Below are positions 1 through 64,000 of a stretch of DNA of 64,000 nt, in pieces. Origin of the DNA: Desulfobacterales bacterium (lineage in GTDB: Bacteria; Desulfobacterota; Desulfobacteria; Desulfobacterales; JAFDDL01). The notes under the pieces were generated by a model that was given only the letters and a program-made list of their open reading frames with translations, ran no database searches and was not told where the DNA came from. Where the stretch lies: assembly GCA_963675725.2 (NCBI GenBank), contig CAXXXZ010000002.1, positions 4,143,979 through 4,207,978 on the forward strand, written 5' to 3'. The position numbers and the translations under genes are program-made. Numbering within the stretch: the first letter of the stretch is position 1; each line of letters starts with the position of its first letter.

Positions 1-902
1 ATATCAATGGACGGGAAGCTATTCTGAAGATTCACTCCAAGAATGTGGTGCTGGGTCCGGAAGTCGATCTGCGAGGGATCGCCGGGCGTACGCCGGGCTT
101 TGTGGGCGCGGATCTGGCCAATATCATCAACGAAGCCGCATTGCTGGCTGCCCGAAATAATAAAGAAAAAGTAGAGCTGACCGATTTTGATGAGGCCATC
201 GACCGGGTGGTCGCCGGTCTTCAGAAAAAGAGTCGGGTGATGAATGCGAAGGAAAAAGAAATTGTCGCCTTCCATGAGTCAGGCCATGCGATAGTGGCCG
301 AGTCCGTCGAGTATGCCGATCCCGTGCATAAAATTTCGATTATTCCCCGAGGGATTTCAGCCCTCGGATACACCCAACAGCAGCCGACGGAGGATCGTTA
401 TTTGATGACCCGCTCGGAACTACTGGATCGACTGGCCGTTCTTTTAGGCGGCCGTGTTGCAGAGGAGCTGGTGTTTAATGAAATCTCCACCGGCGCCCAG
501 AACGATTTGCAGCGGGCTTCGGACATCGCTCGGGCCATGGTGACGGATTACGGCATGAGTGATTTGCTGGGGCTGGTGAGCTATGAGCGCCCGCGCCAGG
601 CGATGTTTCTCCCGGAAAGTTTTTCTTCCGGCAAAAATTACAGTGAAGCAAAAGCCGCTCAAATTGATGAAGAGGTCGCGCGATTTGTAGAAGAAGCCCA
701 TCAGCGGGTGCGAAAAATCCTCGCTGAAAGGCGGACGGTCCTTAATGATTTGGCCGAGCTTCTTTCCCGGAAGGAAAGTGTCCAGGGAGAGGAACTTAGA
801 GAGATGTTGTCGGCATCCAAAGGCGGAGCGGCAACCTCAAAGCCTGTCCAGCCATCCGGTAACATGACCGGAAATGAAGACAAGAAAAATGGCATTGAAT
901 AG
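1..902 (+). CDS. ftsH: ATP-dependent zinc metalloprotease FtsH, C-terminal part (5' end upstream of window)
   Basis: Frame is open from base 3. AAA+ lid segment TPGFVGADLANIINEAALLAAR, then HEXXH zinc site (FHESGHAIV) and an M41 peptidase body. Stop at 900-902. Confidence 0.93.
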   Translation, partial: INGREAILKIHSKNVVLGPEVDLRGIAGRTPGFVGADLANIINEAALLAARNNKEKVELTDFDEAIDRVVAGLQKKSRVMNAKEKEIVAFHESGHAIVAESVEYADPVHKISIIPRGISALGYTQQQPTEDRYLMTRSELLDRLAVLLGGRVAEELVFNEISTGAQNDLQRASDIARAMVTDYGMSDLLGLVSYERPRQAMFLPESFSSGKNYSEAKAAQIDEEVARFVEEAHQRVRKILAERRTVLNDLAELLSRKESVQGEELREMLSASKGGAATSKPVQPSGNMTGNEDKKNGIE

Positions 903-923
903 AATTATTATAAATCAGAATAA

Positions 924-2222
924 ATGATGAAAACTTACCAGGACATAAAATCGGCAGCTTACATTGATGCCATCATCCATTATGTTGAACCGCTGTTGGG
1001 TGTTCATTTCACGCGCGTCAAAAAAAATCGGTATAATGCGCTATGCCCATTCCACACCGACACCAAAGATACTTTCATGGCGTACGTCAATAAGCAGGAT
1101 GAGGTTCGGTTCCATTGTTTTGGTGCCTGTAAGGGAGATTGGGACATTTTTGACCTGATCATGTTGCGGGAAAAATGTCGATTCAGAAAGGCACAACAGG
1201 TTTGGGCCGAGCATTTGGGAATCGAAGATTTTAAGTTCAGTGGCGGCGTCAGCCCCTGCATTCCTGAGCCGCATGAAACGCCGGAGCCCGATGATACGGT
1301 TGTTTTTATCGACCCGAAGAGGCTTGATGAAAAGATCGTTTCTGCTCTGGATGCTGCTGCCCATTTATACAATGATCTTTTGATGGCTAATAAAGACCGG
1401 TTCAAGCACATTTGGGATTATCTTGTCTGCCGGGGGGTCGAAAAAAATACCATCGGAAAATTCAACATCGGCTACGCGCCGCCATACAGCGATGAACAGT
1501 ATCAAGGTAGGGCGCTCACCACCGACTTCTTCCCACGCTTTGAAAAGGATTCCGGGGTCTTAAATGTCTTCTCGGATAGCGGATTGGTCAGATGTTTGAA
1601 CGATAAGACCGTCAAGGGATACGGATATTATTGTCGGCAAGTCGATTTTAAACGGAAAGATACGGTTTTAAGAAATTACGGTGATTTTCTCGCCGGGCGG
1701 ATAGTTTTCCCCATTTATGATGCAGACGCCTGCCTGACCGGGTTAATCGGCAGACGCCCGGACGACAAGGGCGTTCGCCGGCTCAAACACCAGAACAGAG
1801 AAGTTCCTCTTTCCGCCGGGAGTTGGCTTTACGGTATTGAAAAAGCCGTTCGGCATATCCGGCAATACCGAACGATCATACTGGTGGAGGGCATCTTTGA
1901 TTTTTTTGCCTTCTACAACCTGCTCCAAAACCAGGACAAAACGGTGGTGGTTTCGACATTGGGTTCCTATCTTTCCCCTGAGGCGGTGAACTTCCTCGAA
2001 GGCCTCAATATCAAGCACTTCATTGTTGCCTTTGACTGGGACGGGGCCGGCAGAAACGGCATCGAACGGGTTGCGGCCAAACTAGGGGGATGGGTCTATT
2101 ACCTTGGCGGGTTGGCGGAAGGTCAGGACCCCTACGACATGTTAAACCCGTTGGTTGACACCATCGGAGAATTTTCCCTGAAACACAAAAAGACCGAGGC
2201 ACACTGCACCGACAGAGAATAG
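924..2222 (+). CDS. short DnaG-like DNA primase (zinc ribbon + primase core + Toprim, no C-terminal DnaB-binding domain)
   Basis: Zinc ribbon CPFHTDTKD...HCFGACKGDWD. Primase core GRIVFPIYDADACLTGLIGRR. Toprim motifs ILVEGIFDFF and FDWDGAGRNG. Only 432 aa. Confidence 0.8.
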   Translation: MMKTYQDIKSAAYIDAIIHYVEPLLGVHFTRVKKNRYNALCPFHTDTKDTFMAYVNKQDEVRFHCFGACKGDWDIFDLIMLREKCRFRKAQQVWAEHLGIEDFKFSGGVSPCIPEPHETPEPDDTVVFIDPKRLDEKIVSALDAAAHLYNDLLMANKDRFKHIWDYLVCRGVEKNTIGKFNIGYAPPYSDEQYQGRALTTDFFPRFEKDSGVLNVFSDSGLVRCLNDKTVKGYGYYCRQVDFKRKDTVLRNYGDFLAGRIVFPIYDADACLTGLIGRRPDDKGVRRLKHQNREVPLSAGSWLYGIEKAVRHIRQYRTIILVEGIFDFFAFYNLLQNQDKTVVVSTLGSYLSPEAVNFLEGLNIKHFIVAFDWDGAGRNGIERVAAKLGGWVYYLGGLAEGQDPYDMLNPLVDTIGEFSLKHKKTEAHCTDRE

Positions 2223-2426
2223 GAGGTAAGAATGGCGGATATTTTGAGAAGTAATGTTTAGACATATGTCAGAAAACTGATCGCAAAAGAATTCAAATGT
2301 AAAAACAATGAAGAAAAAGTTCTTTCGGAACACCGCGAAAAAGATACGGGGGAACTTTAGGACGGGCAACATCGACCATCATGCAATAATCTACTAACGA
2401 AAGAAAAACGTAATGAAAGATAGGGT

Positions 2427-2636
2427 ATGAACTTTAAACTGATCCTCGGCGTAATAGTGGCCGGCCTGGCAGTAGTCTTCATCATCCAAAATGCTGCGGT
2501 CGTAGAGCTTACCTTTTTGGCTTGGACCGTGTCGATGTCCAGGGCATTGCTAATGTTTTTTATTTTATCCATAGGCTTTATTCTGGGCTGGGTGCTGCAC
2601 GGCGTCTTCGGAAGAAAAAAGACACAGACCGTTTAA
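2427..2636 (+). CDS. small inner-membrane protein, LapA/DUF1049-like
   Basis: 69 aa with two hydrophobic helices (ILGVIVAGLAVVFIIQ, LLMFFILSIGFILGWVL) and a basic tail. Family name is from memory of this layout. Confidence 0.55.
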   Translation: MNFKLILGVIVAGLAVVFIIQNAAVVELTFLAWTVSMSRALLMFFILSIGFILGWVLHGVFGRKKTQTV

Positions 2637-2705
2637 AAACAACTCGCGTTTAGCGAAGTCCTTGGCAAAGGCCACCTGAATGCTGAGAAAAAGGACAACC
2701 CTGCT

Positions 2706-3881
2706 GTGACCCGAATGATGCCAAACAATCAGATCACCCTGTTGCAAAACGGAGAGATTTATTTTCAGGCGATCGAAGCGGCGCTGGACCGGGCGGTGAA
2801 TGACATTTACCTGGAAAGCTATATTTTCGAAAATGACAATACCGGACGACGCATTGCCGAAGCGCTCAAGCGTGCAGCCCTTCGTGGTGTAAAAACCCAC
2901 ATGCTGATTGATGGATTCGGTTCGTCCAGTTTTCCGAAAACTATGGTCGATACCCTTGAGGCTGCCGGCGTCATTGTGCTGAAGTTTCGGCCCAAGACAT
3001 CGCCCTGGACCCTGCGGCGGCGGAGATTGCGTCGCTTGCACCGAAAAATTGTGGTCGTTGACCGGACGATTGCCTTTGTCGGAGGCATTAATATTATCGA
3101 TGATTTTGAAATACCTGGTCAAACATCGATGCGTTTTGACTACGCGGTAAGTGTGGAAGGGCCACTGGTGGAAAAAATTCACGATGCTGCCCGCCAGGTC
3201 TGGTCGCGGGTGGCCCGACCCCGCTCGCGACCCGACTGGAGCCGGGAAAGCAATAGCCAAGCTCCTTTAACCGAATCCAGGGGCCGTATGCAATCAGCTT
3301 TTCTGATACGGGATAACTTCCGCCACCGTCGCGATATTGAAGATGCCTATCTAAAGGCAATTGAACAGGCGCAATTTGAAATCATTCTTGCAAGTGCCTA
3401 CTTTTTGCCCGGGTTGAATTTTCGTCATGCGCTTTTGAATGCTGCCGGGCGCGGAGTCCGGGTGGTTTTGCTGCTACAAGGAAAGATGGATCACCGAGTG
3501 CTGCATCATGCCTCACATGCTCTATATGGCAATTTTTTCGATGGAGGGATTGAGATCTACGAATACCACAAGAGCATCATGCACGCCAAAGTGGCTGTGA
3601 TTGATGAACATTGGGCTACGGTGGGCTCCTCAAATCTTGATCCTTTCAGCCTGTTGCTATCTCTCGAAGCAAATGTCGTTATTGAAGATGAAAGCTTTGC
3701 CAAAAAATTAAAGTTTAGCCTGGAGGAGGCCATTAAGATTGAAGCGCGGCGAATACTTGAGAATAAGTGGAGAGGGCAGCCTATTCGGCATCGTGTGGCG
3801 AGTTGGTTAAGCTACGGCTTGGTCCGATTTATGATAGGAATGGCGGGATATGCGCCGGGGAAAAAGTTTGATCGGAGTTAA
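2706..3881 (+). CDS. clsB: phospholipase-D family cardiolipin synthase, ClsB type
   Basis: Two HKD motifs (HRKIVVVDRTIAFVGGINI and HAKVAVIDEHWATVGSSNLD). No N-terminal TM segments. N-terminus ITLLQNGEIYFQAI resembles ClsB. GTG start at 2706; ATG alternatives at 2715/2718. Confidence 0.85.
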   Translation: MTRMMPNNQITLLQNGEIYFQAIEAALDRAVNDIYLESYIFENDNTGRRIAEALKRAALRGVKTHMLIDGFGSSSFPKTMVDTLEAAGVIVLKFRPKTSPWTLRRRRLRRLHRKIVVVDRTIAFVGGINIIDDFEIPGQTSMRFDYAVSVEGPLVEKIHDAARQVWSRVARPRSRPDWSRESNSQAPLTESRGRMQSAFLIRDNFRHRRDIEDAYLKAIEQAQFEIILASAYFLPGLNFRHALLNAAGRGVRVVLLLQGKMDHRVLHHASHALYGNFFDGGIEIYEYHKSIMHAKVAVIDEHWATVGSSNLDPFSLLLSLEANVVIEDESFAKKLKFSLEEAIKIEARRILENKWRGQPIRHRVASWLSYGLVRFMIGMAGYAPGKKFDRS

Positions 3882-4045
3882 TCGATTTAAACAAAAAGGA
3901 GGAACAGATACAAATGACAACATTTTTTAACGGGACATGGGATGTTTTTGCAATACGATTACGGCATTGTTACCGATGCTAATTGGCGCCATCATGATTT
4001 ATGTGGTGGGTATATTTAAACTTCATAATTAAATGAGGGGGGATT

Positions 4046-4465
4046 ATGTTTAGAAAATCATTAAGCGAGTTGGATATAGCAACCCAGACTGCAGTGGAGC
4101 AAGCGAGGGATACAAACTTTTTTGAGCCCGGTACAACCGGCCGCGGGGTTTATCCTTTCATCAATTTGTTTGAGAAGGACGGGGACTTGGTTTTGGCCGC
4201 TGAATTGCCTGGAGTAAAAAAAGAGGAGTTGACTTTGGAAATAAGAGAAGACGTTCTGCGTCTGGCCGGTGCACGTAAAATTGAGTATGGCGAAGATTGC
4301 AGTTGCCATCGTCTGGAACGTAAAGGGTTAAACTTTGATCGTTCCATAAAACTCCCTTTTCGTATTGAGGGGGGCAAGATCCAGGCGGAATTTAAGAATG
4401 GAATGTTAATGGTGGTCTTGCCAAGGGCGGAGTCAGACAAACCCAAGCAAATTGCGATCAACTAA
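4046..4465 (+). CDS. Hsp20/alpha-crystallin small heat-shock protein
   Basis: ACD signature ELPGVKKEELTLEIREDVLRLAG ... IQAEFKNGMLMVVLPR. GGGGG-rich RBS lies upstream. Confidence 0.9.
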   Translation: MFRKSLSELDIATQTAVEQARDTNFFEPGTTGRGVYPFINLFEKDGDLVLAAELPGVKKEELTLEIREDVLRLAGARKIEYGEDCSCHRLERKGLNFDRSIKLPFRIEGGKIQAEFKNGMLMVVLPRAESDKPKQIAIN

Positions 4466-4488
4466 TTTAGATGAATAAGGAGGATACC

Positions 4489-4896
4489 ATGGCTGAGAAT
4501 AAAATAGTCACCAAAACCGAAGCTCAAGATCTGCAAAAGCAGGAGCATAAAGAAGAACGAACTGTCGCGGGACGGTTTTTTATTCCACAGACCGATATTG
4601 TAGAAAATAAAGAAAGTCTGGTTATCACGATGGATCTGCCTGGAGTGAAGAAAGAGGATGTGAGCATTAAATTGGAGAATAACCTACTTGAGGTGGAAGG
4701 CCGGATTGACTATGCACCTTATGAGAAACTCAATCCTGTCTATGCTGAATACAACATAGGCAATTATGCACGAAGTTTTACCGTCACCAATGCGGTAGAT
4801 ACCAGTAATATCGAGGCGGTGCTTAGAGAGGGCGTCCTATCCCTGACGCTGCTCAAGGCGCCTGAAGCAAAACCGAGGGTAATTTCCGTCAAATAA
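4489..4896 (+). CDS. Hsp20/alpha-crystallin small heat-shock protein
   Basis: DLPGVKKEDVSIKLENNLLEVEG ... IEAVLREGVLSLTLLK. AAGGAGG lies 5 nt before the ATG at 4489; the in-frame ATG at 4471 is a less likely start. Confidence 0.9.
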   Translation: MAENKIVTKTEAQDLQKQEHKEERTVAGRFFIPQTDIVENKESLVITMDLPGVKKEDVSIKLENNLLEVEGRIDYAPYEKLNPVYAEYNIGNYARSFTVTNAVDTSNIEAVLREGVLSLTLLKAPEAKPRVISVK

Positions 4897-5096
4897 AACA
4901 CTTAGTAGGAACATGCTGCGTTGGTTCCAGCGTATCAGCGTTCCTACTTAAATTAGTTTCCTCAAACGCTCTCTTATTGGAAAGTTATATTCCAAAAGTG
5001 TGGAAGGAGTTCTGAACCGTTAGCCGGGTCGCTATCGCTCCATCCCTTACGAAAAAGAGCGAGAGAAAGTAAGATTTCCTAAAAAGGAGAAAGACC

Positions 5097-5567
5097 ATGA
5101 AATCAATCACAAAAGACAACGTTACAACAAAGAAGAATTTGGCCATTAAAAAAGTTATGTCGTTCTTACTCATGTCGGTGATTTTAATTATACCGTCTGT
5201 TTTATTTGCCCAGCAAGAAAAAACACAAATGCCCGTCGTTCCGGCCCCGGCCCCGACATCCTTTGAGCATAATCAGGGAATGCCGGAGATGCAAATGAAA
5301 GAATGCGACGGGATGATGTCAAGGATGAAGGAAATGGATGCCCGGTTGGACGCAAAAGTAGCCGTCATGGATGCAGCAAAGGGGACTCAAAAAGTAGAAG
5401 CCATGGCATCCGTCATAAAGGAAATGGTCTCCCAGCGAAAGGAGATGCAAGAGCACATGATGAGGATGCATGACATGAAGAAGATACATGGCATGGGAAA
5501 GGGCCACATGATGGAACATATGAAACCCGAGATGGAAAGTGACAAAGATTTGGGAAATGATAGGTAA
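5097..5567 (+). CDS. secreted Met/His-rich protein (possible periplasmic metal-binding protein)
   Basis: Signal-like MSFLLMSVILIIPSVLFAQQ. The C-terminal half is dense in M and H (MQEHMMRMHDMKKIHGMGKGHMMEHMKPEM). AAGGAG RBS. Confidence 0.65.
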   Translation: MKSITKDNVTTKKNLAIKKVMSFLLMSVILIIPSVLFAQQEKTQMPVVPAPAPTSFEHNQGMPEMQMKECDGMMSRMKEMDARLDAKVAVMDAAKGTQKVEAMASVIKEMVSQRKEMQEHMMRMHDMKKIHGMGKGHMMEHMKPEMESDKDLGNDR

Positions 5568-5574
5568 AAAGAGG

Positions 5575-8268
5575 ATGCAAATGGGCCAATACAATCTGAA
5601 CCGCATCTTTAAACCGCGCCATGTTGCGGTGGTGGGTGCCAGTGAAAAAGCGGGAACCATCGGCAACGCGCTGATGAAAAATCTTATTGACGGCGGGTTT
5701 TCCGGAAGGTTGCTGCCGGTGAATCCAAAATATAAGACCCTCCACGGGCATGAATGCTTCGGATCGGTTTCCGCCCTGGAGACGGGAGTGGATCTTGCGA
5801 TTATCGCCACGCCGATTCAAAGCGTTGCCGATATCGTGAGTGAATGCGTCGATAAAAAGGTCGGCGGCGCCGTTATTATTTCGGCGGGGGGCAAGGAGGT
5901 TGGTGAAAAGGGCAGAGAAATAGAAGAAAATATTCGGCGGATTGCTTGCGGGGGCGGACTTCGAATCGTGGGACCGAATTGCATGGGTATTATTCGGCCC
6001 GGCGTAAACCTAAATGCCAGCTTTGCCTCCGAAATGCCTGTGGCCGGAAATCTGGCATTTGTTTCCCAGAGCGGTGCTATTTGTTCGGCGATTCTGGACC
6101 TGGCTTTTAAGGAGCGCATCGGCTTCAGCCATTTTGTCAGCATCGGCTCCATGCTGGACGTTGATTTTGGAGACATGATCGATTATCTCGGAAATGACCC
6201 AACGGCAAGAAGCATTCTACTGTATATCGAAAGCCTGACGAACTTCCGAAAATTCATGAGTGCTGCGCGTTCCGTGTCCCGGATCAAACCCATCATCGTC
6301 CTGAAATCAGGTAGAAGCCCCGCCGGCGCAAAGGCCGCCGCATCCCACACGGGCGCCATGGCCGGCGAAGATGCGGTGTATGACGCCGCCTTTAAGCGCG
6401 CCGGCATTGTGCGTGTGGATACCATCGAAGAACTTTTCGATTGTGCGGAGTTGATGGCAAAGCAACCCCGACCGCGCGGTCCCCGACTGGCCATCCTTAC
6501 CAATGGCGGGGGGCCGGGCGTGATGGCAACAGACACCCTCGCCCGGTATGGGCAAGAACCCGCACCCCTTGACTCTGAAACCATACAAGCGCTCGATGCG
6601 TTTTTGCCACCCTTCTGGAGCCGGGGGAACCCCATCGATATTCTCGGGGATGCTTCTGCCCAGAGGTTTGGCCGCGCACTCGATATTTGCTTCAACGCTA
6701 AAAATTTGGACGGGGTGCTGGTCATCCTTGCCCCCCAGGCTCTTACGGAACCCCTTGCAGTCGCCGAGGCCCTGGCCTCCGCCGTGAAAGGGCGCCGGTA
6801 TCCGGTGTTTAGCTGCTGGATGGGCGGTAAAAGCATTGGGCCTGCCGTGGAAATTTTAAATGAGGCGGGAATCCCAACCTATGATACTCCGGAACGGGCG
6901 GTGAAAGCGTTTCTTTACATGGTTGAATATGCCCGAAACCTTGAACTGCTTTTGGAAATACCACCGAAAGTGATTGGGCATATGGTGTTCGATCAGGAAA
7001 AAGCCCGTCACCTGATTTCCGGAGCGCCCACGCAAGAATTTATGCCGGAATCCGATTCAAAGGAATTGCTCATGGCGTATGGCCTGCCTGTGATCAAAAC
7101 GGAAACGGCAACAACCGAGGCCCAGGCTTCGAGTACCAGCCGCAAATTGGGATACCCACTGGTTATGAAATTGCACTCTCCGGATATCACCCACAAGACC
7201 GATGCGGGCGGCGTTCGTCTGGATTTGCGAAGCGACGCGGAGGTTGGCGAAGCCTACCGACAAATTATGTCTTCTGCTCGCCGGTATAAACCCGATGCCC
7301 GGATTGAGGGGGTAACGATTCAACCCTATTATTCAAATCCGGATTTTGAAATTCTTCTGGGCGCCAAGCGGGATCCCAGTTTCGGCCCGGTGATTCTTTT
7401 CGGAATGGGCGGAATTTACACGGAGGTCTTAAAAGACAGGGCACTGGGACTTCCTCCCATGAACCGGCTACTCGCCCGTCGACTCATGCAGGAAACCAAA
7501 GCATACTCCCTGTTGCAAGGATACCGGAACCGCCCTGCTGCCGACATGGAGCAGCTCGAAGAAATGATTATCAGGCTCTCCCAACTCCTGATCGATTTCC
7601 CCGAAATTGCCGAACTGGATATGAATCCCGTTCTGATCAAGGACGGCAATTGCGTTGCGGTTGATGCCCGAATCCTTGTTTCACCGCACGATAAGCCATC
7701 ATCGCTGCATCTGGTGATCGGCCCCTATCCGGAAGAGGATGAATCCCACATGATCAGCGTTGACGGGCGCCGAATTTTTATCCGGCCCGTCAAGCCCGAG
7801 GACGCCCCGCTTTTTACGGCGTTGTTCAAGGTGCTTTCCCCCACGACGATTTATTATCGTTTCTTCGGGCCGTTAAAAAAATTAAAGCCGGAGATGCTGG
7901 CCCGGTTCACTCAGATCGATTACGACCGGGAAATTGCGCTGGTTGCCCTGGATGAAGATATGGATGAAAATTCTGAGACCAGCCGCATGCTGGGGGTTGC
8001 AAGAATCATCGGGGATCCGGATGGGAAAACGGGGGAGTTCGCCGTTCTGGTGGGAGACACCTGGCAAGGCAAGGGTATTGGTTCGAACCTGCTGGAAAAA
8101 TGCTTGTCAATTGCCGAAAAGCAAGGCTTTGAAAAGGTTCATGGCATCGTTTTGCAGGAGAACAAGAATATGCTCACCCTCGGACAAAAACTGGGTTTTG
8201 AAATAAAAAAAACTCCCGACTGCGGAGACATTGAGTTGGTTATAAATTTCGAAGGGAACAGGACATGA
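5575..8268 (+). CDS. bifunctional ADP-forming acyl-CoA synthetase / GNAT acetyltransferase (Pat-like)
   Basis: CoA-binding N-terminus (PRHVAVVGASEKAGTIG), ATP-grasp (GYPLVMKLHSPDITHKTDAGGVRL) and C-terminal GNAT (GDTWQGKGIGSNLLEKCL). Start chosen after the upstream stop, behind AAGAGG. Confidence 0.85.
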   Translation: MQMGQYNLNRIFKPRHVAVVGASEKAGTIGNALMKNLIDGGFSGRLLPVNPKYKTLHGHECFGSVSALETGVDLAIIATPIQSVADIVSECVDKKVGGAVIISAGGKEVGEKGREIEENIRRIACGGGLRIVGPNCMGIIRPGVNLNASFASEMPVAGNLAFVSQSGAICSAILDLAFKERIGFSHFVSIGSMLDVDFGDMIDYLGNDPTARSILLYIESLTNFRKFMSAARSVSRIKPIIVLKSGRSPAGAKAAASHTGAMAGEDAVYDAAFKRAGIVRVDTIEELFDCAELMAKQPRPRGPRLAILTNGGGPGVMATDTLARYGQEPAPLDSETIQALDAFLPPFWSRGNPIDILGDASAQRFGRALDICFNAKNLDGVLVILAPQALTEPLAVAEALASAVKGRRYPVFSCWMGGKSIGPAVEILNEAGIPTYDTPERAVKAFLYMVEYARNLELLLEIPPKVIGHMVFDQEKARHLISGAPTQEFMPESDSKELLMAYGLPVIKTETATTEAQASSTSRKLGYPLVMKLHSPDITHKTDAGGVRLDLRSDAEVGEAYRQIMSSARRYKPDARIEGVTIQPYYSNPDFEILLGAKRDPSFGPVILFGMGGIYTEVLKDRALGLPPMNRLLARRLMQETKAYSLLQGYRNRPAADMEQLEEMIIRLSQLLIDFPEIAELDMNPVLIKDGNCVAVDARILVSPHDKPSSLHLVIGPYPEEDESHMISVDGRRIFIRPVKPEDAPLFTALFKVLSPTTIYYRFFGPLKKLKPEMLARFTQIDYDREIALVALDEDMDENSETSRMLGVARIIGDPDGKTGEFAVLVGDTWQGKGIGSNLLEKCLSIAEKQGFEKVHGIVLQENKNMLTLGQKLGFEIKKTPDCGDIELVINFEGNRT

Positions 8269-9890
8269 CGTTAATAGAAAAAATTCAAAGCATATTTCCG
8301 CAGGCCGCCGATATACCGGGACCTTTTTTAAAGGACATTCCCTGCATTCAGACCGGCTATCTCATTAACGGTGAGATTCGAGACTGGGACGGTCCTCGCC
8401 AGAAGGTGCTTTCTCCCGTTTGGGTAGCGGGCGGCACCGGCCCGAAGCCTTTTTTAATTGGTGAATATCCGCTGTTGACGGAGACGGAAGCATTGGGGGC
8501 CCTTGGTGCGGCGGTTGCCGCCTATGATCATGGGCGGGGTTTGTGGCCGACCTTTTCAGTAGCCGAACGAATTGAACACATGGAGCGGTTCGTTTTTCAA
8601 ATGATCGAAGTAAAGGACCGGGTTGTACGATTTTTGATGTGGGAGGTGGGGAAATCTATTCAGGATTCGGAAAAGGAATTCGACCGAACCATTAAATACA
8701 TTAACGATACTCTCGCCGCGCTTAAGGATCTCGATCGAATTTCTTCCCGGTTCACCATCGAGGAAGGAATTATCGGTCAGATTCGGCGCGCCCCCTTGGG
8801 CGTTGTGCTCTGCATGGGGCCGTTCAATTATCCGCTCAACGAGACATTCACCACCCTGATACCGGCGCTTGTCATGGGAAATACCGTGATCTTAAAGCCA
8901 CCCAAGCACGGCGCGCTTCTTTACGCACCTCTTCTGGTGGCCTTCCGGGATGTTTTTCCGAAAGGCGTCATCAATATTATCTACGGTGAGGGGAGAAAAG
9001 TGATTCCCCCGCTCATGGCATCCAGCAAAATCAACGTGCTGGGGCTGATCGGTACGAGCAAGACGGCAAATGCTTTGAAAAAACAACATCCCAACCCCAA
9101 TCGCCTTCGTTGCGTCCTGGGGTTGGAAGCTAAAAACCCGGCCATCGTGCTGAAAGGCGCCGATCTTGATTCAGCCGTGAGGGAATGCGTTCTCGGCTGC
9201 CTATCCTTTAACGGACAGCGCTGCACGGCGCTTAAAATTCTCTTTGTGGAAGCCGCCATCGCAGACGAGTTTCTTGAACGCTTTGCTGCGGCCGTTAACG
9301 CGCTGTCCTTTGGGATGCCATGGCAGGAAGGGGTTTTCGTGACACCGGTCGCGGAAAAAGGCAAGACGGATTACTTGCGGGAACTCGTGTCGGACGCTGT
9401 GGCAAAAGGCGCCCGGGTTGTCAATCCGGATGGGGCAACAATTTGCGGCAGCTTTTTTTTTCCGGCTGTCCTGTATCCGGTTCACCATAGAATGAGAGTG
9501 TACCATGAAGAGCAGTTCGGCCCGGTGATTCCCGTCCTGCCCTTTGACACAATTGATGAGCCCATTGAGTACATGATCAATTCGAACTTCGGCCAGCAAG
9601 TCAGCATTTTCGGAAGTGGTCCGGACCAGATTGCACGATTGATAGATCCGCTGGTAAACCAGGTCTGCCGGGTCAACATCAACAGCCAGTGCCAACGGGG
9701 ACCGGACACGTTTCCCTTCACGGGTCGAAAGGATTCCGCGGAAGGAACCCTTTCCGTCTCCGATGCCTTGCGGGTTTTTTCCATTCGAACCCTGGTTGCC
9801 GCCAAGCAAACGGATTTGAACAAACAGATCATTACCCGCATCGTGCGGGATCATAAGAGCAAATTTTTGGCGACTGACTTTATTTTGTAA
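8265..9890 (+). CDS. NAD(P)-dependent aldehyde dehydrogenase, non-phosphorylating GapN-like
   Basis: ALDH fold with catalytic Cys in FNGQRCTALK and Glu in LGLEAKNPAIV. The ATGA overlap with the upstream gene implies translational coupling. Confidence 0.85.
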   Translation: MTLIEKIQSIFPQAADIPGPFLKDIPCIQTGYLINGEIRDWDGPRQKVLSPVWVAGGTGPKPFLIGEYPLLTETEALGALGAAVAAYDHGRGLWPTFSVAERIEHMERFVFQMIEVKDRVVRFLMWEVGKSIQDSEKEFDRTIKYINDTLAALKDLDRISSRFTIEEGIIGQIRRAPLGVVLCMGPFNYPLNETFTTLIPALVMGNTVILKPPKHGALLYAPLLVAFRDVFPKGVINIIYGEGRKVIPPLMASSKINVLGLIGTSKTANALKKQHPNPNRLRCVLGLEAKNPAIVLKGADLDSAVRECVLGCLSFNGQRCTALKILFVEAAIADEFLERFAAAVNALSFGMPWQEGVFVTPVAEKGKTDYLRELVSDAVAKGARVVNPDGATICGSFFFPAVLYPVHHRMRVYHEEQFGPVIPVLPFDTIDEPIEYMINSNFGQQVSIFGSGPDQIARLIDPLVNQVCRVNINSQCQRGPDTFPFTGRKDSAEGTLSVSDALRVFSIRTLVAAKQTDLNKQIITRIVRDHKSKFLATDFIL

Positions 9891-9940
9891 AAGGCATGGG
9901 TACCACATTGTTTAATGTATGAAAGAAAACGGAATGGGTT

Positions 9941-10903
9941 ATGGCTACAAAATATCAAGATTACTATAAAATGTTTGGGCTTGAGCGAAATGCAACAGCA
10001 AAGGATATCAAAAAAGCCTACCGGAAATTGGCTCGAAAATATCATCCGGATATTAACAAAGAAAAAACAGCTGAAGAAAATTTCAAAAAAGTTACCGAGG
10101 CCTATGAGGTGCTGAAGGATCCTGAAAAGCGAAAGCTTTATGATCAATTGGGAGATGAATGGAAAAATGGACAGGATTTTAAGCCGCCGCCTGAATGGAA
10201 ACATCAACATTTTGATACAGAATCTGATCAGGGAGAATTTAATAATAGCAAAGGGTTCAGTGATTTTTTCGAAGCTTTATTTAGAGCTAACACCGGGCAA
10301 CAGGGGCAGTCAAATGATTTTGCCTATGGAAGTTGGAATTTGCGAGGGCAAGATCATGAAGCAAAAATAGAAATTAGTTTGGAAGAAGCCTATTCGGGTG
10401 CGACTAAAGGTATCAGTCTGCAGAGTTTCGAAATCGATGCCGGAGGACAGGTGAAGCCGGTGCCTCGGAACTACCAAGTTAAAATTCCAAAGGGAGTTAA
10501 CGACGGAACTAGAATCCGTATGACAGGAAAGGGAGGCCCCGGTGTGAACAGCGGACCGCCCGGTGATTTGTACCTAAAGGTCAATTTTATTCCCCATCCC
10601 CGATTTAAAGCCGTCGGGCATAATCTGAACATGGATGTACCGATTACGCCTTGGGAAGCTGCACTTGGGTCCTCAGTAATCGTCCGGCTGCTGGATGGGG
10701 AGATACAGTTGAAAATCCCGGCCGGTATCCAATCGGGCAAAAAAATGCGAATCAAGGGAAAAGGCATGCCTAAAAAAATGAATGGCCATGGTGATCTTTA
10801 TGCATGCATTATCATTGTGATGCCGCAGACATTGACCCAAAAACAAACGGAGTTGTTTGCCGAACTATCCAAAATATCTGATTTCAATCCGCGTGATTCA
10901 TAA
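9941..10903 (+). CDS. cbpA: curved-DNA-binding J-domain co-chaperone CbpA
   Basis: J domain (DYYKMFGLERNATAKDIKKAYRKLARKYHPD). No Cys-rich zinc-finger region. DnaJ C-terminal beta-domains are present. Followed by cbpM. Confidence 0.88.
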   Translation: MATKYQDYYKMFGLERNATAKDIKKAYRKLARKYHPDINKEKTAEENFKKVTEAYEVLKDPEKRKLYDQLGDEWKNGQDFKPPPEWKHQHFDTESDQGEFNNSKGFSDFFEALFRANTGQQGQSNDFAYGSWNLRGQDHEAKIEISLEEAYSGATKGISLQSFEIDAGGQVKPVPRNYQVKIPKGVNDGTRIRMTGKGGPGVNSGPPGDLYLKVNFIPHPRFKAVGHNLNMDVPITPWEAALGSSVIVRLLDGEIQLKIPAGIQSGKKMRIKGKGMPKKMNGHGDLYACIIIVMPQTLTQKQTELFAELSKISDFNPRDS

Positions 10904-10915
10904 TGGAGACTACAG

Positions 10916-11254
10916 ATGACGAGAAATTATTATCATATTATTCATTACCAACATAATCATTACCAGACATCTTCCGAGCTTGTTTCGATAGATGAGCTGG
11001 CGAGGTTATCCAAACAGCACCTCGATATGATCAAATTAATGGTCGATTGGGGGCTAATCGAACCTTCCATAACGGATCCGCAACCTCTTTTCTTTGAAGC
11101 TACGGTTCCTATAATCTGGAAAATTATGCGTATACGAAAAGATTTGGGGGTAAACTGGTCTGGTATCGGTGTCATACTCACCCTTTTGGAACGAGTTGAA
11201 AGTCTGGAAAAAGAAGTTGCGCGATTGGAACAAAACTCCAATATCCTTAAGTAG
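10916..11254 (+). CDS. cbpM: chaperone modulator CbpM (MerR-like)
   Basis: DLGVNWSGIGVILTLLERVESLEKE matches the CbpM signature (E. coli [25 protein letters not shown]). Lies immediately after cbpA. Confidence 0.8.
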   Translation: MTRNYYHIIHYQHNHYQTSSELVSIDELARLSKQHLDMIKLMVDWGLIEPSITDPQPLFFEATVPIIWKIMRIRKDLGVNWSGIGVILTLLERVESLEKEVARLEQNSNILK

Positions 11255-11260
11255 ATTCAT

Positions 11261-11467
11261 ATGGAGGACCCTATGATAGAAACATTTATGGAAAAGATTA
11301 AAGGTTCGGCTTTGAAAAGCATGGAGCGAATAGGTGATCAGAGTCGTCGATTTCGGGAAATTGTTTATGGAAAGGGCATGGAAGCATTTAGCCGTATTAA
11401 TCCCAAGACAAACAAGATCAAGGACAAAATGAATCATATGAGAGATTCCATTCGGAAAAAGCATTGA
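11261..11467 (+). CDS. hypothetical small basic protein
   Basis: 68-aa ORF starting 7 nt after the cbpM stop. No recognisable motif. Confidence 0.3.
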   Translation: MEDPMIETFMEKIKGSALKSMERIGDQSRRFREIVYGKGMEAFSRINPKTNKIKDKMNHMRDSIRKKH

Positions 11468-11715
11468 TGGCAAAGTCTGCTGAAAAAGGTAAAAAGGCAA
11501 TTGCCCCTCCGGTGGAAGTAGACAGCACCGTAGGAGCCGGGGATTCCGTGGTGGGGGGATTTGTACTGGCATTCTCCCAGGGCAAAGACCTTGCGGACTG
11601 TGTTCAATTCGCCTGCGCCGCTGGAACGGCAACCGCGCAAACACCCGGGACGGAGCTTTGCCATCGCGTGGATGTTGAAGATATTTTATCCAGGGTTCAG
11701 CTATCAAATATATAA
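11467..11715 (+). pseudogene. C-terminal remnant of a PfkB-family sugar kinase (1-phosphofructokinase-like)
   Basis: VDSTVGAGDSVVGGFVLAFSQGKDL..FACAAGTATAQTPGTELC is the C-terminal PfkB signature. Only about 80 of the roughly 310 expected residues are present. Confidence 0.75.
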
Positions 11716-11739
11716 GCACCGATATCATAGCATATTTAA

Positions 11740-13380
<1,641 letters not shown>

Positions 13381-13405
13381 CGAATCACTGAAAAAGGAGG
13401 TAATT

Positions 13406-13606
13406 ATGAAACTCACCAAATCGGGATTGGAATTAAAAGAAGTAATTGAAAAGGCGATTAATAATTGTGTCATTACCAACAGCGAGTATGAGGAAATAAT
13501 GAAGATGGCAAGCAAAGACGGGGTCATTGATGATCATGAGCAGCGACTGCTCAGCCAACTCCAGGGGTTGCTGGGAAATGGTACGTTAAAGCGGGTTAAA
13601 GGCTAA
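13406..13606 (+). CDS. hypothetical small acidic helical protein
   Basis: 66 aa with an AAGGAGG RBS 5 nt upstream. No family recognised. Confidence 0.5.
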   Translation: MKLTKSGLELKEVIEKAINNCVITNSEYEEIMKMASKDGVIDDHEQRLLSQLQGLLGNGTLKRVKG

Positions 13607-13740
13607 ACCGTAGACGCTTTGCTTGGGTGCGGGCCACGCGCGAAATCCCGGGCAGGGGTTCCGTTGTGTCCCACTCAGGCTTTTCAATTCATCATCCGTG
13701 GGCTGGAAAACCGGACCAACATGTTATCCCTGAAGAGGAA

Positions 13741-16008
13741 ATGATCCTGATGCTTGTCAATTCCCGACAACTTGTGAATGAGGTCAACAACACAAAGAAG
13801 CTTGACGAAGCCCTGTCGCTTGTAGTGAAACGGACGAAATCTTCCATGGATGCAGATGCATGTTCCGTCTATCTAAATGAAACACAAACCGACCGGTATC
13901 TTCTGATGGCGGCCGATGGATTGAATCCGGATGTGGTCGGTACGGCGCGAGTAACTCGTAGTGAAGGGTTGGTGGGCTGGGTGGCCGCACATGAAGAAGC
14001 CATCAACCTTTCGAACGCAGCAGACCATCCCGGCTTCCGCCATATTCCGCAAGTCGGGAACGAGTCTTTTCAAGGCTTTATGGGGGCACCCATCATTCAT
14101 CATGGCCGTGTCCTGGGAGTCCTGGTGGCCCAGAAGATAGAGAAACGATGCTTTGACGATGACGAGGCGGCTTTTTTCACGACACTTGCAACCCAGCTCG
14201 GTTGGGCCATCAATCACCTGTTGGCGAAATGGGATTTCAGCAAGCAACTAAACGGACCCTCCCGGGGAAGAATTTCTATCCGGGGTATTCCGTGCGCGCC
14301 AGGCATTGCTATTGGTAATATTGTGCTGTCGCAACCCGTGGACCTGCCATCAACACCCGATCGAAAAGCACCCGACATCGATACGGAAGAAAAAGCCTTC
14401 CAGGCCGCTGTGGTCGCAACCAAACAAGAATTGCGCGAAAGCAGTGACCGTATGAGCGGCTATCTGCCCGCCGAGGCGCATTCCCTGTTCGATGCATACG
14501 CAATGATGCTTGAATCCGACCGGCTGATTGCCGCAACGGTTGCACGGATCCGAAACGGGCAATGGGCACGAGGCGCGTTAAGCGACACCATTTTGGAGCT
14601 TGCGCAGGTCTTTGAGCAGATGGATGATCCGTATCTTGCCGCACGCGCCGAAGATATCCGCAGCATTGGCCGTCACATTCTACTCCATTTGCAGGGGAAC
14701 CCTCCGGCGCAGGGCGAGTATCCGAAGCAGTGCATTCTGGCGGGAACGGAGCTCAGTCTGGCTGAAATTTCGAATGTTCCCCGGGACCGGCTGTTTGGCA
14801 TCATCTGCATGAAAGGATCGGCGTTATCCCATACGGCGATCATTTGCCGTGCATTGGGGATTCCGGCTGTGATGGGGCTGGCTGATCTTCCGATCGGCTA
14901 TTTAGAGGATTGTGAGATCGCCGTTGATGGTAGCCGGGGAGTTGTCTGCCTCAACCCGTCGGTAGCCGATATCAATAAGTTTCGACAACGCATGAAAGAA
15001 GAACAAGCCATCTTTGCCCAAGGCGAAACGCTTCGCGATCTTCCCGCGCAAACCCTGGACGGCGTATCGATTCCACTGTATGTGAATTTAGGGATTGGCG
15101 CGGAAGACATATCGACGCACGCCGATGAATATGAGGGCGTAGGCCTCTATCGCACGGAGTTTTTCTTTATTGCGAGGGACACGCTTCCCACAGAGGACGA
15201 GCAATATGCGCTTTACCGAAATTTGCTTGAATCCTTTGCGCCAAAGCCGGTGACGATTCGCACCCTTGATGCCGGCGGTGACAAGAAGCTGCCTTTTTTT
15301 CCCATCGCTGAAACCAATCCATTTCTCGGCTGGCGTGGGATACGCTTCACCCTCGATCATCCGGAGATCTTCCTGACGCAACTTCGGGCGTTGTTACGAG
15401 CCAATTCGGAGCTTAATAATTTACAGATCCTTTTTCCCATGATCAGCAGGGTAAGCGAGATTGATAAGACTCTTGGTTTAGTGGACCGTGCGTATTTGGA
15501 TTTGACGGCGGAAGGCCGAGCGGTTTCAAAACCTAAAATAGGCGCCATGATCGAAGTGCCTTCGGCGGTCTATTTAATTGCCGCACTGTCTAAACGAGTG
15601 GATTTTTTCTCCATCGGAACGAACGATCTTACCCAGTATTTATTGGCCGTGGACAGAAACAATCCTCGAGTTCATGGCGTCTACGATAATTTGCACCCTG
15701 CCGTCATCCATGTCATTCACGACATCGTCCAAAGAGCGCATCTTCAAAACAAGCCGGTCGGCGTATGCGGTGAAATGGCCGGTAACCCTGCAACCGCCCT
15801 TTTGCTGTTGGGCCTCGGCATTGACTCGCTAAGCATGAACCCTTCCAGCCTCCCACGTGTTAAATGGACCATTCGTAGCTTCACCGGGCAGCAGGCGCGC
15901 GAGCTTTCCAATAAAGCACTGGAGAGCGAAAATGAAGCGGATACGCACCAGTTGCTGAACAATGCATTGAGCGCAGTCGGCCTGAGCGCGCTCGTCTGCG
16001 TAAATTGA
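13741..16008 (+). CDS. ptsP: GAF-domain phosphoenolpyruvate-protein phosphotransferase PtsP (EI-Ntr)
   Basis: N-terminal GAF, phospho-His region GSALSHTAIICRALGIPAV, and PEP-utilising barrel motifs FFSIGTNDLTQY and CGEMAG. Start taken at ATG 13741; the ORF is open from 13627. Confidence 0.9.
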   Translation: MILMLVNSRQLVNEVNNTKKLDEALSLVVKRTKSSMDADACSVYLNETQTDRYLLMAADGLNPDVVGTARVTRSEGLVGWVAAHEEAINLSNAADHPGFRHIPQVGNESFQGFMGAPIIHHGRVLGVLVAQKIEKRCFDDDEAAFFTTLATQLGWAINHLLAKWDFSKQLNGPSRGRISIRGIPCAPGIAIGNIVLSQPVDLPSTPDRKAPDIDTEEKAFQAAVVATKQELRESSDRMSGYLPAEAHSLFDAYAMMLESDRLIAATVARIRNGQWARGALSDTILELAQVFEQMDDPYLAARAEDIRSIGRHILLHLQGNPPAQGEYPKQCILAGTELSLAEISNVPRDRLFGIICMKGSALSHTAIICRALGIPAVMGLADLPIGYLEDCEIAVDGSRGVVCLNPSVADINKFRQRMKEEQAIFAQGETLRDLPAQTLDGVSIPLYVNLGIGAEDISTHADEYEGVGLYRTEFFFIARDTLPTEDEQYALYRNLLESFAPKPVTIRTLDAGGDKKLPFFPIAETNPFLGWRGIRFTLDHPEIFLTQLRALLRANSELNNLQILFPMISRVSEIDKTLGLVDRAYLDLTAEGRAVSKPKIGAMIEVPSAVYLIAALSKRVDFFSIGTNDLTQYLLAVDRNNPRVHGVYDNLHPAVIHVIHDIVQRAHLQNKPVGVCGEMAGNPATALLLLGLGIDSLSMNPSSLPRVKWTIRSFTGQQARELSNKALESENEADTHQLLNNALSAVGLSALVCVN

Positions 16009-16103
16009 CAAATTATTCGCTATAAGTCCGGCGAAGGGGCCAGCATATTTTCTTCTTCATGAAAAGACCCTATTATCAGGGACAATTGCCGAGTGTTTAG
16101 GAG

Positions 16104-17618
16104 ATGTTTAGGAAGATGAAATTTAACACGTGGTTCAAGACACAGTCGTCATTTAGTGAAACCGAGACAGAATTTGCATTAAAATATATAATCGGGGACG
16201 GTGTTGCGTCACAGGTAATGAACATATTGACCGGAGGTGCATTTCTTGTTGCTTTTGCTGTAAATCTCGGGGCTTCCAACTTTGTGATCGGCCTTTTGGC
16301 GGCAATTGGTCCACTGGCACAGTTACTTCAGTTACCCTCAATTCTCTTGGTTGAAAAAGTTCGTAACAGAAGACTTATTGTTGTTGTCGCAGCGACTTTA
16401 AACAGACTTTGCTGGCTGATCATTGCCCTTAGCCCGTTTGTTTTTCCACCCGATGTTGCGCTCGGTGTGTTGCTTGTATTGCTTATTTTAGTTTCTGCGT
16501 TTGGCGCAGTTTCCGGGTGCAGCTGGAGTTCATGGGTGAAGGATATTATCCCGGAAAATAAAATGGGCGCTTTTTTTGCAAAAAGGATGCGTATCAGCAC
16601 TGCTTTCGGAATTGCTTTAAGCATTATTGCCGCCATATATCTTGACTTTTGGAAGAAACAATTTCCGGATAATGAATTAATAGGCTACTCGATCCTATTG
16701 TTGGCAGGTTTTGCAGCGGGTGTAATCAGCCTTTTTTTCCTTTCAAAGACCCCGGAAATACAGATGCAGGAAGTAAAGAAAAAGCAGAAAATTCTAAAAC
16801 TTCTTTCACAGCCATTCAAAGATGAAAACTTTAGAAAGCTAATCGCCTTTATGTGCTCATGGAATTTTGCGGTAAACCTTGCAGGACCTTTCTTTATGGT
16901 TTACATGCTTAAAAGGCTAGGCTTGAGCATGTCATTTGTTATAGGTCTTTCTATAATCAGCCAGATAATGAACTTTTTGTCCCTCAAAATATGGGGCAGG
17001 TATACGGATCGCTTCAGCAATAAATCCGTTCTTGCCATCAGCGGACCACTATTTATCGTATCGATACTTGCCTGGACATTTACCACAATGCCTGAAAAGT
17101 ATTTTTTTACAGTTCCTTTACTTATTATTATTCATGTTGTCATGGGTATATCTTCGGCGGGGGTATCCCTTGCTTCAGGAAACATCAGTTTGAAACTTGC
17201 CCCAAGGGGGGAAGCAACCGCCTACCTTGCAGCCAATTCTATTGCCAATTCAGTAGCGGCGGGAATAGCTCCTGTCCTTGGAGGAAAATTTGCGGATTTC
17301 TTTTCGGGAAGAGAACTGGCCTGGGCACTTAAATATACCAGCCCATCAGGCGAATTTGATATGCTGACGTTGAATCTTCAGCAGTGGGATTTCTTTTTTG
17401 CACTCGCCTTTATTATCGGATTGTATGCGCTTCACCGACTTGCAATGGTAAAAGAACAAGGAGAGGTCGATGAAAAAATTGTATTGCAGGAATTATATAC
17501 CGAAGTAAGGACCCAGGTAAGAACACTTTCGTCTTTTGAAGGAATAAAACAGATGGTAAGCTTCCCGATCATTATCCTAAAAAATATTACTGAAAGGATA
17601 ATGCCCAGCGACAAATGA
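16104..17618 (+). CDS. MFS-type transporter
   Basis: 504 aa, about 12 hydrophobic helices, with a central cytoplasmic loop (QMQEVKKKQKILKLL). Confidence 0.75.
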   Translation: MFRKMKFNTWFKTQSSFSETETEFALKYIIGDGVASQVMNILTGGAFLVAFAVNLGASNFVIGLLAAIGPLAQLLQLPSILLVEKVRNRRLIVVVAATLNRLCWLIIALSPFVFPPDVALGVLLVLLILVSAFGAVSGCSWSSWVKDIIPENKMGAFFAKRMRISTAFGIALSIIAAIYLDFWKKQFPDNELIGYSILLLAGFAAGVISLFFLSKTPEIQMQEVKKKQKILKLLSQPFKDENFRKLIAFMCSWNFAVNLAGPFFMVYMLKRLGLSMSFVIGLSIISQIMNFLSLKIWGRYTDRFSNKSVLAISGPLFIVSILAWTFTTMPEKYFFTVPLLIIIHVVMGISSAGVSLASGNISLKLAPRGEATAYLAANSIANSVAAGIAPVLGGKFADFFSGRELAWALKYTSPSGEFDMLTLNLQQWDFFFALAFIIGLYALHRLAMVKEQGEVDEKIVLQELYTEVRTQVRTLSSFEGIKQMVSFPIIILKNITERIMPSDK

Positions 17619-17793
17619 CGAGCAGAAAAAAACTCTTATAAGGCCGGGCTTTCACCTGGGACAGTTGTCTATATCTAAAAAAACAAAAAGGACTGAATGC
17701 TCAAGTTTCGATGTTTTTTCATTCGACGTTGGGTGTTGAGCGTTTCCGCCGACGGCGGATGCATCTCTTAATATCCTTTTACACGAATTCTAA

Positions 17794-19407
17794 ATGCAGT
17801 TTCCCTGGGCCTTGGCGGCTCGCCCCTTGCATCTCAAGCACAACCGTATTATAGTAAAGGAACCTATCTTGGAGAACAGGCATCCATCCGACGAATTGGG
17901 TAAGAAAATAGAGCGAGATAAGCAAATGGTAAAAGCATTTATGGAAATTTTTAATTCCTTCCTGGGTTCAGTTCGAGAACCTTTAGTGGTGCTTGACGCC
18001 GATCTGCACGTTGTAAAGGCTAATCCTTCTTTTTACCAGACTTTCAACGTCCGGCCGGAGGAAACGGAAGGAATTTTAATATACGATCTTGGCAACCGGC
18101 AATGGAACATTCCCAAATTAAAAGAATTGCTTGAAAACATTCTCCCACAGAATACCATATTCAATGACTTTGAGGTGGAACATAATTTTGAGACCATCGG
18201 TCGAAAAATAATGCATCTGAATGCCCGGCGGATCTACACGGAGGAAAACAAAACCCGGCTGATTCTGTTGGCCATCGAGGATGTGACCGATGGAGAATAT
18301 TATAAAAGACATCTTGAGGAAACGGTTGAAAAACGAACGGCCGAACTAAAATCGGCATTGGAAGAGGCGGAAAAGAGCAAACATTTTGCTGAAACAGCCC
18401 TTTTTGAAACAGAGAAATTAAAAGAACAACTCGATGCTGAGAGAAAGTACCTTCAGGATGAAATAAAACTGGAATACAACCACGAGAACATTATCGGCCA
18501 AAGTGATGAAATCAATTATGTATTCTATAAGATTGAGCAAATTGCCGCTGCAGATACTACCGTACTAGTGCTGGGCGAGACCGGAACCGGCAAAGAGCTG
18601 GTCGCCAGAGCGATTCACGGACTGAGCCTGCGTAAGGATCGCGCACTGGTCAAAATGAATTGTGCGGCACTCCCGTCAACTCTAATTGAAAGCGAACTCT
18701 TCGGCCACGAAAAAGGTGCTTTCACCGGGGCTCAGGCCAGACGGTTGGGACGATTTGAAATTGCCGATGGTGCCTCTCTGTTTCTGGATGAGATCGGCGA
18801 ACTTCCTATTGAATTGCAACCCAAGCTGCTCCAGGTGATACAGAACGGTGAGTTTGAACGTTTGGGAAGCTCCCAAACGATCAAGGTCGATGTTCGAATT
18901 ATCGCCGCCACCAATCGTAATTTGGAAGAGGAGGTCCGCAAGGGCCGATTTCGAGAGGATTTGTGGTACCGGCTGAATATTTTTCCAATCACCATGCCGC
19001 CGCTTCGGGATCGCCTGGACGACATTCCGCTGCTGGTTGATTTTTATGTTGATAAAATTTCAAAAAGGCTGGGAAAATCCATCGAGATGGTTCCGGTGGG
19101 TGTTATGGACGCGTTGCGGGACTATCCTTGGCCGGGTAACATTCGCGAACTGGAAAATGTCCTCGAACGTGCTGTGATCAGCTCATCCGGACCCAAACTT
19201 CGCCTGGTCGATGAACTGAAAAAGCCGCATAAGGATTTAATAAAATCCACTCACACCCTGGAGGATGTTGAGCGTGAATATATAACTCGCGTGCTGGAAC
19301 AGGTAAAATGGAAAGTGAGTGGTGACAACAGTGCCTCTGAAATCCTCGGCCTCGATCGGAGCACCTTGCGGGCCCGCATGCGTAAGCTCAATATTAAAAA
19401 ACCATAA
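17794..19407 (+). CDS. PAS-domain sigma54-dependent transcriptional activator (bacterial enhancer-binding protein)
   Basis: PAS N-terminus and a coiled-coil linker. AAA+ domain with GETGTGKE, the GAFTGA loop (EKGAFTGAQ) and FLDEIGE. Fis-type [22 protein letters not shown]. The true start may be ATG 17926. Confidence 0.92.
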
Positions 19408-19476
19408 ATTTTCATCCTCGTCTCAATCCCTCCCGATCATTTGCCACCCATAGCAACACCTTGAAGCCCCGAAAAA

Positions 19477-19507
19477 GGTCATATCCGACCACTGGTAACA
19501 TATGGCC
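19477..19507. promoter_or_regulatory. palindromic upstream activator sequence (cassette copy 1)
   Basis: GGTCATAT-N15-ATATGGCC flanked by A5/T5. Centre lies about 117 bp upstream of the GG of the sigma54 promoter. Conserved in copies 2 and 3. Confidence 0.7.
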
Positions 19508-19607
19508 CTTTTTATAGGGCAATTCATGCTGCCATGCACAGGCGTTGCAATCTAATTATCATTAAATAACAGGATGTTGAGTGACGTGTTGCTGAATTTT
19601 AGAAACC

Positions 19608-19625
19608 CGGCACAAAGAATGCAAT
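19608..19625 (+). promoter_or_regulatory. sigma54 (-24/-12) promoter, cassette copy 1
   Basis: CCGGCACAAAGAATGCAA. GG (19609-10) and GC (19621-22) are separated by exactly 10 nt. The same 17-mer occurs at 26696 and 33046. Confidence 0.8.
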
Positions 19626-19697
19626 TATAAATAATGATCGCCCGGAAAAAGTATTTTGGAGGCTAAAAAAAATTACCCCAAAAAAGGAAAACCTGTC

Positions 19698-20480
19698 ATG
19701 GAAAAAAGAATGTATCGCTTGGCGCTGATGGCAATCGTGGTCTCGTTGTTTTTAACCAGCGTCCCTCTGTTTGCGTCCGACGTGGATGATAAAATCGAAT
19801 CATCCGCAAAACAGTCTTATGTATTTAAAACCTACCTCAAGGGCGATGACATTAAAATTCAGGCCAAGGATGGCGTTGTCACCCTGACCGGAACGGTTTC
19901 AGAAGACTCCCACAAATCATTGGCCCGGGAGACGGTTGCGAGCCTGCCCGGAGTGAAAAGCGTGGACAACAAGCTGGAAGTAAATGCCGAAGCCCCGCTC
20001 GCTCTCTCGGATGCATGGCTCATAACCAAAGTAAAATCCGCACTTTTGTTCCATCGGAACGTAAGCGCCACCGGAACAGAGGTTCTATCAAAAGAAGGGC
20101 TTGTCACCTTGCGCGGCGAAGCCTCCAGCGCGGCCCAAAAAGACCTGACGGCCGAATACGTCAAGGATGTGGAAGGCGTCAAAGACGTTAAGAATGAGAT
20201 GACTCTATCAGCTGCCGCCATGAAGCCTGGTGAAAAAACGATGGGCGAAAAAATAGACACCATAGGCGAATTGATTGATGATGCGTCCATCACCGCCATG
20301 GTCAAGATGACGTTGCTGTATCATCGTTCGACCAGCGCTCTTAACACCACTGTCGAGACGACAGAAGGCGTGGTCAATTTGGGGGGCAATGCCAAAAACA
20401 TGGCCGAAAAGGACCTGGCCACCAAACTCGTTAGCGATGTTCACGGCGTAAAAAGCGTCGTCAACAACATGACCGTATAG
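19698..20480 (+). CDS. periplasmic triple-BON-domain protein (OsmY-like)
   Basis: Signal peptide LALMAIVVSLFLTSVPLFA. Three BON repeats (each ...GVVTLTG/LRG...LPGVKSV.N.L style). Confidence 0.85.
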   Translation: MEKRMYRLALMAIVVSLFLTSVPLFASDVDDKIESSAKQSYVFKTYLKGDDIKIQAKDGVVTLTGTVSEDSHKSLARETVASLPGVKSVDNKLEVNAEAPLALSDAWLITKVKSALLFHRNVSATGTEVLSKEGLVTLRGEASSAAQKDLTAEYVKDVEGVKDVKNEMTLSAAAMKPGEKTMGEKIDTIGELIDDASITAMVKMTLLYHRSTSALNTTVETTEGVVNLGGNAKNMAEKDLATKLVSDVHGVKSVVNNMTV

Positions 20481-20488
20481 GGAACCCG

Positions 20489-20671
20489 ATGATATCTTCG
20501 CCTTGTAGAAACTGCGATAAGCGTCATGTGCCCAAAAACATGTGCATGAAAGAGTGCGAGAAAATCGCGGCGATTCAACACTTTCAAACTACCGTAGGCA
20601 TACCGCCATTTGTGCGAAACGACAGCTCAGATACATTACCGGCCGTCCTGAGAGCGGTTGTCTCAAAATGA
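20489..20671 (+). CDS. hypothetical small Cys-rich protein
   Basis: 60-aa ORF starting 9 nt after the BON stop. CxxC...CxxxC pattern (SPCRNCDKRHVPKNMCMKEC). No family recognised. Confidence 0.3.
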   Translation: MISSPCRNCDKRHVPKNMCMKECEKIAAIQHFQTTVGIPPFVRNDSSDTLPAVLRAVVSK

Positions 20672-20787
20672 TGGCCACGTGCTGGGTGGACGGGCGGCGT
20701 TTCAAGCCGTTTGGATTGAAGGAACTGCGCGCCATGCGCCAGCTTTTTCTTTTCCGGGATCAACGAGGTGCCTCCCAAAATGGTTAA

Positions 20788-20912
20788 ATATGACCCTTTC
20801 CCGATGGAGATTAACAGTGGTCTTTAAATGTTTGTTTAGCAAATTACGTTTAAATATCAGAAATTTTGGTATCGTTACAGTGAATGTGTGGTACCTGGCA
20901 CAAATATTGAGT
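20788..20912 (+). promoter_or_regulatory. degenerate fourth copy of the UAS/sigma54 cassette
   Basis: Right UAS half ATATGACCC (20788-96), shared spacer TTTAAATATCAG, then TGGCACAAATATTGAG, where the -12 reads TTGA instead of TTGC. Spacing is the same as in copies 1-3. Confidence 0.45.
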
Positions 20913-21159
20913 ATTCAGTTATTAAAAGATGTCGGCACCACGATTTCCGATAGCGTTACTTTTCATATTCCGATACGCGATGACGTTTATCATGATTCGC
21001 TGCCGACCGAGGTATCTCCGCCGCCTGACGTTCGCGTTGGACCGACAATCGCGTCGTCAATCTTCAAACGGTGGAGAATTAAGATAAATTCCGGAAAAAG
21101 CCTCACCGATCTTTTGCACGGGAACTTCAGTACAAACATTATTCAACAGGAGGTCTACC

Positions 21160-21339
21160 ATGAAATCGAGCACCCAAGACAACGCAGAAGGTAAGTGGCA
21201 CAAGATGAAGGGTAAAATCAAGCAGGTCGTCGGAAAAGCAGTCGGGAACCGCGATTTGGAAGCCGAAGGCAAGGCCGAAAATGTTGATGGTAAGGTTCAA
21301 GAAAAGATCGGCGAGATCAAGGACGTCGTTGGGAAGTAA
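21160..21339 (+). CDS. CsbD-family general stress protein (not in supplied ORF track, 59 aa)
   Basis: MKSSTQDNAEGKWHKMKGKIKQVVGKAVGNRDLEAEGKAENVDGKVQEKIGEIKDVVGK. AGGAGG RBS. Confidence 0.85.
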   Translation: MKSSTQDNAEGKWHKMKGKIKQVVGKAVGNRDLEAEGKAENVDGKVQEKIGEIKDVVGK

Positions 21340-21388
21340 ACATAGACACCAGTCAAAAGAATCTGATGGCGTAATAAAGGAGGCCACC

Positions 21389-21538
21389 ATGCTTTGGACT
21401 ATATTTGTGATTCTACTGGTTTTGTGGGCGCTTGGGTTACTAACCGGATACACGATGGGCGGCATCATCCATGCCCTGCTGGTCATCGCCATTGTTGTGA
21501 TACTGATTCAAGTGTTTCAAGGACGAAGACGGGTTTAA
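21389..21538 (+). CDS. lmo0937-family small membrane protein
   Basis: MLWTIFVILLVLWALGLLTGYTMGGIIHALLVIAIVVILIQVFQGRRRV. AGGAGG RBS. A paralog lies at 31573. Confidence 0.8.
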   Translation: MLWTIFVILLVLWALGLLTGYTMGGIIHALLVIAIVVILIQVFQGRRRV

Positions 21539-21593
21539 CCCGTCTTACCATCACCAGAAAAGGTGAGGTATTAACTTAAAAGGAGTTGTTGCC

Positions 21594-21908
21594 ATGGAAA
21601 CAAGACGTTGGGCTGTCGCCTGTTTTGCTCTAATTATGTTTAGCGCCGCATATGTGGCCTTCGCATCCACATCCAAACAGGAAAGTATGGGGGAATACGT
21701 TGACGATTCGGTCATCACGGCCAAGGTCAAATCAATGCTGGCCGCAGATGATTTTCTCAAGTCATTTCAGATTGGTGTTGAAACCTACAAGGGCATCGTT
21801 CAACTGAGCGGCTTCGTTAATTCTCAAGAAGCGATCGATAATGCGGTCGAAATAACTCGCGACGTCAAGGGGGTCAAATCCGTCAAGAATGATCTGGTCG
21901 TGAAATAG
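21594..21908 (+). CDS. secreted single-BON-domain protein
   Basis: Signal peptide, then DDSVITAKVKSML...GIVQLSGFV...VKGVKSVKNDLVV. Confidence 0.85.
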   Translation: METRRWAVACFALIMFSAAYVAFASTSKQESMGEYVDDSVITAKVKSMLAADDFLKSFQIGVETYKGIVQLSGFVNSQEAIDNAVEITRDVKGVKSVKNDLVVK

Positions 21909-22187
21909 GCGGTTGTTATTTTCTCCCGGATGAAGCCGGGCGAGCACTGTTGATCCGAAACAGGGATTGACGATGTCGCGAGGGCGCTATGCACGGACAC
22001 CACGACCCGCGGCGTATACGAGTTTTCACGCGATAAGCTGCAGGCAGCGCACGCGCCTTGAATAAACTCGACCGGATTTCGTGCGTCCATTTCACCAATC
22101 CGGAGGTGCTTGCCAGTCTTCGTTTCGAGATCGATCGGGATGACGCCGTCACGGTTTTTGTGAGGCAAGAGCCATAGGAGCTGAAAC

Positions 22188-23627
22188 ATGATTCTCCGTA
22201 AGAAAAAGGTTCTGTTCATAACAACAGGCGTGATCACGCTTGTCGTCATAGCGACCATCCTCGCTCTTCTGCTGAGTATACAAGCCTTTAAACCGAAGAT
22301 CGAGGCAGCCGCGTCTACTGCTCTGGGGATGGATGTCCGGATAAAAGGCAGGATGGCCATCGCTTTTTATCCGGGCTTCGGTCTTTCGCTGAAGGAAGTC
22401 AACGTGCGGGACAGTGGACTGGATGTCGTTACGATTGGGGAGGTGAGGATAGGGCTGAAGCTCCTTGCCCTTGCGAGGTTCGAAATCAAGATAATCCAAG
22501 TCGAGCTTGTTAGGCCGGTCTTTTCCATCGTTCGGTCCAAAAACGGGATGTTCAATTTTGAAAAACCAGGACGCACGTCATGGGAAAAGCTTTTTACCAT
22601 GAAAAAGATATCCGTCTCTCAGGGGAGCCTTGTTTATATTGATGAAACATCCAGCGAAAAGATCGAAGTCGATGACTTGGATGCGAGCATAAGAAACCTT
22701 TTTTTCAGCGGGACGGACGACTCGGAACCATTCAAGAACATCTCATTTACTGGGGATACCAGATGCAAGACACTCAAGACCCATAATTTTACCCTGATGA
22801 ACCTCGTGATGAACGCCATAGGTGAAAAAGGAATATTCGATATCAATCCGGTCAGTATGAACATCTTCGGTGGAACGGGGAACGGAAGCCTTCATGTGGA
22901 CGTTACGGGACCATCGCCTCATTACAGGGCAATCTATACTCTTGATCGGGCCAGAATCGAAGAACTTCTTCAGCAATACTCGTTCAAGCATTCCCCCCAG
23001 AAGACCATAGAAGGGCCGATCAACTTTTCCGCGGATCTGACGGCAATAGGGAAGACTGCAGATGCAGTGAAGCGATCGCTTAACGGCGACCTTTCTTTGA
23101 ATGGACAGAACCTGATGCTTTACAACATCGATATCGATGCGCTTATCATGAAGTACGAACGAAGCCAAAACTTTAACCTCATGGATGTGGGGGCGATTTT
23201 GATCGCGGGGCCTTTCGGGCCATTACTTACCAAGAGCTACCATTTTACAAGCCTGTACGAAGAGTCGCAGGGCGGAAAAGGGATCATCAGAAAACTCGTC
23301 TCAGTGTGGGAGGTACAAAACGGCTTTGCCGAGGCGCGCGATGTAGCCATTTCCTCAACAAAGCAGAGGATCGCCATAAAAGGGGGATTGAACTTCATAA
23401 ACGAGCGGTTTGTCGACGTAACCGTAGCTGCCATCGATAAACGAGGGTGCGCCGTTTACAGCGAGAATGTGCACGGGTCCTTCCGTAAACCGCAGATTGA
23501 GAAGGAAAGTATCTTTAAGTCAATTGCCGGATCCGTATTGAATCCGCTGGAGGATGCGTGGGAATTCATTCAGGGCGAAGAGTGCACGGTATTTTACTCA
23601 GGTTCCGTAGCGCACCCGGAGGGTTAA
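22188..23627 (+). CDS. AsmA-family outer-membrane biogenesis protein
   Basis: N-terminal anchor VLFITTGVITLVVIATILALL, followed by a long beta-rich body. AsmA-like N-terminal and C-terminal segments recognised by eye. Confidence 0.65.
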   Translation: MILRKKKVLFITTGVITLVVIATILALLLSIQAFKPKIEAAASTALGMDVRIKGRMAIAFYPGFGLSLKEVNVRDSGLDVVTIGEVRIGLKLLALARFEIKIIQVELVRPVFSIVRSKNGMFNFEKPGRTSWEKLFTMKKISVSQGSLVYIDETSSEKIEVDDLDASIRNLFFSGTDDSEPFKNISFTGDTRCKTLKTHNFTLMNLVMNAIGEKGIFDINPVSMNIFGGTGNGSLHVDVTGPSPHYRAIYTLDRARIEELLQQYSFKHSPQKTIEGPINFSADLTAIGKTADAVKRSLNGDLSLNGQNLMLYNIDIDALIMKYERSQNFNLMDVGAILIAGPFGPLLTKSYHFTSLYEESQGGKGIIRKLVSVWEVQNGFAEARDVAISSTKQRIAIKGGLNFINERFVDVTVAAIDKRGCAVYSENVHGSFRKPQIEKESIFKSIAGSVLNPLEDAWEFIQGEECTVFYSGSVAHPEG

Positions 23628-23991
23628 CACAGAGTTTAAAAGTGTGTATCTATTTGAGTTAGGAAGGAGGGGGCGAGATGACTGTAGCATAGATGTGCCA
23701 CGGAGGTTTTTTTACCCTTGCAAAAGCTCAATTTCACAATTAAAGCGCTTCCGGACAGTGGCTGGAGGATAGTGTTTTGTAATCTCCAGTTTCTATTCAA
23801 TTGTGGACTGACGAATAAGGCTGCGGAATGCGTTGTCGCCGATAGGATCGAGGCCAAGGCAAATCAGGTTCTCAAGACGTTAAAAATCAAATTGAAGCAG
23901 AGAGAACCTCTTGACCATCTTGTAATCAAATCGCAAGGAGTCGGCGGAATATCGATTACGCTCCCGGGCTCACAGGAGAAAGGATTCGATT

Positions 23992-25455
23992 GTGGCTAAA
24001 CAGGCAACCGAACTGAGGTATGCTGTCCGATTTCGTGTGGTCTTCAAATATTTCGGTCAACTATGCCTCGTGCTCGCCGCGCTGTCGCTGGTGCCGTTGG
24101 CGATGTCGCTGATCTTTGGCGACACTCCCATCAGCCTGCGGTATGGCATTGTGATCGGTGGGCTTGCAGCCTCTGGGTTCGGTTTGGCGCGACTGCGCGC
24201 CCCTTCCAGGGTGCAGGCCAATGAAGGCATGGTGTTGGTCGCGCTGATGTTTTTATTCACTCCGCTCGTAATGTCCTACCCGATGATGGGCTCGGGGTTA
24301 GGGTTTCTGGATGCTGTCTTCGAAGCCATCTCCGGCGTGACGACGACGGGTCTGAGTACGAAGGCGACGCTCGTTGGCGCGTCGCAGACGTTCCTTTTTG
24401 CCCGCGCCTGGATGCAATGGTACGGTGGGCTGGGCGTCGTCGTACTTTCACTGGCGCTCATTATGCAACCGGGTCTGGTTGCAAAGGGCCTGGCCGTCAC
24501 AGAGACCGAAACTGACGATTTGGTCGGTGGCACGCGTGCACACGCGCGACGAGCCATGAAAGTCTATGGTGTTTTGACCGCCCTGGGCATCATCGGTTCC
24601 TTGGCGTTGGGAGTCGGGTTTTTCGACGCGGTGTTGTATACATTTGCGGCGGTCTCGACCGGAGGCTTTGCCCCGTATGACGGCAGCCTCGCGACGTTCG
24701 GCTGGCCGGCACAGGTGTGGATTACCCTGCTGTGCCTCGCCGGTGCGATTCCGCTGGCGTTCTATTACCGAATGTTAAAGGAAAAGCGGCGCGTTGCAGT
24801 GGACTTTCTGCAACTCCTGGCCGTCATAATCGCTGCCCTGGTCGTTTCGCTGGCGGTGGGCGCCGCCATGCGGCTGAGCGCCGGTATGGCTTGGTCGCAG
24901 GTACTCCGCCACGCGCCTTTGCTCGCCCTTTCCGCGCAGACAACCGCGGGATTTTCCTCGATGCCGTGTGCGCAGCTCGATGCGGGATCGAAACTGGTCC
25001 TGATATTCTCGATGCTTGTGGGCGGAGGCGCAGGGTCGACCGCGGGCGGATTCAAGCTGTTGCGGCTGTTGATCGCGTTAAGTGTGTTTCGGTTGATCCT
25101 CCTGCGGACCTGCCTGCCGAAACATGCCGTCATCGAACCCCGGCTGGCAGGCCGCCGACTGATGGCTGACGAGATCCACGCGGCCCTTCTGCTCATCGTG
25201 CTATTCGTCGCCGTCGTCACGTTGTCCTGGCTGCCCTTTGTTGTAATGGGATACAGCCCGATCGACTCCTTGTTTGAAGTGGTTTCGGCGACTGGAACGG
25301 CAGGGCTTTCGGTTGGGTTGACGAGTGCAACATTGCCCGCACTGCTTAAGGGTGTTTTGTGTTTTGACATGCTGATGGGAAGACTTGAAATAATGGCGTG
25401 GTTTGTGCTGCTGTACCCTGGAACCTGGTTTGGCAGGAGAATGGAGGGAACATGA
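23992..25455 (+). CDS. trkH: TrkH/KtrB-family potassium uptake membrane subunit
   Basis: Repeated pore-loop motifs (SGVTTTGLS, AVSTGGFAP, AQTTAGFSS, SATGTAGLS). GTG start. Visibly higher G+C than the neighbouring genes. Confidence 0.88.
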   Translation: MAKQATELRYAVRFRVVFKYFGQLCLVLAALSLVPLAMSLIFGDTPISLRYGIVIGGLAASGFGLARLRAPSRVQANEGMVLVALMFLFTPLVMSYPMMGSGLGFLDAVFEAISGVTTTGLSTKATLVGASQTFLFARAWMQWYGGLGVVVLSLALIMQPGLVAKGLAVTETETDDLVGGTRAHARRAMKVYGVLTALGIIGSLALGVGFFDAVLYTFAAVSTGGFAPYDGSLATFGWPAQVWITLLCLAGAIPLAFYYRMLKEKRRVAVDFLQLLAVIIAALVVSLAVGAAMRLSAGMAWSQVLRHAPLLALSAQTTAGFSSMPCAQLDAGSKLVLIFSMLVGGGAGSTAGGFKLLRLLIALSVFRLILLRTCLPKHAVIEPRLAGRRLMADEIHAALLLIVLFVAVVTLSWLPFVVMGYSPIDSLFEVVSATGTAGLSVGLTSATLPALLKGVLCFDMLMGRLEIMAWFVLLYPGTWFGRRMEGT

Positions 25456-26153
25456 GAACTGTGTTTATTGGAGCTGGCGAAGTCGGCATCGAAACCGCTA
25501 AGGCGCTCGTCAAAAAGGGCCACGAAGTCATCATCATCGAGTCCGACAAGGCCAAGATCGACGAATTGTCTGAAGAGATGGACTGTAGCTTCCTGCAAGG
25601 CGATGGCAGCCGGCCCGACATCCTGCGCGAGGTGAATCCCGAACAGACCGACATCTTGTTCTGCTTGACCGATAGCGACCAAGCCAATGTCATTGCCAGC
25701 CTCGTCGGCCGCTCCCTCGGATTCAAGCGCGTCGTGACGAGCATTCGCGATGAGCAATTCGAGGTCATCTGCCACGAGTTGGGGTTGAAGGACACGATCA
25801 TCCCATCCCGCACGATCAGTCGTTACCTAGAAGACATGGTCGGCGGCAGTAAAAACGTCGAGTTGTCCACGGTTCTCAAAGACGAGGCTCGGTTTTTCAC
25901 GTTCGCCGCTAAGGAAGAAGATGCTATCGTCGTTAAAGAGCTAAAGCTGCCTGCGGATGCCCGCGTCGTTTGCTATTATCGGGAGGACAAGTTCGCGCAT
26001 GCCGATGAGGAGACCACGCTGCACGCAGGTGATGAGATCGTGATTCTGACACACAGCAAGAACTTGGGCGAATTGGAAAAACGTTGGCAGCCAAAGCAAC
26101 GGGAGGAGAAGCCTTCGGATTCGGTCGACAGCAAGAAGAGCAACCAGAAGTGA
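25452..26153 (+). CDS. trkA: TrkA/KtrA-type potassium uptake regulatory subunit (single RCK unit)
   Basis: Rossmann fold VFIGAGEVGIETAKALVKKGHEVIIIESD, then a TrkA-C domain. ATGA overlap with trkH. Confidence 0.88.
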   Translation: MRTVFIGAGEVGIETAKALVKKGHEVIIIESDKAKIDELSEEMDCSFLQGDGSRPDILREVNPEQTDILFCLTDSDQANVIASLVGRSLGFKRVVTSIRDEQFEVICHELGLKDTIIPSRTISRYLEDMVGGSKNVELSTVLKDEARFFTFAAKEEDAIVVKELKLPADARVVCYYREDKFAHADEETTLHAGDEIVILTHSKNLGELEKRWQPKQREEKPSDSVDSKKSNQK

Positions 26154-26292
26154 CCGGTCAACATGGTAGGCGAAACCATTTTTATTGTGCTGTTCGTTGT
26201 GGCCACAGCTGCTGTGATTGCAGTGCAACGTTTGGCCGCGTCGCAAGTAATCAGCGATGATTGAACTCACGCTGATCACGATTACCGCTTAA

Positions 26293-26367
26293 ACCACGGC
26301 GGCCATGAGTCTCAGTTCCGTTTCTGTTATCGGCAATGCTATTCGGTTGTGCAAAGTAAAGATTTGA
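26293..26367 (+). pseudogene. 3'-terminal remnant of a heavy-metal P-type ATPase gene
   Basis: Translates to AAMSLSSVSVIGNAIRLCKVKI*, the conserved last TM/tail of CopA-type ATPases. An in-frame stop lies immediately upstream. Confidence 0.65.
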
Positions 26368-26403
26368 TGCGTTTTCAGGTACTTAAAGGCTATATTTCTT
26401 GCA

Positions 26404-26497
26404 AGTGAGCGGCGAAAACAGTGCCTCTGAAATCCTCGGCCTCGACCGCAGCACCTTGCGCGCCCGCATGCGTAAGCTCAATATCTCAAAACCATAA
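26404..26497 (+). pseudogene. 3' remnant (HTH) of a second copy of the sigma54 activator gene
   Basis: Near-identical at the nucleotide level to 19318-19407 (cagtgcctctgaaatcctcggcctcga..gcaccttgcg.gcccgcatgcgtaagctcaatat). No upstream AAA+ region. Confidence 0.85.
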
Positions 26498-26562
26498 ATT
26501 CTCACCCCAAATTCAATCTGTCTCGATAATTTGCCGTCCATAACATCAAGACGATCTGAAAA

Positions 26563-26595
26563 GGGTCATATTTAACCGCTGGTACAATATGACCC
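26563..26595. promoter_or_regulatory. palindromic upstream activator sequence (cassette copy 2)
   Basis: Perfect GGGTCATAT-N15-ATATGACCC. Confidence 0.7.
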
Positions 26596-26695
26596 TTTTC
26601 ATATGGCTGTTCATGACTGTCATTTACAGGCGGTGCAACCTAATTTTTCTTAAATATCAGGAGGATGAGTGACGCGGCACTGAATTTTATAAACC

Positions 26696-26713
26696 CGGCA
26701 CAAAGAATGCACT
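26696..26713 (+). promoter_or_regulatory. sigma54 (-24/-12) promoter, cassette copy 2
   Basis: CCGGCACAAAGAATGCAC with GG-N10-GC spacing, 118 bp downstream of the UAS centre. Confidence 0.8.
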
Positions 26714-26832
26714 TAAATAGCAGATAATGACCTGAAAAGAAGCAACATGTTTCGATACCGAAGCGTTTGCCATGAAAAACAAACGAAACGCATGCGAAGA
26801 AAAACTCGATGGATAGTCAAAGGAGGCATGTC

Positions 26833-27081
26833 ATGCAGAATAAAACTGAATTATGCGAAAAGATCAAAGCCATCTATCCGGATGTCGGAGAATGCGGCGT
26901 TGATATTACGGTTGACTATGATGAGACCAAGAAGGCTTGGATTGTCGATCTCAAAAAGGGCGAACACCGGCTTAAAACTTACCTGGAACCCGCAGATGCC
27001 GACCTGTGTATGGCCGGCAAGCAATGTGTAGGCCTGGGGATTCAAATCGCACAACTCAGATCTAATATCGAGCAAATGTAG
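26833..27081 (+). CDS. small acidic 4-Cys protein of unknown function
   Basis: 82 aa. AGGAGG lies 6 nt upstream of ATG 26833. Preferred over the overlapping basic 26747 frame on composition and RBS spacing. Confidence 0.6.
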   Translation: MQNKTELCEKIKAIYPDVGECGVDITVDYDETKKAWIVDLKKGEHRLKTYLEPADADLCMAGKQCVGLGIQIAQLRSNIEQM

Positions 27082-27186
27082 CCCTGTATCAGGTATAGCC
27101 GGAAGTCGACAGTCAGCAGTCGACAGCAGAAGATTGTATCCGATTTCGGATTCTATAGCCACCGGCACGGAAAGGAGCCTGCAGGA

Positions 27187-28665
27187 ATGAACATTCTCCT
27201 TATTTACCCAAAATTTCCGGATACTTTCTGGTCGTTTACCTATGCGTTAAGTTTTATTGGAAAGAAAGCGGCCTTCCCGCCGCTGGGCCTGCTTACCGTT
27301 GCGTCCCTGTTACCGGCTGTCTGGCCCAAACGCCTTGTGGACGTAAATATAGAAAGCCTTGCGGATAAAGACCTCTTGTGGGCGGATATGGCCTTAATCG
27401 GAGGCATGGCGGTTCAGCGAAAATCGGCAAAACAAATTATCGCCCGTTGTAATGCCTTGAATTTAAAAGTTGTTGCCGGAGGACCGCTTTTTACTTCCGA
27501 ACCCGATGAATTCAAAAACGTGAATCATCTCGTCCTCGACGAAGCGGAACTCACGTTACCTGCCTTTTTATCGGACCTGCAAAACGGACAGCCTAAAAAG
27601 ATCTACAGGGCTTCGGGTTTCTGCGATCTTGTCGACACGCCGAATCCGATGTGGGATCTGATAAAAATGAAACGATATGCGTCCCTGAACATTCAGTTTT
27701 CCAGAGGCTGCCCGTTCAACTGCGAATTTTGCAACGTGACGACGCTGTTCGGTCATCGGCCCCGTATAAAAACACCTCGGCAAATCATCACGGAACTGGA
27801 CCGTATTTATGCTTCCGGCTGGCGCGGCAGCATATTTTTTGTCGACGACAATTTTATTGGAAATAAGGGCACCCTTAAAACCCATTTACTTCCCGCCCTG
27901 ATCGAATGGCAAAAAAATAAAAAGGGCTGTGTTTTTTTCACGGAGGCCTCCATCAATCTGGCGGATGACCCGGAACTTTTGAATATGATGGTCACGGCCG
28001 GATTCGATTCCGTTTTTATCGGCATCGAGTCGCCCGATGAGTTGAGTCTCACGGAATGTCATAAAACCCAGAATAAAAACCGGGATTTGCTTGAAAGCGT
28101 CAGAATTATTCACCGTTCAGGGTTACAGGTGATGGGTGGTTTTATTGTGGGCTTTGACAGCGATCTGCCCTCAATTTTCCAGCGACAGATCGATTTCATT
28201 CAGAAGAGCGGTATCGTCACGGCAATGGTTGGAATGCTTCAAGCCCCTCCGGGAACCCGTCTCTTTGATCGGCTTCAACGGGAAAGCCGGGTGGTCAATA
28301 CCTTTACCGGAGATAACGTCGATGGAACGACCAATATTATTCCCCGGATGGGCATAGACAAGCTCATGGAAGGGTATCAATCGATTATGAAACAGATTTA
28401 TTCGCCAAAAAATTACTACCGGCGGGTCAGGACGTTATTGAAGGAACTAAAGGCGCCTGCAATTTACCAGCCGCTGAATATTCAGCGCTTCCTTTCCTTC
28501 TTCCGGTCCGCTCTCCGGCTCGGGGTTTTTGGGAAAGAGCGTTTTCGTTACTGGCAGCTGGTGCTCTGGACCCTAAGCTACAAGCCCAGACTGATGTCGG
28601 TGGCCATAACGCTATCCATATATGGTTATCATTACCGTAGAATATGCGAACGATATATTTATTGA
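27187..28665 (+). CDS. B12-binding radical SAM protein (class B, DUF4070-type C-terminus)
   Basis: N-terminal cobalamin-binding fold (MALIGGMAVQ). Cluster motif SRGCPFNCEFC (CxxxCxxC). Confidence 0.85.
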   Translation: MNILLIYPKFPDTFWSFTYALSFIGKKAAFPPLGLLTVASLLPAVWPKRLVDVNIESLADKDLLWADMALIGGMAVQRKSAKQIIARCNALNLKVVAGGPLFTSEPDEFKNVNHLVLDEAELTLPAFLSDLQNGQPKKIYRASGFCDLVDTPNPMWDLIKMKRYASLNIQFSRGCPFNCEFCNVTTLFGHRPRIKTPRQIITELDRIYASGWRGSIFFVDDNFIGNKGTLKTHLLPALIEWQKNKKGCVFFTEASINLADDPELLNMMVTAGFDSVFIGIESPDELSLTECHKTQNKNRDLLESVRIIHRSGLQVMGGFIVGFDSDLPSIFQRQIDFIQKSGIVTAMVGMLQAPPGTRLFDRLQRESRVVNTFTGDNVDGTTNIIPRMGIDKLMEGYQSIMKQIYSPKNYYRRVRTLLKELKAPAIYQPLNIQRFLSFFRSALRLGVFGKERFRYWQLVLWTLSYKPRLMSVAITLSIYGYHYRRICERYIY

Positions 28666-28868
28666 GACAAATTTTGATCTGTTTGATTTGCAGAAGAGGT
28701 GAGCTATTAACGAGGAAAAGTTATAAGAGCCAATTTCAAAACGCCCCCTTTTATCCAATTTCGGTGTCAGACGAAAATTATAATCCTCGGAATACGTTAT
28801 GTATGCCTGTGGTTATAATTTTTGACTTCCTTGAACTTGAATAAAATTGAACATTTTGAAACTGGCTC

Positions 28869-28991
28869 ATGAGTAAAGCAAATTTTATGGGGCGTTTTTT
28901 TATGGGGCTTTTTTTGTTTGCGTTCATCGCAGGCTGCGTCGGCCCACGTCATCAGGAACAATCTTACTTGGTTTTGCAACGAACCATTTGA
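28869..28991 (+). CDS. possible mini-lipoprotein (40 aa, not in ORF track)
   Basis: MSKANFMGRFFMGLFLFAFIAGC with a lipobox. No clear RBS. Confidence 0.25.
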   Translation: MSKANFMGRFFMGLFLFAFIAGCVGPRHQEQSYLVLQRTI

Positions 28992-29010
28992 TGAAAGGGA
29001 CAGAATCCCA

Positions 29011-29205
29011 ATGAATGAACTCTATGAATATCGAGAGAAACTTGAATTTCTGCTCGACAACTGGAACGCCGAGCTTGACAAATTGGAGGATAGTACCGGC
29101 AAGTCCGGCGCTGATCCTAAGGCCGATCACGACGGGATATTATCAGCGTTGCGGCAGAACCGTTATAATGAGATCCCATCTTTGAAAGTGAACAAGCAAA
29201 TATGA
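29011..29205 (+). CDS. coiled-coil protein, apparently a truncated paralog of 31762-32052
   Basis: LDNWNAELDKLE parallels MSEWDAQIDLLK of the 96-aa paralog. The 3' end merges into sequence also found upstream of the 33104 gene. Confidence 0.4.
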   Translation: MNELYEYREKLEFLLDNWNAELDKLEDSTGKSGADPKADHDGILSALRQNRYNEIPSLKVNKQI

Positions 29206-29218
29206 AAGGAAAAGGACC

Positions 29219-29410
29219 ATGCCGCTGATTCATTTAGTAATTACTTTGGTTGTGGTTGGGGTGATTCTTTGGCTGATTAACAGCTACATACCCATGCAGG
29301 CTACCATAAAGAAAATTTTGAATGCCGTAGTGGTTATTGTGGTGGTTCTCTGGCTATTGAGCGTCTTCGGACTCATCGGCCCCATTCAAGGGTTTCGTAT
29401 CGGGAGGTGA
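29219..29410 (+). CDS. Thivi_2564-family small membrane protein
   Basis: MPLIHLVITLVVVGVILWLINSYIPMQATIKKILNAVVVIVVVLWLLSVFGLIGP. A close paralog lies at 33104. Confidence 0.8.
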   Translation: MPLIHLVITLVVVGVILWLINSYIPMQATIKKILNAVVVIVVVLWLLSVFGLIGPIQGFRIGR

Positions 29411-29542
29411 AGAACAGGAAATTTATTCGATACACCGAACAGAAGAAAAACATTCATTTCAAATGTCGCGGGCATCATATTGTCCAATTCAACAAGGCCT
29501 TTTTACAGGCGAGAACATATAAAAACTCAAAGAGTGGAGGGA

Positions 29543-29929
29543 ATGATGAAGACTGGAATTAAAATACAATTCTGTATTCTTGGCTTGGCCTTGCTGACCT
29601 TGACGGCTTGCGGCACAGCCAAGCAACCGCCATTGAGCCAGATGGCTTTGGCTCAGTCAGCCGTGGAAAAAGCTGCATCCGCCGGATCCGGTGAGTATGC
29701 TTCTTTGGACCTAAGGACGGCGCGGGACAAAATCGACCGGGCCAAAACAGCTATACAGTCCAAAGACAAAAACTATTTAACGGCAGAGCGTCTATTGGAA
29801 GAGGCGAAAGTAGATGCGGAGCTGGCGGAAGCCAAATCTAAAACGGCAAAATCCCAAAAAATCGTGGCTGAGCTGAAAGAAAGCATTGATATGCTGAGAG
29901 ACGAAATTCAACGGAACCGTACCCAATAA
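29543..29929 (+). CDS. DUF4398-type lipoprotein
   Basis: Lipobox LTLTAC, then an Ala/Lys/Glu-rich helical body. Paired with a downstream OmpA-family gene, as is typical. Confidence 0.7.
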   Translation: MMKTGIKIQFCILGLALLTLTACGTAKQPPLSQMALAQSAVEKAASAGSGEYASLDLRTARDKIDRAKTAIQSKDKNYLTAERLLEEAKVDAELAEAKSKTAKSQKIVAELKESIDMLRDEIQRNRTQ

Positions 29930-29959
29930 TTGCCGTAAAACAACAATCAGGAGGCGATC

Positions 29960-30940
29960 ATGTCTATATTAATCAGCAAATTCAATGCATTTATCCTCAT
30001 ATCAGGAATTGCGTTGGTGGCCCCGGCGCTTTCAGGATGTGCGCATACCATGAGGACCAATGCCGCTTTGGAAGAAGCCCAGGCCGTCTATCGGACAGCT
30101 CAGGAAAACCCGGATGTTGCCCGAAATGCTTCTCTGGAACTTAAAAAAGCCGAAACGGCACTGAACAAGGCGGAGCAATTGTTACAGCAAAAAGGCGAAA
30201 CGGATGCAATTGAACACCAGGCTTACCTGGCCAAACAGCATGCCTATATATCCGAGGAAATCGGTAAGCAGAAAATGGCAGAGGCGGCGTTAGAGCAGGC
30301 TGGCGCCGAGCGCAACAAAGTTATTCTAGAGGCTCGTACAAAGGAAGCAAAGCTTGCCGAGCGGAACGCTTCTGCTGAAAAAGCAGCCGCACTGAAAGCC
30401 ATGGAAGATGCCAAAGCGCAGAAAGCCGCCGCATTAAACGCCATGGAGGAAGCGGAAGTGCAAAAAGCCGCCGCCGAATCAGCCATGGCGGAAGCAGCAG
30501 CGGCAAACGATAAATCTTTAAAGCTCGAACAGGAGATCGCGAAACTGAAGGCAATAAAGGCGGACCGAGGTCTGGTCATAACCCTTGGAGATGTCGTCTT
30601 CGACGTGAACAAGTCTGACCTGAAGACGGGAGGCGTCTCGGCCGTTGGGAAAATAGTTGCATTCCTTAAGGAATATCCAACCCGGGGTGTAATGATTGAA
30701 GGATTCACGGATAGTACCGGGGAGTTGGAGTACAACCAGGCTTTGTCTGAAAGGCGTGCGCTTGCGGTACGCCGGGTCTTCCAAACCAACGGCATCGAAT
30801 CTGCTCGCACTGATTTTATAGGTTACGGGGAAGATTTCCCGGTAGCAACCAATGAGACGGCGGCAGGCCGCCAGATGAACCGTAGGGTCGAGATCATTAT
30901 TTCCGATGAAGCGGGAGTCATACCTGTACGTGTGAAATAG
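29960..30940 (+). CDS. OmpA-family lipoprotein with DUF4398-like N-terminus and Ala-rich repeat linker
   Basis: Lipobox LSGC. Repeats AAALKAMEDAKAQKAAALNAMEEAEVQKAAAESAMAEAAAA. OmpA_C motifs GFTDSTG...NQALSERRA...NRRVEI. Confidence 0.88.
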   Translation: MSILISKFNAFILISGIALVAPALSGCAHTMRTNAALEEAQAVYRTAQENPDVARNASLELKKAETALNKAEQLLQQKGETDAIEHQAYLAKQHAYISEEIGKQKMAEAALEQAGAERNKVILEARTKEAKLAERNASAEKAAALKAMEDAKAQKAAALNAMEEAEVQKAAAESAMAEAAAANDKSLKLEQEIAKLKAIKADRGLVITLGDVVFDVNKSDLKTGGVSAVGKIVAFLKEYPTRGVMIEGFTDSTGELEYNQALSERRALAVRRVFQTNGIESARTDFIGYGEDFPVATNETAAGRQMNRRVEIIISDEAGVIPVRVK

Positions 30941-31015
30941 AAAAAAGCGTTTAGAACATCCTATGGCAGGGAATCTTAATTCAAATACCAAAATTGACAA
31001 AGAAATGGAGAAATC

Positions 31016-31225
31016 ATGATTCTTAAAAAATTATTAACAATTATGGCCTTAATTCTATCCATGTTTGCATTTACCGCCTGTGAATCGAAAGGGCCTGTAG
31101 AAAGAGCCGGTGAAAAAATCGACCAGGCTGTTCAAAAAACCACTGAAAAAGCAAAAGAAGTAACCGAAGCCGTAAAGGAAAAAGCCGAAGAAGCCGGGGA
31201 AGAGGTAAAAAAGGCAACTCAGTAA
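31016..31225 (+). CDS. small Lys/Glu-rich lipoprotein
   Basis: Lipobox FTAC, followed by KEVTEAVKEKAEEAGEEVKKATQ. Confidence 0.65.
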   Translation: MILKKLLTIMALILSMFAFTACESKGPVERAGEKIDQAVQKTTEKAKEVTEAVKEKAEEAGEEVKKATQ

Positions 31226-31299
31226 ACCCCAACGTTGAAAGTCCGGGGGTATTTAAACTAAACCTCCCATCAGCTAAAAAAGCATTTTCGGAGCAGTCA

Positions 31300-31552
31300 T
31301 CGGCAGTCTGTAAATATGTACTCTATAAGATTGAGCAAATCGCCGGCACGGATACCAATGCTTTGGTTCTCGGCGAGACCGGAACCGGCAAAGAGCTGGT
31401 GCGCGAGCCATTCACGGTTTGAGCCTGCGTAAGGACCGCGAACTGGAAAATGTCAACGGGCTGTGATCAGCTCATCCGGACCCAAACTTCGCCTGGTGGA
31501 TGAACTGAATAAGCCGCACAAGGATTTAATAAAGTCTACTCATATCATCTAA
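31300..31552 (+). pseudogene. internally deleted, frameshifted remnant of a third sigma54 activator copy
   Basis: 31316-31446 aligns to the Walker-A region of the intact gene (about 18518-18645). The alignment then jumps to about 19148-19260 (gaactggaaaatgtc...). There is also a 1-nt indel in gctggtgcgcgagccattcacgg. Confidence 0.85.
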
Positions 31553-31572
31553 CAAATTGAAAGGAGAATCCA

Positions 31573-31722
31573 ATGTTGTGGACGATTGCCGTCATACTGG
31601 GAATTCTGTGGCTGTTCGGATTCGTGAGCAGCTACACGATGGGAGGGTTCATTCATATCCTGCTGGTGATTGCCGTTATCGTGGTGCTGATCAATATCAT
31701 CCAGGGCCGGAGAATCAGTTAA
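31573..31722 (+). CDS. lmo0937-family small membrane protein (49 aa, not in ORF track)
   Basis: MLWTIAVILGILWLFGFVSSYTMGGFIHILLVIAVIVVLINIIQGRRIS. AAGGAG RBS. Replaces the out-of-frame track ORF 31557-31751. Confidence 0.8.
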   Translation: MLWTIAVILGILWLFGFVSSYTMGGFIHILLVIAVIVVLINIIQGRRIS

Positions 31723-31761
31723 TCATCAGTAACGTATCAACTCAACCATGAGGAGTTTATT

Positions 31762-32052
31762 GTGAACGAAAAACGAAAAGCCTATGAAGAGAAAATCGAC
31801 GCGCAGATGTCAGAATGGGACGCGCAGATCGATCTGCTGAAGGCCAAGGCGGACAAAGCCAAGGCACAGACGAAGATCGAATACTACAAAACCATCGAAG
31901 CATTGCAGCGCAAGAAAAATGGGGCGGGAACAAAACTACACGAGCTGAAGACTGCAGGAGATGAAGCGTGGGAAGACCTTAAAACAGGCGCTGAAAAGGC
32001 CTGGGATGACGTGAAGACAGCCTTACACAGTGCGACCTCAAAGTTCAAATGA
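31762..32052 (+). CDS. coiled-coil small protein of unknown function
   Basis: 96 aa. GTG start behind GAGGAG. Helical K/A/E-rich sequence. Confidence 0.6.
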   Translation: MNEKRKAYEEKIDAQMSEWDAQIDLLKAKADKAKAQTKIEYYKTIEALQRKKNGAGTKLHELKTAGDEAWEDLKTGAEKAWDDVKTALHSATSKFK

Positions 32053-32145
32053 GTTCAAAGGCCGGACTCACAGGCATGACATTTATGACCCCTGTTGGTG
32101 AAAAAAGAAGACGGTCGATTCCGTAAAATTATCCGCCGTCAACGG

Positions 32146-32246
32146 GTGATCTGGACCCTAAGCGACAAGCCCAGGCTGAAGTAACCGAAGCCGTAAAGGA
32201 AAAAGCCGAAGAAGCCGGGAAAGAGGTAAAAAAGGCAACCGAGTAA
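32146..32246 (+). pseudogene. deletion-junction remnant: radical-SAM 3' fragment fused to lipoprotein 3' fragment
   Basis: 32146-32179 matches 28562-28596 (ctggaccctaagc.acaagccca..ctga). 32178-32246 matches 31159-31225 (gaagtaaccgaagccgtaaaggaaaaagccgaagaagccggg.aagaggtaaaaaaggcaac..agtaa). Confidence 0.8.
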
Positions 32247-32358
32247 AGCATGAAAAAAGTGAATATTGTGTACCACACTCCGGCAGATAAAGGTGCTGCC
32301 GGCAAAGAATTTTAGGGCACCTCGCGATTATCAGAAAAGCGACAGTAAGGGGAAATAT

Positions 32359-32760
32359 ATGAAAACAACCATGGGGCTGTGGATAGATCATCGCAAAGCG
32401 GTGATTGTGTCAGTTTCGGGCAAAGGGGAGGAAATCAGCGTTATCGAATCAAGGGCAGAAAAGCAGCCCGGAAGGTTTGACGGGGTACGTTCGACTACCC
32501 CCTATGAAGCTCAGAAGGTTTCAGCGGATGGCAGGCAGGATAGAAAATTTGCCGATCAACTCAACATCTACTACGATGAGGTCATTTCGGTTCTTCGTGA
32601 CGCCGAATCCATTTTTCTTTTTGGTCCTGGAGAGGCAAAGGGCGAGCTGAAAAAACGTCTAGAAGATGACCATCTCGCTCACCGCATCCAAGCTGTGGAA
32701 ACAGTTGATCAGATGACGGATCGCCAGATTGCAGCGAAGGTCCGGGAGTATTTTCACTGA
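32359..32760 (+). CDS. hypothetical protein, possibly eRF1/Pelota-like (host-attachment/baeRF-type) fold
   Basis: 133 aa. IFLFGPGEAKGELKKRL resembles the GPG..K central motif of eRF1-domain proteins. This is a weak, memory-based call. Confidence 0.45.
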   Translation: MKTTMGLWIDHRKAVIVSVSGKGEEISVIESRAEKQPGRFDGVRSTTPYEAQKVSADGRQDRKFADQLNIYYDEVISVLRDAESIFLFGPGEAKGELKKRLEDDHLAHRIQAVETVDQMTDRQIAAKVREYFH

Positions 32761-32901
32761 TCGATCAGCAGCATCGCCGTAATCATACTTACTATCATCA
32801 TTGTATAGGCCAATTGCCCGAAGGAGGAATTTTTTATTTAGATTAAAGTGCAACGGACTGCCCCCTAAAGACCGCCGGTTATGAAACGCCATTAGAGCGA
32901 A

Positions 32902-32932
32902 GGTCATACTTGACCACTGGTACAATATGACC
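32902..32932. promoter_or_regulatory. palindromic upstream activator sequence (cassette copy 3)
   Basis: GGTCATAC-N15-ATATGACC. Confidence 0.65.
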
Positions 32933-33045
32933 TTTTAACGGTGTTTATTTTGTGATTGCCCATGAGGGCCCGGCAAGTGCTTAGTTAGGCAAATTATTCT
33001 TAAATATCAGGATAATGGATGGTGTGCCGCTGAGTATCAGGAACC

Positions 33046-33063
33046 CGGCACAAAGAATGCATT
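33046..33063 (+). promoter_or_regulatory. sigma54 (-24/-12) promoter, cassette copy 3
   Basis: CCGGCACAAAGAATGCAT with GG-N10-GC spacing. Confidence 0.8.
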
Positions 33064-33103
33064 CATAAAAGATTGAAAGTGGACAAGCAAAGATGAAAGG
33101 AAA

Positions 33104-33301
33104 ATGACGATGCCGTTGATTAATTTAGTGATTACTTTGGTTGTGGTAGGAGTGATTCTTTGGCTGATTAACAACTATATACCCATGCAGGTTACTATAA
33201 AGAAAATTTTGAATGCCGTAGTGGTTATTGTTGTGGTTCTCTGGTTGTTGAGTGCCTTCGGGCTCATAGGGCCTATCTCTGGATTTCGTCTTAAGATGTG
33301 A
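33104..33301 (+). CDS. Thivi_2564-family small membrane protein (paralog of 29219)
   Basis: MTMPLINLVITLVVVGVILWLINNYIPMQVTIKKILNAVVVIVVVLWLLSAFGLIGP. The start may be ATG 33110. Confidence 0.8.
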   Translation: MTMPLINLVITLVVVGVILWLINNYIPMQVTIKKILNAVVVIVVVLWLLSAFGLIGPISGFRLKM

Positions 33302-33361
33302 AGTCTTCGAAAGTAAAGAAAAGGGATTTCAAATTTGATGGTCTCGTAAAAAGTCAATATA

Positions 33362-33459
33362 TCACGCAAAGCCGCAGATAAGCGAAGACTTCGAAGAACG
33401 CCAAGAAGAATCTTTTAATATTAGGCAGTTAGCTTTGCGGGCTTCGCGGCTTTGCGTGA
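33362..33459. repeat. 14-bp perfect inverted repeat with 70-nt spacer (REP/MITE-like element)
   Basis: TCACGCAAAGCCGC (33362-75) pairs with GCGGCTTTGCGTGA (33446-59). The interior carries GCGAAG/CTTCGAAG motifs. Confidence 0.6.
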
Positions 33460-33590
33460 GAAAAGTAGTTTTTACGATGTTGTCAAATTTGAGATCCGAA
33501 GGATGGCCCTGACGAGGGAATAACGGCGTTGCGGCAGCACCGGTGCGAAGCAGAATTTGATGAGATTTATAAAATAGGAGGGACTGTGCA

Positions 33591-34166
33591 ATGAAATCAA
33601 ACCAAGTAACGGACCTGATGGTGCCGCTTTCCGAGTATGCCACGGTCCCCGAAACGGCCTCTTTGCTTGAGGCTGTAAAGGTGTTGAAAAAGACTCAAGC
33701 CGCGTTTGGCCAAGATCGGTACAAACATCGGGCTATTCTGGTGTTTGACGGAAACAATCATTTTGTCGGCAAGTTGAGCCAGCATGATGTGATCGAAGCC
33801 CTCGAGCCCAACTACAAGAAAATGAAAAGTTCCGTGGATCATGGATCCGTGCACCGCATGGGTTTCAGTCGCGATTTTGCAAATTCGGCCTTGGAACAAT
33901 ACCACCTATGGGAAACAGCCCTTGAAAATCTCTGCGATAAAGCAATTCACTTGAAGGTTAAAAACATCATGTATGCCCCCGGCGAGGATGAGTTCGTCAA
34001 TGAGGGCACCACCATGGATGAGGCCATTCACCGGTTGATCATCGGACATCACCACTCCTTGCTGGTGACGGCAGACCGGGATGCAAGTGAAATCGTCGGT
34101 GTCCTCAGACTCGTGGATGTCTTTGAGTTCGTAAGCAACGCGATGCAGGAATGTTTGCCGGAGTAG
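33591..34166 (+). CDS. CBS-domain pair protein
   Basis: Two CBS-like units (VTDLMVPLSEYATV...ILVFDGNNHFVGKLSQHDV and IMYAPGEDEFV...LLVTADRDASEIVGVLRLVDV). Confidence 0.75.
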   Translation: MKSNQVTDLMVPLSEYATVPETASLLEAVKVLKKTQAAFGQDRYKHRAILVFDGNNHFVGKLSQHDVIEALEPNYKKMKSSVDHGSVHRMGFSRDFANSALEQYHLWETALENLCDKAIHLKVKNIMYAPGEDEFVNEGTTMDEAIHRLIIGHHHSLLVTADRDASEIVGVLRLVDVFEFVSNAMQECLPE

Positions 34167-34231
34167 AGAACACCGAATGTAAGACTCAGCATTTTAACAG
34201 CTACTTTTTATTGCACAGGGAGGATTCAGGT

Positions 34232-34942
34232 ATGAGAGAAAAAATGATTTCGATTCTTTTTGTTTTGGTTTTTGGGGTGACTGGATGTGCGGGGACGCAT
34301 TTCGGCGTCGCGGACCGGGCGATGATCCTACCGTCTGATGTCGCGCAAACAGAGGATGCCATAGCACAATCCGAAAAATCGGCGGGCGCGAAATACTGTC
34401 CGGATAAGATCGCCAATGCTAGGGCGCTGGCCAAAGAGGCGATGAATGTTTACTGGTCCTGCCAAACCACCAAGGCCATGGGGATGTTGGCCGATGCGCG
34501 AAAAATGGCCCAAGAGGCCGAATCCTGTCAGCCGCCTCCCCCGGCACCCATAGCACCTGCCCCGGCACCAGTAGCGCCTGACCCACCGGCCCCGGTTGTG
34601 AATCAGCCCATCAAGTTTCGCTCTGTGACTTTTGATTTCGATAGATCGAAACTAAAGACCGCCTCCATGGCTGAACTCGATGAGGTCGCGAAGAGTATGC
34701 AGGAGAACCCGGATGTAATACTGGAAATTCAAGGATATACGGATAGTAAGGGGTCCGATGCTTATAATAAAAAGCTGGGAACCAGAAGGGCCGATTCAGT
34801 ATCAATTTATTTAAAATCAAAGGGGGTTACATCTGATCGCCTGAAAACGGTCAGCTTTGGAGAGGGAAAGCCTGTTGCAACGAATGATACGGAAGAGGGC
34901 CGTTCTCTGAACCGCCGGGTGGAACTGGTCAATATTAAATAG
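34232..34942 (+). CDS. OmpA-family lipoprotein with Pro/Ala linker
   Basis: Lipobox VTGC. Linker PPPPAPIAPAPAPVAPDPPAP. OmpA_C motifs GYTDSKGSDAYNKKLGTRRA...NRRVEL. Confidence 0.88.
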   Translation: MREKMISILFVLVFGVTGCAGTHFGVADRAMILPSDVAQTEDAIAQSEKSAGAKYCPDKIANARALAKEAMNVYWSCQTTKAMGMLADARKMAQEAESCQPPPPAPIAPAPAPVAPDPPAPVVNQPIKFRSVTFDFDRSKLKTASMAELDEVAKSMQENPDVILEIQGYTDSKGSDAYNKKLGTRRADSVSIYLKSKGVTSDRLKTVSFGEGKPVATNDTEEGRSLNRRVELVNIK

Positions 34943-34958
34943 TGTCCATCCAGAATTC

Positions 34959-34976
34959 TGGCATGAAGTTTGAGTA
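34959..34976 (+). promoter_or_regulatory. sigma54-like element with non-canonical -12 (TTGA)
   Basis: TGGCATGAAGTTTGAGTAT closely resembles the degenerate cassette-4 element TGGCACAAATATTGAGTAT. It lacks the GC dinucleotide. Confidence 0.25.
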
Positions 34977-35062
34977 TCTAAATAGAGTTGCGTTAAAACG
35001 CCAACGTTCTTGGAGGAGTGGTCAACGCCCAGTTGGCGTCAACGTACAACAGGAGTAACGCC

Positions 35063-35293
35063 ATGAAAGAGATTATTAAAGCCATAGCACAAGCCCTGGT
35101 GGATCAACCCGAACTTGTAACCGTTACGGAAATCGGCAGTGCGAATACGTTGATCCTGGAGCTCAGCGTCGCAAAAGAGGATATTGGAAAAATCATCGGC
35201 AAGCAGGGACGGACCGCAAGTGCCATAAGGACCCTGTTAAGCGCTGCATCGGGGAAGGTAAAAAGAAGAACCGTGCTTGAAATCATAGATTAA
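35063..35293 (+). CDS. KH-domain RNA-binding protein (YlqC/UPF0109 type)
   Basis: VAKEDIGKIIGKQGRTASAIRTLL contains the GxxG KH loop. 76 aa. Confidence 0.85.
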   Translation: MKEIIKAIAQALVDQPELVTVTEIGSANTLILELSVAKEDIGKIIGKQGRTASAIRTLLSAASGKVKRRTVLEIID

Positions 35294-35328
35294 CCCAAAC
35301 AAGTTAGCGTTTCAGAGAGGTGATCGCA

Positions 35329-35673
35329 ATGATTGTTGTAAGAATCACCATGAACGTACTTCCGGAAAAGCAATTGGAGCTTGTGCAAACCCTAATCTCC
35401 ATGATCGGACCGGCGGGAAAGGAAACAGGATGCATGAGTTATGCCGTTTTTTGCGATATTGAGGACAAAAACTGTATCAGCCTGCTGCAGGAGTGGAAGA
35501 CTCGCGAAAATCTGGACCAGCATCTGCGCTCGCAACGATTCGGCGTGTTATTGGGAACTAAAGCCCTGTTATGCGAACCGCCGACGATTCAAATTCACAC
35601 GGTTTCCCAATCGGAAGGAATGGCGGCGGTTGATGCCTTGAGAAGCAAAAAACAAATGAACAAAGGAGAATGA
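35329..35673 (+). CDS. ABM (antibiotic-biosynthesis-monooxygenase-like) domain protein
   Basis: Ferredoxin-like ABM pattern with CISLLQEWKTRENLDQHLRS. Confidence 0.65.
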   Translation: MIVVRITMNVLPEKQLELVQTLISMIGPAGKETGCMSYAVFCDIEDKNCISLLQEWKTRENLDQHLRSQRFGVLLGTKALLCEPPTIQIHTVSQSEGMAAVDALRSKKQMNKGE

Positions 35674-35674
35674 C

Positions 35675-35794
35675 ATGGGTGACAAGGGAAAAAAAGATAA
35701 GGGCAAACGAGAAGATCAGAAAAAAAGCAAGCAGACACCTAAGGAGAAACGGAAGGAAAAACACGATAAAAAGAAATCAATTTGGGCAGCTTGA
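35675..35794 (+). CDS. Lys-rich microprotein (39 aa, not in ORF track)
   Basis: MGDKGKKDKGKREDQKKSKQTPKEKRKEKHDKKKSIWAA. AAGGAG RBS. Paralog at 41741 with the same RBS context, AAGGAGAATGA(C/G)ATGG. Confidence 0.55.
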   Translation: MGDKGKKDKGKREDQKKSKQTPKEKRKEKHDKKKSIWAA

Positions 35795-35824
35795 AGATAA
35801 AGGTAAAGGGAATAGGGTGCGGTT

Positions 35825-38131
35825 ATGTCATCTGTTATAAAGTATTATGAGGGGATCGATTCGGTTGCCGTCATCGGGAATTATTTACCCCGTCAGTGCG
35901 GTATCGCGACCTTCACCACGGATCTGGTGGAGGGCATTTCGGCAGAAGCTCCTAATATTCAATGCTGGGCGGCGGCCATGAACGACAAGCCCGAGGGGTA
36001 TCCATATCCGGAAAAAGTGCGTTTTGAAATAAGCCGGAACAAGTTAAGCGATTACAGCGTCGCCTCTCAGTTTCTTAATATCAGTCAGACGGATATTGTC
36101 TGCGTGCAGCATGAATACGGGCTTTTCGGCGGAGCGGCCGGTAGTCATCTTCTGAAACTCTTGGGGGATCTGCGAATGCCGGTGGTTACAACATTACATA
36201 CGGTGTTGAAGGACCCTGCGCCGGAATATCGTGCCGTCATGAGCAAGCTATCCGACTTGTCCGACAAGTTGGTGGTGATGAGCCATAAGGCAGTTGACTT
36301 CTTAAAAGATATCTATGACGTGCCTGAGGATAAAATTGCCTTTATCCATCATGGTATTCCGGACACGCCGTTTATAGATTCGAGTTTTAACAAAGACAAG
36401 TTCGGTGTGGAAGGCAGAAAGGTGCTGCTCACCTTCGGTCTGCTTTCCCCCAATAAGGGCATTGAAAATGTATTGAAAGCGCTTCCGGGGATCATAAAAA
36501 AACATCCGGAAGTAGTCTATATTGTCCTAGGTGCAACCCACCCGAATATTTTAAAACTTCATGGGGATGAATACCGTATCATGCTGCAGCAGCTCGTGCG
36601 CAAACTCGGCATCGGCGAACATGTCATTTTCCAAAATCGTTTTGTTGAACTAAAAGAATTGTGTGAGTTTCTAAGCGTCGCCGATATATACATAACCCCT
36701 TATCTTGAAGAGGCCCAGATTACCTCCGGAACCCTCGCCTATGCCATGGGCACAGGCAAAGCCGTTATTTCAACGCCCTACTGGTATGCCGCCGAGATGC
36801 TTGCCGAGGGCCGGGGCCGATTGGCACCCTTCCACAATACGCATGCCATGGAGGAACAAATTATCGATCTTCTGAATAACGATATGGAACGGCACGCCAT
36901 ACGAAAAAAAGCCTATATGTTCACCCGCGATGCAATCTGGAAGGAAGTATCCCGAAAATACCTCCAGGTATTCAGTGAAGTGCTGCTAAATCGCACCCGT
37001 AACCCCCGGCCACGGCATTCCTATGTTGAAAACATCAAAGCGATCACGAATTTCGAACTCCCGGAAATCAAGCTCGATCACATGAAGGCCCTTACCGATG
37101 ATACCGGCATTCTGCAACATGCAAACCATACCATTCCTGACCGCATGTACGGCTATTGCACTGATGATAATGCCAGGGCCCTGCTGGTGGCCGCTATGGG
37201 CCAAAAATATCTGCCGACAAACGGATTGGGACTCGATTCTCTCAGCGGTCATTATCTCGGGTTTCTTCTTTATGCCTACAATGATCAGGAAGGACGCTTT
37301 CGGAATTTTATGACCTATTCACGGCAGTGGGCGGAGGAGATAGGATCCGAGGATGCCCATGGTAGAGCGATCTGGAGTCTTGGCAAAGCAGTGGCTTTCC
37401 TTCAAAATTCCGGGCATCTTGCAATGAGCACAACCCTTTTCAAAAAGGCTCTCAGGGCTGTTGAGAATTTTAATTCTCCCCGCGCCGTTGCTTTTTCTCT
37501 GGTGGGTCTGATTGCTTACCTCGATAAATTTTCCGGGGACAGTGATGTGCGAAGGGCCATGGAAGTTCTGGCCGAAAGGCTTTTCAGCCAGTTTAAAAGC
37601 AATGCAACAGACGATTGGCCCTGGCTTGAGGAGGCTCTAAATTATGCAAATGGCAAACTGCTCCAAGCATTGCTGTCGTCAGGTTATCGACTGCAACGAA
37701 ACGATATGATCGATATGGGACTTAAGTCTCTCAAATGGCTGCTTGCCGTTCAAACCGAAGATAAACATTTTGTGCCCGTCGGCAGCAATGGTTGGTATAA
37801 AAAAGGCGGGCCCAGGGCTCGCTTCGACCAGCAACCCCTTGAAGCCAGCGCCATGGTTGAAGTCTGCGTTGAAGCATTTAATATTACCAGGGACCGCACA
37901 TGGTTTGAGAACGCGGCCATGTGCTTCAATTGGTTTCTCGGACACAACGACCTGAATATGTCCCTTTATGATCCCAAGACCGGCGGCTGCCGGGATGGCT
38001 TGATGGCGGACGGCATCAACCAGAATGAAGGCGCCGAGTCTTCCCTTGCCTGGCTGATTTCCCTGATGACATTGCAAAAACTATATGCCGACGAAATCTT
38101 AAACCAGTGGCCGTTACAGAAAACCAAATAA
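35825..38131 (+). CDS. GT4 (group 1) glycosyltransferase fused to a C-terminal helical, six-hairpin-glycosidase-like domain
   Basis: N-terminal GT-B fold (VLLTFGLLSPNKGIE..., ITPYLEEAQITSGTLAYAMGTGKAVISTP). The C-terminal ~370 aa is alpha-helical with NQNEGAESSLAWLISL. Confidence 0.75.
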   Translation: MSSVIKYYEGIDSVAVIGNYLPRQCGIATFTTDLVEGISAEAPNIQCWAAAMNDKPEGYPYPEKVRFEISRNKLSDYSVASQFLNISQTDIVCVQHEYGLFGGAAGSHLLKLLGDLRMPVVTTLHTVLKDPAPEYRAVMSKLSDLSDKLVVMSHKAVDFLKDIYDVPEDKIAFIHHGIPDTPFIDSSFNKDKFGVEGRKVLLTFGLLSPNKGIENVLKALPGIIKKHPEVVYIVLGATHPNILKLHGDEYRIMLQQLVRKLGIGEHVIFQNRFVELKELCEFLSVADIYITPYLEEAQITSGTLAYAMGTGKAVISTPYWYAAEMLAEGRGRLAPFHNTHAMEEQIIDLLNNDMERHAIRKKAYMFTRDAIWKEVSRKYLQVFSEVLLNRTRNPRPRHSYVENIKAITNFELPEIKLDHMKALTDDTGILQHANHTIPDRMYGYCTDDNARALLVAAMGQKYLPTNGLGLDSLSGHYLGFLLYAYNDQEGRFRNFMTYSRQWAEEIGSEDAHGRAIWSLGKAVAFLQNSGHLAMSTTLFKKALRAVENFNSPRAVAFSLVGLIAYLDKFSGDSDVRRAMEVLAERLFSQFKSNATDDWPWLEEALNYANGKLLQALLSSGYRLQRNDMIDMGLKSLKWLLAVQTEDKHFVPVGSNGWYKKGGPRARFDQQPLEASAMVEVCVEAFNITRDRTWFENAAMCFNWFLGHNDLNMSLYDPKTGGCRDGLMADGINQNEGAESSLAWLISLMTLQKLYADEILNQWPLQKTK

Positions 38132-38145
38132 CAAAAGGATCCGCC

Positions 38146-39165
38146 ATGCGCGTTGCCATGCTCGCACCCATTGCCTGGCGCACCCCACCGCGGCATTATG
38201 GGCCGTGGGAAAACGTAGCCTCCCTGTTAACCGAAGGGCTGGTATCGAACGGTCATGATGTTACCCTGTTTGCAACCGCGGATTCGAAAACAAGTGGCAC
38301 ACTACATGCCGTTTGTCCTAAGGGCTATGAAGAAGACCGATCCCTCATACCAAAGGTGTGGGAGAGCCTTCATATTGCAGAGCTCTTTGAGCAGGCGGAT
38401 GGGTACGACATCATCCATAACCATTTTGACTATCTCCCGTTAACCTATTCCTGCATGACCACCATTCCGGTGGTGACCACTATTCACGGGTTTTCTTCAC
38501 CTGGTATTCTGCCGGTTTATAAAAAATATAACCGGAAGGTATTCTATGTTTCCATCAGTGATGCCGATCGGTCGCGGGATCTTGATTACATCAAAACCAT
38601 CCATCACGGTATTGATATAAGACAATTTGATTTTCAACGCGCTCCGGATAATTATCTGCTTTTTTTTGGGCGCATACACCAAGACAAGGGGACCCGGGAG
38701 GCGATAGAAATCGCCGAGGCCTGCAACAAAAAGCTGATATTGGCCGGCATTATCCAGGATCAGACTTACTATGACCAACATGTCGCCCCTCGGGTAGACA
38801 ACGACAAGGTGGTTTATATCGGCAGCGTTGGTCCCACCGCGCGCAGCGAGCTGCTCGGCAAGGCTTGCGCGTTACTTCACCCGATACGGTTCGATGAGCC
38901 CTTCGGACTGTCTGTTATCGAAGCCATGGCCTGCGGAACGCCTGTGATCGCTTTTGATAGGGGCAGCATGCCAGAGCTTATCGAAAACGGTAAAAGCGGT
39001 TTTTTGGTGAGCACCGTGGGAGAAGCCGTTAAGGCGGTTGCACGGATTGGTGAGATTGACCGCGCAGCCTGTCGACGCCGGGTTGAGTGGGACTTCAGCG
39101 TCGAGCGCATGGTCAATGAATATATCCATGTCTATGAAATGATTTTACAGGGAAAATCCCTATGA
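38146..39165 (+). CDS. GT4 (group 1) glycosyltransferase
   Basis: MRVAMLAPIAW N-terminus. EX7E region FGLSVIEAMACGTPVIAFDRGSMPELIENGKSGFLV. Confidence 0.85.
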   Translation: MRVAMLAPIAWRTPPRHYGPWENVASLLTEGLVSNGHDVTLFATADSKTSGTLHAVCPKGYEEDRSLIPKVWESLHIAELFEQADGYDIIHNHFDYLPLTYSCMTTIPVVTTIHGFSSPGILPVYKKYNRKVFYVSISDADRSRDLDYIKTIHHGIDIRQFDFQRAPDNYLLFFGRIHQDKGTREAIEIAEACNKKLILAGIIQDQTYYDQHVAPRVDNDKVVYIGSVGPTARSELLGKACALLHPIRFDEPFGLSVIEAMACGTPVIAFDRGSMPELIENGKSGFLVSTVGEAVKAVARIGEIDRAACRRRVEWDFSVERMVNEYIHVYEMILQGKSL

Positions 39166-40103
39166 AAACGCATTGTCCGATAGTCACACGGTTCCCCCAA
39201 AACCCAATTTTGACAAGAAAGGACGTACCGTATCCGGTAGCTACCGTTCACAACGCAGGCATCGTCAAACACGACGGTCGGTACATCATGCTTTTCAGAT
39301 CGCATCTTTTCAACGGGCGTTCCATCATCGGCAGGGCCGACAGCAAGGATGGGGTTTCATTCACGGTTCATCCCCAACCCTTTCTGACGCCTTCAACAGA
39401 AAGTATTTTTGCCGAATATGAAGCGTTCGGGGTCGAGGACCTTAGAATCTGTCCTGTAGAGGGGGACTATCTGCTGACCTATAGCGCCTATTCCCGTCAC
39501 GGTGTGCGGATTGCCCTTGCGCATACTATGGATTTTGAAAGGGTGGAACGTGTGGCATTGATCACCCAGGCCGATCTTCGTAACGTGGTCATATTTCCTG
39601 AAACATTCGGCGACCGATATGTGCGGTTGGACCGGCCCCATTCCGAGATTTCGCCCTGGTCGATTTGGATTTCTTATTCCCCCGATCTTGTGCATTGGGG
39701 GAATTCCCGGGTGATTATGAAGCCGGTGGCCTATCACTGGGATGAAATGAAAATTGGGCCCGGTGCACCACCGTTCAAAACCGACGAAGGCTGGCTTCAT
39801 ATTTATCATGGGGTCTTTAAAACCATGTCCGGTACTGTATATCGCCTCGGTGTAGCCCTTCATGCTCTTGATGATCCGGCCAACATTATAGGCGTTTCCG
39901 ATGAGTGGATATTGCAGCCCGAGGATCCGTGGGAGGTGATCGGATATGTTCCCAATGTTGTCTTTACCTGTGGTGCGGTTCCTGAGGACGATGGTACGGT
40001 AAAAATATACTGGGGAGGCGCGGATTCGGTCATGTGCGCCGGGACGGCCGTGATTGATGATCTGGTATCGGCTTGCCTTTCAAATCCCCGTCCTGCCTTT
40101 TAG
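39162..40103 (+). CDS. GH130-family glycoside phosphorylase/hydrolase (beta-mannoside type)
   Basis: FPQNPILTRKDVPYPVATVHNAGIVKHDGRYIMLFR, IGPGAPP, VPNVVFTCGAV and IYWGGADSVMC. ATGA overlap with the upstream GT. Confidence 0.8.
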   Translation: MKTHCPIVTRFPQNPILTRKDVPYPVATVHNAGIVKHDGRYIMLFRSHLFNGRSIIGRADSKDGVSFTVHPQPFLTPSTESIFAEYEAFGVEDLRICPVEGDYLLTYSAYSRHGVRIALAHTMDFERVERVALITQADLRNVVIFPETFGDRYVRLDRPHSEISPWSIWISYSPDLVHWGNSRVIMKPVAYHWDEMKIGPGAPPFKTDEGWLHIYHGVFKTMSGTVYRLGVALHALDDPANIIGVSDEWILQPEDPWEVIGYVPNVVFTCGAVPEDDGTVKIYWGGADSVMCAGTAVIDDLVSACLSNPRPAF

Positions 40104-40213
40104 AATATCCTTTGCGGCAGGGTCAAACCGGCTTATCCGCCCTCCGGGTGAAGATCGAATCTGGAGAAGCCGGCAGCGGCTTTAGGTTTAATTGGTAGTA
40201 AGGAAACCAGGAC

Positions 40214-41686
40214 ATGCAAGAAAATAATATAAAGCTTACCGTTAAAAGAAAAAAAAATAAAATCATAGGGGATACATCACGGGTTATTACCCGTCTTCAT
40301 CTTCCCGATGACCGTGCGCGTATATCTAAAATCATCTATCGGGTGATCGGGTTGCCTGAAACAACGGCCCAACATTTACGCGCGCAAATCATGAAGGATT
40401 TTTCCGAAAGGCACGAAGACATCGAACATGTTTTTGAGCGGCACCTTAGTGAAGTGAAAGAGTATCTTCCCAGGAATGTAATACTCAGCGATGTTCAAAG
40501 ATCGCTTATCGGTGCCTACTTTACCAAAGAATACGCTATTGAATCCGCCGCTCTTTTTAATCCTTCAATCGTCCCTCATCCGGATCAAAGCAATCTGGAC
40601 AAAGGCAGTTTGCGATTTGTCATGAGTCTGAGAGCAACTGGCGAAGGCCACATTTCCTCTATTGTCTTTCGAAGCGGCGTCCTTGACCGGCATAATACGT
40701 TCCTTTTCGATCCGATCAGCGATTTTGTGGAAACGCCGGATCTCCATTTAGACCCTTTTTATAAGCGTCACATTTTCCAGCGTAAGCTGAACGAAATGGG
40801 GGCCGGCAATGAAATAACCGCCCATATTCTTGAGCAGCTGCTGGAAGATTTTACTTATAATGAGCTAATAAGAAAAATTGAAATGCTTCACAAAAAACCG
40901 CAATTCTCCAAAACAATTCAGGACAGCACCTTTGAGGCTATGCGCTGGCTTGCGGATTCCAATTATGAAGTCAGTTTTCATGCGGAACACCGCATATCCG
41001 AACGAGTAATCTTCCCGGTTTCGAAAAACGAAAGCAGAGGTATAGAAGATGCGCGGTTTGTTCAATTTTTCGATGAGAGGAAAAACGTAACTTATTATGC
41101 GACATATACGGCCTATAACGGCAATACGATTCTACCGCAACTGATTGAAACAAAGGATTTTATCAAATTCAACATTTTAACGCTAAACGGCAAGGCCGTG
41201 CAAAATAAGGGAATGGCCCTTTTCCCGCGCAAAATCGGCAATCGTTATGCCATGCTGTCGCGGCAGGACGGTGAAAACAATCATATCATGTTTTCAGACA
41301 ATATCCATTTCTGGCACAAGTCCCAAATCATTCAGGAACCTGAATATCCATGGGAGTTCATTCAAATCGGTAATTGCGGCTCCCCCATTGAAACCGATGA
41401 GGGATGGATTGTTCTCACCCATGGCGTTGGTCCCATGCGGCGGTATTGCATTGGAGCGGTGCTGCTTGATCTTGAGGACCCAGCCAAAATCATCGCCCGT
41501 CTCGATGAGCCGTTGCTTGCTCCGCACGAGAAAGAGCGAGAGGGATATGTCCCCAATGTCGTTTATTCCTGTGGCGCGGTAATTCATGGTGGCGAGTTGG
41601 TTATTCCCTACGCTATGTCCGATATTAATTCCGGTATCGCAACCGTTTTCGTCAACGAGTTGCTTGACGGTATGCGCGCGAAATGA
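40214..41686 (+). CDS. GH130-like protein with ~190-aa N-terminal extension
   Basis: C-terminal propeller motifs EDARFVQF, YYATYTAYNG, GSPIETDEGWIVLTHGV, VPNVVYSCGAV and LVIPYAMSD. Confidence 0.75.
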   Translation: MQENNIKLTVKRKKNKIIGDTSRVITRLHLPDDRARISKIIYRVIGLPETTAQHLRAQIMKDFSERHEDIEHVFERHLSEVKEYLPRNVILSDVQRSLIGAYFTKEYAIESAALFNPSIVPHPDQSNLDKGSLRFVMSLRATGEGHISSIVFRSGVLDRHNTFLFDPISDFVETPDLHLDPFYKRHIFQRKLNEMGAGNEITAHILEQLLEDFTYNELIRKIEMLHKKPQFSKTIQDSTFEAMRWLADSNYEVSFHAEHRISERVIFPVSKNESRGIEDARFVQFFDERKNVTYYATYTAYNGNTILPQLIETKDFIKFNILTLNGKAVQNKGMALFPRKIGNRYAMLSRQDGENNHIMFSDNIHFWHKSQIIQEPEYPWEFIQIGNCGSPIETDEGWIVLTHGVGPMRRYCIGAVLLDLEDPAKIIARLDEPLLAPHEKEREGYVPNVVYSCGAVIHGGELVIPYAMSDINSGIATVFVNELLDGMRAK

Positions 41687-41740
41687 GCGTGTTTGAGCCG
41701 GGTGATGCAAAACTTCACCTATTCAATTAAGGAGAATGAG

Positions 41741-41845
41741 ATGGCCGACAAAGGTAAGAGAGATAAAGGAAAAAAAGAAGATCAGAAAAAAGGAAAGCTT
41801 ACATTGAAAGAAAAGCGAAAGCAAAAAAAAGACAAGAATAAATAA
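41741..41845 (+). CDS. Lys-rich microprotein (34 aa, not in ORF track), paralog of 35675
   Basis: MADKGKRDKGKKEDQKKGKLTLKEKRKQKKDKNK. AAGGAG RBS. Confidence 0.55.
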   Translation: MADKGKRDKGKKEDQKKGKLTLKEKRKQKKDKNK

Positions 41846-41976
41846 TCCGTCCGGCTATTCAACAGCATATAAAATTGGCAATCCGCATGCCATAAACCCC
41901 AATGTTGCATTAAAAAATTTGGCCGTTGTCAATTTTAAAAAGTATAATAACGTCTTAACTCACTTATTAAAAAGTT

Positions 41977-42005
41977 TCTGGATTTCACAAACGGTGAATT
42001 CCAGA
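41977..42005. terminator. hairpin between convergent genes (possible bidirectional terminator)
   Basis: TCTGGATTTCAC-aaacg-GTGAATTCCAGA (one mismatch), flanked by A/T runs. Confidence 0.4.
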
Positions 42006-42053
42006 AAACATGTTATTTTGCCATATTGGGGTAAATTACATGTTTCGGCTGTT

Positions 42054-43835
42054 TTAAACCTGACCAGTTGATGCTTTGTCTTCCGGCGTACACGCATGCT
42101 GCAGTTGAAGGGCAGCGGTACGAACGGTGTGCCCCACATCCATGGGTTGCGGTATGGCTTTGGTGTTTTTGGATTCCTTTAAGGCCTCAGTATTTTTCTC
42201 ATAAAAGGTATGGGGTTCGTAGGTCCATCCGGTAGCCAAGCGTTTTTCTTCCCGTTTTATCGTGTAATGCAGATATCTTCCGATCAGAGGGGCGGTGATG
42301 CGCGGTAGCCATCCAAACTCGTGATAGATATCTTTTAAAAGCAGCGTCATTTTTTCGATCATGGACCGGTTACCGCGATAATACTTTTTCATCGCCCAGA
42401 CTGCGCCGGCATAGACGGTTTTTAAAGGGGCCACTTCTCGAGCGAACCGATGCCTGATTCGCGGCTCAACGCTATGTTTATATCGTTGCCAGCCTGTCAG
42501 AAGGGTGCGGATTAGTCGGGCAAGACTCGGGCCGTTAATTTCAAAATCTTTTCGGAAGGCATTCAGGAGAAATTCTTCTTCGGCCCCCTTAACAATGTTT
42601 TTGTGATGAAAATTAAACCGATACTGTCCATGGGAGTCTGCCAAAGAGAAATCTGTTTCCGGCAAAAGGGATCCGTTCTTTCGGTGGTGTTCATACAAAG
42701 GTGTTCCGGGTATTGGCGTATAGAGCATAAACTGGTGAAACACGGTGTTGTGGCTGACGGCATCATGGATGGCCTGATCGATATTTTTCGAGGTGTGGGT
42801 TTCCAGCCCGATGATGGATGAGCCAAGAACACGAATGCCATGGGATTTTAGTGTTCGAACAAGCACATGCGTATCAATGCCGTTTATTTTTGGGTAGTTT
42901 GCATCTTTTCCTTCAAGACCCATCCAGACCCAGGCAATCCCGAGGCCCACCAATTGGTCGATGGTATATGATTTGAGAACCCTTGCGGAACTAAAGACAT
43001 ACAACGCCCAGCTTTTGTTTTTGGATTGCATCAATTCCAGCAACCGAAGGGCTCGTTTTCGATGAAGTAAAAAGTTTTCATCCAGAACGAAAAATGAGCT
43101 TACCCCCAGTTTTTTTTCAATATTGCCCATGACGGAAAAAAGTTCATCACCGGTTTCATAGAAGTTGATGTGTTTTCCCTTGCCGCCGAAAAGTGCAGAT
43201 GTCGAACAAAAATTGCACCCCACAGGGCATCCAACCGATGGAATCAAGATCGCGGCGGTATTGCCGTTTTTATGCTGCCGGTGAAGGGTTTGGCCAAGAA
43301 TGCGGGTGCCGTAACCGGAATAGGTGACCACTGGCTTTACCGGCGCTTCGGCGTTCTGGCCAAGGAAGTTACGGAACCAGCGCACCCCTTCCCCTTTGAC
43401 GATGTGATCTGCGTCAATGCGCTTAGCAAGGTCGTCAAGGTTCGCAACATGGCCGCCGACAACAATGGTGGTTGTGGGAAGATGCTTTCGAACAAGCTCA
43501 CACATGGTTTTTACTTTTTCTACATTGGGAATGATTGCACTGATACCCACCACATCGTAACGGTTGCTTTTGAGCTCATCCACGAATCGGTCGAGGGAGG
43601 GGAAATCAAGAAGGGTGCAGGGCGCATCAATGTTGGACTGAATCAGCATCAATCCAAAGCTTCGGTGAAACATCCGAAGGGAAAAGGCGCCTTGAACACG
43701 GGTTACCTGATTTTCATAAAGCTCCATTGGGTTAATGCGACGGCTGCCATACTCATCATTTTGTGCGTAGGGGCCAAAAACACTTGATAGTAAAACGTTG
43801 GCTCGAGTTCCGAGCGCGTGTACAGGCTGTACCAT
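42054..43835 (-). CDS. B12-binding radical SAM protein
   Basis: Cobalamin-binding N-terminal domain (YDVVGISAIIPN...TIVVGGHVAN). Cluster motif SVGCPVGCNFC. Confidence 0.85.
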   Translation of the reverse strand: MVQPVHALGTRANVLLSSVFGPYAQNDEYGSRRINPMELYENQVTRVQGAFSLRMFHRSFGLMLIQSNIDAPCTLLDFPSLDRFVDELKSNRYDVVGISAIIPNVEKVKTMCELVRKHLPTTTIVVGGHVANLDDLAKRIDADHIVKGEGVRWFRNFLGQNAEAPVKPVVTYSGYGTRILGQTLHRQHKNGNTAAILIPSVGCPVGCNFCSTSALFGGKGKHINFYETGDELFSVMGNIEKKLGVSSFFVLDENFLLHRKRALRLLELMQSKNKSWALYVFSSARVLKSYTIDQLVGLGIAWVWMGLEGKDANYPKINGIDTHVLVRTLKSHGIRVLGSSIIGLETHTSKNIDQAIHDAVSHNTVFHQFMLYTPIPGTPLYEHHRKNGSLLPETDFSLADSHGQYRFNFHHKNIVKGAEEEFLLNAFRKDFEINGPSLARLIRTLLTGWQRYKHSVEPRIRHRFAREVAPLKTVYAGAVWAMKKYYRGNRSMIEKMTLLLKDIYHEFGWLPRITAPLIGRYLHYTIKREEKRLATGWTYEPHTFYEKNTEALKESKNTKAIPQPMDVGHTVRTAALQLQHACTPEDKASTGQV

Positions 43836-44062
43836 TATATATCTCCTGATTTGATTTGCTTAAAAAAATATCCATGCACACCATACACTTAAAATGCTGT
43901 GCGCGTTGCGTATAACCTATTGATGATTCAGGTGGAAGAAGATCGTTTCAAAGAGGGTCGGCAGGGCACTTCACGTAGGTTTTTAAAATCTATTCTAGTG
44001 GGTTTGCTTGAAGATGGCAAGGAAAGAATACCGCTGTGACAAAAGTATTACATTTGTGTGGA

Positions 44063-47000
44063 TTAAGAAGAGCCTGCTTTCGAATCAAAAATCGATCGCC
44101 TCTTTTTGTTAGCTTGGCCGGCATATTTGAGATAAGGGATGACCACGTCGTTCTTGTTACCGCTGGTACCATCATAGGTAATGGATACAACGGGGATGCC
44201 GGTAAGGGTTTCAATTTTTTTGGCCATGGCCGATGTCACAAGGGCCGGGCAGCAGAAGGACGGGCTTGCTTGAACGAACAGGGAAAGTTTCGGATAATAC
44301 TTCTTTAGATAATAGATTTTTATTATATTATCCATTGCTTCCCCTGTATTTTCGATGCGAATGCCGTAAGGGGACAAAATTTCTTCCGGCAATTCATCGT
44401 ACACTGGTTCCGTTTCGTTCAGTATCTGGTCAAAATATCCATAATAAAGTTTTTCTTTCATCTTTAGTGTCGCGACCAGCACAGAGGAAGAAACCGCATC
44501 TAAATAATGACCTTCAACAAACCATTTCCGGTGGTAGAGTTTTGAGATCATCTTCAGATACTCGCTGTAAGGCGTCGTGATCACCTCTCCGCCGTGTGCT
44601 TCGATAAAGGACACAAGGCCTTGGTTCATAACAGGATTGTCCCGGACATAAAAGTCTCCGAAAATAGCGACCTGAGGTTTTTGCTGGGTGTCAATCGGAC
44701 TTTTTATCTCGATTTTCCTGAAAAGCGCCACCAGAGTGGCCGCCGCCGCTTCCTTGCCGAATTTTCCAAGAAAAGCGTCTGTCAATAGGGAGACAGCGAG
44801 ACTGATGACGCGGTTGGTTTCCCCGGCCTTTTTTTCATAAGGTCTTATTTTACAAGCTATTTTCCGGACAAAGCCTCCGAACATATAGGCAAAATAGTTA
44901 TTCATGGGAAGTTTTAGAGAAATATCAATCATGGACAATTTGCCCACGTATACCCCCGCATTTTCCATGCCATTGCCATAATCATTGAGAAGGGTTTTGA
45001 TATGATAGGGGTAGAGTCTTAGGTTGCACGCAAGCTCCCCACCCGCCAACCAGAGGACTGCTTTGGCAGGATCCAAATCGTGTGTTTCAATATAATCTGA
45101 AAATGTTGCGGCAATAATATTGAGGGGGAGGCATTGGCCGGAGTTGGACCGAAGGCTTTTTCGAATGCTTGTCGGCCGTTCTTCAAGGCATCTGGCATCG
45201 ATGCCAAGGCGTTGAAGGTTCGCTGCTATTAGTTTGCAACAAATGGGGTCCCAGTTTGGTAACAGAAGTGTCTTTTCAAAGATATCTTTCCCCCGGGAAG
45301 ACAGCCGTGCAGTATGACGGGCTTCAGAGGGTCGGCCATGAAATGTATTGTGATGGTTTTGAAACGATCGGATCGCCGCTTCAATTCTTGTTTCATAACC
45401 AACTCTGGAATCATGTTCATCAAGCTGAAGAATAAGGTAGGGCTTCTTGTGGGAATCCATGATGCTTTTAAAATAATCAATGACAAATGCATCCGGTGAA
45501 CAGCCAAAGGCCGTAATCAGAACAGGGTAAGCCCCTGGTTTTTTGGCAGTGACCTCGGTTGCTTCTATGATTTTTGCTGCATGGAGCCAGTGGATTTCTT
45601 TTAACAGTGGTGCGATGGCCGTTACATCCTGATCGGTATAAGCTATCATGTCCTGGTAGATGGCCTTGACGCTCAAGGATGCGAAAAGTTCTGGAATGCC
45701 TTTGTTCATGGCTTCCGACAGGACGATATAGGGGCGGCCCAGCATCACGACATGCAATTCGTTGTGACCAATGGCAGATTGAGCGATTTCTTTCAATGCG
45801 GCGCTGGCGGATGTCATGAAAGTCCGTGCCTTGTCGTAGGCGAGAGAGACATCGAAAAAGCTGACGGGTCGACCGGATATGAATTTTACCATTCGATACA
45901 ATACGGATTTGGTGAAGAAGCTGCTGTAAAGATAATGCACCATGGGGGTCAAAAGGCGTTCATCGCCATCGTTTAGCCCTGTGGCTCCCGCCAGGGAGGA
46001 TGAGAATTGTGTATAATAACAATACTGTCGCCGGTATTCCTTTTGGCCTGAGCGTTGCTCAATATAGATCGGCAAAAAAACATGGGTCGATTGGCTTAAC
46101 AGTTGATGGACATGGCCATACAGCGAGGCCATGGGGGCGCAAAACTCGGCGCTGGCGAGTAACTTGCCCTCCTGAACCCCGGTTTTCAGTTTTTTGCTGG
46201 TAACCGTGTTGATGTTTAAAAGGGAAAAAAAATATTGCCACATCGGCATGTCCATCACGAGGTGTAAGGCATAGGGGATGCCAATGGTGATGGTGCTGTT
46301 TTGATCATGACGGTCTGGGAAAGAAAATGCGGTTTTGCGGACTTTTGCAAGGTCAAAACCGGAACGATTGTTCGTCATATGCTTTTTTGTGCCATAATCT
46401 CTGCCACATAAAAATCCATAGGCCACTGCCTCTTGGCCTATCTGTGCAATGGTAAGCTTGCAATGATTGGTGCATAGTTCACAGACCTCCGACCGTGTGG
46501 GGATCTGAAAGTCACATAGTTGAAACCCCCTGAAGCTGGTTTTAGCAAGCGGTTGGTCCGAGAGCAGCAGCGCGCTGCCTATCGCCCCGGCAAGATGGCA
46601 GTACCGAGAGACCGTGATCGGTTTTTTCAGGCGTTGCTCAAAAGCCGCCACCAGGGCCCTGTTTTTTGCCGTGGCGCCCTGAAATAGGATGATGTCGCCG
46701 ATGTTTTTTTCGTTGGCGACTTTGCTAAGATAGTTGTCCCGGACCGAATGGAGGGTTGCTGCCAGCAGCTCATCCACTGTATATCCCTCATTGAGATAGT
46801 GATTGAGGTCTTTTTCCATGAAAACCGTGCAGCGATCACTGGCAAGGGGGGAGCGGGCGCTTTCAGCACGGTCTGAAAATTTTGCGAGCGGACAGCCGAG
46901 ACGTTTTGCCTGCTCTTCAATAAAACTGCCGGTACCGGCGGCACAAACGTTGTTCATGATGGAGAAGGTGACCTGTCCGTGGCAAAGGGTGGTAAATTTG

Positions 47001-48313
47001 GCGTCCTGGCCGCCAATTTCAATGATGGTATCCACGTTCGGATCGATGTCGACGGCTGCCCTCGCATGAGCGGAAATTTCGTCTACTACCATGTCCGCAC
47101 CGATCAAATTTCCAATGAATTTTCGGCCGGCACCGGTTGACCCTACGCCGATAATTCGAAAAGAGAAGCCCTGTTTTTCGGCCATATCCAAAATCGCGGA
47201 AAAAAGTGCTTGGGTGGCTTGGATGGGTGTCCCGGCGGTCCGTGTATAAAACCCCGCCAACACCTCCCGCCCATTAGCTAAAAGGATTGCCTTGGTACTG
47301 GTGGAACCGACATCTATGCCGAGGTAAGCTGCTGTATCCGGAGTGATTGGCCTGTGGTACAGATCAACTTCCACAGGAAAGGAAAAAAGGCGCTTGTGGG
47401 GAAGATATTCGTAGGAACTGAGACAGGCAAAATTCGGAAATACAGAACGCGTTAGTTTCAGCGGTGGGTGGGTGTAGCGGCGGTCCTTTTTTGGGGGAAG
47501 GCACATATCCTCTGCAGAAGAGATTTTTATACGCGATACAGATTCAAACTCTTCCAAAAGGTTTAGTGCGGCACCGTAGGCGGGATAAAACAGGGTGTCC
47601 GTTGCGATGATTTTTTTCCCAGAAATAGCTTCTACGTGTTTTACGACGGCCTTGTTCAAAGACACGCCACCGGTAAAGAGAATTGGTGATCGGGTATTGT
47701 GGTTAATTTTCAAGGTATCTATAATGTTTTTCGCCAGGCCGTGACATAAACCGTCGCAGATTTCCGGCAACGAATATCCCATTTGTTGAGCATGTGCTAG
47801 GTCGGTTTTGGCAAAAACAGCGCACCGGGTGGCGATTTTGGGAATGGTGCCTTTATTGGCAAGGGCGATGCGACTTAATTCATCAGCGCCGGACAGATGA
47901 AGCCTTTCCGCCTGCTGGTCCAGAAAACTTCCAGTGCCCGCGGCGCAGGATGAATTGGTACTGAAACTGCGGTAATTGCCGTTTTCGTCCAAATGGATGA
48001 TGCTGAATTTTTCGCCACCCACCATTAGAATTGCGCCGATATGATCATGGAAATGGCATACAGCGGTGAGCAGGGAAACCCGGTCGTCATATCGTCGGGT
48101 CACCCTAAAAAAATTCGGTGATGAACAGGTTGCTGCGATGCCGACAATCTGTTTCAGTTGAAAGCCTTTTAACAGAGCCGTGAGCGTGTCGCTAAGTTGA
48201 CCGTGGTGGGGTGCGACAGTCCTTTTAAGGACCTCTTTTCTCCCATTGATCTCAATAATGGAAACCGATACGGAACCGATATCGAGTCCAAGCAATCTAA
48301 GCGGGGTAGGCAT
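44063..48313 (-). CDS. giant acyl-CoA-dehydratase-activase-related protein (two BcrAD/BadFG ATPase modules + DUF2229-like half)
   Basis: ASKHA phosphate-1 motifs LGLDIGSVSVS and LGIDVGSTSTKAI, each followed by CAAGTGSF. Long C-terminal dehydratase-like region. 1416 aa. Confidence 0.85.
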   Translation of the reverse strand: MPTPLRLLGLDIGSVSVSIIEINGRKEVLKRTVAPHHGQLSDTLTALLKGFQLKQIVGIAATCSSPNFFRVTRRYDDRVSLLTAVCHFHDHIGAILMVGGEKFSIIHLDENGNYRSFSTNSSCAAGTGSFLDQQAERLHLSGADELSRIALANKGTIPKIATRCAVFAKTDLAHAQQMGYSLPEICDGLCHGLAKNIIDTLKINHNTRSPILFTGGVSLNKAVVKHVEAISGKKIIATDTLFYPAYGAALNLLEEFESVSRIKISSAEDMCLPPKKDRRYTHPPLKLTRSVFPNFACLSSYEYLPHKRLFSFPVEVDLYHRPITPDTAAYLGIDVGSTSTKAILLANGREVLAGFYTRTAGTPIQATQALFSAILDMAEKQGFSFRIIGVGSTGAGRKFIGNLIGADMVVDEISAHARAAVDIDPNVDTIIEIGGQDAKFTTLCHGQVTFSIMNNVCAAGTGSFIEEQAKRLGCPLAKFSDRAESARSPLASDRCTVFMEKDLNHYLNEGYTVDELLAATLHSVRDNYLSKVANEKNIGDIILFQGATAKNRALVAAFEQRLKKPITVSRYCHLAGAIGSALLLSDQPLAKTSFRGFQLCDFQIPTRSEVCELCTNHCKLTIAQIGQEAVAYGFLCGRDYGTKKHMTNNRSGFDLAKVRKTAFSFPDRHDQNSTITIGIPYALHLVMDMPMWQYFFSLLNINTVTSKKLKTGVQEGKLLASAEFCAPMASLYGHVHQLLSQSTHVFLPIYIEQRSGQKEYRRQYCYYTQFSSSLAGATGLNDGDERLLTPMVHYLYSSFFTKSVLYRMVKFISGRPVSFFDVSLAYDKARTFMTSASAALKEIAQSAIGHNELHVVMLGRPYIVLSEAMNKGIPELFASLSVKAIYQDMIAYTDQDVTAIAPLLKEIHWLHAAKIIEATEVTAKKPGAYPVLITAFGCSPDAFVIDYFKSIMDSHKKPYLILQLDEHDSRVGYETRIEAAIRSFQNHHNTFHGRPSEARHTARLSSRGKDIFEKTLLLPNWDPICCKLIAANLQRLGIDARCLEERPTSIRKSLRSNSGQCLPLNIIAATFSDYIETHDLDPAKAVLWLAGGELACNLRLYPYHIKTLLNDYGNGMENAGVYVGKLSMIDISLKLPMNNYFAYMFGGFVRKIACKIRPYEKKAGETNRVISLAVSLLTDAFLGKFGKEAAAATLVALFRKIEIKSPIDTQQKPQVAIFGDFYVRDNPVMNQGLVSFIEAHGGEVITTPYSEYLKMISKLYHRKWFVEGHYLDAVSSSVLVATLKMKEKLYYGYFDQILNETEPVYDELPEEILSPYGIRIENTGEAMDNIIKIYYLKKYYPKLSLFVQASPSFCCPALVTSAMAKKIETLTGIPVVSITYDGTSGNKNDVVIPYLKYAGQANKKRRSIFDSKAGSS

Positions 48314-48569
48314 GTCAACCTTCCGATATTATAGTTGTAAATTCGTTTTCGGTGGAAAAGCTAACTCGTGCCCTGAATTCGAACAAAACATCCTGTTGCC
48401 GGGCGGGCACTCGCTGAAAAAAGAAAAGTAAAAAAACTCAAAGCCAAAGAAAGTAAGATGAGGACTCAACAGACGGGAATCAGCTTAACCTATTATCACA
48501 TAAATTAAAGCAGGCGGCAATTTTTTCCTTTAATGAATCTTTCGAATATAAATTCATGTGTTGCAGCAT

Positions 48570-48586
48570 TGGGGTAAATTTTGCGC
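48570..48586 (+). promoter_or_regulatory. candidate sigma54 promoter
   Basis: TGGGGTAAATTTTGCG. GG (48571-72) and GC (48583-84) are separated by 10 nt, with a TTGC -12. Lies about 275 nt upstream of the GAF gene. Confidence 0.3.
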
Positions 48587-48861
48587 TTTGTATCTTGCGG
48601 CGGTGTTTTTCCAGCGGGGCACAAGGTGCTTGACACTTATTACAGCACTATCTTATGATTAATAAAAAGCGAATCACTGATTCGATTCATCATTTTCTTG
48701 TTGGGCCCGACGAGGCAGTCTGCGCACCCATTGTTTTTTCCTGTTGATGCCTTCCTGATACCGTTGCGGTTTTGTTGATAAAAGGTGAAACCGAAGTTTC
48801 CGTCATATTGAGAGCTGTTTTTTTCATACGTTTATTCAATCCAAAACAAAAGGGGGAATTT

Positions 48862-49464
48862 ATGGAAAAGCACGCCATGTACTATGACAAGCTTATAAGA
48901 TTAACCAATGCCATTTCTGAGTGTAAAGACCCGGAAGAAGTTGCCCTCATAACAGCTGAAAGTGTAAAAACCGCGTTTAATGCCAAAGGCTGCTCTGTTT
49001 TTTTGGTTGATAAGGATACGCGGGAATTGGGGTTGGCGGCGTCTTTTGGACTGAGTGATGAGTATTTAAACAAGGGGCCGGTTCGCTATATGCAAGAGAT
49101 ATCGGAAGCAAAAGACCAGGTGCCCATTGCCATTTATGATGTTCAGGATGATCCGAGAATTCAGTACCCTGAAGCGGCCAAAAAGGAGGGCATTGCCTCT
49201 TTGCTAGGGGTCCCCATTGTGGCCCATAATACGGTTATTGGTGCCCTGCGAGTATATACTTCGGAACCATGGGAATTTACGATAGAAGATACCACACTGG
49301 TCCAGGCGGTCGCCGCGATTTGCGGTATGGCGATGGACATGTGTCGCATGTACAGAGGATACAAGACGAGTATCGAAATCCTAAAGAATCTTCGTGGCAA
49401 GGAATATTACGAGGCGCGTGGCTGGACGCCTTATGAAGGGGTTCCGAAAAGCGTCTCCAAATAG
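48862..49464 (+). CDS. GAF-domain protein
   Basis: Single GAF fold (CSVFLVDKDTRELGLAASFGLS...LGVPIVAHNTVIGALRVY). GGGGGA RBS. Confidence 0.75.
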   Translation: MEKHAMYYDKLIRLTNAISECKDPEEVALITAESVKTAFNAKGCSVFLVDKDTRELGLAASFGLSDEYLNKGPVRYMQEISEAKDQVPIAIYDVQDDPRIQYPEAAKKEGIASLLGVPIVAHNTVIGALRVYTSEPWEFTIEDTTLVQAVAAICGMAMDMCRMYRGYKTSIEILKNLRGKEYYEARGWTPYEGVPKSVSK

Positions 49465-49566
49465 GACTTGTCCTTATCTAAACGCGTGGGGCTTCACCGC
49501 CATGCATCAAGGGAGCCGGTGCTACCAGATACTTCGACCACACGGTGGAAGATGGAAGCTCCCGCG

Positions 49567-50247
49567 TTATAGATTGCTGCTATATGGGTCCTGATCTTCA
49601 GATAATATCTTTTTTTTTTGGCCGGTAATCATCGGCCAGATAAGATTTTCGCTGTGCGCATAGCTTGACGCTCCGACGCCGAGAACATGGACAACGACGA
49701 GAACGACGATGATATGTGCAAAAAACTCGTGGATTTCTTTCCATGCACCATGTATCTCATCATGTTCGGCGTGAGCGCCATGACGATGTTCCTGGTAATG
49801 TTCATGGTTCTCATAATCGCCTTTACCCTCATCTGCATGAGCGGCGCTGACAGCCGTTGCGGGAATGTGGGCCAGGGGCCCCTTGCCCCTTTCCCCATAG
49901 GTTTTCAAACCGGTAAGGGTGGTCAGTAAGAGAAAAATTAACAACACCACTACCATGGCGCCCCCTGCCGGATTATGCCCGACATAATGCCGGGCTTTTT
50001 TGTTAATCAATCCAGATAAATACAATATGACATCCTTGGGTGGATAGATAAAATCCTTAAACTTTGCGTGTTCGGTTCCAATAAACCCCCATACGATTCT
50101 GCCAAGGACAAGCAGGATGATAAGATAGCCTACTTTTGCATGGATCTCATTAAATTCTTCGGCTGTTGCGAATTGTGAAGATACAGAAATAACAAGAGTC
50201 CAGTGAAAGATTCTAACAAAGGGATCCCATACCATTATCTTTTTCAT
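49567..50247 (-). CDS. cytochrome b (Ni/Fe-hydrogenase b-type / b561-like) membrane protein with His-rich loop
   Basis: WDPFVRIFHWTLV and four TM helices. Loop HADEGKGDYENHEHYQEHRHGAHAEHDEIHG. Start taken at MKKIMVW. Confidence 0.75.
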   Translation of the reverse strand: MKKIMVWDPFVRIFHWTLVISVSSQFATAEEFNEIHAKVGYLIILLVLGRIVWGFIGTEHAKFKDFIYPPKDVILYLSGLINKKARHYVGHNPAGGAMVVVLLIFLLLTTLTGLKTYGERGKGPLAHIPATAVSAAHADEGKGDYENHEHYQEHRHGAHAEHDEIHGAWKEIHEFFAHIIVVLVVVHVLGVGASSYAHSENLIWPMITGQKKKILSEDQDPYSSNL

Positions 50248-50605
50248 GAGAGCTTCCTTTTTAAAAAATATTAATGAAGAACGAGATGCCGGATGGGAAT
50301 GAAGTGCCCTTCGGCTGCAACCCGATTCAAAACATGGGACATTGTTGGTTGCCTCTGCAGCAATGGATAACACAGGTACCATAGCATGAAGTGCAAGATT
50401 TTGGAATTTTATAAACAGCTATTGAACATCCCCCAGCATTGGTGCATACTGTAAAAGTAAAAAACAGAACGCCCTTCTTTCACCATGCGTTCTGTAAAAA
50501 GGGCCTGCAACGCATTTGGGCTCCACGCCATGGTGACGATAAACAGTTACCGGGGTTGCCATAGATCACAATGCGGTCGATAATCATTTTCAGGAAGGTA
50601 TTCCC

Positions 50606-51259
50606 ATGGATGAAAGATTGCTGCATGTCGTAGGTTTGGCGCTGATCGTTTTTCTCATTTTTCCCGCTTTAACTTTCGGTCAGGAATTGGTGTCGCTTCG
50701 GCTTCCGGGGCCTCAGACGGAGATAGGTAAGCCGCTGATGCAAGCGCTGAAAGCGCGAAAGACTTCCCGTGATTTCAACACTGAAAAATTACCCATGCAA
50801 GTGCTGTCGAATCTGCTTTGGGCGGCGTTTGGTATTAATCGCCCGGACTCAGGAAAGCGTACGGCACCATCTGCAAGGAATTGGCAAGAAATAGATATAT
50901 ACGTGGCTTCTGCCGATGGCCTATATCTTTATGATGCCATTGCCCATGGGTTAAGACAGATTTCTAACGTTGACATCCGGCGAGAGACAGGGCGTCAGGC
51001 ATTTGTTCAAGATGCACCGGTCAACCTTGTCTACGTTGCCGATTTTGCAAAAATGGGTGAAGCGAAAAATGAAGACAAGGTTCTTTATTCTGCTGCCGAT
51101 ACAGGATTTATCAGCCAAAATGTCTATCTTTTCTGCGCTTCCGAAGGGTTGGCCACCGTTGTGCGTGGGAGTGTGGATAGGCAGGCTCTGGCAAAAATAC
51201 TGAAGCTGAGATCTGATCAGCACGTCATTCTTGCTCAATCGGTGGGATATTCGAAATAA
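50606..51259 (+). CDS. secreted nitroreductase-family (SagB/ThcOx-like) protein
   Basis: Signal-like N-terminus. KARKTSRDF...LSNLLWAAFGINR is typical of the nitroreductase fold. Confidence 0.7.
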   Translation: MDERLLHVVGLALIVFLIFPALTFGQELVSLRLPGPQTEIGKPLMQALKARKTSRDFNTEKLPMQVLSNLLWAAFGINRPDSGKRTAPSARNWQEIDIYVASADGLYLYDAIAHGLRQISNVDIRRETGRQAFVQDAPVNLVYVADFAKMGEAKNEDKVLYSAADTGFISQNVYLFCASEGLATVVRGSVDRQALAKILKLRSDQHVILAQSVGYSK

Positions 51260-51378
51260 ACCCTAATGTCGCAACAGTTAAGGTAAGGTTGCCCTTAAAG
51301 AAACCACCGCGATGACCAATAATCATAGCAAGGGAAAACCAGTCATCACATAATGCAGGCGGGTGATCAACGGGCCAC

Positions 51379-52218
51379 ATGGAGAAGATTGTGAAGGAGT
51401 CACAATTCAGCCAATCTTTACTAACAGCACAAAATTATGAGAAGAATATCGTCGCTTATACAATGCGCCCATTAGCGACGTTTATGCTCGGACTTGTTAA
51501 TCCAAAACCGGGTGAGAATGTTTTAGATGTTGCCTGTGGAACAGGTGTGATGACGCGTCAAACTGTGCCATTTTTAGGAAGAAAAGGGAAAATTGTCGGT
51601 ATTGATACCAATTTGGCAATGCTTTCTGTTGCAGATTCCTTTCCAGCACCGGAAGCTATTACGGTTACCTGGTGTGGGGGGGATGCACATGCGCTGCCAT
51701 TGGTAGATGAAACATTTGAGTCGGTTTTTTGTCAGCATGGAGTGCAATATTTTTTGAATCCAATGGTAGCGTTAAGAGAGATGCATCGGGTGCTTCGGGC
51801 AGGAGGGCACATAGCCGTTAGTGCTTGGCGCTCATTGGTGTATAATCCAGCGACTAAATTAATATGGGAGGCCATAGCCCATAACTTAAATACAACTGTA
51901 GAGATCCTTTTACCAGCTTTTCGTCTCACTGATGCTGGTGAGCTCAGTGCCTTGCTTGAAGCAGCGGGATTTGTTGATGTGTCCGTAGTTGATCGATCAT
52001 ACACTGTGCGGCAACCGCGAAACCCGAAACTTATTATGCAGCTATTAGCAAGTGTTGAAAATCTGGTTCCTGCCTACGCCGCTATTGGGGCAGAAAAGAA
52101 GGTCAAATTGGCGCAAACTATTGAAAATGAGATTGGTCCGATCCTGGAAAACTATGTGGATGGTAATGAGCAACTCTATCCCATGTCAGCTAACATTGCA
52201 TTGGCGAGAAAGATCTGA
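51379..52218 (+). CDS. class I SAM-dependent methyltransferase
   Basis: Motif I VLDVACGTGVMT and post-I IVGIDTN. Confidence 0.85.
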   Translation: MEKIVKESQFSQSLLTAQNYEKNIVAYTMRPLATFMLGLVNPKPGENVLDVACGTGVMTRQTVPFLGRKGKIVGIDTNLAMLSVADSFPAPEAITVTWCGGDAHALPLVDETFESVFCQHGVQYFLNPMVALREMHRVLRAGGHIAVSAWRSLVYNPATKLIWEAIAHNLNTTVEILLPAFRLTDAGELSALLEAAGFVDVSVVDRSYTVRQPRNPKLIMQLLASVENLVPAYAAIGAEKKVKLAQTIENEIGPILENYVDGNEQLYPMSANIALARKI

Positions 52219-52404
52219 TTTCATACAAGGCTATCTTGGGATTGAGTTTCTTGAAAAACGGTTTTTGAGAGAGAGACAGGCTGAGGCGAGCGACGTGATT
52301 TTAACACACATCTCGGTTTTCGTGATGTTTAAATGACTTTTTGAACGTTATTTGTCTTTATAAATTGTTAATAAAGTAACTTGAAAGTGGAGAGGAGAAT
52401 TCAA

Positions 52405-52956
52405 ATGGACATTCAAACCTTATCGGACCGTGCGGAAATTGCGGATTTGTTGGCGCTGTATTGTCGTGGAGTGGATCGTAGGGATGAAGCAACATTGCGC
52501 AGTATCTACCATGAGGATGCGATTGAAGATCGCAGTGAAGGACAATTCATCGGTCCCGCCCAGGAATGGGTAGGGTGGGCGTTAAGTGTTATTCCGGTGT
52601 TTGAACTGACCCAGCATACCATCCTAAATTCACTGGTGGAAATCGAGGGCGATACTGCTTATGGTGAGACCTACTTTAATGCGTACCACCGGTTCGGAGA
52701 TCCTGAAAAATCGGGGGGGGAAACGGATACCCCGGATGATATCAAATGGCCGGAGGGTGGTATGGAAATGATTTTGGCGGGGCGTTATCTTGATCGCTTT
52801 GAACGCCGCGATGGGGTGTGGAAAATTGCTTACCGGAAAATGGTATGCGACTGGTGTCGGACCCAACCGTTAGCAGACCAGTGGTTTGAAGAGAACCCAA
52901 CGGCATATCGCAGCGTGCCTGATATAAGTGATGCTCGATTGGATAAAAATAAATGA
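52405..52956 (+). CDS. SnoaL-like / NTF2-fold protein
   Basis: SDRAEIADLLALYCRGVDRRD and GRYLDRFERRDGVWKIAYR are typical SnoaL_4 patterns. Confidence 0.7.
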   Translation: MDIQTLSDRAEIADLLALYCRGVDRRDEATLRSIYHEDAIEDRSEGQFIGPAQEWVGWALSVIPVFELTQHTILNSLVEIEGDTAYGETYFNAYHRFGDPEKSGGETDTPDDIKWPEGGMEMILAGRYLDRFERRDGVWKIAYRKMVCDWCRTQPLADQWFEENPTAYRSVPDISDARLDKNK

Positions 52957-53001
52957 GCTAATCTTAAAACGGCCGATCTCGATCAAAAAAAATGGACAAG
53001 A

Positions 53002-53328
53002 ATGAAGAAATGCCCTTTCTGTGCAGAAGAGATTCAGGACGATGCAATAAAGTGTAGATATTGCGGTGAGTTTTTGGATCCCGACAAAGATCCACGTCGT
53101 TCTGAGAGGAACGATCCGTGGTATTTTCGAAAAACATTTATTGTTATCGCAGTTGCCTGTGTGGGCCCACTGGCGCTCCCACTGATTTGGTTCCGTCCCA
53201 ACACCTCATTGGGGTGGAAGGTCGGGCTCACCATCGGCATCCTGGTTCTCAGTTGGTTTTTGTTTGCGGCGACAATGGAGTCAATTCGAGTTTTAAAGGA
53301 ATATTACGAACTTATTGAAAGCCTTTAG
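53002..53328 (+). CDS. zinc-ribbon membrane protein
   Basis: [20 protein letters not shown] followed by two TM helices. Confidence 0.7.
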
Positions 53329-53347
53329 CCGATCATAGGAGAAGCAT

Positions 53348-53608
53348 ATGTTTTCAATTAATTTTCTTCTTGTTGAAGTCATTATGCTCACAGGGCATGC
53401 CACAGTATCCTCTGCCATTGAGGCGATGAAATCGGGTGCATTCGATTATGTGAAAAAACCATGTAGCCTAACGGACCTTCTTTTTAGGGCAAATAGGGCA
53501 GTTGGCCGAAAACGGGCCCGTGAAGCAAAAATTCTCGATGCCAGGATGACACCCTATATATCAAAACGGGAACGCGATAAATTGATAGATGACGCACTGG
53601 ATGATTGA
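53348..53608 (+). pseudogene. remnant of a response-regulator receiver domain (C-terminal third only)
   Basis: VIMLTGHATVSSAIEAMKSGAFDYVKKPCSLTDLL corresponds to the beta4-alpha5 region. The phospho-acceptor Asp region is absent. Confidence 0.65.
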
Positions 53609-54189
53609 TGGAAACGCTTGAGGAAAAAATTGAGCGTGTTGTAAAAGAAGAAATTACACTTGCTCCATACGACCCCCACTGGCCAATGGTGTTTGAACAG
53701 GAACGGTTGCATTTACAGGCTTGCCTACCTGATGATTTGATCGGTAAAATTGAGCATTTTGGCAGTACTGCAATCCCGGGTATTTGTTCTAAACCGATTG
53801 TTGACATTCTGGTTGAGGTCGCAAGCCTTGACGAAACCAGAAAGACAATTGCACCAGTCCTGGAAAGCCAGGGGTACGATTATTTTTGGCGGCCCACATG
53901 GGGTGACGATATACCCCCATTTTACGCATGGTTCATTAAACGCGGCAAGACGGGAAATAGAACACATCATATCCATATGATTGAAAAAGATTTCGAACAT
54001 TGGAATCGTCTTCTTTTTCGGGACTACCTCATTGAACATCCCCAAGTTGCAAGGGAATACAGCTTGCTCAAAGAAATGCTCTCCAGGATAAACCGACATG
54101 ACCGAGTGGCATACACAGCGGCAAAAGCAGGATTTATAGCACGCGTTACCCAGAAAGCGATTCGCTACTATAAAACAGTGTCGGTGTGA
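53605..54189 (+). CDS. GrpB-family (UPF0157) nucleotidyltransferase-fold protein
   Basis: IEHFGSTAIPGICSKPIVDILV and HIHMIEKDFEHWNRLLFRDYL. Confidence 0.8.
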   Translation: MMETLEEKIERVVKEEITLAPYDPHWPMVFEQERLHLQACLPDDLIGKIEHFGSTAIPGICSKPIVDILVEVASLDETRKTIAPVLESQGYDYFWRPTWGDDIPPFYAWFIKRGKTGNRTHHIHMIEKDFEHWNRLLFRDYLIEHPQVAREYSLLKEMLSRINRHDRVAYTAAKAGFIARVTQKAIRYYKTVSV

Positions 54190-54702
54190 TGTTTTCCCAT
54201 CTAAAACCATCTGACGGCGTTAATAACAATAGGACAGGGTAAACGCATGTAACCTGTGCATCAGGCCGATGACGGTTGACTTTGATCTTTTGATCCGATA
54301 TCTGGACTGGTAAGAACGACTCTGAATTAGAGTCCAGGTATTTTTGTTGAACAACACGGCATTTATAGTGCTGAAAATAAACTTGCTGCAAAACGGTTTT
54401 GCGGACGGTTATATCGGGACATATGCCATCCGGTGGTTATAATAATGTTTTTTGGGATGAAGTTGGGTATTGCGCTCCCCGCTATGGTACACTTTAGAGC
54501 TTCTTACTGTTTTACATCGACATTTCCCCAATGTCCCCTCTTGCTGTTACCTGTGCCGTAATTCCCCTTTATTTGATATGTCAGCCGTAGTTTCCAAAAA
54601 GCCTTTTAGAGAAAAGTTTGGACGTTCGTTTATAAGGCACCTAACGTCAGGTCGCCATGGATGTAGCAAGAACATTGTATTTAAGACAAGGAGAAGGGTA
54701 GT

Positions 54703-55044
54703 ATGAAAAGAATTATTGCCATCATCCGGCCCATCATGCGGGATGGTGTCATTGCAGCCTTACATAAGATGGAGAATTTTCCCGGTGCGGTCATGACCGT
54801 AACAAGTGGCATTCGGAGAGGATTGCACCAAGAGGACAAGAGCAAGCAGGAAAAACCCCTGGTCGACTACCATGCCTATATCCGGATTGAAATAATCTGT
54901 CAGGATCATATGGCCAAGACCCTGGTTGAAACCATCCGCGCAAATGCGTACACCGGCAGACTGGGGGATGGTAAAATTTTTGTTTCACCGATTGAATATG
55001 CCATTCGTATCCACGATGGAAAGACGGGCGATGAAGCAATATAA
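54703..55044 (+). CDS. P-II-like signal-transduction protein with divergent T-loop
   Basis: MKRIIAIIRP...GDGKIFVSPIEYAIRIHDGKTGDEAI. The T-loop region GIRRGLHQEDKSKQEKPLVDYH lacks the canonical GxxGQKGH..Y pattern. Confidence 0.75.
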   Translation: MKRIIAIIRPIMRDGVIAALHKMENFPGAVMTVTSGIRRGLHQEDKSKQEKPLVDYHAYIRIEIICQDHMAKTLVETIRANAYTGRLGDGKIFVSPIEYAIRIHDGKTGDEAI

Positions 55045-55106
55045 GGCTTCGAGCTCAAAATAAATCGTACATCTCACCCCAGTATTCTGAGAACAGGAGG
55101 TTTAAC

Positions 55107-55568
55107 ATGAGGATAACCATTAAAATCCTAATAATGTTTTCAACTGTAATTGGTATGGCTAGCGCGACATCAGCCGTGAACAGAATAGATCTTGTCGAAA
55201 ATAGTTCAGTGAAAATTGAACGCTTAACATCTAAGGGATATCGAATCATGAGGGTCTTTGCCTATAATGAGAGCGATACACTGGTTGTTTCCGGTAGGGT
55301 TAAACGCTGGCATTCAACCCCTATTGCAGGTGGACATGTGGATGTGGCAGTTGTGAGTCCGTCGGGCAATGTCGTTGACCGGGTCAGCACCTATTACATT
55401 CCTCAGCATACGCGAAGGAGTCCCTGGAAAGGATCGTATTTTAAAGTCGAATTTTCTGATTTGCCACCGGAGGGCAGCACCATTCGCGTTATCCACCATA
55501 GGATCGTTAGCCCCAGGGCGGGTAAGTTCCAATGTGAAAACAATCTCGCCCTGCCAACTGATTCGTGA
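55107..55568 (+). CDS. hypothetical secreted protein
   Basis: Signal peptide ILIMFSTVIGMASATSA. GGAGG RBS. Confidence 0.55.
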   Translation: MRITIKILIMFSTVIGMASATSAVNRIDLVENSSVKIERLTSKGYRIMRVFAYNESDTLVVSGRVKRWHSTPIAGGHVDVAVVSPSGNVVDRVSTYYIPQHTRRSPWKGSYFKVEFSDLPPEGSTIRVIHHRIVSPRAGKFQCENNLALPTDS

Positions 55569-55663
55569 CGCATATTGTTATGCACTCGGGTTATGCAATG
55601 GAGATTATCGTGTCAGTAATGAAGAGAGCAGTTTGATTCTATAAATATGGTGTGAAAGCCCTA

Positions 55664-56179
55664 TCAATGCGGCAACAAATGGGGCATCTGTTGCCGAATT
55701 GCTTCTATAGTGAACGAATTTCCTGTCTTAGGAAAATTGTATAGGAAATGGCAAAGCATACCACCGTGACTGAAATCAGCGAGATAATGTAGGGAACCAC
55801 AATCAAAATGCTTTGATCGAGTGGCAGGGGGCCTGCAAAGCGCTCCATCGAAAATCTCTCCATCGGGCCCACGACAAACAGAGGCCCCCCTGATTTTCGG
55901 ATAGGATGTTGTCAAGTTAATACTGTTTGGCTTTTCTGTTTTTGATGCCTGCCCCAACAATTCTATGGCGCACTTTTGAGACATGTTAAATTTGCCATCC
56001 ATGGCGTGTGCTTTCAGCACAATTCCGGGATATTCCACTGCCATCGTGATCAACCGGTACGGAATATCACCTGGTGGTGAGGGGGTAGCGCTGGTTTCCT
56101 CTGAAAACTGCATGAAATCCAGGAGCAAAAGCGCCCAGGTGATAATTATGATTTTGTTTTTCTCGGCCCATTGGCTCAA
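55664..56179 (-). CDS. hypothetical secreted/membrane-anchored protein
   Basis: 171-aa ORF with an N-terminal hydrophobic segment IIIITWALLLL. No family recognised. Confidence 0.4.
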   Translation of the reverse strand: MSQWAEKNKIIIITWALLLLDFMQFSEETSATPSPPGDIPYRLITMAVEYPGIVLKAHAMDGKFNMSQKCAIELLGQASKTEKPNSINLTTSYPKIRGASVCRGPDGEIFDGALCRPPATRSKHFDCGSLHYLADFSHGGMLCHFLYNFPKTGNSFTIEAIRQQMPHLLPH

Positions 56180-56553
56180 ATAAAGGTAAAATTATGCTTA
56201 AGGCTACAATTTGATAAAACAAAAATTTAATGAGCCATTTTTTTATGTCAAGGGACCGAAATGAATTTTTTCTCTGCTGCCCTTGACACCTTGAAAAGCG
56301 TTTTTAAAATATACTTGATTCTGGCGATCGCCATATGCTGTCAGCAGGGGCAACGGCATGCCCACCATGATAGGCGAATCAATTTATAACCATTGCTTGA
56401 GGTGCGGCATTTAATACGTTGCAGCAGTGGGATGCTGATATCTGAAATTCAAGAACATTAGAAATCAACAAGGGTTACGTTTAGATGTGTCATTTAAAAA
56501 CGTGATTGAAAAGTTGAGCATGCAAACTGATTTTTCGCCGAAGGGGGTCCACG

Positions 56554-57078
56554 ATGGCAGAGAGTTTTTTTGCAATTCTTGGTATTTCACCAGATGCAAC
56601 AGTGGAAGAGATTCGAAGCGCATATCGCCGGCTTGCCAAGGAATTTCACCCGGATCATTACCAAGGTGATAGCGAGCGTTTTCGTGAAATTCAGGAAGCG
56701 TATTCAGTGCTTGCGAACGTTCGGAAACGTCGTGAATGCGAACAAGGGTACATAAAAAGACCCCCGGTAACAAGGTTATGGCCCAAAACGCATGGCGTGG
56801 TCGAGCCGCTTATTCCTGAAGAACACCCGGTAGATATGGGCGAAATATCACCGGTACGATCTTTTCAATCGTTTACGCCCTCGGTTGACGAAATTTATGG
56901 GTGGCTTTGGGGTAATTTTTCCAATATCGGACAGCCGAAATCCGTTCGCTTTCAGAATTTGACAATTGAGGTGACACTTACGCCCGAACAGGCCCGTACT
57001 GGAGGCAATGCACGTCGGTTTGGCATTCGAAACATGCATCTTACCGTATTATTCCGCTTAACGGAAAATCGTCCTTAA
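56554..57078 (+). CDS. J-domain protein, C-terminally truncated or degraded
   Basis: J domain FFAILGISPDATVEEIRSAYRRLAKEFHPD. The C-terminal domain starts (LTIEVTLTPEQARTGGNA) and then ends abruptly with no zinc-finger or CTD. Confidence 0.7.
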   Translation: MAESFFAILGISPDATVEEIRSAYRRLAKEFHPDHYQGDSERFREIQEAYSVLANVRKRRECEQGYIKRPPVTRLWPKTHGVVEPLIPEEHPVDMGEISPVRSFQSFTPSVDEIYGWLWGNFSNIGQPKSVRFQNLTIEVTLTPEQARTGGNARRFGIRNMHLTVLFRLTENRP

Positions 57079-57141
57079 GAAACTGGTTAAAATGAGAGCG
57101 CATTGTGTGCGATATGAAACTCATCATAGAAAGGAGGAGCA

Positions 57142-57273
57142 ATGCGATACCAACAATTAATTCCGATGCGCCGCTGTCCTCGATGCTGTGCGCGAATATT
57201 TAGAAATGCCCGGACCGAGGAGACGATTTATACGTGCTCATGTATAGAAAAGCGTTGGAAGGAGAAACACTAA
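57142..57273 (+). CDS. zinc-ribbon-like microprotein (43 aa, not in ORF track)
   Basis: MRYQQLIPMRRCPRCCARIFRNARTEETIYTCSCIEKRWKEKH. AGGAGG lies 5 nt upstream. Followed by the hairpin CCCCTATTG-N6-CAATAGGGG. Confidence 0.4.
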   Translation: MRYQQLIPMRRCPRCCARIFRNARTEETIYTCSCIEKRWKEKH

Positions 57274-57553
57274 GGTACCCCTATTGCTGTAACAATAGGG
57301 GTAACAATCTTTGCCTGGGTTTTCTCTTTCCATCTTTGTTTAATGCGGACTTTGATCCGATAATTTTTCTGTGGCGATGGCGAATGGTAATGATAGTAAA
57401 AGTGGTGTTAAAAACATAATAATTATAGGGTTATGTGCATTTATAGAGAAATTTTACCGTATGGGATTGACACTGAAAAAACCGTAATTACTATTTATTT
57501 AAATCTAATAAAAGTAATGCTTTTAGGGGGCCACTTAACCAAAGGAGGCAACG

Positions 57554-58120
57554 ATGGATATCAAGAAATTGGTTCCTTGGAATTGGTTTAAAAAGGAGGA
57601 AGAGGATGCTGACAAAACGCTGCCTATAAAGCGCAAAGGTGCGCAGGAGCAAGGGGGTGGATTTGCTAGTCCTCTGCAGCAGTTTCACCAGGAAATCGAC
57701 CGACTTTTTGAACAGGCATTTCGCGGTTTCGGTATGATTCCATTTGGATTTGAGAGGCCGTTAACGCCGCGCCCGGCAGATGGCATGCTAAAGCCAATCT
57801 TGGATGTGAGTGCCTCGACCAAGGACTACACTGTCACAGTGGAGATACCCGGTGTGGATGAAAAAGATGTAAAGCTTGAGGTCGTTAACGACACCCTGAC
57901 AATCCGTGGTGAGAAAAAACAGGAAACGGAGGAAACAGATGAAAATTATTACCGGATGGAACGATCTTATGGTTCATTCCAGCGGGTGTTGTCTTTGCCC
58001 GAGGATGTGGACCAGGAGGGCATAAAGGCGACCTTTAAAAAGGGCGTGTTGAAGGTGCGGCTTCCAAGAAAAGCACTACCTACATCAGATGTAAAACTGA
58101 TAGAGATTAGGAGTACTTGA
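57554..58120 (+). CDS. Hsp20/alpha-crystallin small heat-shock protein
   Basis: EIPGVDEKDVKLEVVNDTLTIRGEKK...IKATFKKGVLKVRLPRK. AAGGAGG RBS. Confidence 0.9.
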   Translation: MDIKKLVPWNWFKKEEEDADKTLPIKRKGAQEQGGGFASPLQQFHQEIDRLFEQAFRGFGMIPFGFERPLTPRPADGMLKPILDVSASTKDYTVTVEIPGVDEKDVKLEVVNDTLTIRGEKKQETEETDENYYRMERSYGSFQRVLSLPEDVDQEGIKATFKKGVLKVRLPRKALPTSDVKLIEIRST

Positions 58121-58187
58121 TGATGGGCAAAACCCTATCCAAACGGTTGCCTTTAACTTAATATTATTACTTAGGGAGGTGTAAATC

Positions 58188-58649
58188 ATGGTAGCAAGAA
58201 GAATGATCAATTTTCCGTTTATGGGTTGGCCGCATCCGTTTTCGGAAATGGAGCGGATGGCCAAGCAGATGGATTGGTTGACCAGTGGCATTTTTGGCAG
58301 ACCCGGGGCATCATTCTTTTCTGCGAGAGTATTCCCAGCGGTCAATATCAAAGAAGATAAGGAAAAATACTACGTTCACGCTGAGCTCCCAGGAATCAAA
58401 GCAGACGATGTCAAATTGGAGGTCAATGGCAGAAACCTGACCATCTCAGGTGAACGTAAAATCCATTCTGAAAACGAAAAAGCAAAATACCACCGCAAGG
58501 AACGAGAAGCAGGAAAGTTTTCACGGGTGATCACTTTGCCCGGTGAAGCAGATGCGACCAACGTGGATGCCAAATTGGTAAATGGGTTGTTGACGGTCGC
58601 CATCGGAAAACCCGAGACTGCGAGACCAAAGCAAATTATAGTGAATTAA
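58188..58649 (+). CDS. Hsp20/alpha-crystallin small heat-shock protein
   Basis: ELPGIKADDVKLEVNGRNLTISGERK...VDAKLVNGLLTVAIGK. Confidence 0.9.
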   Translation: MVARRMINFPFMGWPHPFSEMERMAKQMDWLTSGIFGRPGASFFSARVFPAVNIKEDKEKYYVHAELPGIKADDVKLEVNGRNLTISGERKIHSENEKAKYHRKEREAGKFSRVITLPGEADATNVDAKLVNGLLTVAIGKPETARPKQIIVN

Positions 58650-58682
58650 TGTTAATTAAGTTAACAAATGGAGGGATAAAAA

Positions 58683-59087
58683 ATGGCTGAATCCAAAGAA
58701 CTCCAAGCAAAAGAAAAACAGACGGTTCCTGACGTCGTGGAGCAGACTCGGCCGGGGCTGGTTTTTACGCCGGATGTGGATATTTTCGAAACCGATCATG
58801 ACATCACGCTTTTGGCCGATATGCCGGGAGTTTCGACTGAAGATGTAAATATTGATCTTAAGGATGGGGTTTTGACGATCAGCGGGGATGTCAAACCATG
58901 GGGAGATACCGCTGCGTCGGACGTGTTGATTGAATTTGATATTGGTAAATATTACCGGCAGTTCACCCTTTCAGATGCCATCGAGCAGGAAAAGATCGAT
59001 GCCAAATTTGAGGATGGGGTGCTTCGCCTTGTATTGCCGAAGGCGGAGAAAGCCGTTCCACGAAAGATAACGGTAACGGCTGGATAG
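58683..59087 (+). CDS. Hsp20/alpha-crystallin small heat-shock protein
   Basis: DMPGVSTEDVNIDLKDGVLTISGD...IDAKFEDGVLRLVLPKA. Confidence 0.9.
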   Translation: MAESKELQAKEKQTVPDVVEQTRPGLVFTPDVDIFETDHDITLLADMPGVSTEDVNIDLKDGVLTISGDVKPWGDTAASDVLIEFDIGKYYRQFTLSDAIEQEKIDAKFEDGVLRLVLPKAEKAVPRKITVTAG

Positions 59088-59102
59088 TCAAACGTAAGCT
59101 GA

Positions 59103-59132
59103 AGACCCGGTTTTTTACCGGGTCTTTTTTTT
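59103..59132 (+). terminator. rho-independent terminator
   Basis: AGACCCGG-tttttta-CCGGGTCT followed by T8. Confidence 0.85.
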
Positions 59133-59179
59133 AGGCAAGTCATTCACTTTTCGCTTCGTTATACACGGGAATTTGGACA

Positions 59180-59842
59180 ATGGTTCGAACAAAAAAACAA
59201 AATGTTTTTATAGCAGTTATTGTCCTTCTTATTATTATTTGTAGTTTACAGGGATGGTTTATCTTCAGACATTTAAATGGCCGTTCCCCAGAAAAAGATA
59301 TTTTCAGCGACACGAAAAGATTTTCATCTTTTCTGGAAAAGCAATTCAGGATTGACAGAGATCGAAAGTGGAATCTGTTTGATCGGTTCTTTGATGATGA
59401 TTTCTTCTCCAGCCGGCCAGATCCTTTTGAAGAGATGCGGCAGCTTCATAACCGATTTGAAAGTATGATGAGCGAGTCGTCGCGAAAAATGTTCAAAGAT
59501 TCTTGGAACGACTGGTTTGAAGATCGCTTCTTCGGCGGCTCCAAGGACATTGATATTCGTACCGATGAGAAAGATGATGTTTACTTGATTACGATTGGAA
59601 TTCTAAATCTTAAAGAGAATAATCTAAACATTAACATTAATGCTAAGGGGATTTCCGTCGAAGGGAACTTCTCTCAAACGATAGAGAAAACAGATGGAAA
59701 TGGAAAAGTAATCAGAAAACAGGAGGTACGTCAACGGTTGTCAAAGTTGATTCCCATCCCTGGGGACGCAGACGCTGATAATGCCAAAATTGACCACGAA
59801 AAAGACAAGATCCTTATTTCTTTACCCAAAAAAAAATCCTAA
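59180..59842 (+). CDS. membrane-anchored divergent alpha-crystallin-domain protein
   Basis: N-terminal TM helix VFIAVIVLLIIICSL. ACD-like region IDIRTDEKDDVYLITIGILNLKENNLNININAKGISVEG...AKIDHEKDKILISLPKK. Confidence 0.6.
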   Translation: MVRTKKQNVFIAVIVLLIIICSLQGWFIFRHLNGRSPEKDIFSDTKRFSSFLEKQFRIDRDRKWNLFDRFFDDDFFSSRPDPFEEMRQLHNRFESMMSESSRKMFKDSWNDWFEDRFFGGSKDIDIRTDEKDDVYLITIGILNLKENNLNININAKGISVEGNFSQTIEKTDGNGKVIRKQEVRQRLSKLIPIPGDADADNAKIDHEKDKILISLPKKKS

Positions 59843-60058
59843 AGTGATGTTTCGGTTAAACACCGAACACCCATATTGCAATAAAAAATTCTAATACCAT
59901 AATTGTGCGAACAAACTGTGAATTCCAGGAATTAATGGCCAACAACGTTCTTGAATATCCTTATCCTTGACATGCCGTCTTATTTTCTCTATTATTTTTT
60001 TATAAAAAACAATGCCTTATCACTTAATGATCACCGATCATCCAGACAGGAGGGTGGC

Positions 60059-62008
60059 ATGCAAGAATTCACAGGCGGATATGCTGGACGGATTTTGTTT
60101 TTGGATCTTTCCACCGGGAGTGTTAAAGAAATTCCGACCGAGAACTATTCTCCCCTATTCCTTGGCGGCAGAGGGATCGCTGCAAAGATATACTGGGATG
60201 AGGTCCCTCCCGACATATCACCTTTTGATCCGAAAAACCGACTGATCTTCATAACCGGCCCGGTAACTGCCGCCACGGGCTTCTGTGGTTCACGCTGGCA
60301 GGTGTGCGGCAAATCGCCTCTGCATAACACCTATAATTACAGCAACCTCGGCGGGAGTTGGGGTGCCCAGCTGAAACGGGCCGGATATGACGGGCTGGTG
60401 GTTTCCGGGCAGGCGGACAAACCGGTCTATCTGTTGGTAACCAATCATGGGGTGGAGATAAGATCGGCTGATCATTTAAGCGGTCAGGGCGCGATTAAAT
60501 GCCGAGAGACACTGAAAGAGGAACTTGGAAAGAGCGTTAGTGTGGTTACCATCGGACCGGCCGCTGAAAACGGGGTTGTCTATGCAACTTTGATTGCCGA
60601 CACGGATGCCAGTGGCGGCGGTGGTTTGGCGGCGGTAATGGGTGCGAAGAACCTTAAGGCCATTGCGGTCAAAGGGGAGGGGAAGATCCTGCCGGCGGAT
60701 GCGGAGCGGCTGCTCGCACTCAAGGAACGGTCTCTCACCATCATGTCCGGCCTTGACGAGGAGTTTGTCTCCGGTGTCGCCCCCTTTCGTGATTTGGTTC
60801 CCTTTGAGAAGACGACAAAGGCAGTGTGTTATAGCTGCACCGGACATCAGTGCATTCGCAGGAATTATCGGATGGATGACGGTCAAAAAGGCAAATTCAT
60901 GTGCGGGTCCTCCTTCCTGTACATTGCCTGGGCAGACGCTTATTACGGCAAACCCACCGATGTCCCCTTTCAGGTCAACAAACTCTGCGATGATTACGGC
61001 CTCGACACCCACACAGTAGAACCGCTGATCCTGTGGCTTGACCTTTGCCACAAGGCGGGGATACTGACCGAAGCGGAAACCGGCCTGCCCTTTTCCAAGA
61101 TCGGCAGCCTGGAATACATGGACGCCCTCGTGAAGAAGATATCGTACCGGGAAGGCATCGGCGATATCCTGGCACAGGGAACGCTCAAGGCCGCCGAGAG
61201 TCTTGGCAAAGAAGCGCAGGGATTGACGGCAGACTTCATCAACCGAAACGATAACAGGCCTTATTACGGCCCCAGGCTCTATTTGACCACCGGACTGTTC
61301 TATGCCTTTGAGCCCAGACTTCCTATTCAACACCTTCATGAAGTCGCTACGCTCGCCATGCGATGGTCGCTCAACGAGATACAAAAACCGGAGAAACCAG
61401 GGGTTACGACCGCTGTCATGCGGGCAATCGCCAAACGGTTCTGGGGAAGCGAGGTGGCTGGCGACTTTTCTACTTACGATGACAAGGCCATGGCGGCAGC
61501 AAAGATTCTGGACCGTCAGTATGCCAAGGAATCTCTTATTCTTTGTGATTACAATTGGCCGATCATGTACTCGGAAGCTACCGATGATAAGGTCGGCGAC
61601 CCGACTTTGGAAAGCCAGATCTGTTCGGCTGTAACAGGAAAGGAAGTGGACGAAGGGGGGCTCTACCGCATTGGAGAGCGGGCGTTCAACCTCCAGCGAG
61701 CCATCTTGATCAGAGAGGGGTGCCAGGGGAGAGCCGATGATACGCTGGAAGAGTATGAGTTTACCTGTCCCGTGACAGAAATTACGGCATTTGGTAATCC
61801 GGAGGCCCTGATACCGGGAAAGGATGGCCAAACCATGTCAAGGAAGGATCTCGCCGTCGACAGGAAGGAATTCGAACGGATGAAGGATGAGTTCTATGAG
61901 CTCCGAGGGTGGGACGTTAAGACCGGATTGCAGAAGAAAACCAAGCTGGAAGCACTTGATCTTTCGGATGTAGCTGAAACCATGGCGGCAGGCGGTTTAG
62001 TCAAATAA
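60059..62008 (+). CDS. aldehyde:ferredoxin oxidoreductase family (tungstopterin) enzyme
   Basis: GYAGRILFLDLSTGSVKEIPTENY..LGGRGIAAKIYWDE N-terminal AOR domain. 649 aa from the ATG behind GGAGGG. Confidence 0.85.
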   Translation: MQEFTGGYAGRILFLDLSTGSVKEIPTENYSPLFLGGRGIAAKIYWDEVPPDISPFDPKNRLIFITGPVTAATGFCGSRWQVCGKSPLHNTYNYSNLGGSWGAQLKRAGYDGLVVSGQADKPVYLLVTNHGVEIRSADHLSGQGAIKCRETLKEELGKSVSVVTIGPAAENGVVYATLIADTDASGGGGLAAVMGAKNLKAIAVKGEGKILPADAERLLALKERSLTIMSGLDEEFVSGVAPFRDLVPFEKTTKAVCYSCTGHQCIRRNYRMDDGQKGKFMCGSSFLYIAWADAYYGKPTDVPFQVNKLCDDYGLDTHTVEPLILWLDLCHKAGILTEAETGLPFSKIGSLEYMDALVKKISYREGIGDILAQGTLKAAESLGKEAQGLTADFINRNDNRPYYGPRLYLTTGLFYAFEPRLPIQHLHEVATLAMRWSLNEIQKPEKPGVTTAVMRAIAKRFWGSEVAGDFSTYDDKAMAAAKILDRQYAKESLILCDYNWPIMYSEATDDKVGDPTLESQICSAVTGKEVDEGGLYRIGERAFNLQRAILIREGCQGRADDTLEEYEFTCPVTEITAFGNPEALIPGKDGQTMSRKDLAVDRKEFERMKDEFYELRGWDVKTGLQKKTKLEALDLSDVAETMAAGGLVK

Positions 62009-62135
62009 TGGGAAAAGGGAGGCGCAAGTGGAAACGCTTAATGCTACATTTGAGGCTGGGTATTCCCCCCTGTCTTGCCTGAGGAAAGGATATACGTTCT
62101 ACGGAAGATAACGGTAATGGATGCATAGATAATGA

Positions 62136-62167
62136 AGACCCGGCCGCTTTGACCGGGTCTTTTTTTT
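62136..62167 (+). terminator. rho-independent terminator
   Basis: AGACCCGG-ccgctttga-CCGGGTCT followed by T8. Same stem sequence as the terminator at 59103. Confidence 0.8.
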
Positions 62168-62198
62168 ATCATCAATGTAACCCATTTATTTTTCATGT

Positions 62199-64000
62199 TT
62201 ATTTGGCTTGCTCTCGTTTCTTCGAGGGATACCACAAGATCGGCGTTGAAAATTGCTGCCAGCCCCACCGAATGATGCCAACCAGCCAGAAAGAGACCCA
62301 CAGGGCCCAGGCAAGCATTGCCGAACGATAAGCGAGCATTGGGATTGAGATCACCCAGGCCTGGGGGAGCGTATTGCCGCTGATGTCGTGGTACCATTTT
62401 AAAAGGCCCCGGTGGGATCCGTTGCCAATGATGTTCATGTCAGGGTGGCCGAGAAGCCCATTCGAAATTGCAAAAAGAAGAGCCCCCATGGCCAGAAGTG
62501 TGAGAATGAGAATACCGATCTGGACAAGATTAAAATGGTTTTTTTCGAGGGTTTCAGTCGCTTTTTTCCCCTTTAACGCCAACGCCATTAACCAGGCCAC
62601 CACAAGGAGGCACGCCGCAAGGTTGCTCATGGACATCCCGATACCGAGGAGCAGCCATTCATAAAAGCCAAGGGGGGTTAAACCGGTTTTTGACAGGCCA
62701 AAGGCAACGAGCACAACTACAAATAGAACGGACCAGAAAAGGACCGCCGGGCCTACCAGTTGCGCGCCACCCATAAACAGTGGCCACCGATTCCTGGGTA
62801 GATGGACATCCGTACTGCTATTTACAGAGGGGGCGCCAAGGTCGATCTGAGCCGTTTCATAGGTCGTCTTTATTCCTCCCGATTCCCGCCACTTTACTTC
62901 AATTTTCTGATTGCCGGGAATGATAGGAAAGGTAATGCGACTTCCTTCTTGGCGAATCGGTTGGACCTGTGCGTTTATTTTTACTTCCTGAAGGGAGGCC
63001 TCGGTAGGCAATGAGATTGTATGTTGTCCCCCTTGACTGCTTTTAATCCCGAGGATCAATTCTGCATCCGTTGATCGCTGTCCCGGGTGTAAAACCAGGT
63101 GGCTTCTTTCAATCGTAAGGGTTCTGCCTTCAACGCCTGACGGCCGGGTTATGGTCAGTTGAACCGTTTCTCCCGGCCACGGGTGCCACGTGGGGTGCCA
63201 GCGGTTTCCGAGCTGGTGCATAATTACCGGAATGCCGTCGTAGGCCATATGAAAAATCGGGCTGACGTCAACCTTCCAGATTTCTGTCCAATCGGCTGTT
63301 TCGGGATGTGTGAGGGGGATGGTCTCTGAAAGCGCTAAAAAAGACTCCCACTTAAAAAAAGCCTGATTTGCGCCAAGGGTTACCTGGGCAACACCGTTTT
63401 TAACTGAAACCCCTTCAGTGGTAACAGACTCTCCTGGCAACAGGGGAATATTGAGAATAACGGCGGATCCGGCGGGGCTGCGTCGTTGAATGGTTGTTTC
63501 GACTTTCCAGATCAGGCCGAGCAGAAGATTCCGTTCCACCAATACAAAAGGTGGCAAGACACCGGTTTCAAGGACCTCCAATGTGGCATTTTCCTGTTCG
63601 CTGATGCGCTTGAATTGCAATTGCTCTTCGAGGGTGTCGTCCGGACGCAGCCCCTCCACTGACCAGCCCGTTGCATGGATGGTAACATGGTGCGGTTTTA
63701 ATAGAAACGGCAGTTGAAGCGTATTTTGCTGTCTGATGCGGCCGGAGAGTGTTACCATATGCTTTCCTTCCGGCATAAGGGCCCACAGGCCGGTTTGATT
63801 GCGAAAAAGTCCGGTGGCAGATTGACCATCGATGCGTATTTTTTGGGGCAACCAGTGCTCGGTGTGACTTGGCAATGGTACCGCCGTATCCACCTGAGCA
63901 TCTACTTGGAGGGTAAGATTCAAATTATCAGGCGTGATGGTGATAGCGCTGTTTGAAATACTTGCGCAGCCCGGAAAGCATTCGTTCTTTTCAAGAAGTC
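62199..64000 (-). CDS. large membrane protein of unknown function (5' end beyond window)
   Basis: The minus-strand frame stays open to base 64000 upstream of the TTG at 63921-23. Beta-rich extracytoplasmic body, then about 5 C-terminal TM helices. Confidence 0.6.
   Translation of the reverse strand, partial: LLEKNECFPGCASISNSAITITPDNLNLTLQVDAQVDTAVPLPSHTEHWLPQKIRIDGQSATGLFRNQTGLWALMPEGKHMVTLSGRIRQQNTLQLPFLLKPHHVTIHATGWSVEGLRPDDTLEEQLQFKRISEQENATLEVLETGVLPPFVLVERNLLLGLIWKVETTIQRRSPAGSAVILNIPLLPGESVTTEGVSVKNGVAQVTLGANQAFFKWESFLALSETIPLTHPETADWTEIWKVDVSPIFHMAYDGIPVIMHQLGNRWHPTWHPWPGETVQLTITRPSGVEGRTLTIERSHLVLHPGQRSTDAELILGIKSSQGGQHTISLPTEASLQEVKINAQVQPIRQEGSRITFPIIPGNQKIEVKWRESGGIKTTYETAQIDLGAPSVNSSTDVHLPRNRWPLFMGGAQLVGPAVLFWSVLFVVVLVAFGLSKTGLTPLGFYEWLLLGIGMSMSNLAACLLVVAWLMALALKGKKATETLEKNHFNLVQIGILILTLLAMGALLFAISNGLLGHPDMNIIGNGSHRGLLKWYHDISGNTLPQAWVISIPMLAYRSAMLAWALWVSFWLVGIIRWGWQQFSTPILWYPSKKREQAK

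Follow-up and report, generated by a model that had tools for sequence, protein, structure and literature searches.

How might a bacterium organise its general stress genes when it has no dedicated stress sigma factor? To our knowledge, the organisation of general and envelope stress responses in RpoS-less sulfate-reducing Desulfobacterota is poorly understood, and the genomes of these organisms carry dozens of sigma-54 activators without an assigned role. The question is raised by a locus of a Desulfobacterales bacterium (GCA_963675725.2, contig CAXXXZ010000002.1, positions 4,143,979 to 4,207,978), the whole 64,000 nucleotides of which are called the window here. An earlier note had proposed that general-stress-type genes in this locus are driven by sigma-54 promoters and a receiver-less PAS-AAA+ activator. 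Profile searches agree with the gene identities that it had given (three BON domains, CsbD, lmo0937-like, BON, AsmA, Thivi_2564, DUF4398/OmpA, lipoprotein and CBS; Table 1). We put at about three in four the probability that the locus represents an enhancer-dependent sigma-54 regulon, largely confined to a Desulfobacterales-type order.

Sigma factors and the activator

General-stress gene content (CsbD, OsmY/BON, Transgly_assoc, DUF3309, chaperones) is represented behind the cassettes of this genome and its relatives taken together. A system of the RpoS/SigB type, with a dedicated sigma-70-family stress sigma, was rejected on model searches: the genome yielded no RpoS or SigB equivalog, its non-ECF sigmas being RpoD, RpoH and FliA. 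RpoD apart, the RpoS model matched RpoH best, with a score of 161.8 bits (cut-off 378.7); FliA came next. A single PF04552 match (212.8 bits), in an open frame of 480 aa, represents rpoN.

The activator, EBP1, has the Pfam domains PAS, Sigma54_activat, AAA_lid and HTH_8 (PF00158 at 7.9e-71), and its translation contains a GAFTGA loop. The receiver-less organisation claimed before is thus confirmed, and an NtrC-type two-component response regulator was rejected, as the N-terminus is a PAS domain and there is no Response_reg match in Pfam. EBP1 falls under the cut-off of every NCBIfam equivalog model; identity with PspF was discarded on a TIGR02974 score of 286.3 bits (cut-off 443.55) and on the N-terminal PAS domain. 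That domain was modelled with a pLDDT of 81. Residues 1-230 of the translation contain no Cys, which excludes both a LOV adduct and an Fe-S cluster like that of OrpR. Outside the window lies a paralog, EBP2, with the loop GSFTSA; the AAA+/HTH parts of the two proteins are 81% identical, and their PAS domains differ.

Cassette architecture and its conservation

Each full cassette consists of a tandem palindrome, GGTCATATATGACC-N3-GGTCATATATGACC, followed by an IHF-like site and, about 100 nt from the palindrome, a -24/-12 element of the sigma-54 type. A genome-wide search found five cassettes in the 5.26-Mb genome. Four are in the window, and the fifth is 5.6 kb upstream, outside it, behind the paralogous activator; all five, presumably common to the two sensor paralogs, fall within 40 kb. 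The 18-mer CCCGGCACAAAGAATGCA has three identical copies in the whole genome, all in the cassette region. The predicted transcript start of cassette 1 is near 19634. In cassette 3 the UAS-promoter spacing is 113 nt, as opposed to 100 elsewhere; the additional 12-13 nt correspond to approximately one helical turn.

Table 1. Features of the window (positions counted from its first letter)
Feature	Position	Strand	Details
ptsP (GAF + enzyme I, EI-Ntr type)	13627..16008	+	Pfam GAF, PEP-utilisers_N, PEP-utilizers, PEP-utilizers_C
EBP1	17794..19407	+	PAS - coiled-coil - AAA+ (GAFTGA) - HTH_8; Pfam and translation
Cassette 1	19477..19623	+	tandem palindromic UAS 19477-19507; -24/-12 CGGCACAAAGAATGCA 19608-19623; model R1, 74 bits
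IHF-like A/T element, cassette 1	about 19564-19579	+	between UAS and promoter
Triple-BON OsmY-like periplasmic protein	19699..20480	+	Pfam BON x3
Cassette 4	20782..20911	+	single UAS half 20782-20795; ancestral-type promoter TGGCACAAATATTGAG 20896-20911; R1 56 bits, match covering model positions 25-163 only
csbD	21160-21339	+	Pfam
DUF5670/lmo0937-like	21391-21538	+	homolog of DUF5670 copy at 31573-31722
Single-BON protein	21594-21908	+	Pfam
AsmA-family protein	22188..23627	+	Pfam AsmA
EBP gene copy, 3'-end remnant	26403..26497	+	repeat D3
Cassette 2	26564..26711	+	tandem UAS 26564-26594; promoter 26696-26711; R1 74.4 bits
Genes behind cassette 2	26809..32760	+	profile matches and repeat comparison
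Thivi_2564 family	29219-29410 and 33104-33301	+	profile match
DUF4398/OmpA	29480-30940 and 34151-34942	+	profile match
K/E-rich lipoprotein	31016-31225	+	behind cassette 2
EBP pseudogene pieces	31312-31542	+	inside cassette-2 gene block
Cassette 3	32902..33061	+	tandem UAS 32902-32932; promoter 33046-33061; R1 62 bits
Thivi_2564, CBS-pair, OmpA-domain lipoprotein, behind cassette 3	33104..34942	+	
CBS-pair protein	33591-34166	+	profile match
Orphan ancestral-type promoter	34959..34974	+	TGGCATGAAGTTTGAG; 17 nt past OmpA stop codon
Conserved core targets: KH, ABM-fold, GT4-fusion glycosyltransferase, GT4, two GH130	35018..41686	+	Pfam, NCBIfam; likely starts 35063 (KhpA-like KH) and 35329 (ABM-fold protein)

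The same layout is found beside an activator ortholog (73-83% identity to EBP1) in 80 Desulfobacterales-type loci. In these, a -24/-12 match stands 90-125 nt from the tandem palindrome in 81 of 87 cases, compared with 0-2 of 170 (about 1%) at control offsets, and 62 of 85 have a spacing of 100 or 101 nt. The UAS of an enhancer-dependent promoter is expected at 80-200 nt, often with IHF in between; here, the palindrome precedes the -24 element by 100-101 nt, and the IHF-like AAATCAAnatGATG is conserved between the two. Activator and cassettes occur together: a full-length ortholog was found in 8/10 cassette-bearing genomes and in 0/21 cassette-free ones. The other two cassette-bearing genomes have activator fragments only, or none. 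The predicted sigma-54 wiring of the island is therefore strongly supported, given the architecture and ~100-nt spacing conserved over 80 loci, this co-occurrence, the concentration of stress genes, the presence of rpoN and the absence of RpoS and SigB.

In the mechanism that we propose, activator dimers would bind, about 127-157 nt ahead of the transcript start, the two adjacent 14-bp palindromes, whose centres are separated by 17 bp. The IHF-like site, about 65 nt upstream, would bend the DNA, and the AAA+ ring could then contact, via its GAFTGA loop, the sigma-54 holoenzyme on TGGCAY-N5-TTG(A/C) and open the promoter. Such a mechanism is a textbook one; the regulator subfamily, its binding site and the regulon seem to be undescribed.

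Targets and probable role

All detectable CsbD, BON, DUF5670, Thivi_2564 and sll1863 genes of the genome are located in the cassette-bearing island. The triple-BON protein is not an OsmY equivalog (NF007858 121.6 bits, cut-off 174; OsmY has two BON domains). Behind cassette 2 are genes for a 90-aa Cys protein, a B12/radical-SAM protein (DUF4070), an sll1863-like protein, Thivi_2564, a DUF4398 lipoprotein, DUF4398-OmpA and the K/E-rich lipoprotein, then the EBP pseudogene pieces, DUF5670, an sll1863-family protein and a 164-aa protein.

At the 80 loci, the families that follow cassettes are ABM (50 of 101 cassettes, in 47 loci), rSAM (13), BON (12), KH (11), DUF5670 (11), CsbD (10), GT (9), FtsH (8), Transgly_assoc (8), DUF3309 (6) and SPFH in two clusters (6 and 5); the glycosyltransferase is a GT4 and the radical-SAM gene encodes a radical-SAM/B12 protein. 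Whole-genome matches in relatives place BON, csbD-DUF5670-BON, triple-BON-csbD, GroEL, RRM, SPFH-FtsH, RR-PtsP and the activator gene itself behind cassettes, and one relative (L096) has the csbD, DUF5670, single-BON order of the window. Homologs of ABM, csbD and BON are expressed on metatranscriptome contigs of relatives, zero of which span the UAS-promoter spacer. The core targets would thus be KH, the ABM-fold protein, radical-SAM/B12 and glycosyltransferase/GH130, to which variable envelope, osmotic and proteostasis modules may be added: BON/OsmY-like, CsbD, DUF5670, Thivi_2564, sll1863-type, OmpA/DUF4398 lipoproteins and SPFH-FtsH. Of the proposed sigma-54 stress regulon, then, the wiring stands on its conservation and co-occurrence, but the stress genes appear to be accessory to a core of ABM-fold protein with radical-SAM/B12 or glycosyltransferase.

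The most likely role, judging from the functions of the same protein families in other bacteria, is an envelope and proteome stress response in a lineage that lacks both RpoS and SigB. A serious competitor, possible but short of probable, accepts the wiring and posits one specific cue (salinity, perturbed membranes or lipids, or, for an anaerobe, exposure to oxygen or redox change), with the small stress proteins recruited to a core function in metabolism or lipid modification (ABM, radical-SAM/B12, glycosyltransferases). The best-conserved targets are indeed ABM, radical-SAM/B12, GT4/GH130, KH and CBS rather than the small stress proteins; each activator has a single PAS sensor; and many targets are envelope-associated (BON, OmpA, SPFH, FtsH, AsmA). 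However, GroEL, FtsH, KH and RRM targets and the entire CsbD/BON/DUF5670 complement come under the same site, two sensor domains that differ from each other would act through one UAS, and the genome lacks RpoS and SigB, all of which favours the broader stress role. A still bolder form of that role is tentative and, in our estimation, rather unlikely as a whole: the regulon as the master general stress response of RpoS/SigB-less Desulfobacterales, in which swappable PAS paralogs act on one 14-bp palindrome, growth proceeds by the copying of cassettes before stress genes, and the TTGA promoter class tunes basal activity or activator dependence.

Probable growth of the array

The array probably grew by duplication of units of activator, cassette and genes, after which extra activator copies decayed. 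Repeat D3 (19313-19458 versus 26403-26548, 84% identity) includes the remnant of an activator gene. The orphan promoter has neither a UAS nor an IHF site and resembles the promoters ahead of KH-ABM in orthologous loci; this KH-ABM promoter has lost its UAS. Were the cassettes here mostly relics of recent segmental duplication, with one or two working and their likeness due to shared descent rather than selection, one would expect such an orphan, the degenerate cassette 4, the altered spacing of cassette 3 and the activator remnants beside cassette 2 and within its gene block. We consider this unlikely: identity between the copies has fallen to 64-83% with no damage to palindrome, IHF-like block or promoter, the insertion in cassette 3 is close to a full turn, and the same gene families follow independent cassettes in other genera.

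The -12 variant

Across 101 cassette promoters, GG, CA and TTG never vary, and the distances between them are those of a sigma-54 promoter. The canonical C at -12 is missing in 91 of them (GA in 62, GG in 17, GT in 12); within the window, three of the four full cassettes have it, versus 10 of the 101 overall. Most promoters of the regulon have TTGA, not TTGC, at -12, and the other sigma-54-like sites of the genome favour TTGC. A strict search for TGGCAC-N5-TTGC gave zero matches, because the cassette promoters deviate from that consensus. The missing C and about four ECF-size sigma factors in the genome could speak for sigma-70/ECF transcription, with the palindrome serving a different regulator, or an activator whose targets lie elsewhere and are unrelated, but this is very improbable in view of the fixed mutual spacing of the invariant bases and their fixed 100-nt distance to the palindrome, the intervening IHF-like site, the adjacency and co-occurrence of cassettes with a GAFTGA activator, sigma-70-like matches in the region that are fewer than in shuffled sequence, and the in vitro activity of P. 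putida sigma-54 RNAP on a promoter with TTGAAT at -12 (PMC11997794).

Relation to known systems

Like PspF of the phage-shock (psp) system of E. coli and relatives, the activator is a receiver-less sigma-54 activator with a UAS, IHF and -24/-12 arrangement and a (here predicted) envelope-stress output. PspF, however, has no sensor domain and is restrained by PspA, whereas EBP1 has a PAS sensor and a long coiled-coil; no PspA is encoded in this locus, and the psp targets are entirely different. The DVU3305 "three-component" system of Desulfovibrio vulgaris also employs a sulfate-reducer sigma-54 activator proposed for general-stress-type genes, with potassium uptake genes nearby or targeted (Rajeev 2011, PMC3333781; Kazakov 2015, PMC4641369). 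DVU3305, however, is a two-component response regulator whose loop reads GAFSGA, and it works with a histidine kinase and a Lon-fused receiver; its UspA-type and membrane-protein targets, binding site and lineage also differ (PMC3333781, PMC4641369). RpoS, SigB and EcfG regulons share genes with the island (CsbD, OsmY/BON, Transgly_assoc (YmgE/YeaQ/GlsB), DUF3309, small membrane proteins, chaperones) but operate through a dedicated sigma-70-family sigma and proteolysis or partner switching rather than the sigma-54 enhancer system predicted here. The one-component PAS/GAF activators NifA, NorR, DmpR and OrpR of D. vulgaris (PMC8359166) likewise fuse a sensor to AAA+ and HTH domains and use IHF-assisted promoters; EBP1 is set apart from them by its equivalog scores and its Cys-free N-terminal region.

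What is gained is a concrete regulator, an exact predicted binding site, a promoter class and a target list conserved in at least 80 species-level genomes. The list provides a shared regulatory context for the uncharacterised ABM-fold protein, DUF5670, Thivi_2564, sll1863-type proteins, the DUF4070 radical-SAM enzyme and the GT4/GH130 set, and the -12 variants within the regulon form a natural series in which sigma-54 promoter tuning can be studied.

Flanking genes

KaiB is absent from this genome, and among 31 relatives its presence did not track that of cassettes. AsmA, previously counted in the regulon, did not hold up as a conserved member: it starts 280 nt past the BON gene, lacks a cassette and, in the loci of relatives, is not linked to activator or cassettes in any conserved way, so that its membership, by read-through only, is uncertain. 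The note had also drawn attention to ptsP, about 1.8 kb upstream; the gene does end 1786 nt before the activator. Its link to the regulon is weak, since no more than about 5 of 80 loci (among them L001, L023, L055 and L078) have it beside the activator ortholog, and a single relative, L093, has it behind a cassette, which is followed there by a response regulator and then PtsP.

Sigma-54-type cassettes and their conservation

The earlier note had proposed that a set of stress-type genes in this region is driven by sigma-54 and a PAS-containing activator. Its reading is borne out in part: comparative genomics gives strong support to that wiring, and we put at about 75% the probability that these genes form a working regulon of sigma-54 and the activator. 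Every gene named in the note was found in the window. On the 3' side of the activator gene lie those for a three-BON OsmY-like protein, CsbD, a 49-aa DUF5670/lmo0937-like protein, a one-BON protein and AsmA; farther 3' are two Thivi_2564 proteins, one sll1863-family stress protein, DUF4398/OmpA lipoproteins, a K/E-rich lipoprotein and a CBS protein.

Three intergenic regions of the window have in common a 31-bp tandem palindrome, GGTCATATnnnACC-N3-GGTnnnATATGACC, and an identical CGGCACAAAGAATGCA sits 100, 101 or 113 nt past it. The half-site palindrome, GGTCATATATGACC, is used in pairs and is the predicted activator target. A fourth cassette, 5' of csbD, has one half-site followed at exactly 100 nt by TGGCACAAATATTGAG. 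When the whole genome (5.26 Mb, 47% G+C) was searched with R1, a profile derived from orthologous cassettes, only five strong matches were obtained: the four in the window and one 5.6 kb before it, 3' of EBP2, a paralog of the activator (EBP1).

The relatives of this organism are Desulfobacterales-type MAGs, and activator orthologs (73-83% identity) occur in 80 species-level genomes. The ortholog loci contain 87 tandem palindromes, and for 81 of them a -24/-12-type match lies 90-125 nt off on one side; at each of four control offsets, 0-2 of about 170 had one. Spacings of 100 or 101 nt account for 62/85. Strain NaphS2 (locus L074) is a cultivable carrier. A conserved AAATCAAnatGATG block between palindrome and promoter agrees with the IHF consensus, WATCAANNNNTTR. 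Judged from sequence, this layout of palindrome, IHF-like block and -24/-12 element matches what textbooks show for an enhancer-dependent promoter.

Cassettes are present in 10 of 31 same-order genomes (30 genera). They co-occur with the activator: a full-length ortholog exists in 8 of the 10 cassette-bearing genomes and in 0 of the 21 others (hypergeometric p ~6e-6 by our own arithmetic). In the two exceptions, PAS fragments lie beside cassettes or the cassette is at the end of a contig. In genomes G002 (C5:533050-534477) and G008 (C61/C89), the activator ortholog has stop codons, or only PAS fragments lie beside cassettes, which suggests that the regulator decays in some lineages. In the rest of the phylum, 1 of 200 genomes matched in a search whose filters were stricter and may miss weak matches.

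The data available on transcript starts were metagenome or metatranscriptome contigs of relatives; run X1 is a DNA metagenome containing the organism. The relatives' metatranscriptome contigs cover ABM, csbD and BON genes, the spacer between UAS and promoter lies outside their coverage, and their ends are not usable. They are consistent, if weakly, with the regulon wiring.

Coordinates of features at the locus (window positions unless a handle is given; G000 is the genome under study, with the window at G000:C2:4143979-4207978, and L082 a locus handle)
Feature	Position	Remarks
Region before ptsP	1-13400	FtsH end, Toprim/primase-like, cardiolipin synthase (PLD x2), two Hsp20, Pat-like acyl-CoA synthetase-GNAT, aldehyde dehydrogenase, CbpA/CbpM, orphan GroEL
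EBP2 unit	G000:C2:4136719-4144880 (L082:6720-14881)	ends at window 902; own full cassette
Activator (EBP1) ORF	17794-19407	PAS, Sigma54_activat, AAA_lid, HTH_8 domains; canonical GAFTGA loop
60-aa Cys-rich ORF	20489-20671	between triple-BON gene and cassette 4; no family match
Terminator-like hairpin	20727-20739	after the 60-aa ORF
csbD leader segment	20914-21112	~197 nt
trkH-trkA	23992-26153	G+C 0.58 vs about 0.48 around; between AsmA gene and activator remnant
Activator-copy pieces	26403-26497 and 31312-31542	from further copies of the activator gene
Orphan ancestral-type promoter	34959-34974	TGGCATGAAGTTTGAG; 17 nt past OmpA stop codon, directly 5' of KH-ABM-GT4
GT4 fusion (768 aa), GT4, two GH130	35825-41686	behind KH-ABM

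Promoter class and sigma factors

A strict search for TGGCAC-N5-TTGC gave 0 matches. Because the promoters depart from that pattern, we turned to a position matrix that leaves out the -12 C. The consensus over 101 cassettes is YGGCAY-RAA-NN-TTG-A, with a -12 dinucleotide of GA in 62, GG in 17, GT in 12 and GC in 10. The other sigma-54-like sites of the genome favour TTGC (97 at the correct spacer vs 31-49 at wrong spacers); the -12 deviation is therefore specific to this regulon. In three window cassettes, GC at -12 is a secondary gain, and other consensus bases have been lost. Transcription would be expected to begin 11-13 nt past the -12 element, near window positions 19634, 20922, 26722, 33072 and 34985. 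A 15-mer, TGGCATATCGTTTGG, probably a piece of a dispersed repeat, occurs in ~12 copies genome-wide (e.g. C2:205921, 432932, 914272 and 1100639) and raises the counts of -24/-12-like sites having G at -12.

The genome contains rpoN. Its other sigma factors are RpoD, RpoH, FliA and about four of ECF size, and no RpoS or SigB equivalog was found in it. Matches to sigma-70-like promoters in the region are fewer than expected from shuffled sequence.

Content of the proposed regulon

The ORFs behind the 101 cassettes were clustered, and each family was scored by the number of cassettes it follows. An ABM-fold protein leads with 50 cassettes in 47 loci, mostly as first or second gene. It is followed by a B12/radical-SAM DUF4070 enzyme (13), single-BON (12), KH (KhpA-like) and DUF5670 (11 each), CsbD (10), the GT4 fusion (9), FtsH and Transgly_assoc (8 each), SPFH (two clusters, 6 and 5), DUF3309 (6), Thivi_2564 (5) and CBS (4). 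Thus, ABM forms the conserved core together with radical-SAM or glycosyltransferase genes, and the general-stress-type proteins recur as accessory members. We consider it unlikely that the regulon serves this lineage as its master general stress response.

Whole-genome searches in other genera, which also covered ground outside the activator neighbourhood, placed cassettes before BON, KH-SPFH, ABM-SPFH-FtsH, KH-ABM-rSAM, triple-BON-csbD, OmpA, GroEL, an RRM protein, response regulator-PtsP and the activator gene itself. In another genus, csbD-DUF5670-BON-K/E lipoprotein follows a cassette in the same gene order as in the window. All tblastn-detectable CsbD, BON, DUF5670, Thivi_2564, sll1863-type and K/E-lipoprotein genes of the genome under study fall in this island.

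Membership of AsmA, which the earlier note lists, is not supported: the gene has neither a cassette nor conserved linkage; it may be transcribed by read-through from the csbD operon. The proposed tie to ptsP held as to position, the gene ending 1786 nt upstream of the activator. Adjacency recurs in only about 5 of 80 loci, with PtsP behind a cassette in one further relative, and a link between ptsP and the regulon is suggestive only.

Activator, sensor and paralog

No receiver domain was found in the activator ORF. Naming it through NCBIfam was rejected, its score lying under every equivalog cut-off. The predicted model of the PAS region is good (pLDDT 81), and shows an N-cap helix before a PAS core, from which a 64-residue helix runs into the AAA+ domain. 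To judge by other activators with a coiled-coil linker, the ATPase is probably kept as an inactive dimer by the PAS dimer until signalled. The search for a PAS cofactor that the earlier note had suggested came to nothing by fold: the model matches only generic PAS domains (LOV-HK, DosP, NifL, WalK) at 11-22% identity, so none can be assigned in this way. An OrpR-like Fe-S cluster and a LOV adduct are excluded, since residues 1-230 contain zero Cys.

EBP2 is 81% identical to EBP1 in the AAA+/HTH part, with a different sensor (PAS_3) and the loop GSFTSA. Behind its cassette lie genes for a 166-aa protein, a PAS histidine kinase, two SPFH proteins, a small conserved protein and FtsH. The genome has at least 29 sigma-54 activator paralogs. 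No conserved partner genes were found 5' of the activator; GroES/EL, PtsP and a CheB-CheR-PAS fusion each occur there in only 3-5 of 73 loci. Input from a Kai timer was rejected for this genome and this order, as KaiB is absent from the genome and its presence does not track cassettes in 31 relatives.

Relation to known systems

That sigma-54 controls envelope-related and stress functions is well established in broad outline (Francke 2011, PMC3162934). PspF/psp is one specific example; another is the 'general stress' system of D. vulgaris, DVU3305, which has UspA-type proteins as its targets (PMC3333781, PMC4641369). In the full-text literature we found no description of a sigma-54 (RpoN) regulon with CsbD/BON/OsmY-type genes, nor a relevant report on CsbD with sulfate reducers and sigma factors. 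The proposed mechanism is a canonical one. Apparently undescribed so far are the regulator subfamily, its predicted binding site, the set of genes in the regulon and a -12 base that consistently departs from the canonical one.

Growth of the array and flanking genes

Parts of the region before ptsP resemble transmissible protein-quality-control loci; no cassette was found in it. Given the stress-type genes in these 13 kb together with the regulon, the whole 45-kb stretch reads as a stress island.

The activator-copy pieces indicate that the array grew by duplication of units of activator, cassette and genes. At the orphan promoter there is no UAS; UAS and IHF site were apparently displaced by inserted genes. 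The trkH-trkA pair, which has no cassette, looks like an insert. Contigs of closely related strains (metagenome run X1; also one RNA contig in X7) skip the tabulated csbD leader segment, and the long leader here therefore looks like an insertion.

The two GH130 proteins are beta-1,2-mannobiose-phosphorylase-like, below cut-offs, and in 9 other loci the GT4 fusion follows a cassette. This GT4/GH130 set could represent a pathway, for a solute or a glycan, that is controlled in the same way.

Follow-up and report, generated by a model that had tools for sequence, protein, structure and literature searches.

The window, the whole 64-kb stretch of DNA analysed here, contains a gene for a sigma-54 activator and several copies of an intergenic cassette with a palindromic site (UAS), an A/T-rich block and a sigma-54-type promoter (Table 1). 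Pfam analysis of the activator identified Sigma54_activat (PF00158, 7.9e-71), HTH_8 (8.6e-09) and PAS domains. GAFTGA is located at residue 308, and Walker A (GETGTGKE) and DEIGE motifs are also found. With GAFTGA, Walker A and HTH_8 present, the predicted protein looks functional. Sequence inspection found no cysteine in its PAS domain. An earlier note on this DNA placed the gene at 17794-19407. The open reading frame does open at 17794; the 493-residue product beginning at 17926 fits the lengths of homologues better, and the start was put there because most homologues among the matches listed have 493-515 residues. The homologues are 77-87% identical, and the relatives retrieved include MAGs labelled Desulfobacterales and Desulfobulbales. 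Compared with 25 listed NCBIfam equivalog models, the activator scored below the cut-off for all, the best being FhlA (394 bits vs 830). NtrC, NifA, NorR, FhlA, PspF, ZraR, AtoC and PrpR were considered as identities, and none reaches its curated cut-off.

Table 1. Activator gene, cassette elements and downstream genes in the window
Feature	Position	Strand	Details
Sigma-54 activator (bEBP)	17926..19407	+	PAS + AAA+ + HTH_8 (Pfam)
UAS 1	19477..19507	.	two 14-bp palindromes, GGTCATATCCGACC (19477-19490) and GGTAACATATGGCC (19494-19507)
IHF-like core 1	19567..19579	+	TAACAGGATGTTG; starts 42 nt before GG
Promoter 1	19608..19623	+	CGGCACAAAGAATGCA; GG 19609-10, GC 19621-22; 101 nt after UAS
Triple-BON (OsmY-like) protein, copy 1 target	19698..20480	+	Pfam BON 5.8e-46; NCBIfam OsmY-like similarity
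Copy 4 UAS	20782..20795	.	single 14-bp palindrome GGTTAAATATGACC, from alignment with orthologous cassettes L092 and L068
IHF-like core 4	20855..20867	+	TATCAGAAATTTT; starts 42 nt before GG
Promoter 4	20896..20911	+	TGGCACAAATATTGAG; GG 20897-98, TTGA -12; 101 nt after 14-mer
Genes after copy 4	21160..21908	+	CsbD-like 21160-21339, lmo0937-family membrane protein 21389-21538, single-BON 21594-21908
Activator remnant A	26402..26497	+	last 31 codons + stop; tblastn 90.6% identity
UAS 2	26564..26594	.	GGTCATATTTAACC-GCT-GGTACAATATGACC
IHF-like core 2	26655..26667	+	TATCAGGAGGATG; starts 42 nt before GG
Promoter 2	26696..26711	+	GG 26697-98, GC 26709-10; 102 nt after UAS
Genes after copy 2	26809..28665	+	90-aa protein, then B12-binding radical-SAM/DUF4070 protein 27187-28665
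Activator remnant B	31312..31564	+	aa ~242-289 fused to aa ~457-494; internal deletion + stop
UAS 3	32902..32932	.	GGTCATACTTGACC-ACT-GGTACAATATGACC
IHF-like core 3	33005..33017	+	TATCAGGATAATG; starts 42 nt before GG
Promoter 3	33046..33061	+	GG 33047-48, GC 33059-60; 114 nt after UAS
Genes after copy 3	33104..34942	+	Thivi_2564-family membrane protein, CBS-domain protein, OmpA-domain protein
Fifth, promoter-only copy	34959..34974	+	TGGCATGAAGTTTGAG; ahead of KH + ABM genes
Genes after fifth promoter	KH 35018-35293, ABM 35320-35673	+	

The three full cassettes and the reduced one are found where the earlier note placed them, far above chance for a 64-kb window. Each is in the promoter position of an operon of the same orientation. 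The earlier description of the three as near-identical is too strong: copies 1 and 2 share 80% identity across 316 nt, and for copy 3 similarity is confined to the UAS and a stretch of about 78 nt surrounding the A/T block and promoter. The UAS had been read as one split palindrome, with half-sites 15 nt apart. It is instead composed of two tandem 14-bp palindromes of consensus GGTCATATATGACC, with centres 17 bp apart. The pattern GGTCATAT-N15-ATATGACC occurs at 19477 (one mismatch), 26564 (none) and 32902 (one), compared to 0.17 occurrences expected by chance. The UAS centre is located 117, 118 and 130 nt upstream of the promoter GG in copies 1, 2 and 3, in agreement with the range of about 117-130 bp given before. 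These inverted repeats are at the range expected for an enhancer (~80-150 bp upstream), with phasing conserved across relatives.

The 17-mer CCGGCACAAAGAATGCA has three exact occurrences in the window, each on the + strand (19607, 26695 and 33045). When up to three mismatches are tolerated, 0.30 matches are expected by chance, and none of 100 shuffles gave three or more. Copies 1-3 read cGGCAC-AAAGA-aTGCA, compared to the tested pattern TGGCAC-N5-TTGCW, and each of them keeps the GG-N10-GC spacing exactly, as claimed. In copy 3, the extra ~12 nt separate the UAS from the IHF-like site. The corresponding sequence of copy 4 and of the fifth promoter is TGGCAC/T-N5-TTGA, in which GA replaces GC at -12. 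Copy 4 had been called degenerate, and it does retain a single UAS unit. Alignment with L092 and L068 indicated that its sole defect is a clean 17-bp deletion, which removes the distal 14-mer and the 3-bp spacer. Its TTGA is not a defect, since this is the commonest -12 form among 117 pooled cassettes (54, compared to 33 with TTGC), and promoter 4 is identical to that of the L068 cassette. The commonest form in the family thus departs from the canonical TTGC, which counts against the sigma-54 reading. Predicted 5' leaders are ~33-90 nt in copies 1-3 and ~240 nt in copy 4.

The A/T block, which the earlier note described for the three intact cassettes, is common to all four copies. IHF-like sites were defined as WATCAANNNNTTR plus an A/T-rich 5' element, located between the UAS and the promoter. 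The A/T-rich 5' block accompanies the IHF-like core. Copies 2-4 match the WATCAR arm exactly (TATCAG), and copy 1 has TAACAG there. The TTR arm is matched in copy 1 only (TTG), the other copies having ATG or TTT. Across the family, the WATCAR arm is conserved and the TTR arm is mostly ATR; the WATCAR core starts 41-42 nt before GG in 57 of the 117 pooled cassettes. The proposal of an IHF site is favored by the WATCAR arm and its fixed position and weakened by the poorly matched TTR arm, and the block is best described as consensus-like.

The same arrangement is found in other genomes. An exact-match scan of GTDB genomes, with the outer UAS arms fixed, returned at least 120 loci. In the Desulfobacterota matches, the unconstrained inner positions read ATGACC-N3-GGTYAW. 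Among the loci listed, GGCAY-N6-TG is located 85-125 nt from 70 of 92 sites that fit the motif, versus 1 of 30 that do not; the latter are nearly all from unrelated taxa, and most of the misses among the former carry GG-N10-GC variants at the same place. The proximal 14-mer ends 100-103 nt before GG in 92 of the 117 pooled cassettes, and small additional peaks at 92-93, 113 and 123 nt point to helical phasing. In more than 100 cassettes of other genomes, the three elements keep fixed positions relative to one another. An open reading frame starts within 400 nt downstream of 68 of 80 related cassettes. Several sites are found per genome, a lower bound given the exact match. Orthologous cassettes were identified for copy 4 (L068, L092), the copy 2 operon (L009) and the fifth promoter (L124, L125).

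The putative link between the activator and the UAS rests on synteny. The activator stop codon (19405-19407) is 69 nt before UAS 1 and remnant A ends 66 nt before UAS 2, in keeping with the 66-70 bp reported earlier for an intact and a remnant gene. Remnant A differences fall 2/1/7 by codon position. We also analysed 80 metagenomic loci picked solely by activator protein similarity, 71 of which had enough downstream sequence. By a strict criterion, a cassette directly follows the activator stop codon in 61 of the 71; L001-L003 show the same arrangement. The cassettes may still be genuine sigma-54 enhancer-promoters whose 14-mers are bound by a different regulator, either another activator or a repressor. 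Desulfobacteria encode ~50-70 activators per genome (PMC12316311), therefore another one could use the site, and 10 of the 71 loci lack a canonical adjacent cassette. However, several of these ten have degenerate or displaced versions, and the activator, its HTH and the motif are all extremely conserved. In Desulfovibrio, moreover, activators are as a rule encoded next to the promoters they control (PMC4641369, PMC8359166). We consider a different regulator unlikely.

It is quite unlikely that the palindrome serves chiefly as a hairpin, either an intrinsic (bidirectional) terminator or an insulator, that ends the upstream transcript, with promoter proximity incidental. The predicted RNA folds of the three UAS copies (-15.9 to -25.3 kcal/mol, z-scores -2.9 to -6.1), the A-rich upstream and T-rich downstream flanks across the family and the location 66-70 nt past a stop codon in copies 1 and 2 would fit such a role. 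However, the base sequence itself, beyond pairing, is conserved across orders, and the promoter distance is fixed to within ~2 nt. Some sites in relatives (L030, L037, L094, L055, L114) have divergent promoters on either side and serve the two of them. The stems consist largely of A and T, with a central region of 15 nt and T runs of only 4-5 nt, and a terminator scan did not report the hairpins on the + strand. Copy 4 keeps the promoter architecture without a hairpin (z = +0.4). A secondary terminator role for the UAS is possible. A selfish or structural repeat family (REP- or MITE-like) is scarcely credible, since the copies are palindromic, numerous and intergenic but are all in promoter positions of co-oriented operons, have orthologues at the same positions in other genomes, contain position-locked sigma-54 and IHF-like elements and, the UAS itself apart, show no target-site duplications or terminal repeats around them.

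The repeats are in all likelihood enhancer-promoter cassettes of one sigma-54 regulon, each with a predicted activator site, bending site and sigma-54 promoter. Their architecture follows the textbook pattern; neither the regulator nor its motif or regulon appears to have been described before. All comparative tests that could be made are in line with the proposal of the earlier note that an enhancer, an IHF-like site and a sigma-54 promoter would be served by the adjacent PAS activator. In the mechanism we infer, the PAS/AAA+/HTH_8 activator would bind the two tandem palindromes as two dimers. An IHF-like protein would bend the DNA at the WATCAR core 42 nt upstream of the -24 GG. The bend would allow the activator oligomer to meet sigma-54 RNA polymerase in the closed complex at GG-N10-GC (or GA), and ATP hydrolysis by the activator would open the promoter. 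The PAS domain would gate the ATPase in response to a signal, presumably one of stress.

In the window, the operons driven would encode BON/OsmY, CsbD, lmo0937, radical-SAM, Thivi_2564, CBS and OmpA proteins. The 90-residue protein after copy 2 has no family match. AsmA, TrkH and TrkA genes come next after the single-BON gene of copy 4; these and the DUF4398/OmpA genes further along the operons are possibly also driven. Target families in relatives match the window genes (BON 18, ABM 13+32, radical-SAM/DUF4070, OmpA, KH, Band7, YflT, CsbD and YtxH), and targets added by relatives are ABM, KH, Band7, YtxH, YflT, DnaJ and FtsH. The L009 locus has the same radical-SAM gene as the copy 2 operon behind an activator-adjacent cassette. 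From family names, which also define the operon extents, the predicted targets (BON/OsmY, ABM, CsbD, YtxH, OmpA, KH, Band7, B12 radical-SAM) would be of stress or envelope type. One PAS-domain activator probably controls an undescribed stress-gene regulon in many sulfate-reducing Desulfobacterota.

OrpR of Desulfovibrio vulgaris Hildenborough is a one-component PAS/AAA+/HTH activator that acts at the orp operons with a palindromic enhancer, IHF and sigma-54 promoters (PMC8359166). The system described here is from the same phylum and has the same activator layout, with the enhancer, IHF and sigma-54 elements predicted from sequence. In both, the activator gene adjoins its targets, putative ones here, and one enhancer region can serve divergent operons. 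However, the OrpR motif is GGGCGYRTTTTGCGCCC rather than GGTCATATATGACC, and in OrpR three conserved cysteines of the PAS domain carry a [4Fe-4S] cluster, whereas the corresponding domain here is cysteine-free. The OrpR regulon consists of two operons, compared to the several sites per genome counted here as a minimum, and the target genes are not the same.

In Enterobacteria, NtrC-glnAp2, NorR-norVW and PspF-pspA have multiple dimer sites ~100-150 bp upstream of a -24/-12 promoter. The oligomer assembles on the tandem sites, and looping is assisted by IHF at norV and pspA. The predicted cassettes resemble these systems in tandem sites and distance, would do so in IHF-assisted looping, and differ in site sequence and spacing (here two 14-bp palindromes, 17 bp centre to centre) and in the lack of a match above cut-off to any NCBIfam equivalog (NtrC, NorR, PspF, NifA, FhlA etc.). 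Their regulons comprise nitrogen, NO and phage-shock genes, unlike the general-stress-type proteins here. The NorR-norVW enhancer-promoter served as a comparison system (PMC2831303).

More tentatively, the activator may be the master regulator through which these sulfate reducers mount a general stress or dormancy response, with several (possibly at least 10) operons per genome. These would encode effectors of sigma-B/sigma-S type (BON/OsmY, CsbD, YtxH, YflT, lmo0937, sll1863, ABM, Band7, FtsH, DnaJ) behind cassettes of rigid enhancer/IHF/promoter layout whose -12, TTGA, is non-canonical, and the regulon would expand and be rearranged as the activator-plus-cassette module is duplicated or acts as a site of recombination. 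In Bacillus and E. coli, general stress regulons are driven by the alternative sigma factors sigma-B and sigma-S, respectively. The predicted regulon has effector families in common with them (CsbD, YtxH, YflT, lmo0937 family, OsmY/BON, Hsp20, sll1863-type), whereas the dedicated stress sigma factor would here be replaced by sigma-54 with an ATP-dependent activator and an enhancer. If true, the master-regulator reading would represent a third regulatory logic for the bacterial general stress response.

Copies 2 and 3 probably stem from duplications that took in both the activator and the cassette downstream of it, after which the extra activator copies would have decayed. Remnant B and the promoter-only fifth copy were both missed in the earlier reading. 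The fifth predicted promoter has lost its upstream site and has neither a UAS nor an IHF-like block. Over 26 nt it matches the activator-adjacent ABM promoter of L124 and L125 without a difference, and the similarity ends ~6 nt upstream of the -24 element.

Each cassette combines an upstream site (UAS), an A/T block with an IHF-like WATCAR core and a sigma-54-type -24/-12 promoter. Exact matches to the promoter 17-mer CCGGCACAAAGAATGCA are found at three positions in the window, 19607, 26695 and 33045, all on the + strand. If up to three mismatches are tolerated, the chance expectation is still only 0.30 matches. The UAS motif GGTCATAT-N15-ATATGACC matches at 19477 (1 mismatch), 26564 (none) and 32902 (1 mismatch), with a chance expectation of 0.17. 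The three palindrome and promoter cassettes of the earlier note, copies 1 to 3, are thus present where it placed them, and both elements occur far above chance expectation. Inspection of the raw sequence also bore out the exact GG-N10-GC spacing in copies 1, 2 and 3 and the A/T block common to the copies. The description of the copies as near-identical needs revision. Copies 1 and 2 share 80% identity over 316 nt, and the similarity of copy 3 is limited to the UAS plus a stretch of about 78 nt containing the A/T block and promoter.

We searched the window for extra cassettes with promoter plus UAS scores of at least 19/28, for individual 14-mers (3 mismatches at most) and for all GGCAY-N6-TG sites. 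These scans recovered copies 1-3, the reduced copy 4 and a promoter at 34960, and no further cassettes. Matches resembling the 14-mer at 1142, 13522 and 32077 were rejected, as they have no promoter at the correct distance. Rfam gave zero family matches in 17000-36000. The genes relevant to the cassettes are all on the + strand.

Features of the window related to the cassettes
Feature	Position	Strand	Description
Window start	first 13 kb		FtsH, DnaG-like protein, PLD-family protein, Hsp20, ACS-GNAT, aldehyde dehydrogenase, DnaJ-like, Cpn60
Genes 5' of cassettes		+	GAF-EI (PtsP-like) gene, MFS transporter, then activator
Activator	17794/17926-19407	+	PAS, Sigma54_activat, AAA lid, HTH_8
Downstream of copy 1		+	triple-BON protein
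Copy 4 14-mer	20782-20795		GGTTAAATATGACC
Copy 4 promoter	20896-20911		TGGCACAAATATTGAG
Downstream of copy 4		+	CsbD-like, lmo0937-family and single-BON genes, then AsmA, TrkH, TrkA
Remnant A	26402-26497		last 31 activator codons plus stop, directly before the copy 2 UAS
Downstream of copy 2		+	90-aa ORF, B12-binding radical-SAM/DUF4070 protein, then two DUF4398 proteins (one also with OmpA domain)
Remnant B	31312-31564		activator aa ~242-289 fused to aa ~457-494, ends in premature stop; 1.3 kb before the copy 3 UAS
Downstream of copy 3		+	Thivi_2564-family, CBS and OmpA proteins, then KH, ABM, glycosyltransferases
Fifth promoter	34959-34974		TGGCATGAAGTTTGAG, between OmpA stop codon and KH-ABM genes

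The architecture of the UAS emerged from a scan of GTDB genomes in which only the outer palindrome arms were fixed. The scan returned at least 120 loci. Among the matches listed, about 90 sites belong to Desulfobacterales, Desulfobulbales or 'delta' MAGs, and their unconstrained inner positions read ATGACC-N3-GGTYAW. Cultured bacteria with the cassette include Desulfopila sp. IMCC35006 (L084) and Desulfobulbus sp. Tol-SR (L108). About 30 listed sites come from unrelated taxa (Collinsella, Bacillus, Ruminococcus and others); their inner positions are random, and they serve as an internal control. Of the 92 listed sites that look real, 70 have a GGCAY-N6-TG element at a distance of 85-125 nt, versus 1 of 30 control-like ones. 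The earlier note had read the UAS as one split palindrome with an N15 center. The conserved inner positions indicate instead that it consists of two 14-bp palindromes with the consensus GGTCATATATGACC, separated by 3 bp and occasionally by 4 bp. Most real-looking sites without GGCAY-N6-TG have GG-N10-GC variants (e.g. GGCGC, GGTAC) at the canonical spot. Numerous cassettes, most of them of Desulfobulbales origin, have GGCGC, GGTAC, GGAAC, GGCTC or GGGCG there (retrieved loci L012, L013, L019, L049, L072, L096, L105 and L115), and the 'CAC' of the -24 element is therefore not strictly retained in the regulon.

Spacing statistics were drawn from 117 pooled cassettes. In 92 of them, 100-103 nt separate the end of the proximal 14-mer from the GG of the -24 element, and minor clusters are found at 92-93, 113 and 123 nt. 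The steps of about 10-11 nt between clusters suggest helical phasing. In the window the gaps are 101, 102, 114 and 101 nt for copies 1, 2, 3 and 4, respectively. The surplus of about 12 nt in copy 3 sits between the UAS and the IHF-like block and fits the 113-nt class of relatives. A WATCAR-type core is located exactly 42 nt before the GG in all four window copies; in the pooled set it starts 41-42 nt ahead of the GG in 57/117. The -12 tetramer of the pooled cassettes is TTGA (54), TTGC (33), TTGG (9) or GTGC (9). In six loci (L030, L037, L094, L055, L114 and L123), one double-palindrome UAS is flanked on either side by a sigma-54-type promoter at the canonical distance, and appears to drive divergent operons.

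Copy 4 had been regarded as degenerate, with an aberrant TTGA at -12. These comparisons revise that assessment, as TTGA is the norm of the family. Alignment with the orthologous cassettes of a Desulfosarcina MAG (L092) and of L068 indicated that the window is short by exactly 17 bp, which corresponds to one 14-mer and a 3-bp spacer. This is the sole loss; the remainder is retained, including the 101-nt spacing, and the promoter is identical to that of L068. With a normal -12 and an otherwise intact structure, copy 4 is probably a cassette with a single predicted dimer site rather than a dead copy. Promoter 4 is followed by an unusually long non-coding leader of about 240-245 nt (20915-21159) before the CsbD-like gene, without Rfam match. 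We rejected this leader as a conserved RNA. Its full length is common to L092 only (73% identity, 29-nt indel) and is absent in L068, and wider conservation is limited to the last ~54 nt.

The cassette is also linked to the activator gene in other genomes. GAFTGA and both Walker motifs, A and B, are present in the activator. None of the named NCBIfam activator models identifies it as an equivalog, and its matches to PDB relatives are confined to the AAA+/HTH part. The best 120 homologues listed are 77-87% identical to it; the few source-named ones among them are MAGs labelled Desulfobacteraceae, Thermodesulfobacteriota or Acidobacteriota. The highest nucleotide identity of any retrieved locus to the window is ~87%. 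In all three loci chosen by protein identity to the activator (L001, L002 and L003), a palindrome is located just past the activator stop codon, and L002 and L003 contain additional copies. A metagenome scan was queried with the activator protein alone and is hence unbiased for the DNA motif. It yielded 80 loci, 71 with at least 330 nt downstream. One or two 14-mers and a GGCAY-N6-TG element directly follow the activator in 61 of the 71, and several of the remaining 10 have degenerate or displaced cassettes. The activator family is widespread, and its gene is accompanied by the cassette.

As RNA, the UAS forms a strong hairpin together with its A-rich upstream and T-rich downstream flanks (-16 to -25 kcal/mol), so it might in addition insulate or terminate the upstream transcript. 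That a regulator other than the adjacent activator uses the UAS is improbable, since synteny favors the adjacent activator. A purely structural UAS does not fit the data: the base sequence itself is conserved, the distance to the promoter is fixed, and some sites serve divergent promoters on both sides. In addition, the stems are AT-rich, the T runs are short, and a + strand terminator scan was negative. A selfish-repeat family is contradicted by the orthologous copies in promoter position.

The window also retains traces of how the cassettes, as putative targets of the adjacent activator, were multiplied. A tblastn search with the activator found two activator fragments, one of which (remnant A) confirms the remnant noticed earlier before copy 2. 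Compared to the intact gene, remnant A has 2, 1 and 7 changes at codon positions 1, 2 and 3. This bias indicates that it was coding through most of its divergence and was truncated later. A mini-HTH protein was ruled out by an in-frame stop immediately upstream and by the mere 31 codons left. Remnant A and cassette 2 match orthologous activator-cassette junctions elsewhere at 75-86%, versus 80% for copy 1; being about equally near to both, they point to an old duplication. Remnant B has lost roughly aa 289-457. The stretch separating it from copy 3 has stress genes of the lmo0937 and sll1863 families as well as a 133-aa ORF without family match.

By eye, a similar short 3' remnant is seen directly before a second cassette of L003 (~18640-18762 in that locus), ~7 kb downstream of the intact activator, which suggests that duplication of activator plus cassette recurs. 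At the threshold used, tblastn found no remnants in the loci of other genomes, only that in the window. Other partial matches are cut by locus ends or span only about aa 135-493, beyond the PAS domain. Over 26 nt the fifth promoter is identical to the ABM promoter next to the activator in L124 and L125, the closest relatives, and the similarity stops ~6 nt upstream of the -24. It has no UAS and no IHF-like block, from which it is severed because the 3' end of the OmpA gene abuts it. Judged from the activator fragments and this promoter, the island is a mosaic, putatively produced by duplication of the activator-plus-cassette module and rearrangements at cassettes.

The predicted regulon was assembled from the ORFs downstream of 80 cassettes from the GTDB genome scan. 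Family matches include BON (18), ABM (13), radical-SAM/B12/DUF4070 (5), OmpA (5), VWA (5), KH (4), Band7 (3) and YflT (3), as well as DnaJ, CsbD, YtxH, FtsH, PLD and CreA. In the unbiased metagenomic set, the commonest first gene after activator-adjacent cassettes encodes an ABM protein (32/90 ORFs), followed by Band7 and radical-SAM/DUF4070. The families behind the relatives' cassettes are those found in the window, and they partly coincide with the effectors of the sigma-B and sigma-S regulons. In the GTDB scan several MAGs contain at least 2-4 exact-match sites, from which we infer a regulon of probably around ten operons per genome.

Mechanistically, the predicted system is a textbook arrangement of sigma-54, enhancer and IHF. 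Within the phylum, the closest characterized counterpart is OrpR of D. vulgaris, likewise a PAS/AAA+/HTH activator, which works with IHF at a palindromic site (PMC8359166). However, the OrpR motif is GGGCGYRTTTTGCGCCC, the Fe-S cluster in its PAS domain sits on cysteines that the window activator does not have, and its regulon comprises two operons only (PMC8359166). Neither the motif nor the activator subfamily is described in the literature searched, nor is a sigma-54 regulon with BON/CsbD/ABM-type members. Searches on sigma-54 with BON, OsmY, CsbD, general stress or Desulfobacterales found no matching regulon, and the motif is absent from the D. vulgaris sigma-54 regulome paper. Desulfobacteria have the most sigma-54 activators of any bacteria surveyed, at about 50-70 per genome (PMC12316311), and hardly any of these has an assigned function. 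One of these activators now gains a predicted binding motif, a promoter architecture with spacing rules at the base-pair level, a wide taxonomic range and a predicted regulon in which stress and envelope proteins form a coherent set.

The finding is well supported by comparative genomics, and points to a candidate general stress regulon based on sigma-54 in a clade of ecological importance. Whether environmentally dominant sulfate reducers mount a general stress response via sigma-54 is now a testable question. The TTGA -12 and the 17-bp-spaced double palindrome offer clean natural material on how enhancer geometry and the -12 element relate to sigma-54 promoter output. How such a regulon is rewired is illustrated by the pseudogene fragments of the activator and by the enhancer-less promoter.

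Given the gene content around the cassettes and in the first 13 kb, the whole window looks like a stress-gene island. Positions 1-17618 hold co-directional stress-type genes with no recognizable cassette within the window. In this run FtsH is cut by the window start, the DnaG-like protein has a Toprim domain, and Cpn60, the GAF-EI (PtsP-like) gene and the MFS transporter close it. Homologues of several of its genes adjoin cassettes elsewhere (L003, L123, L053, L069 and L008). After the KH-ABM genes, two GT4 glycosyltransferase and two GH130 phosphorylase-like genes (35825-41686) could be a compatible-solute or glycan pathway of the same island.
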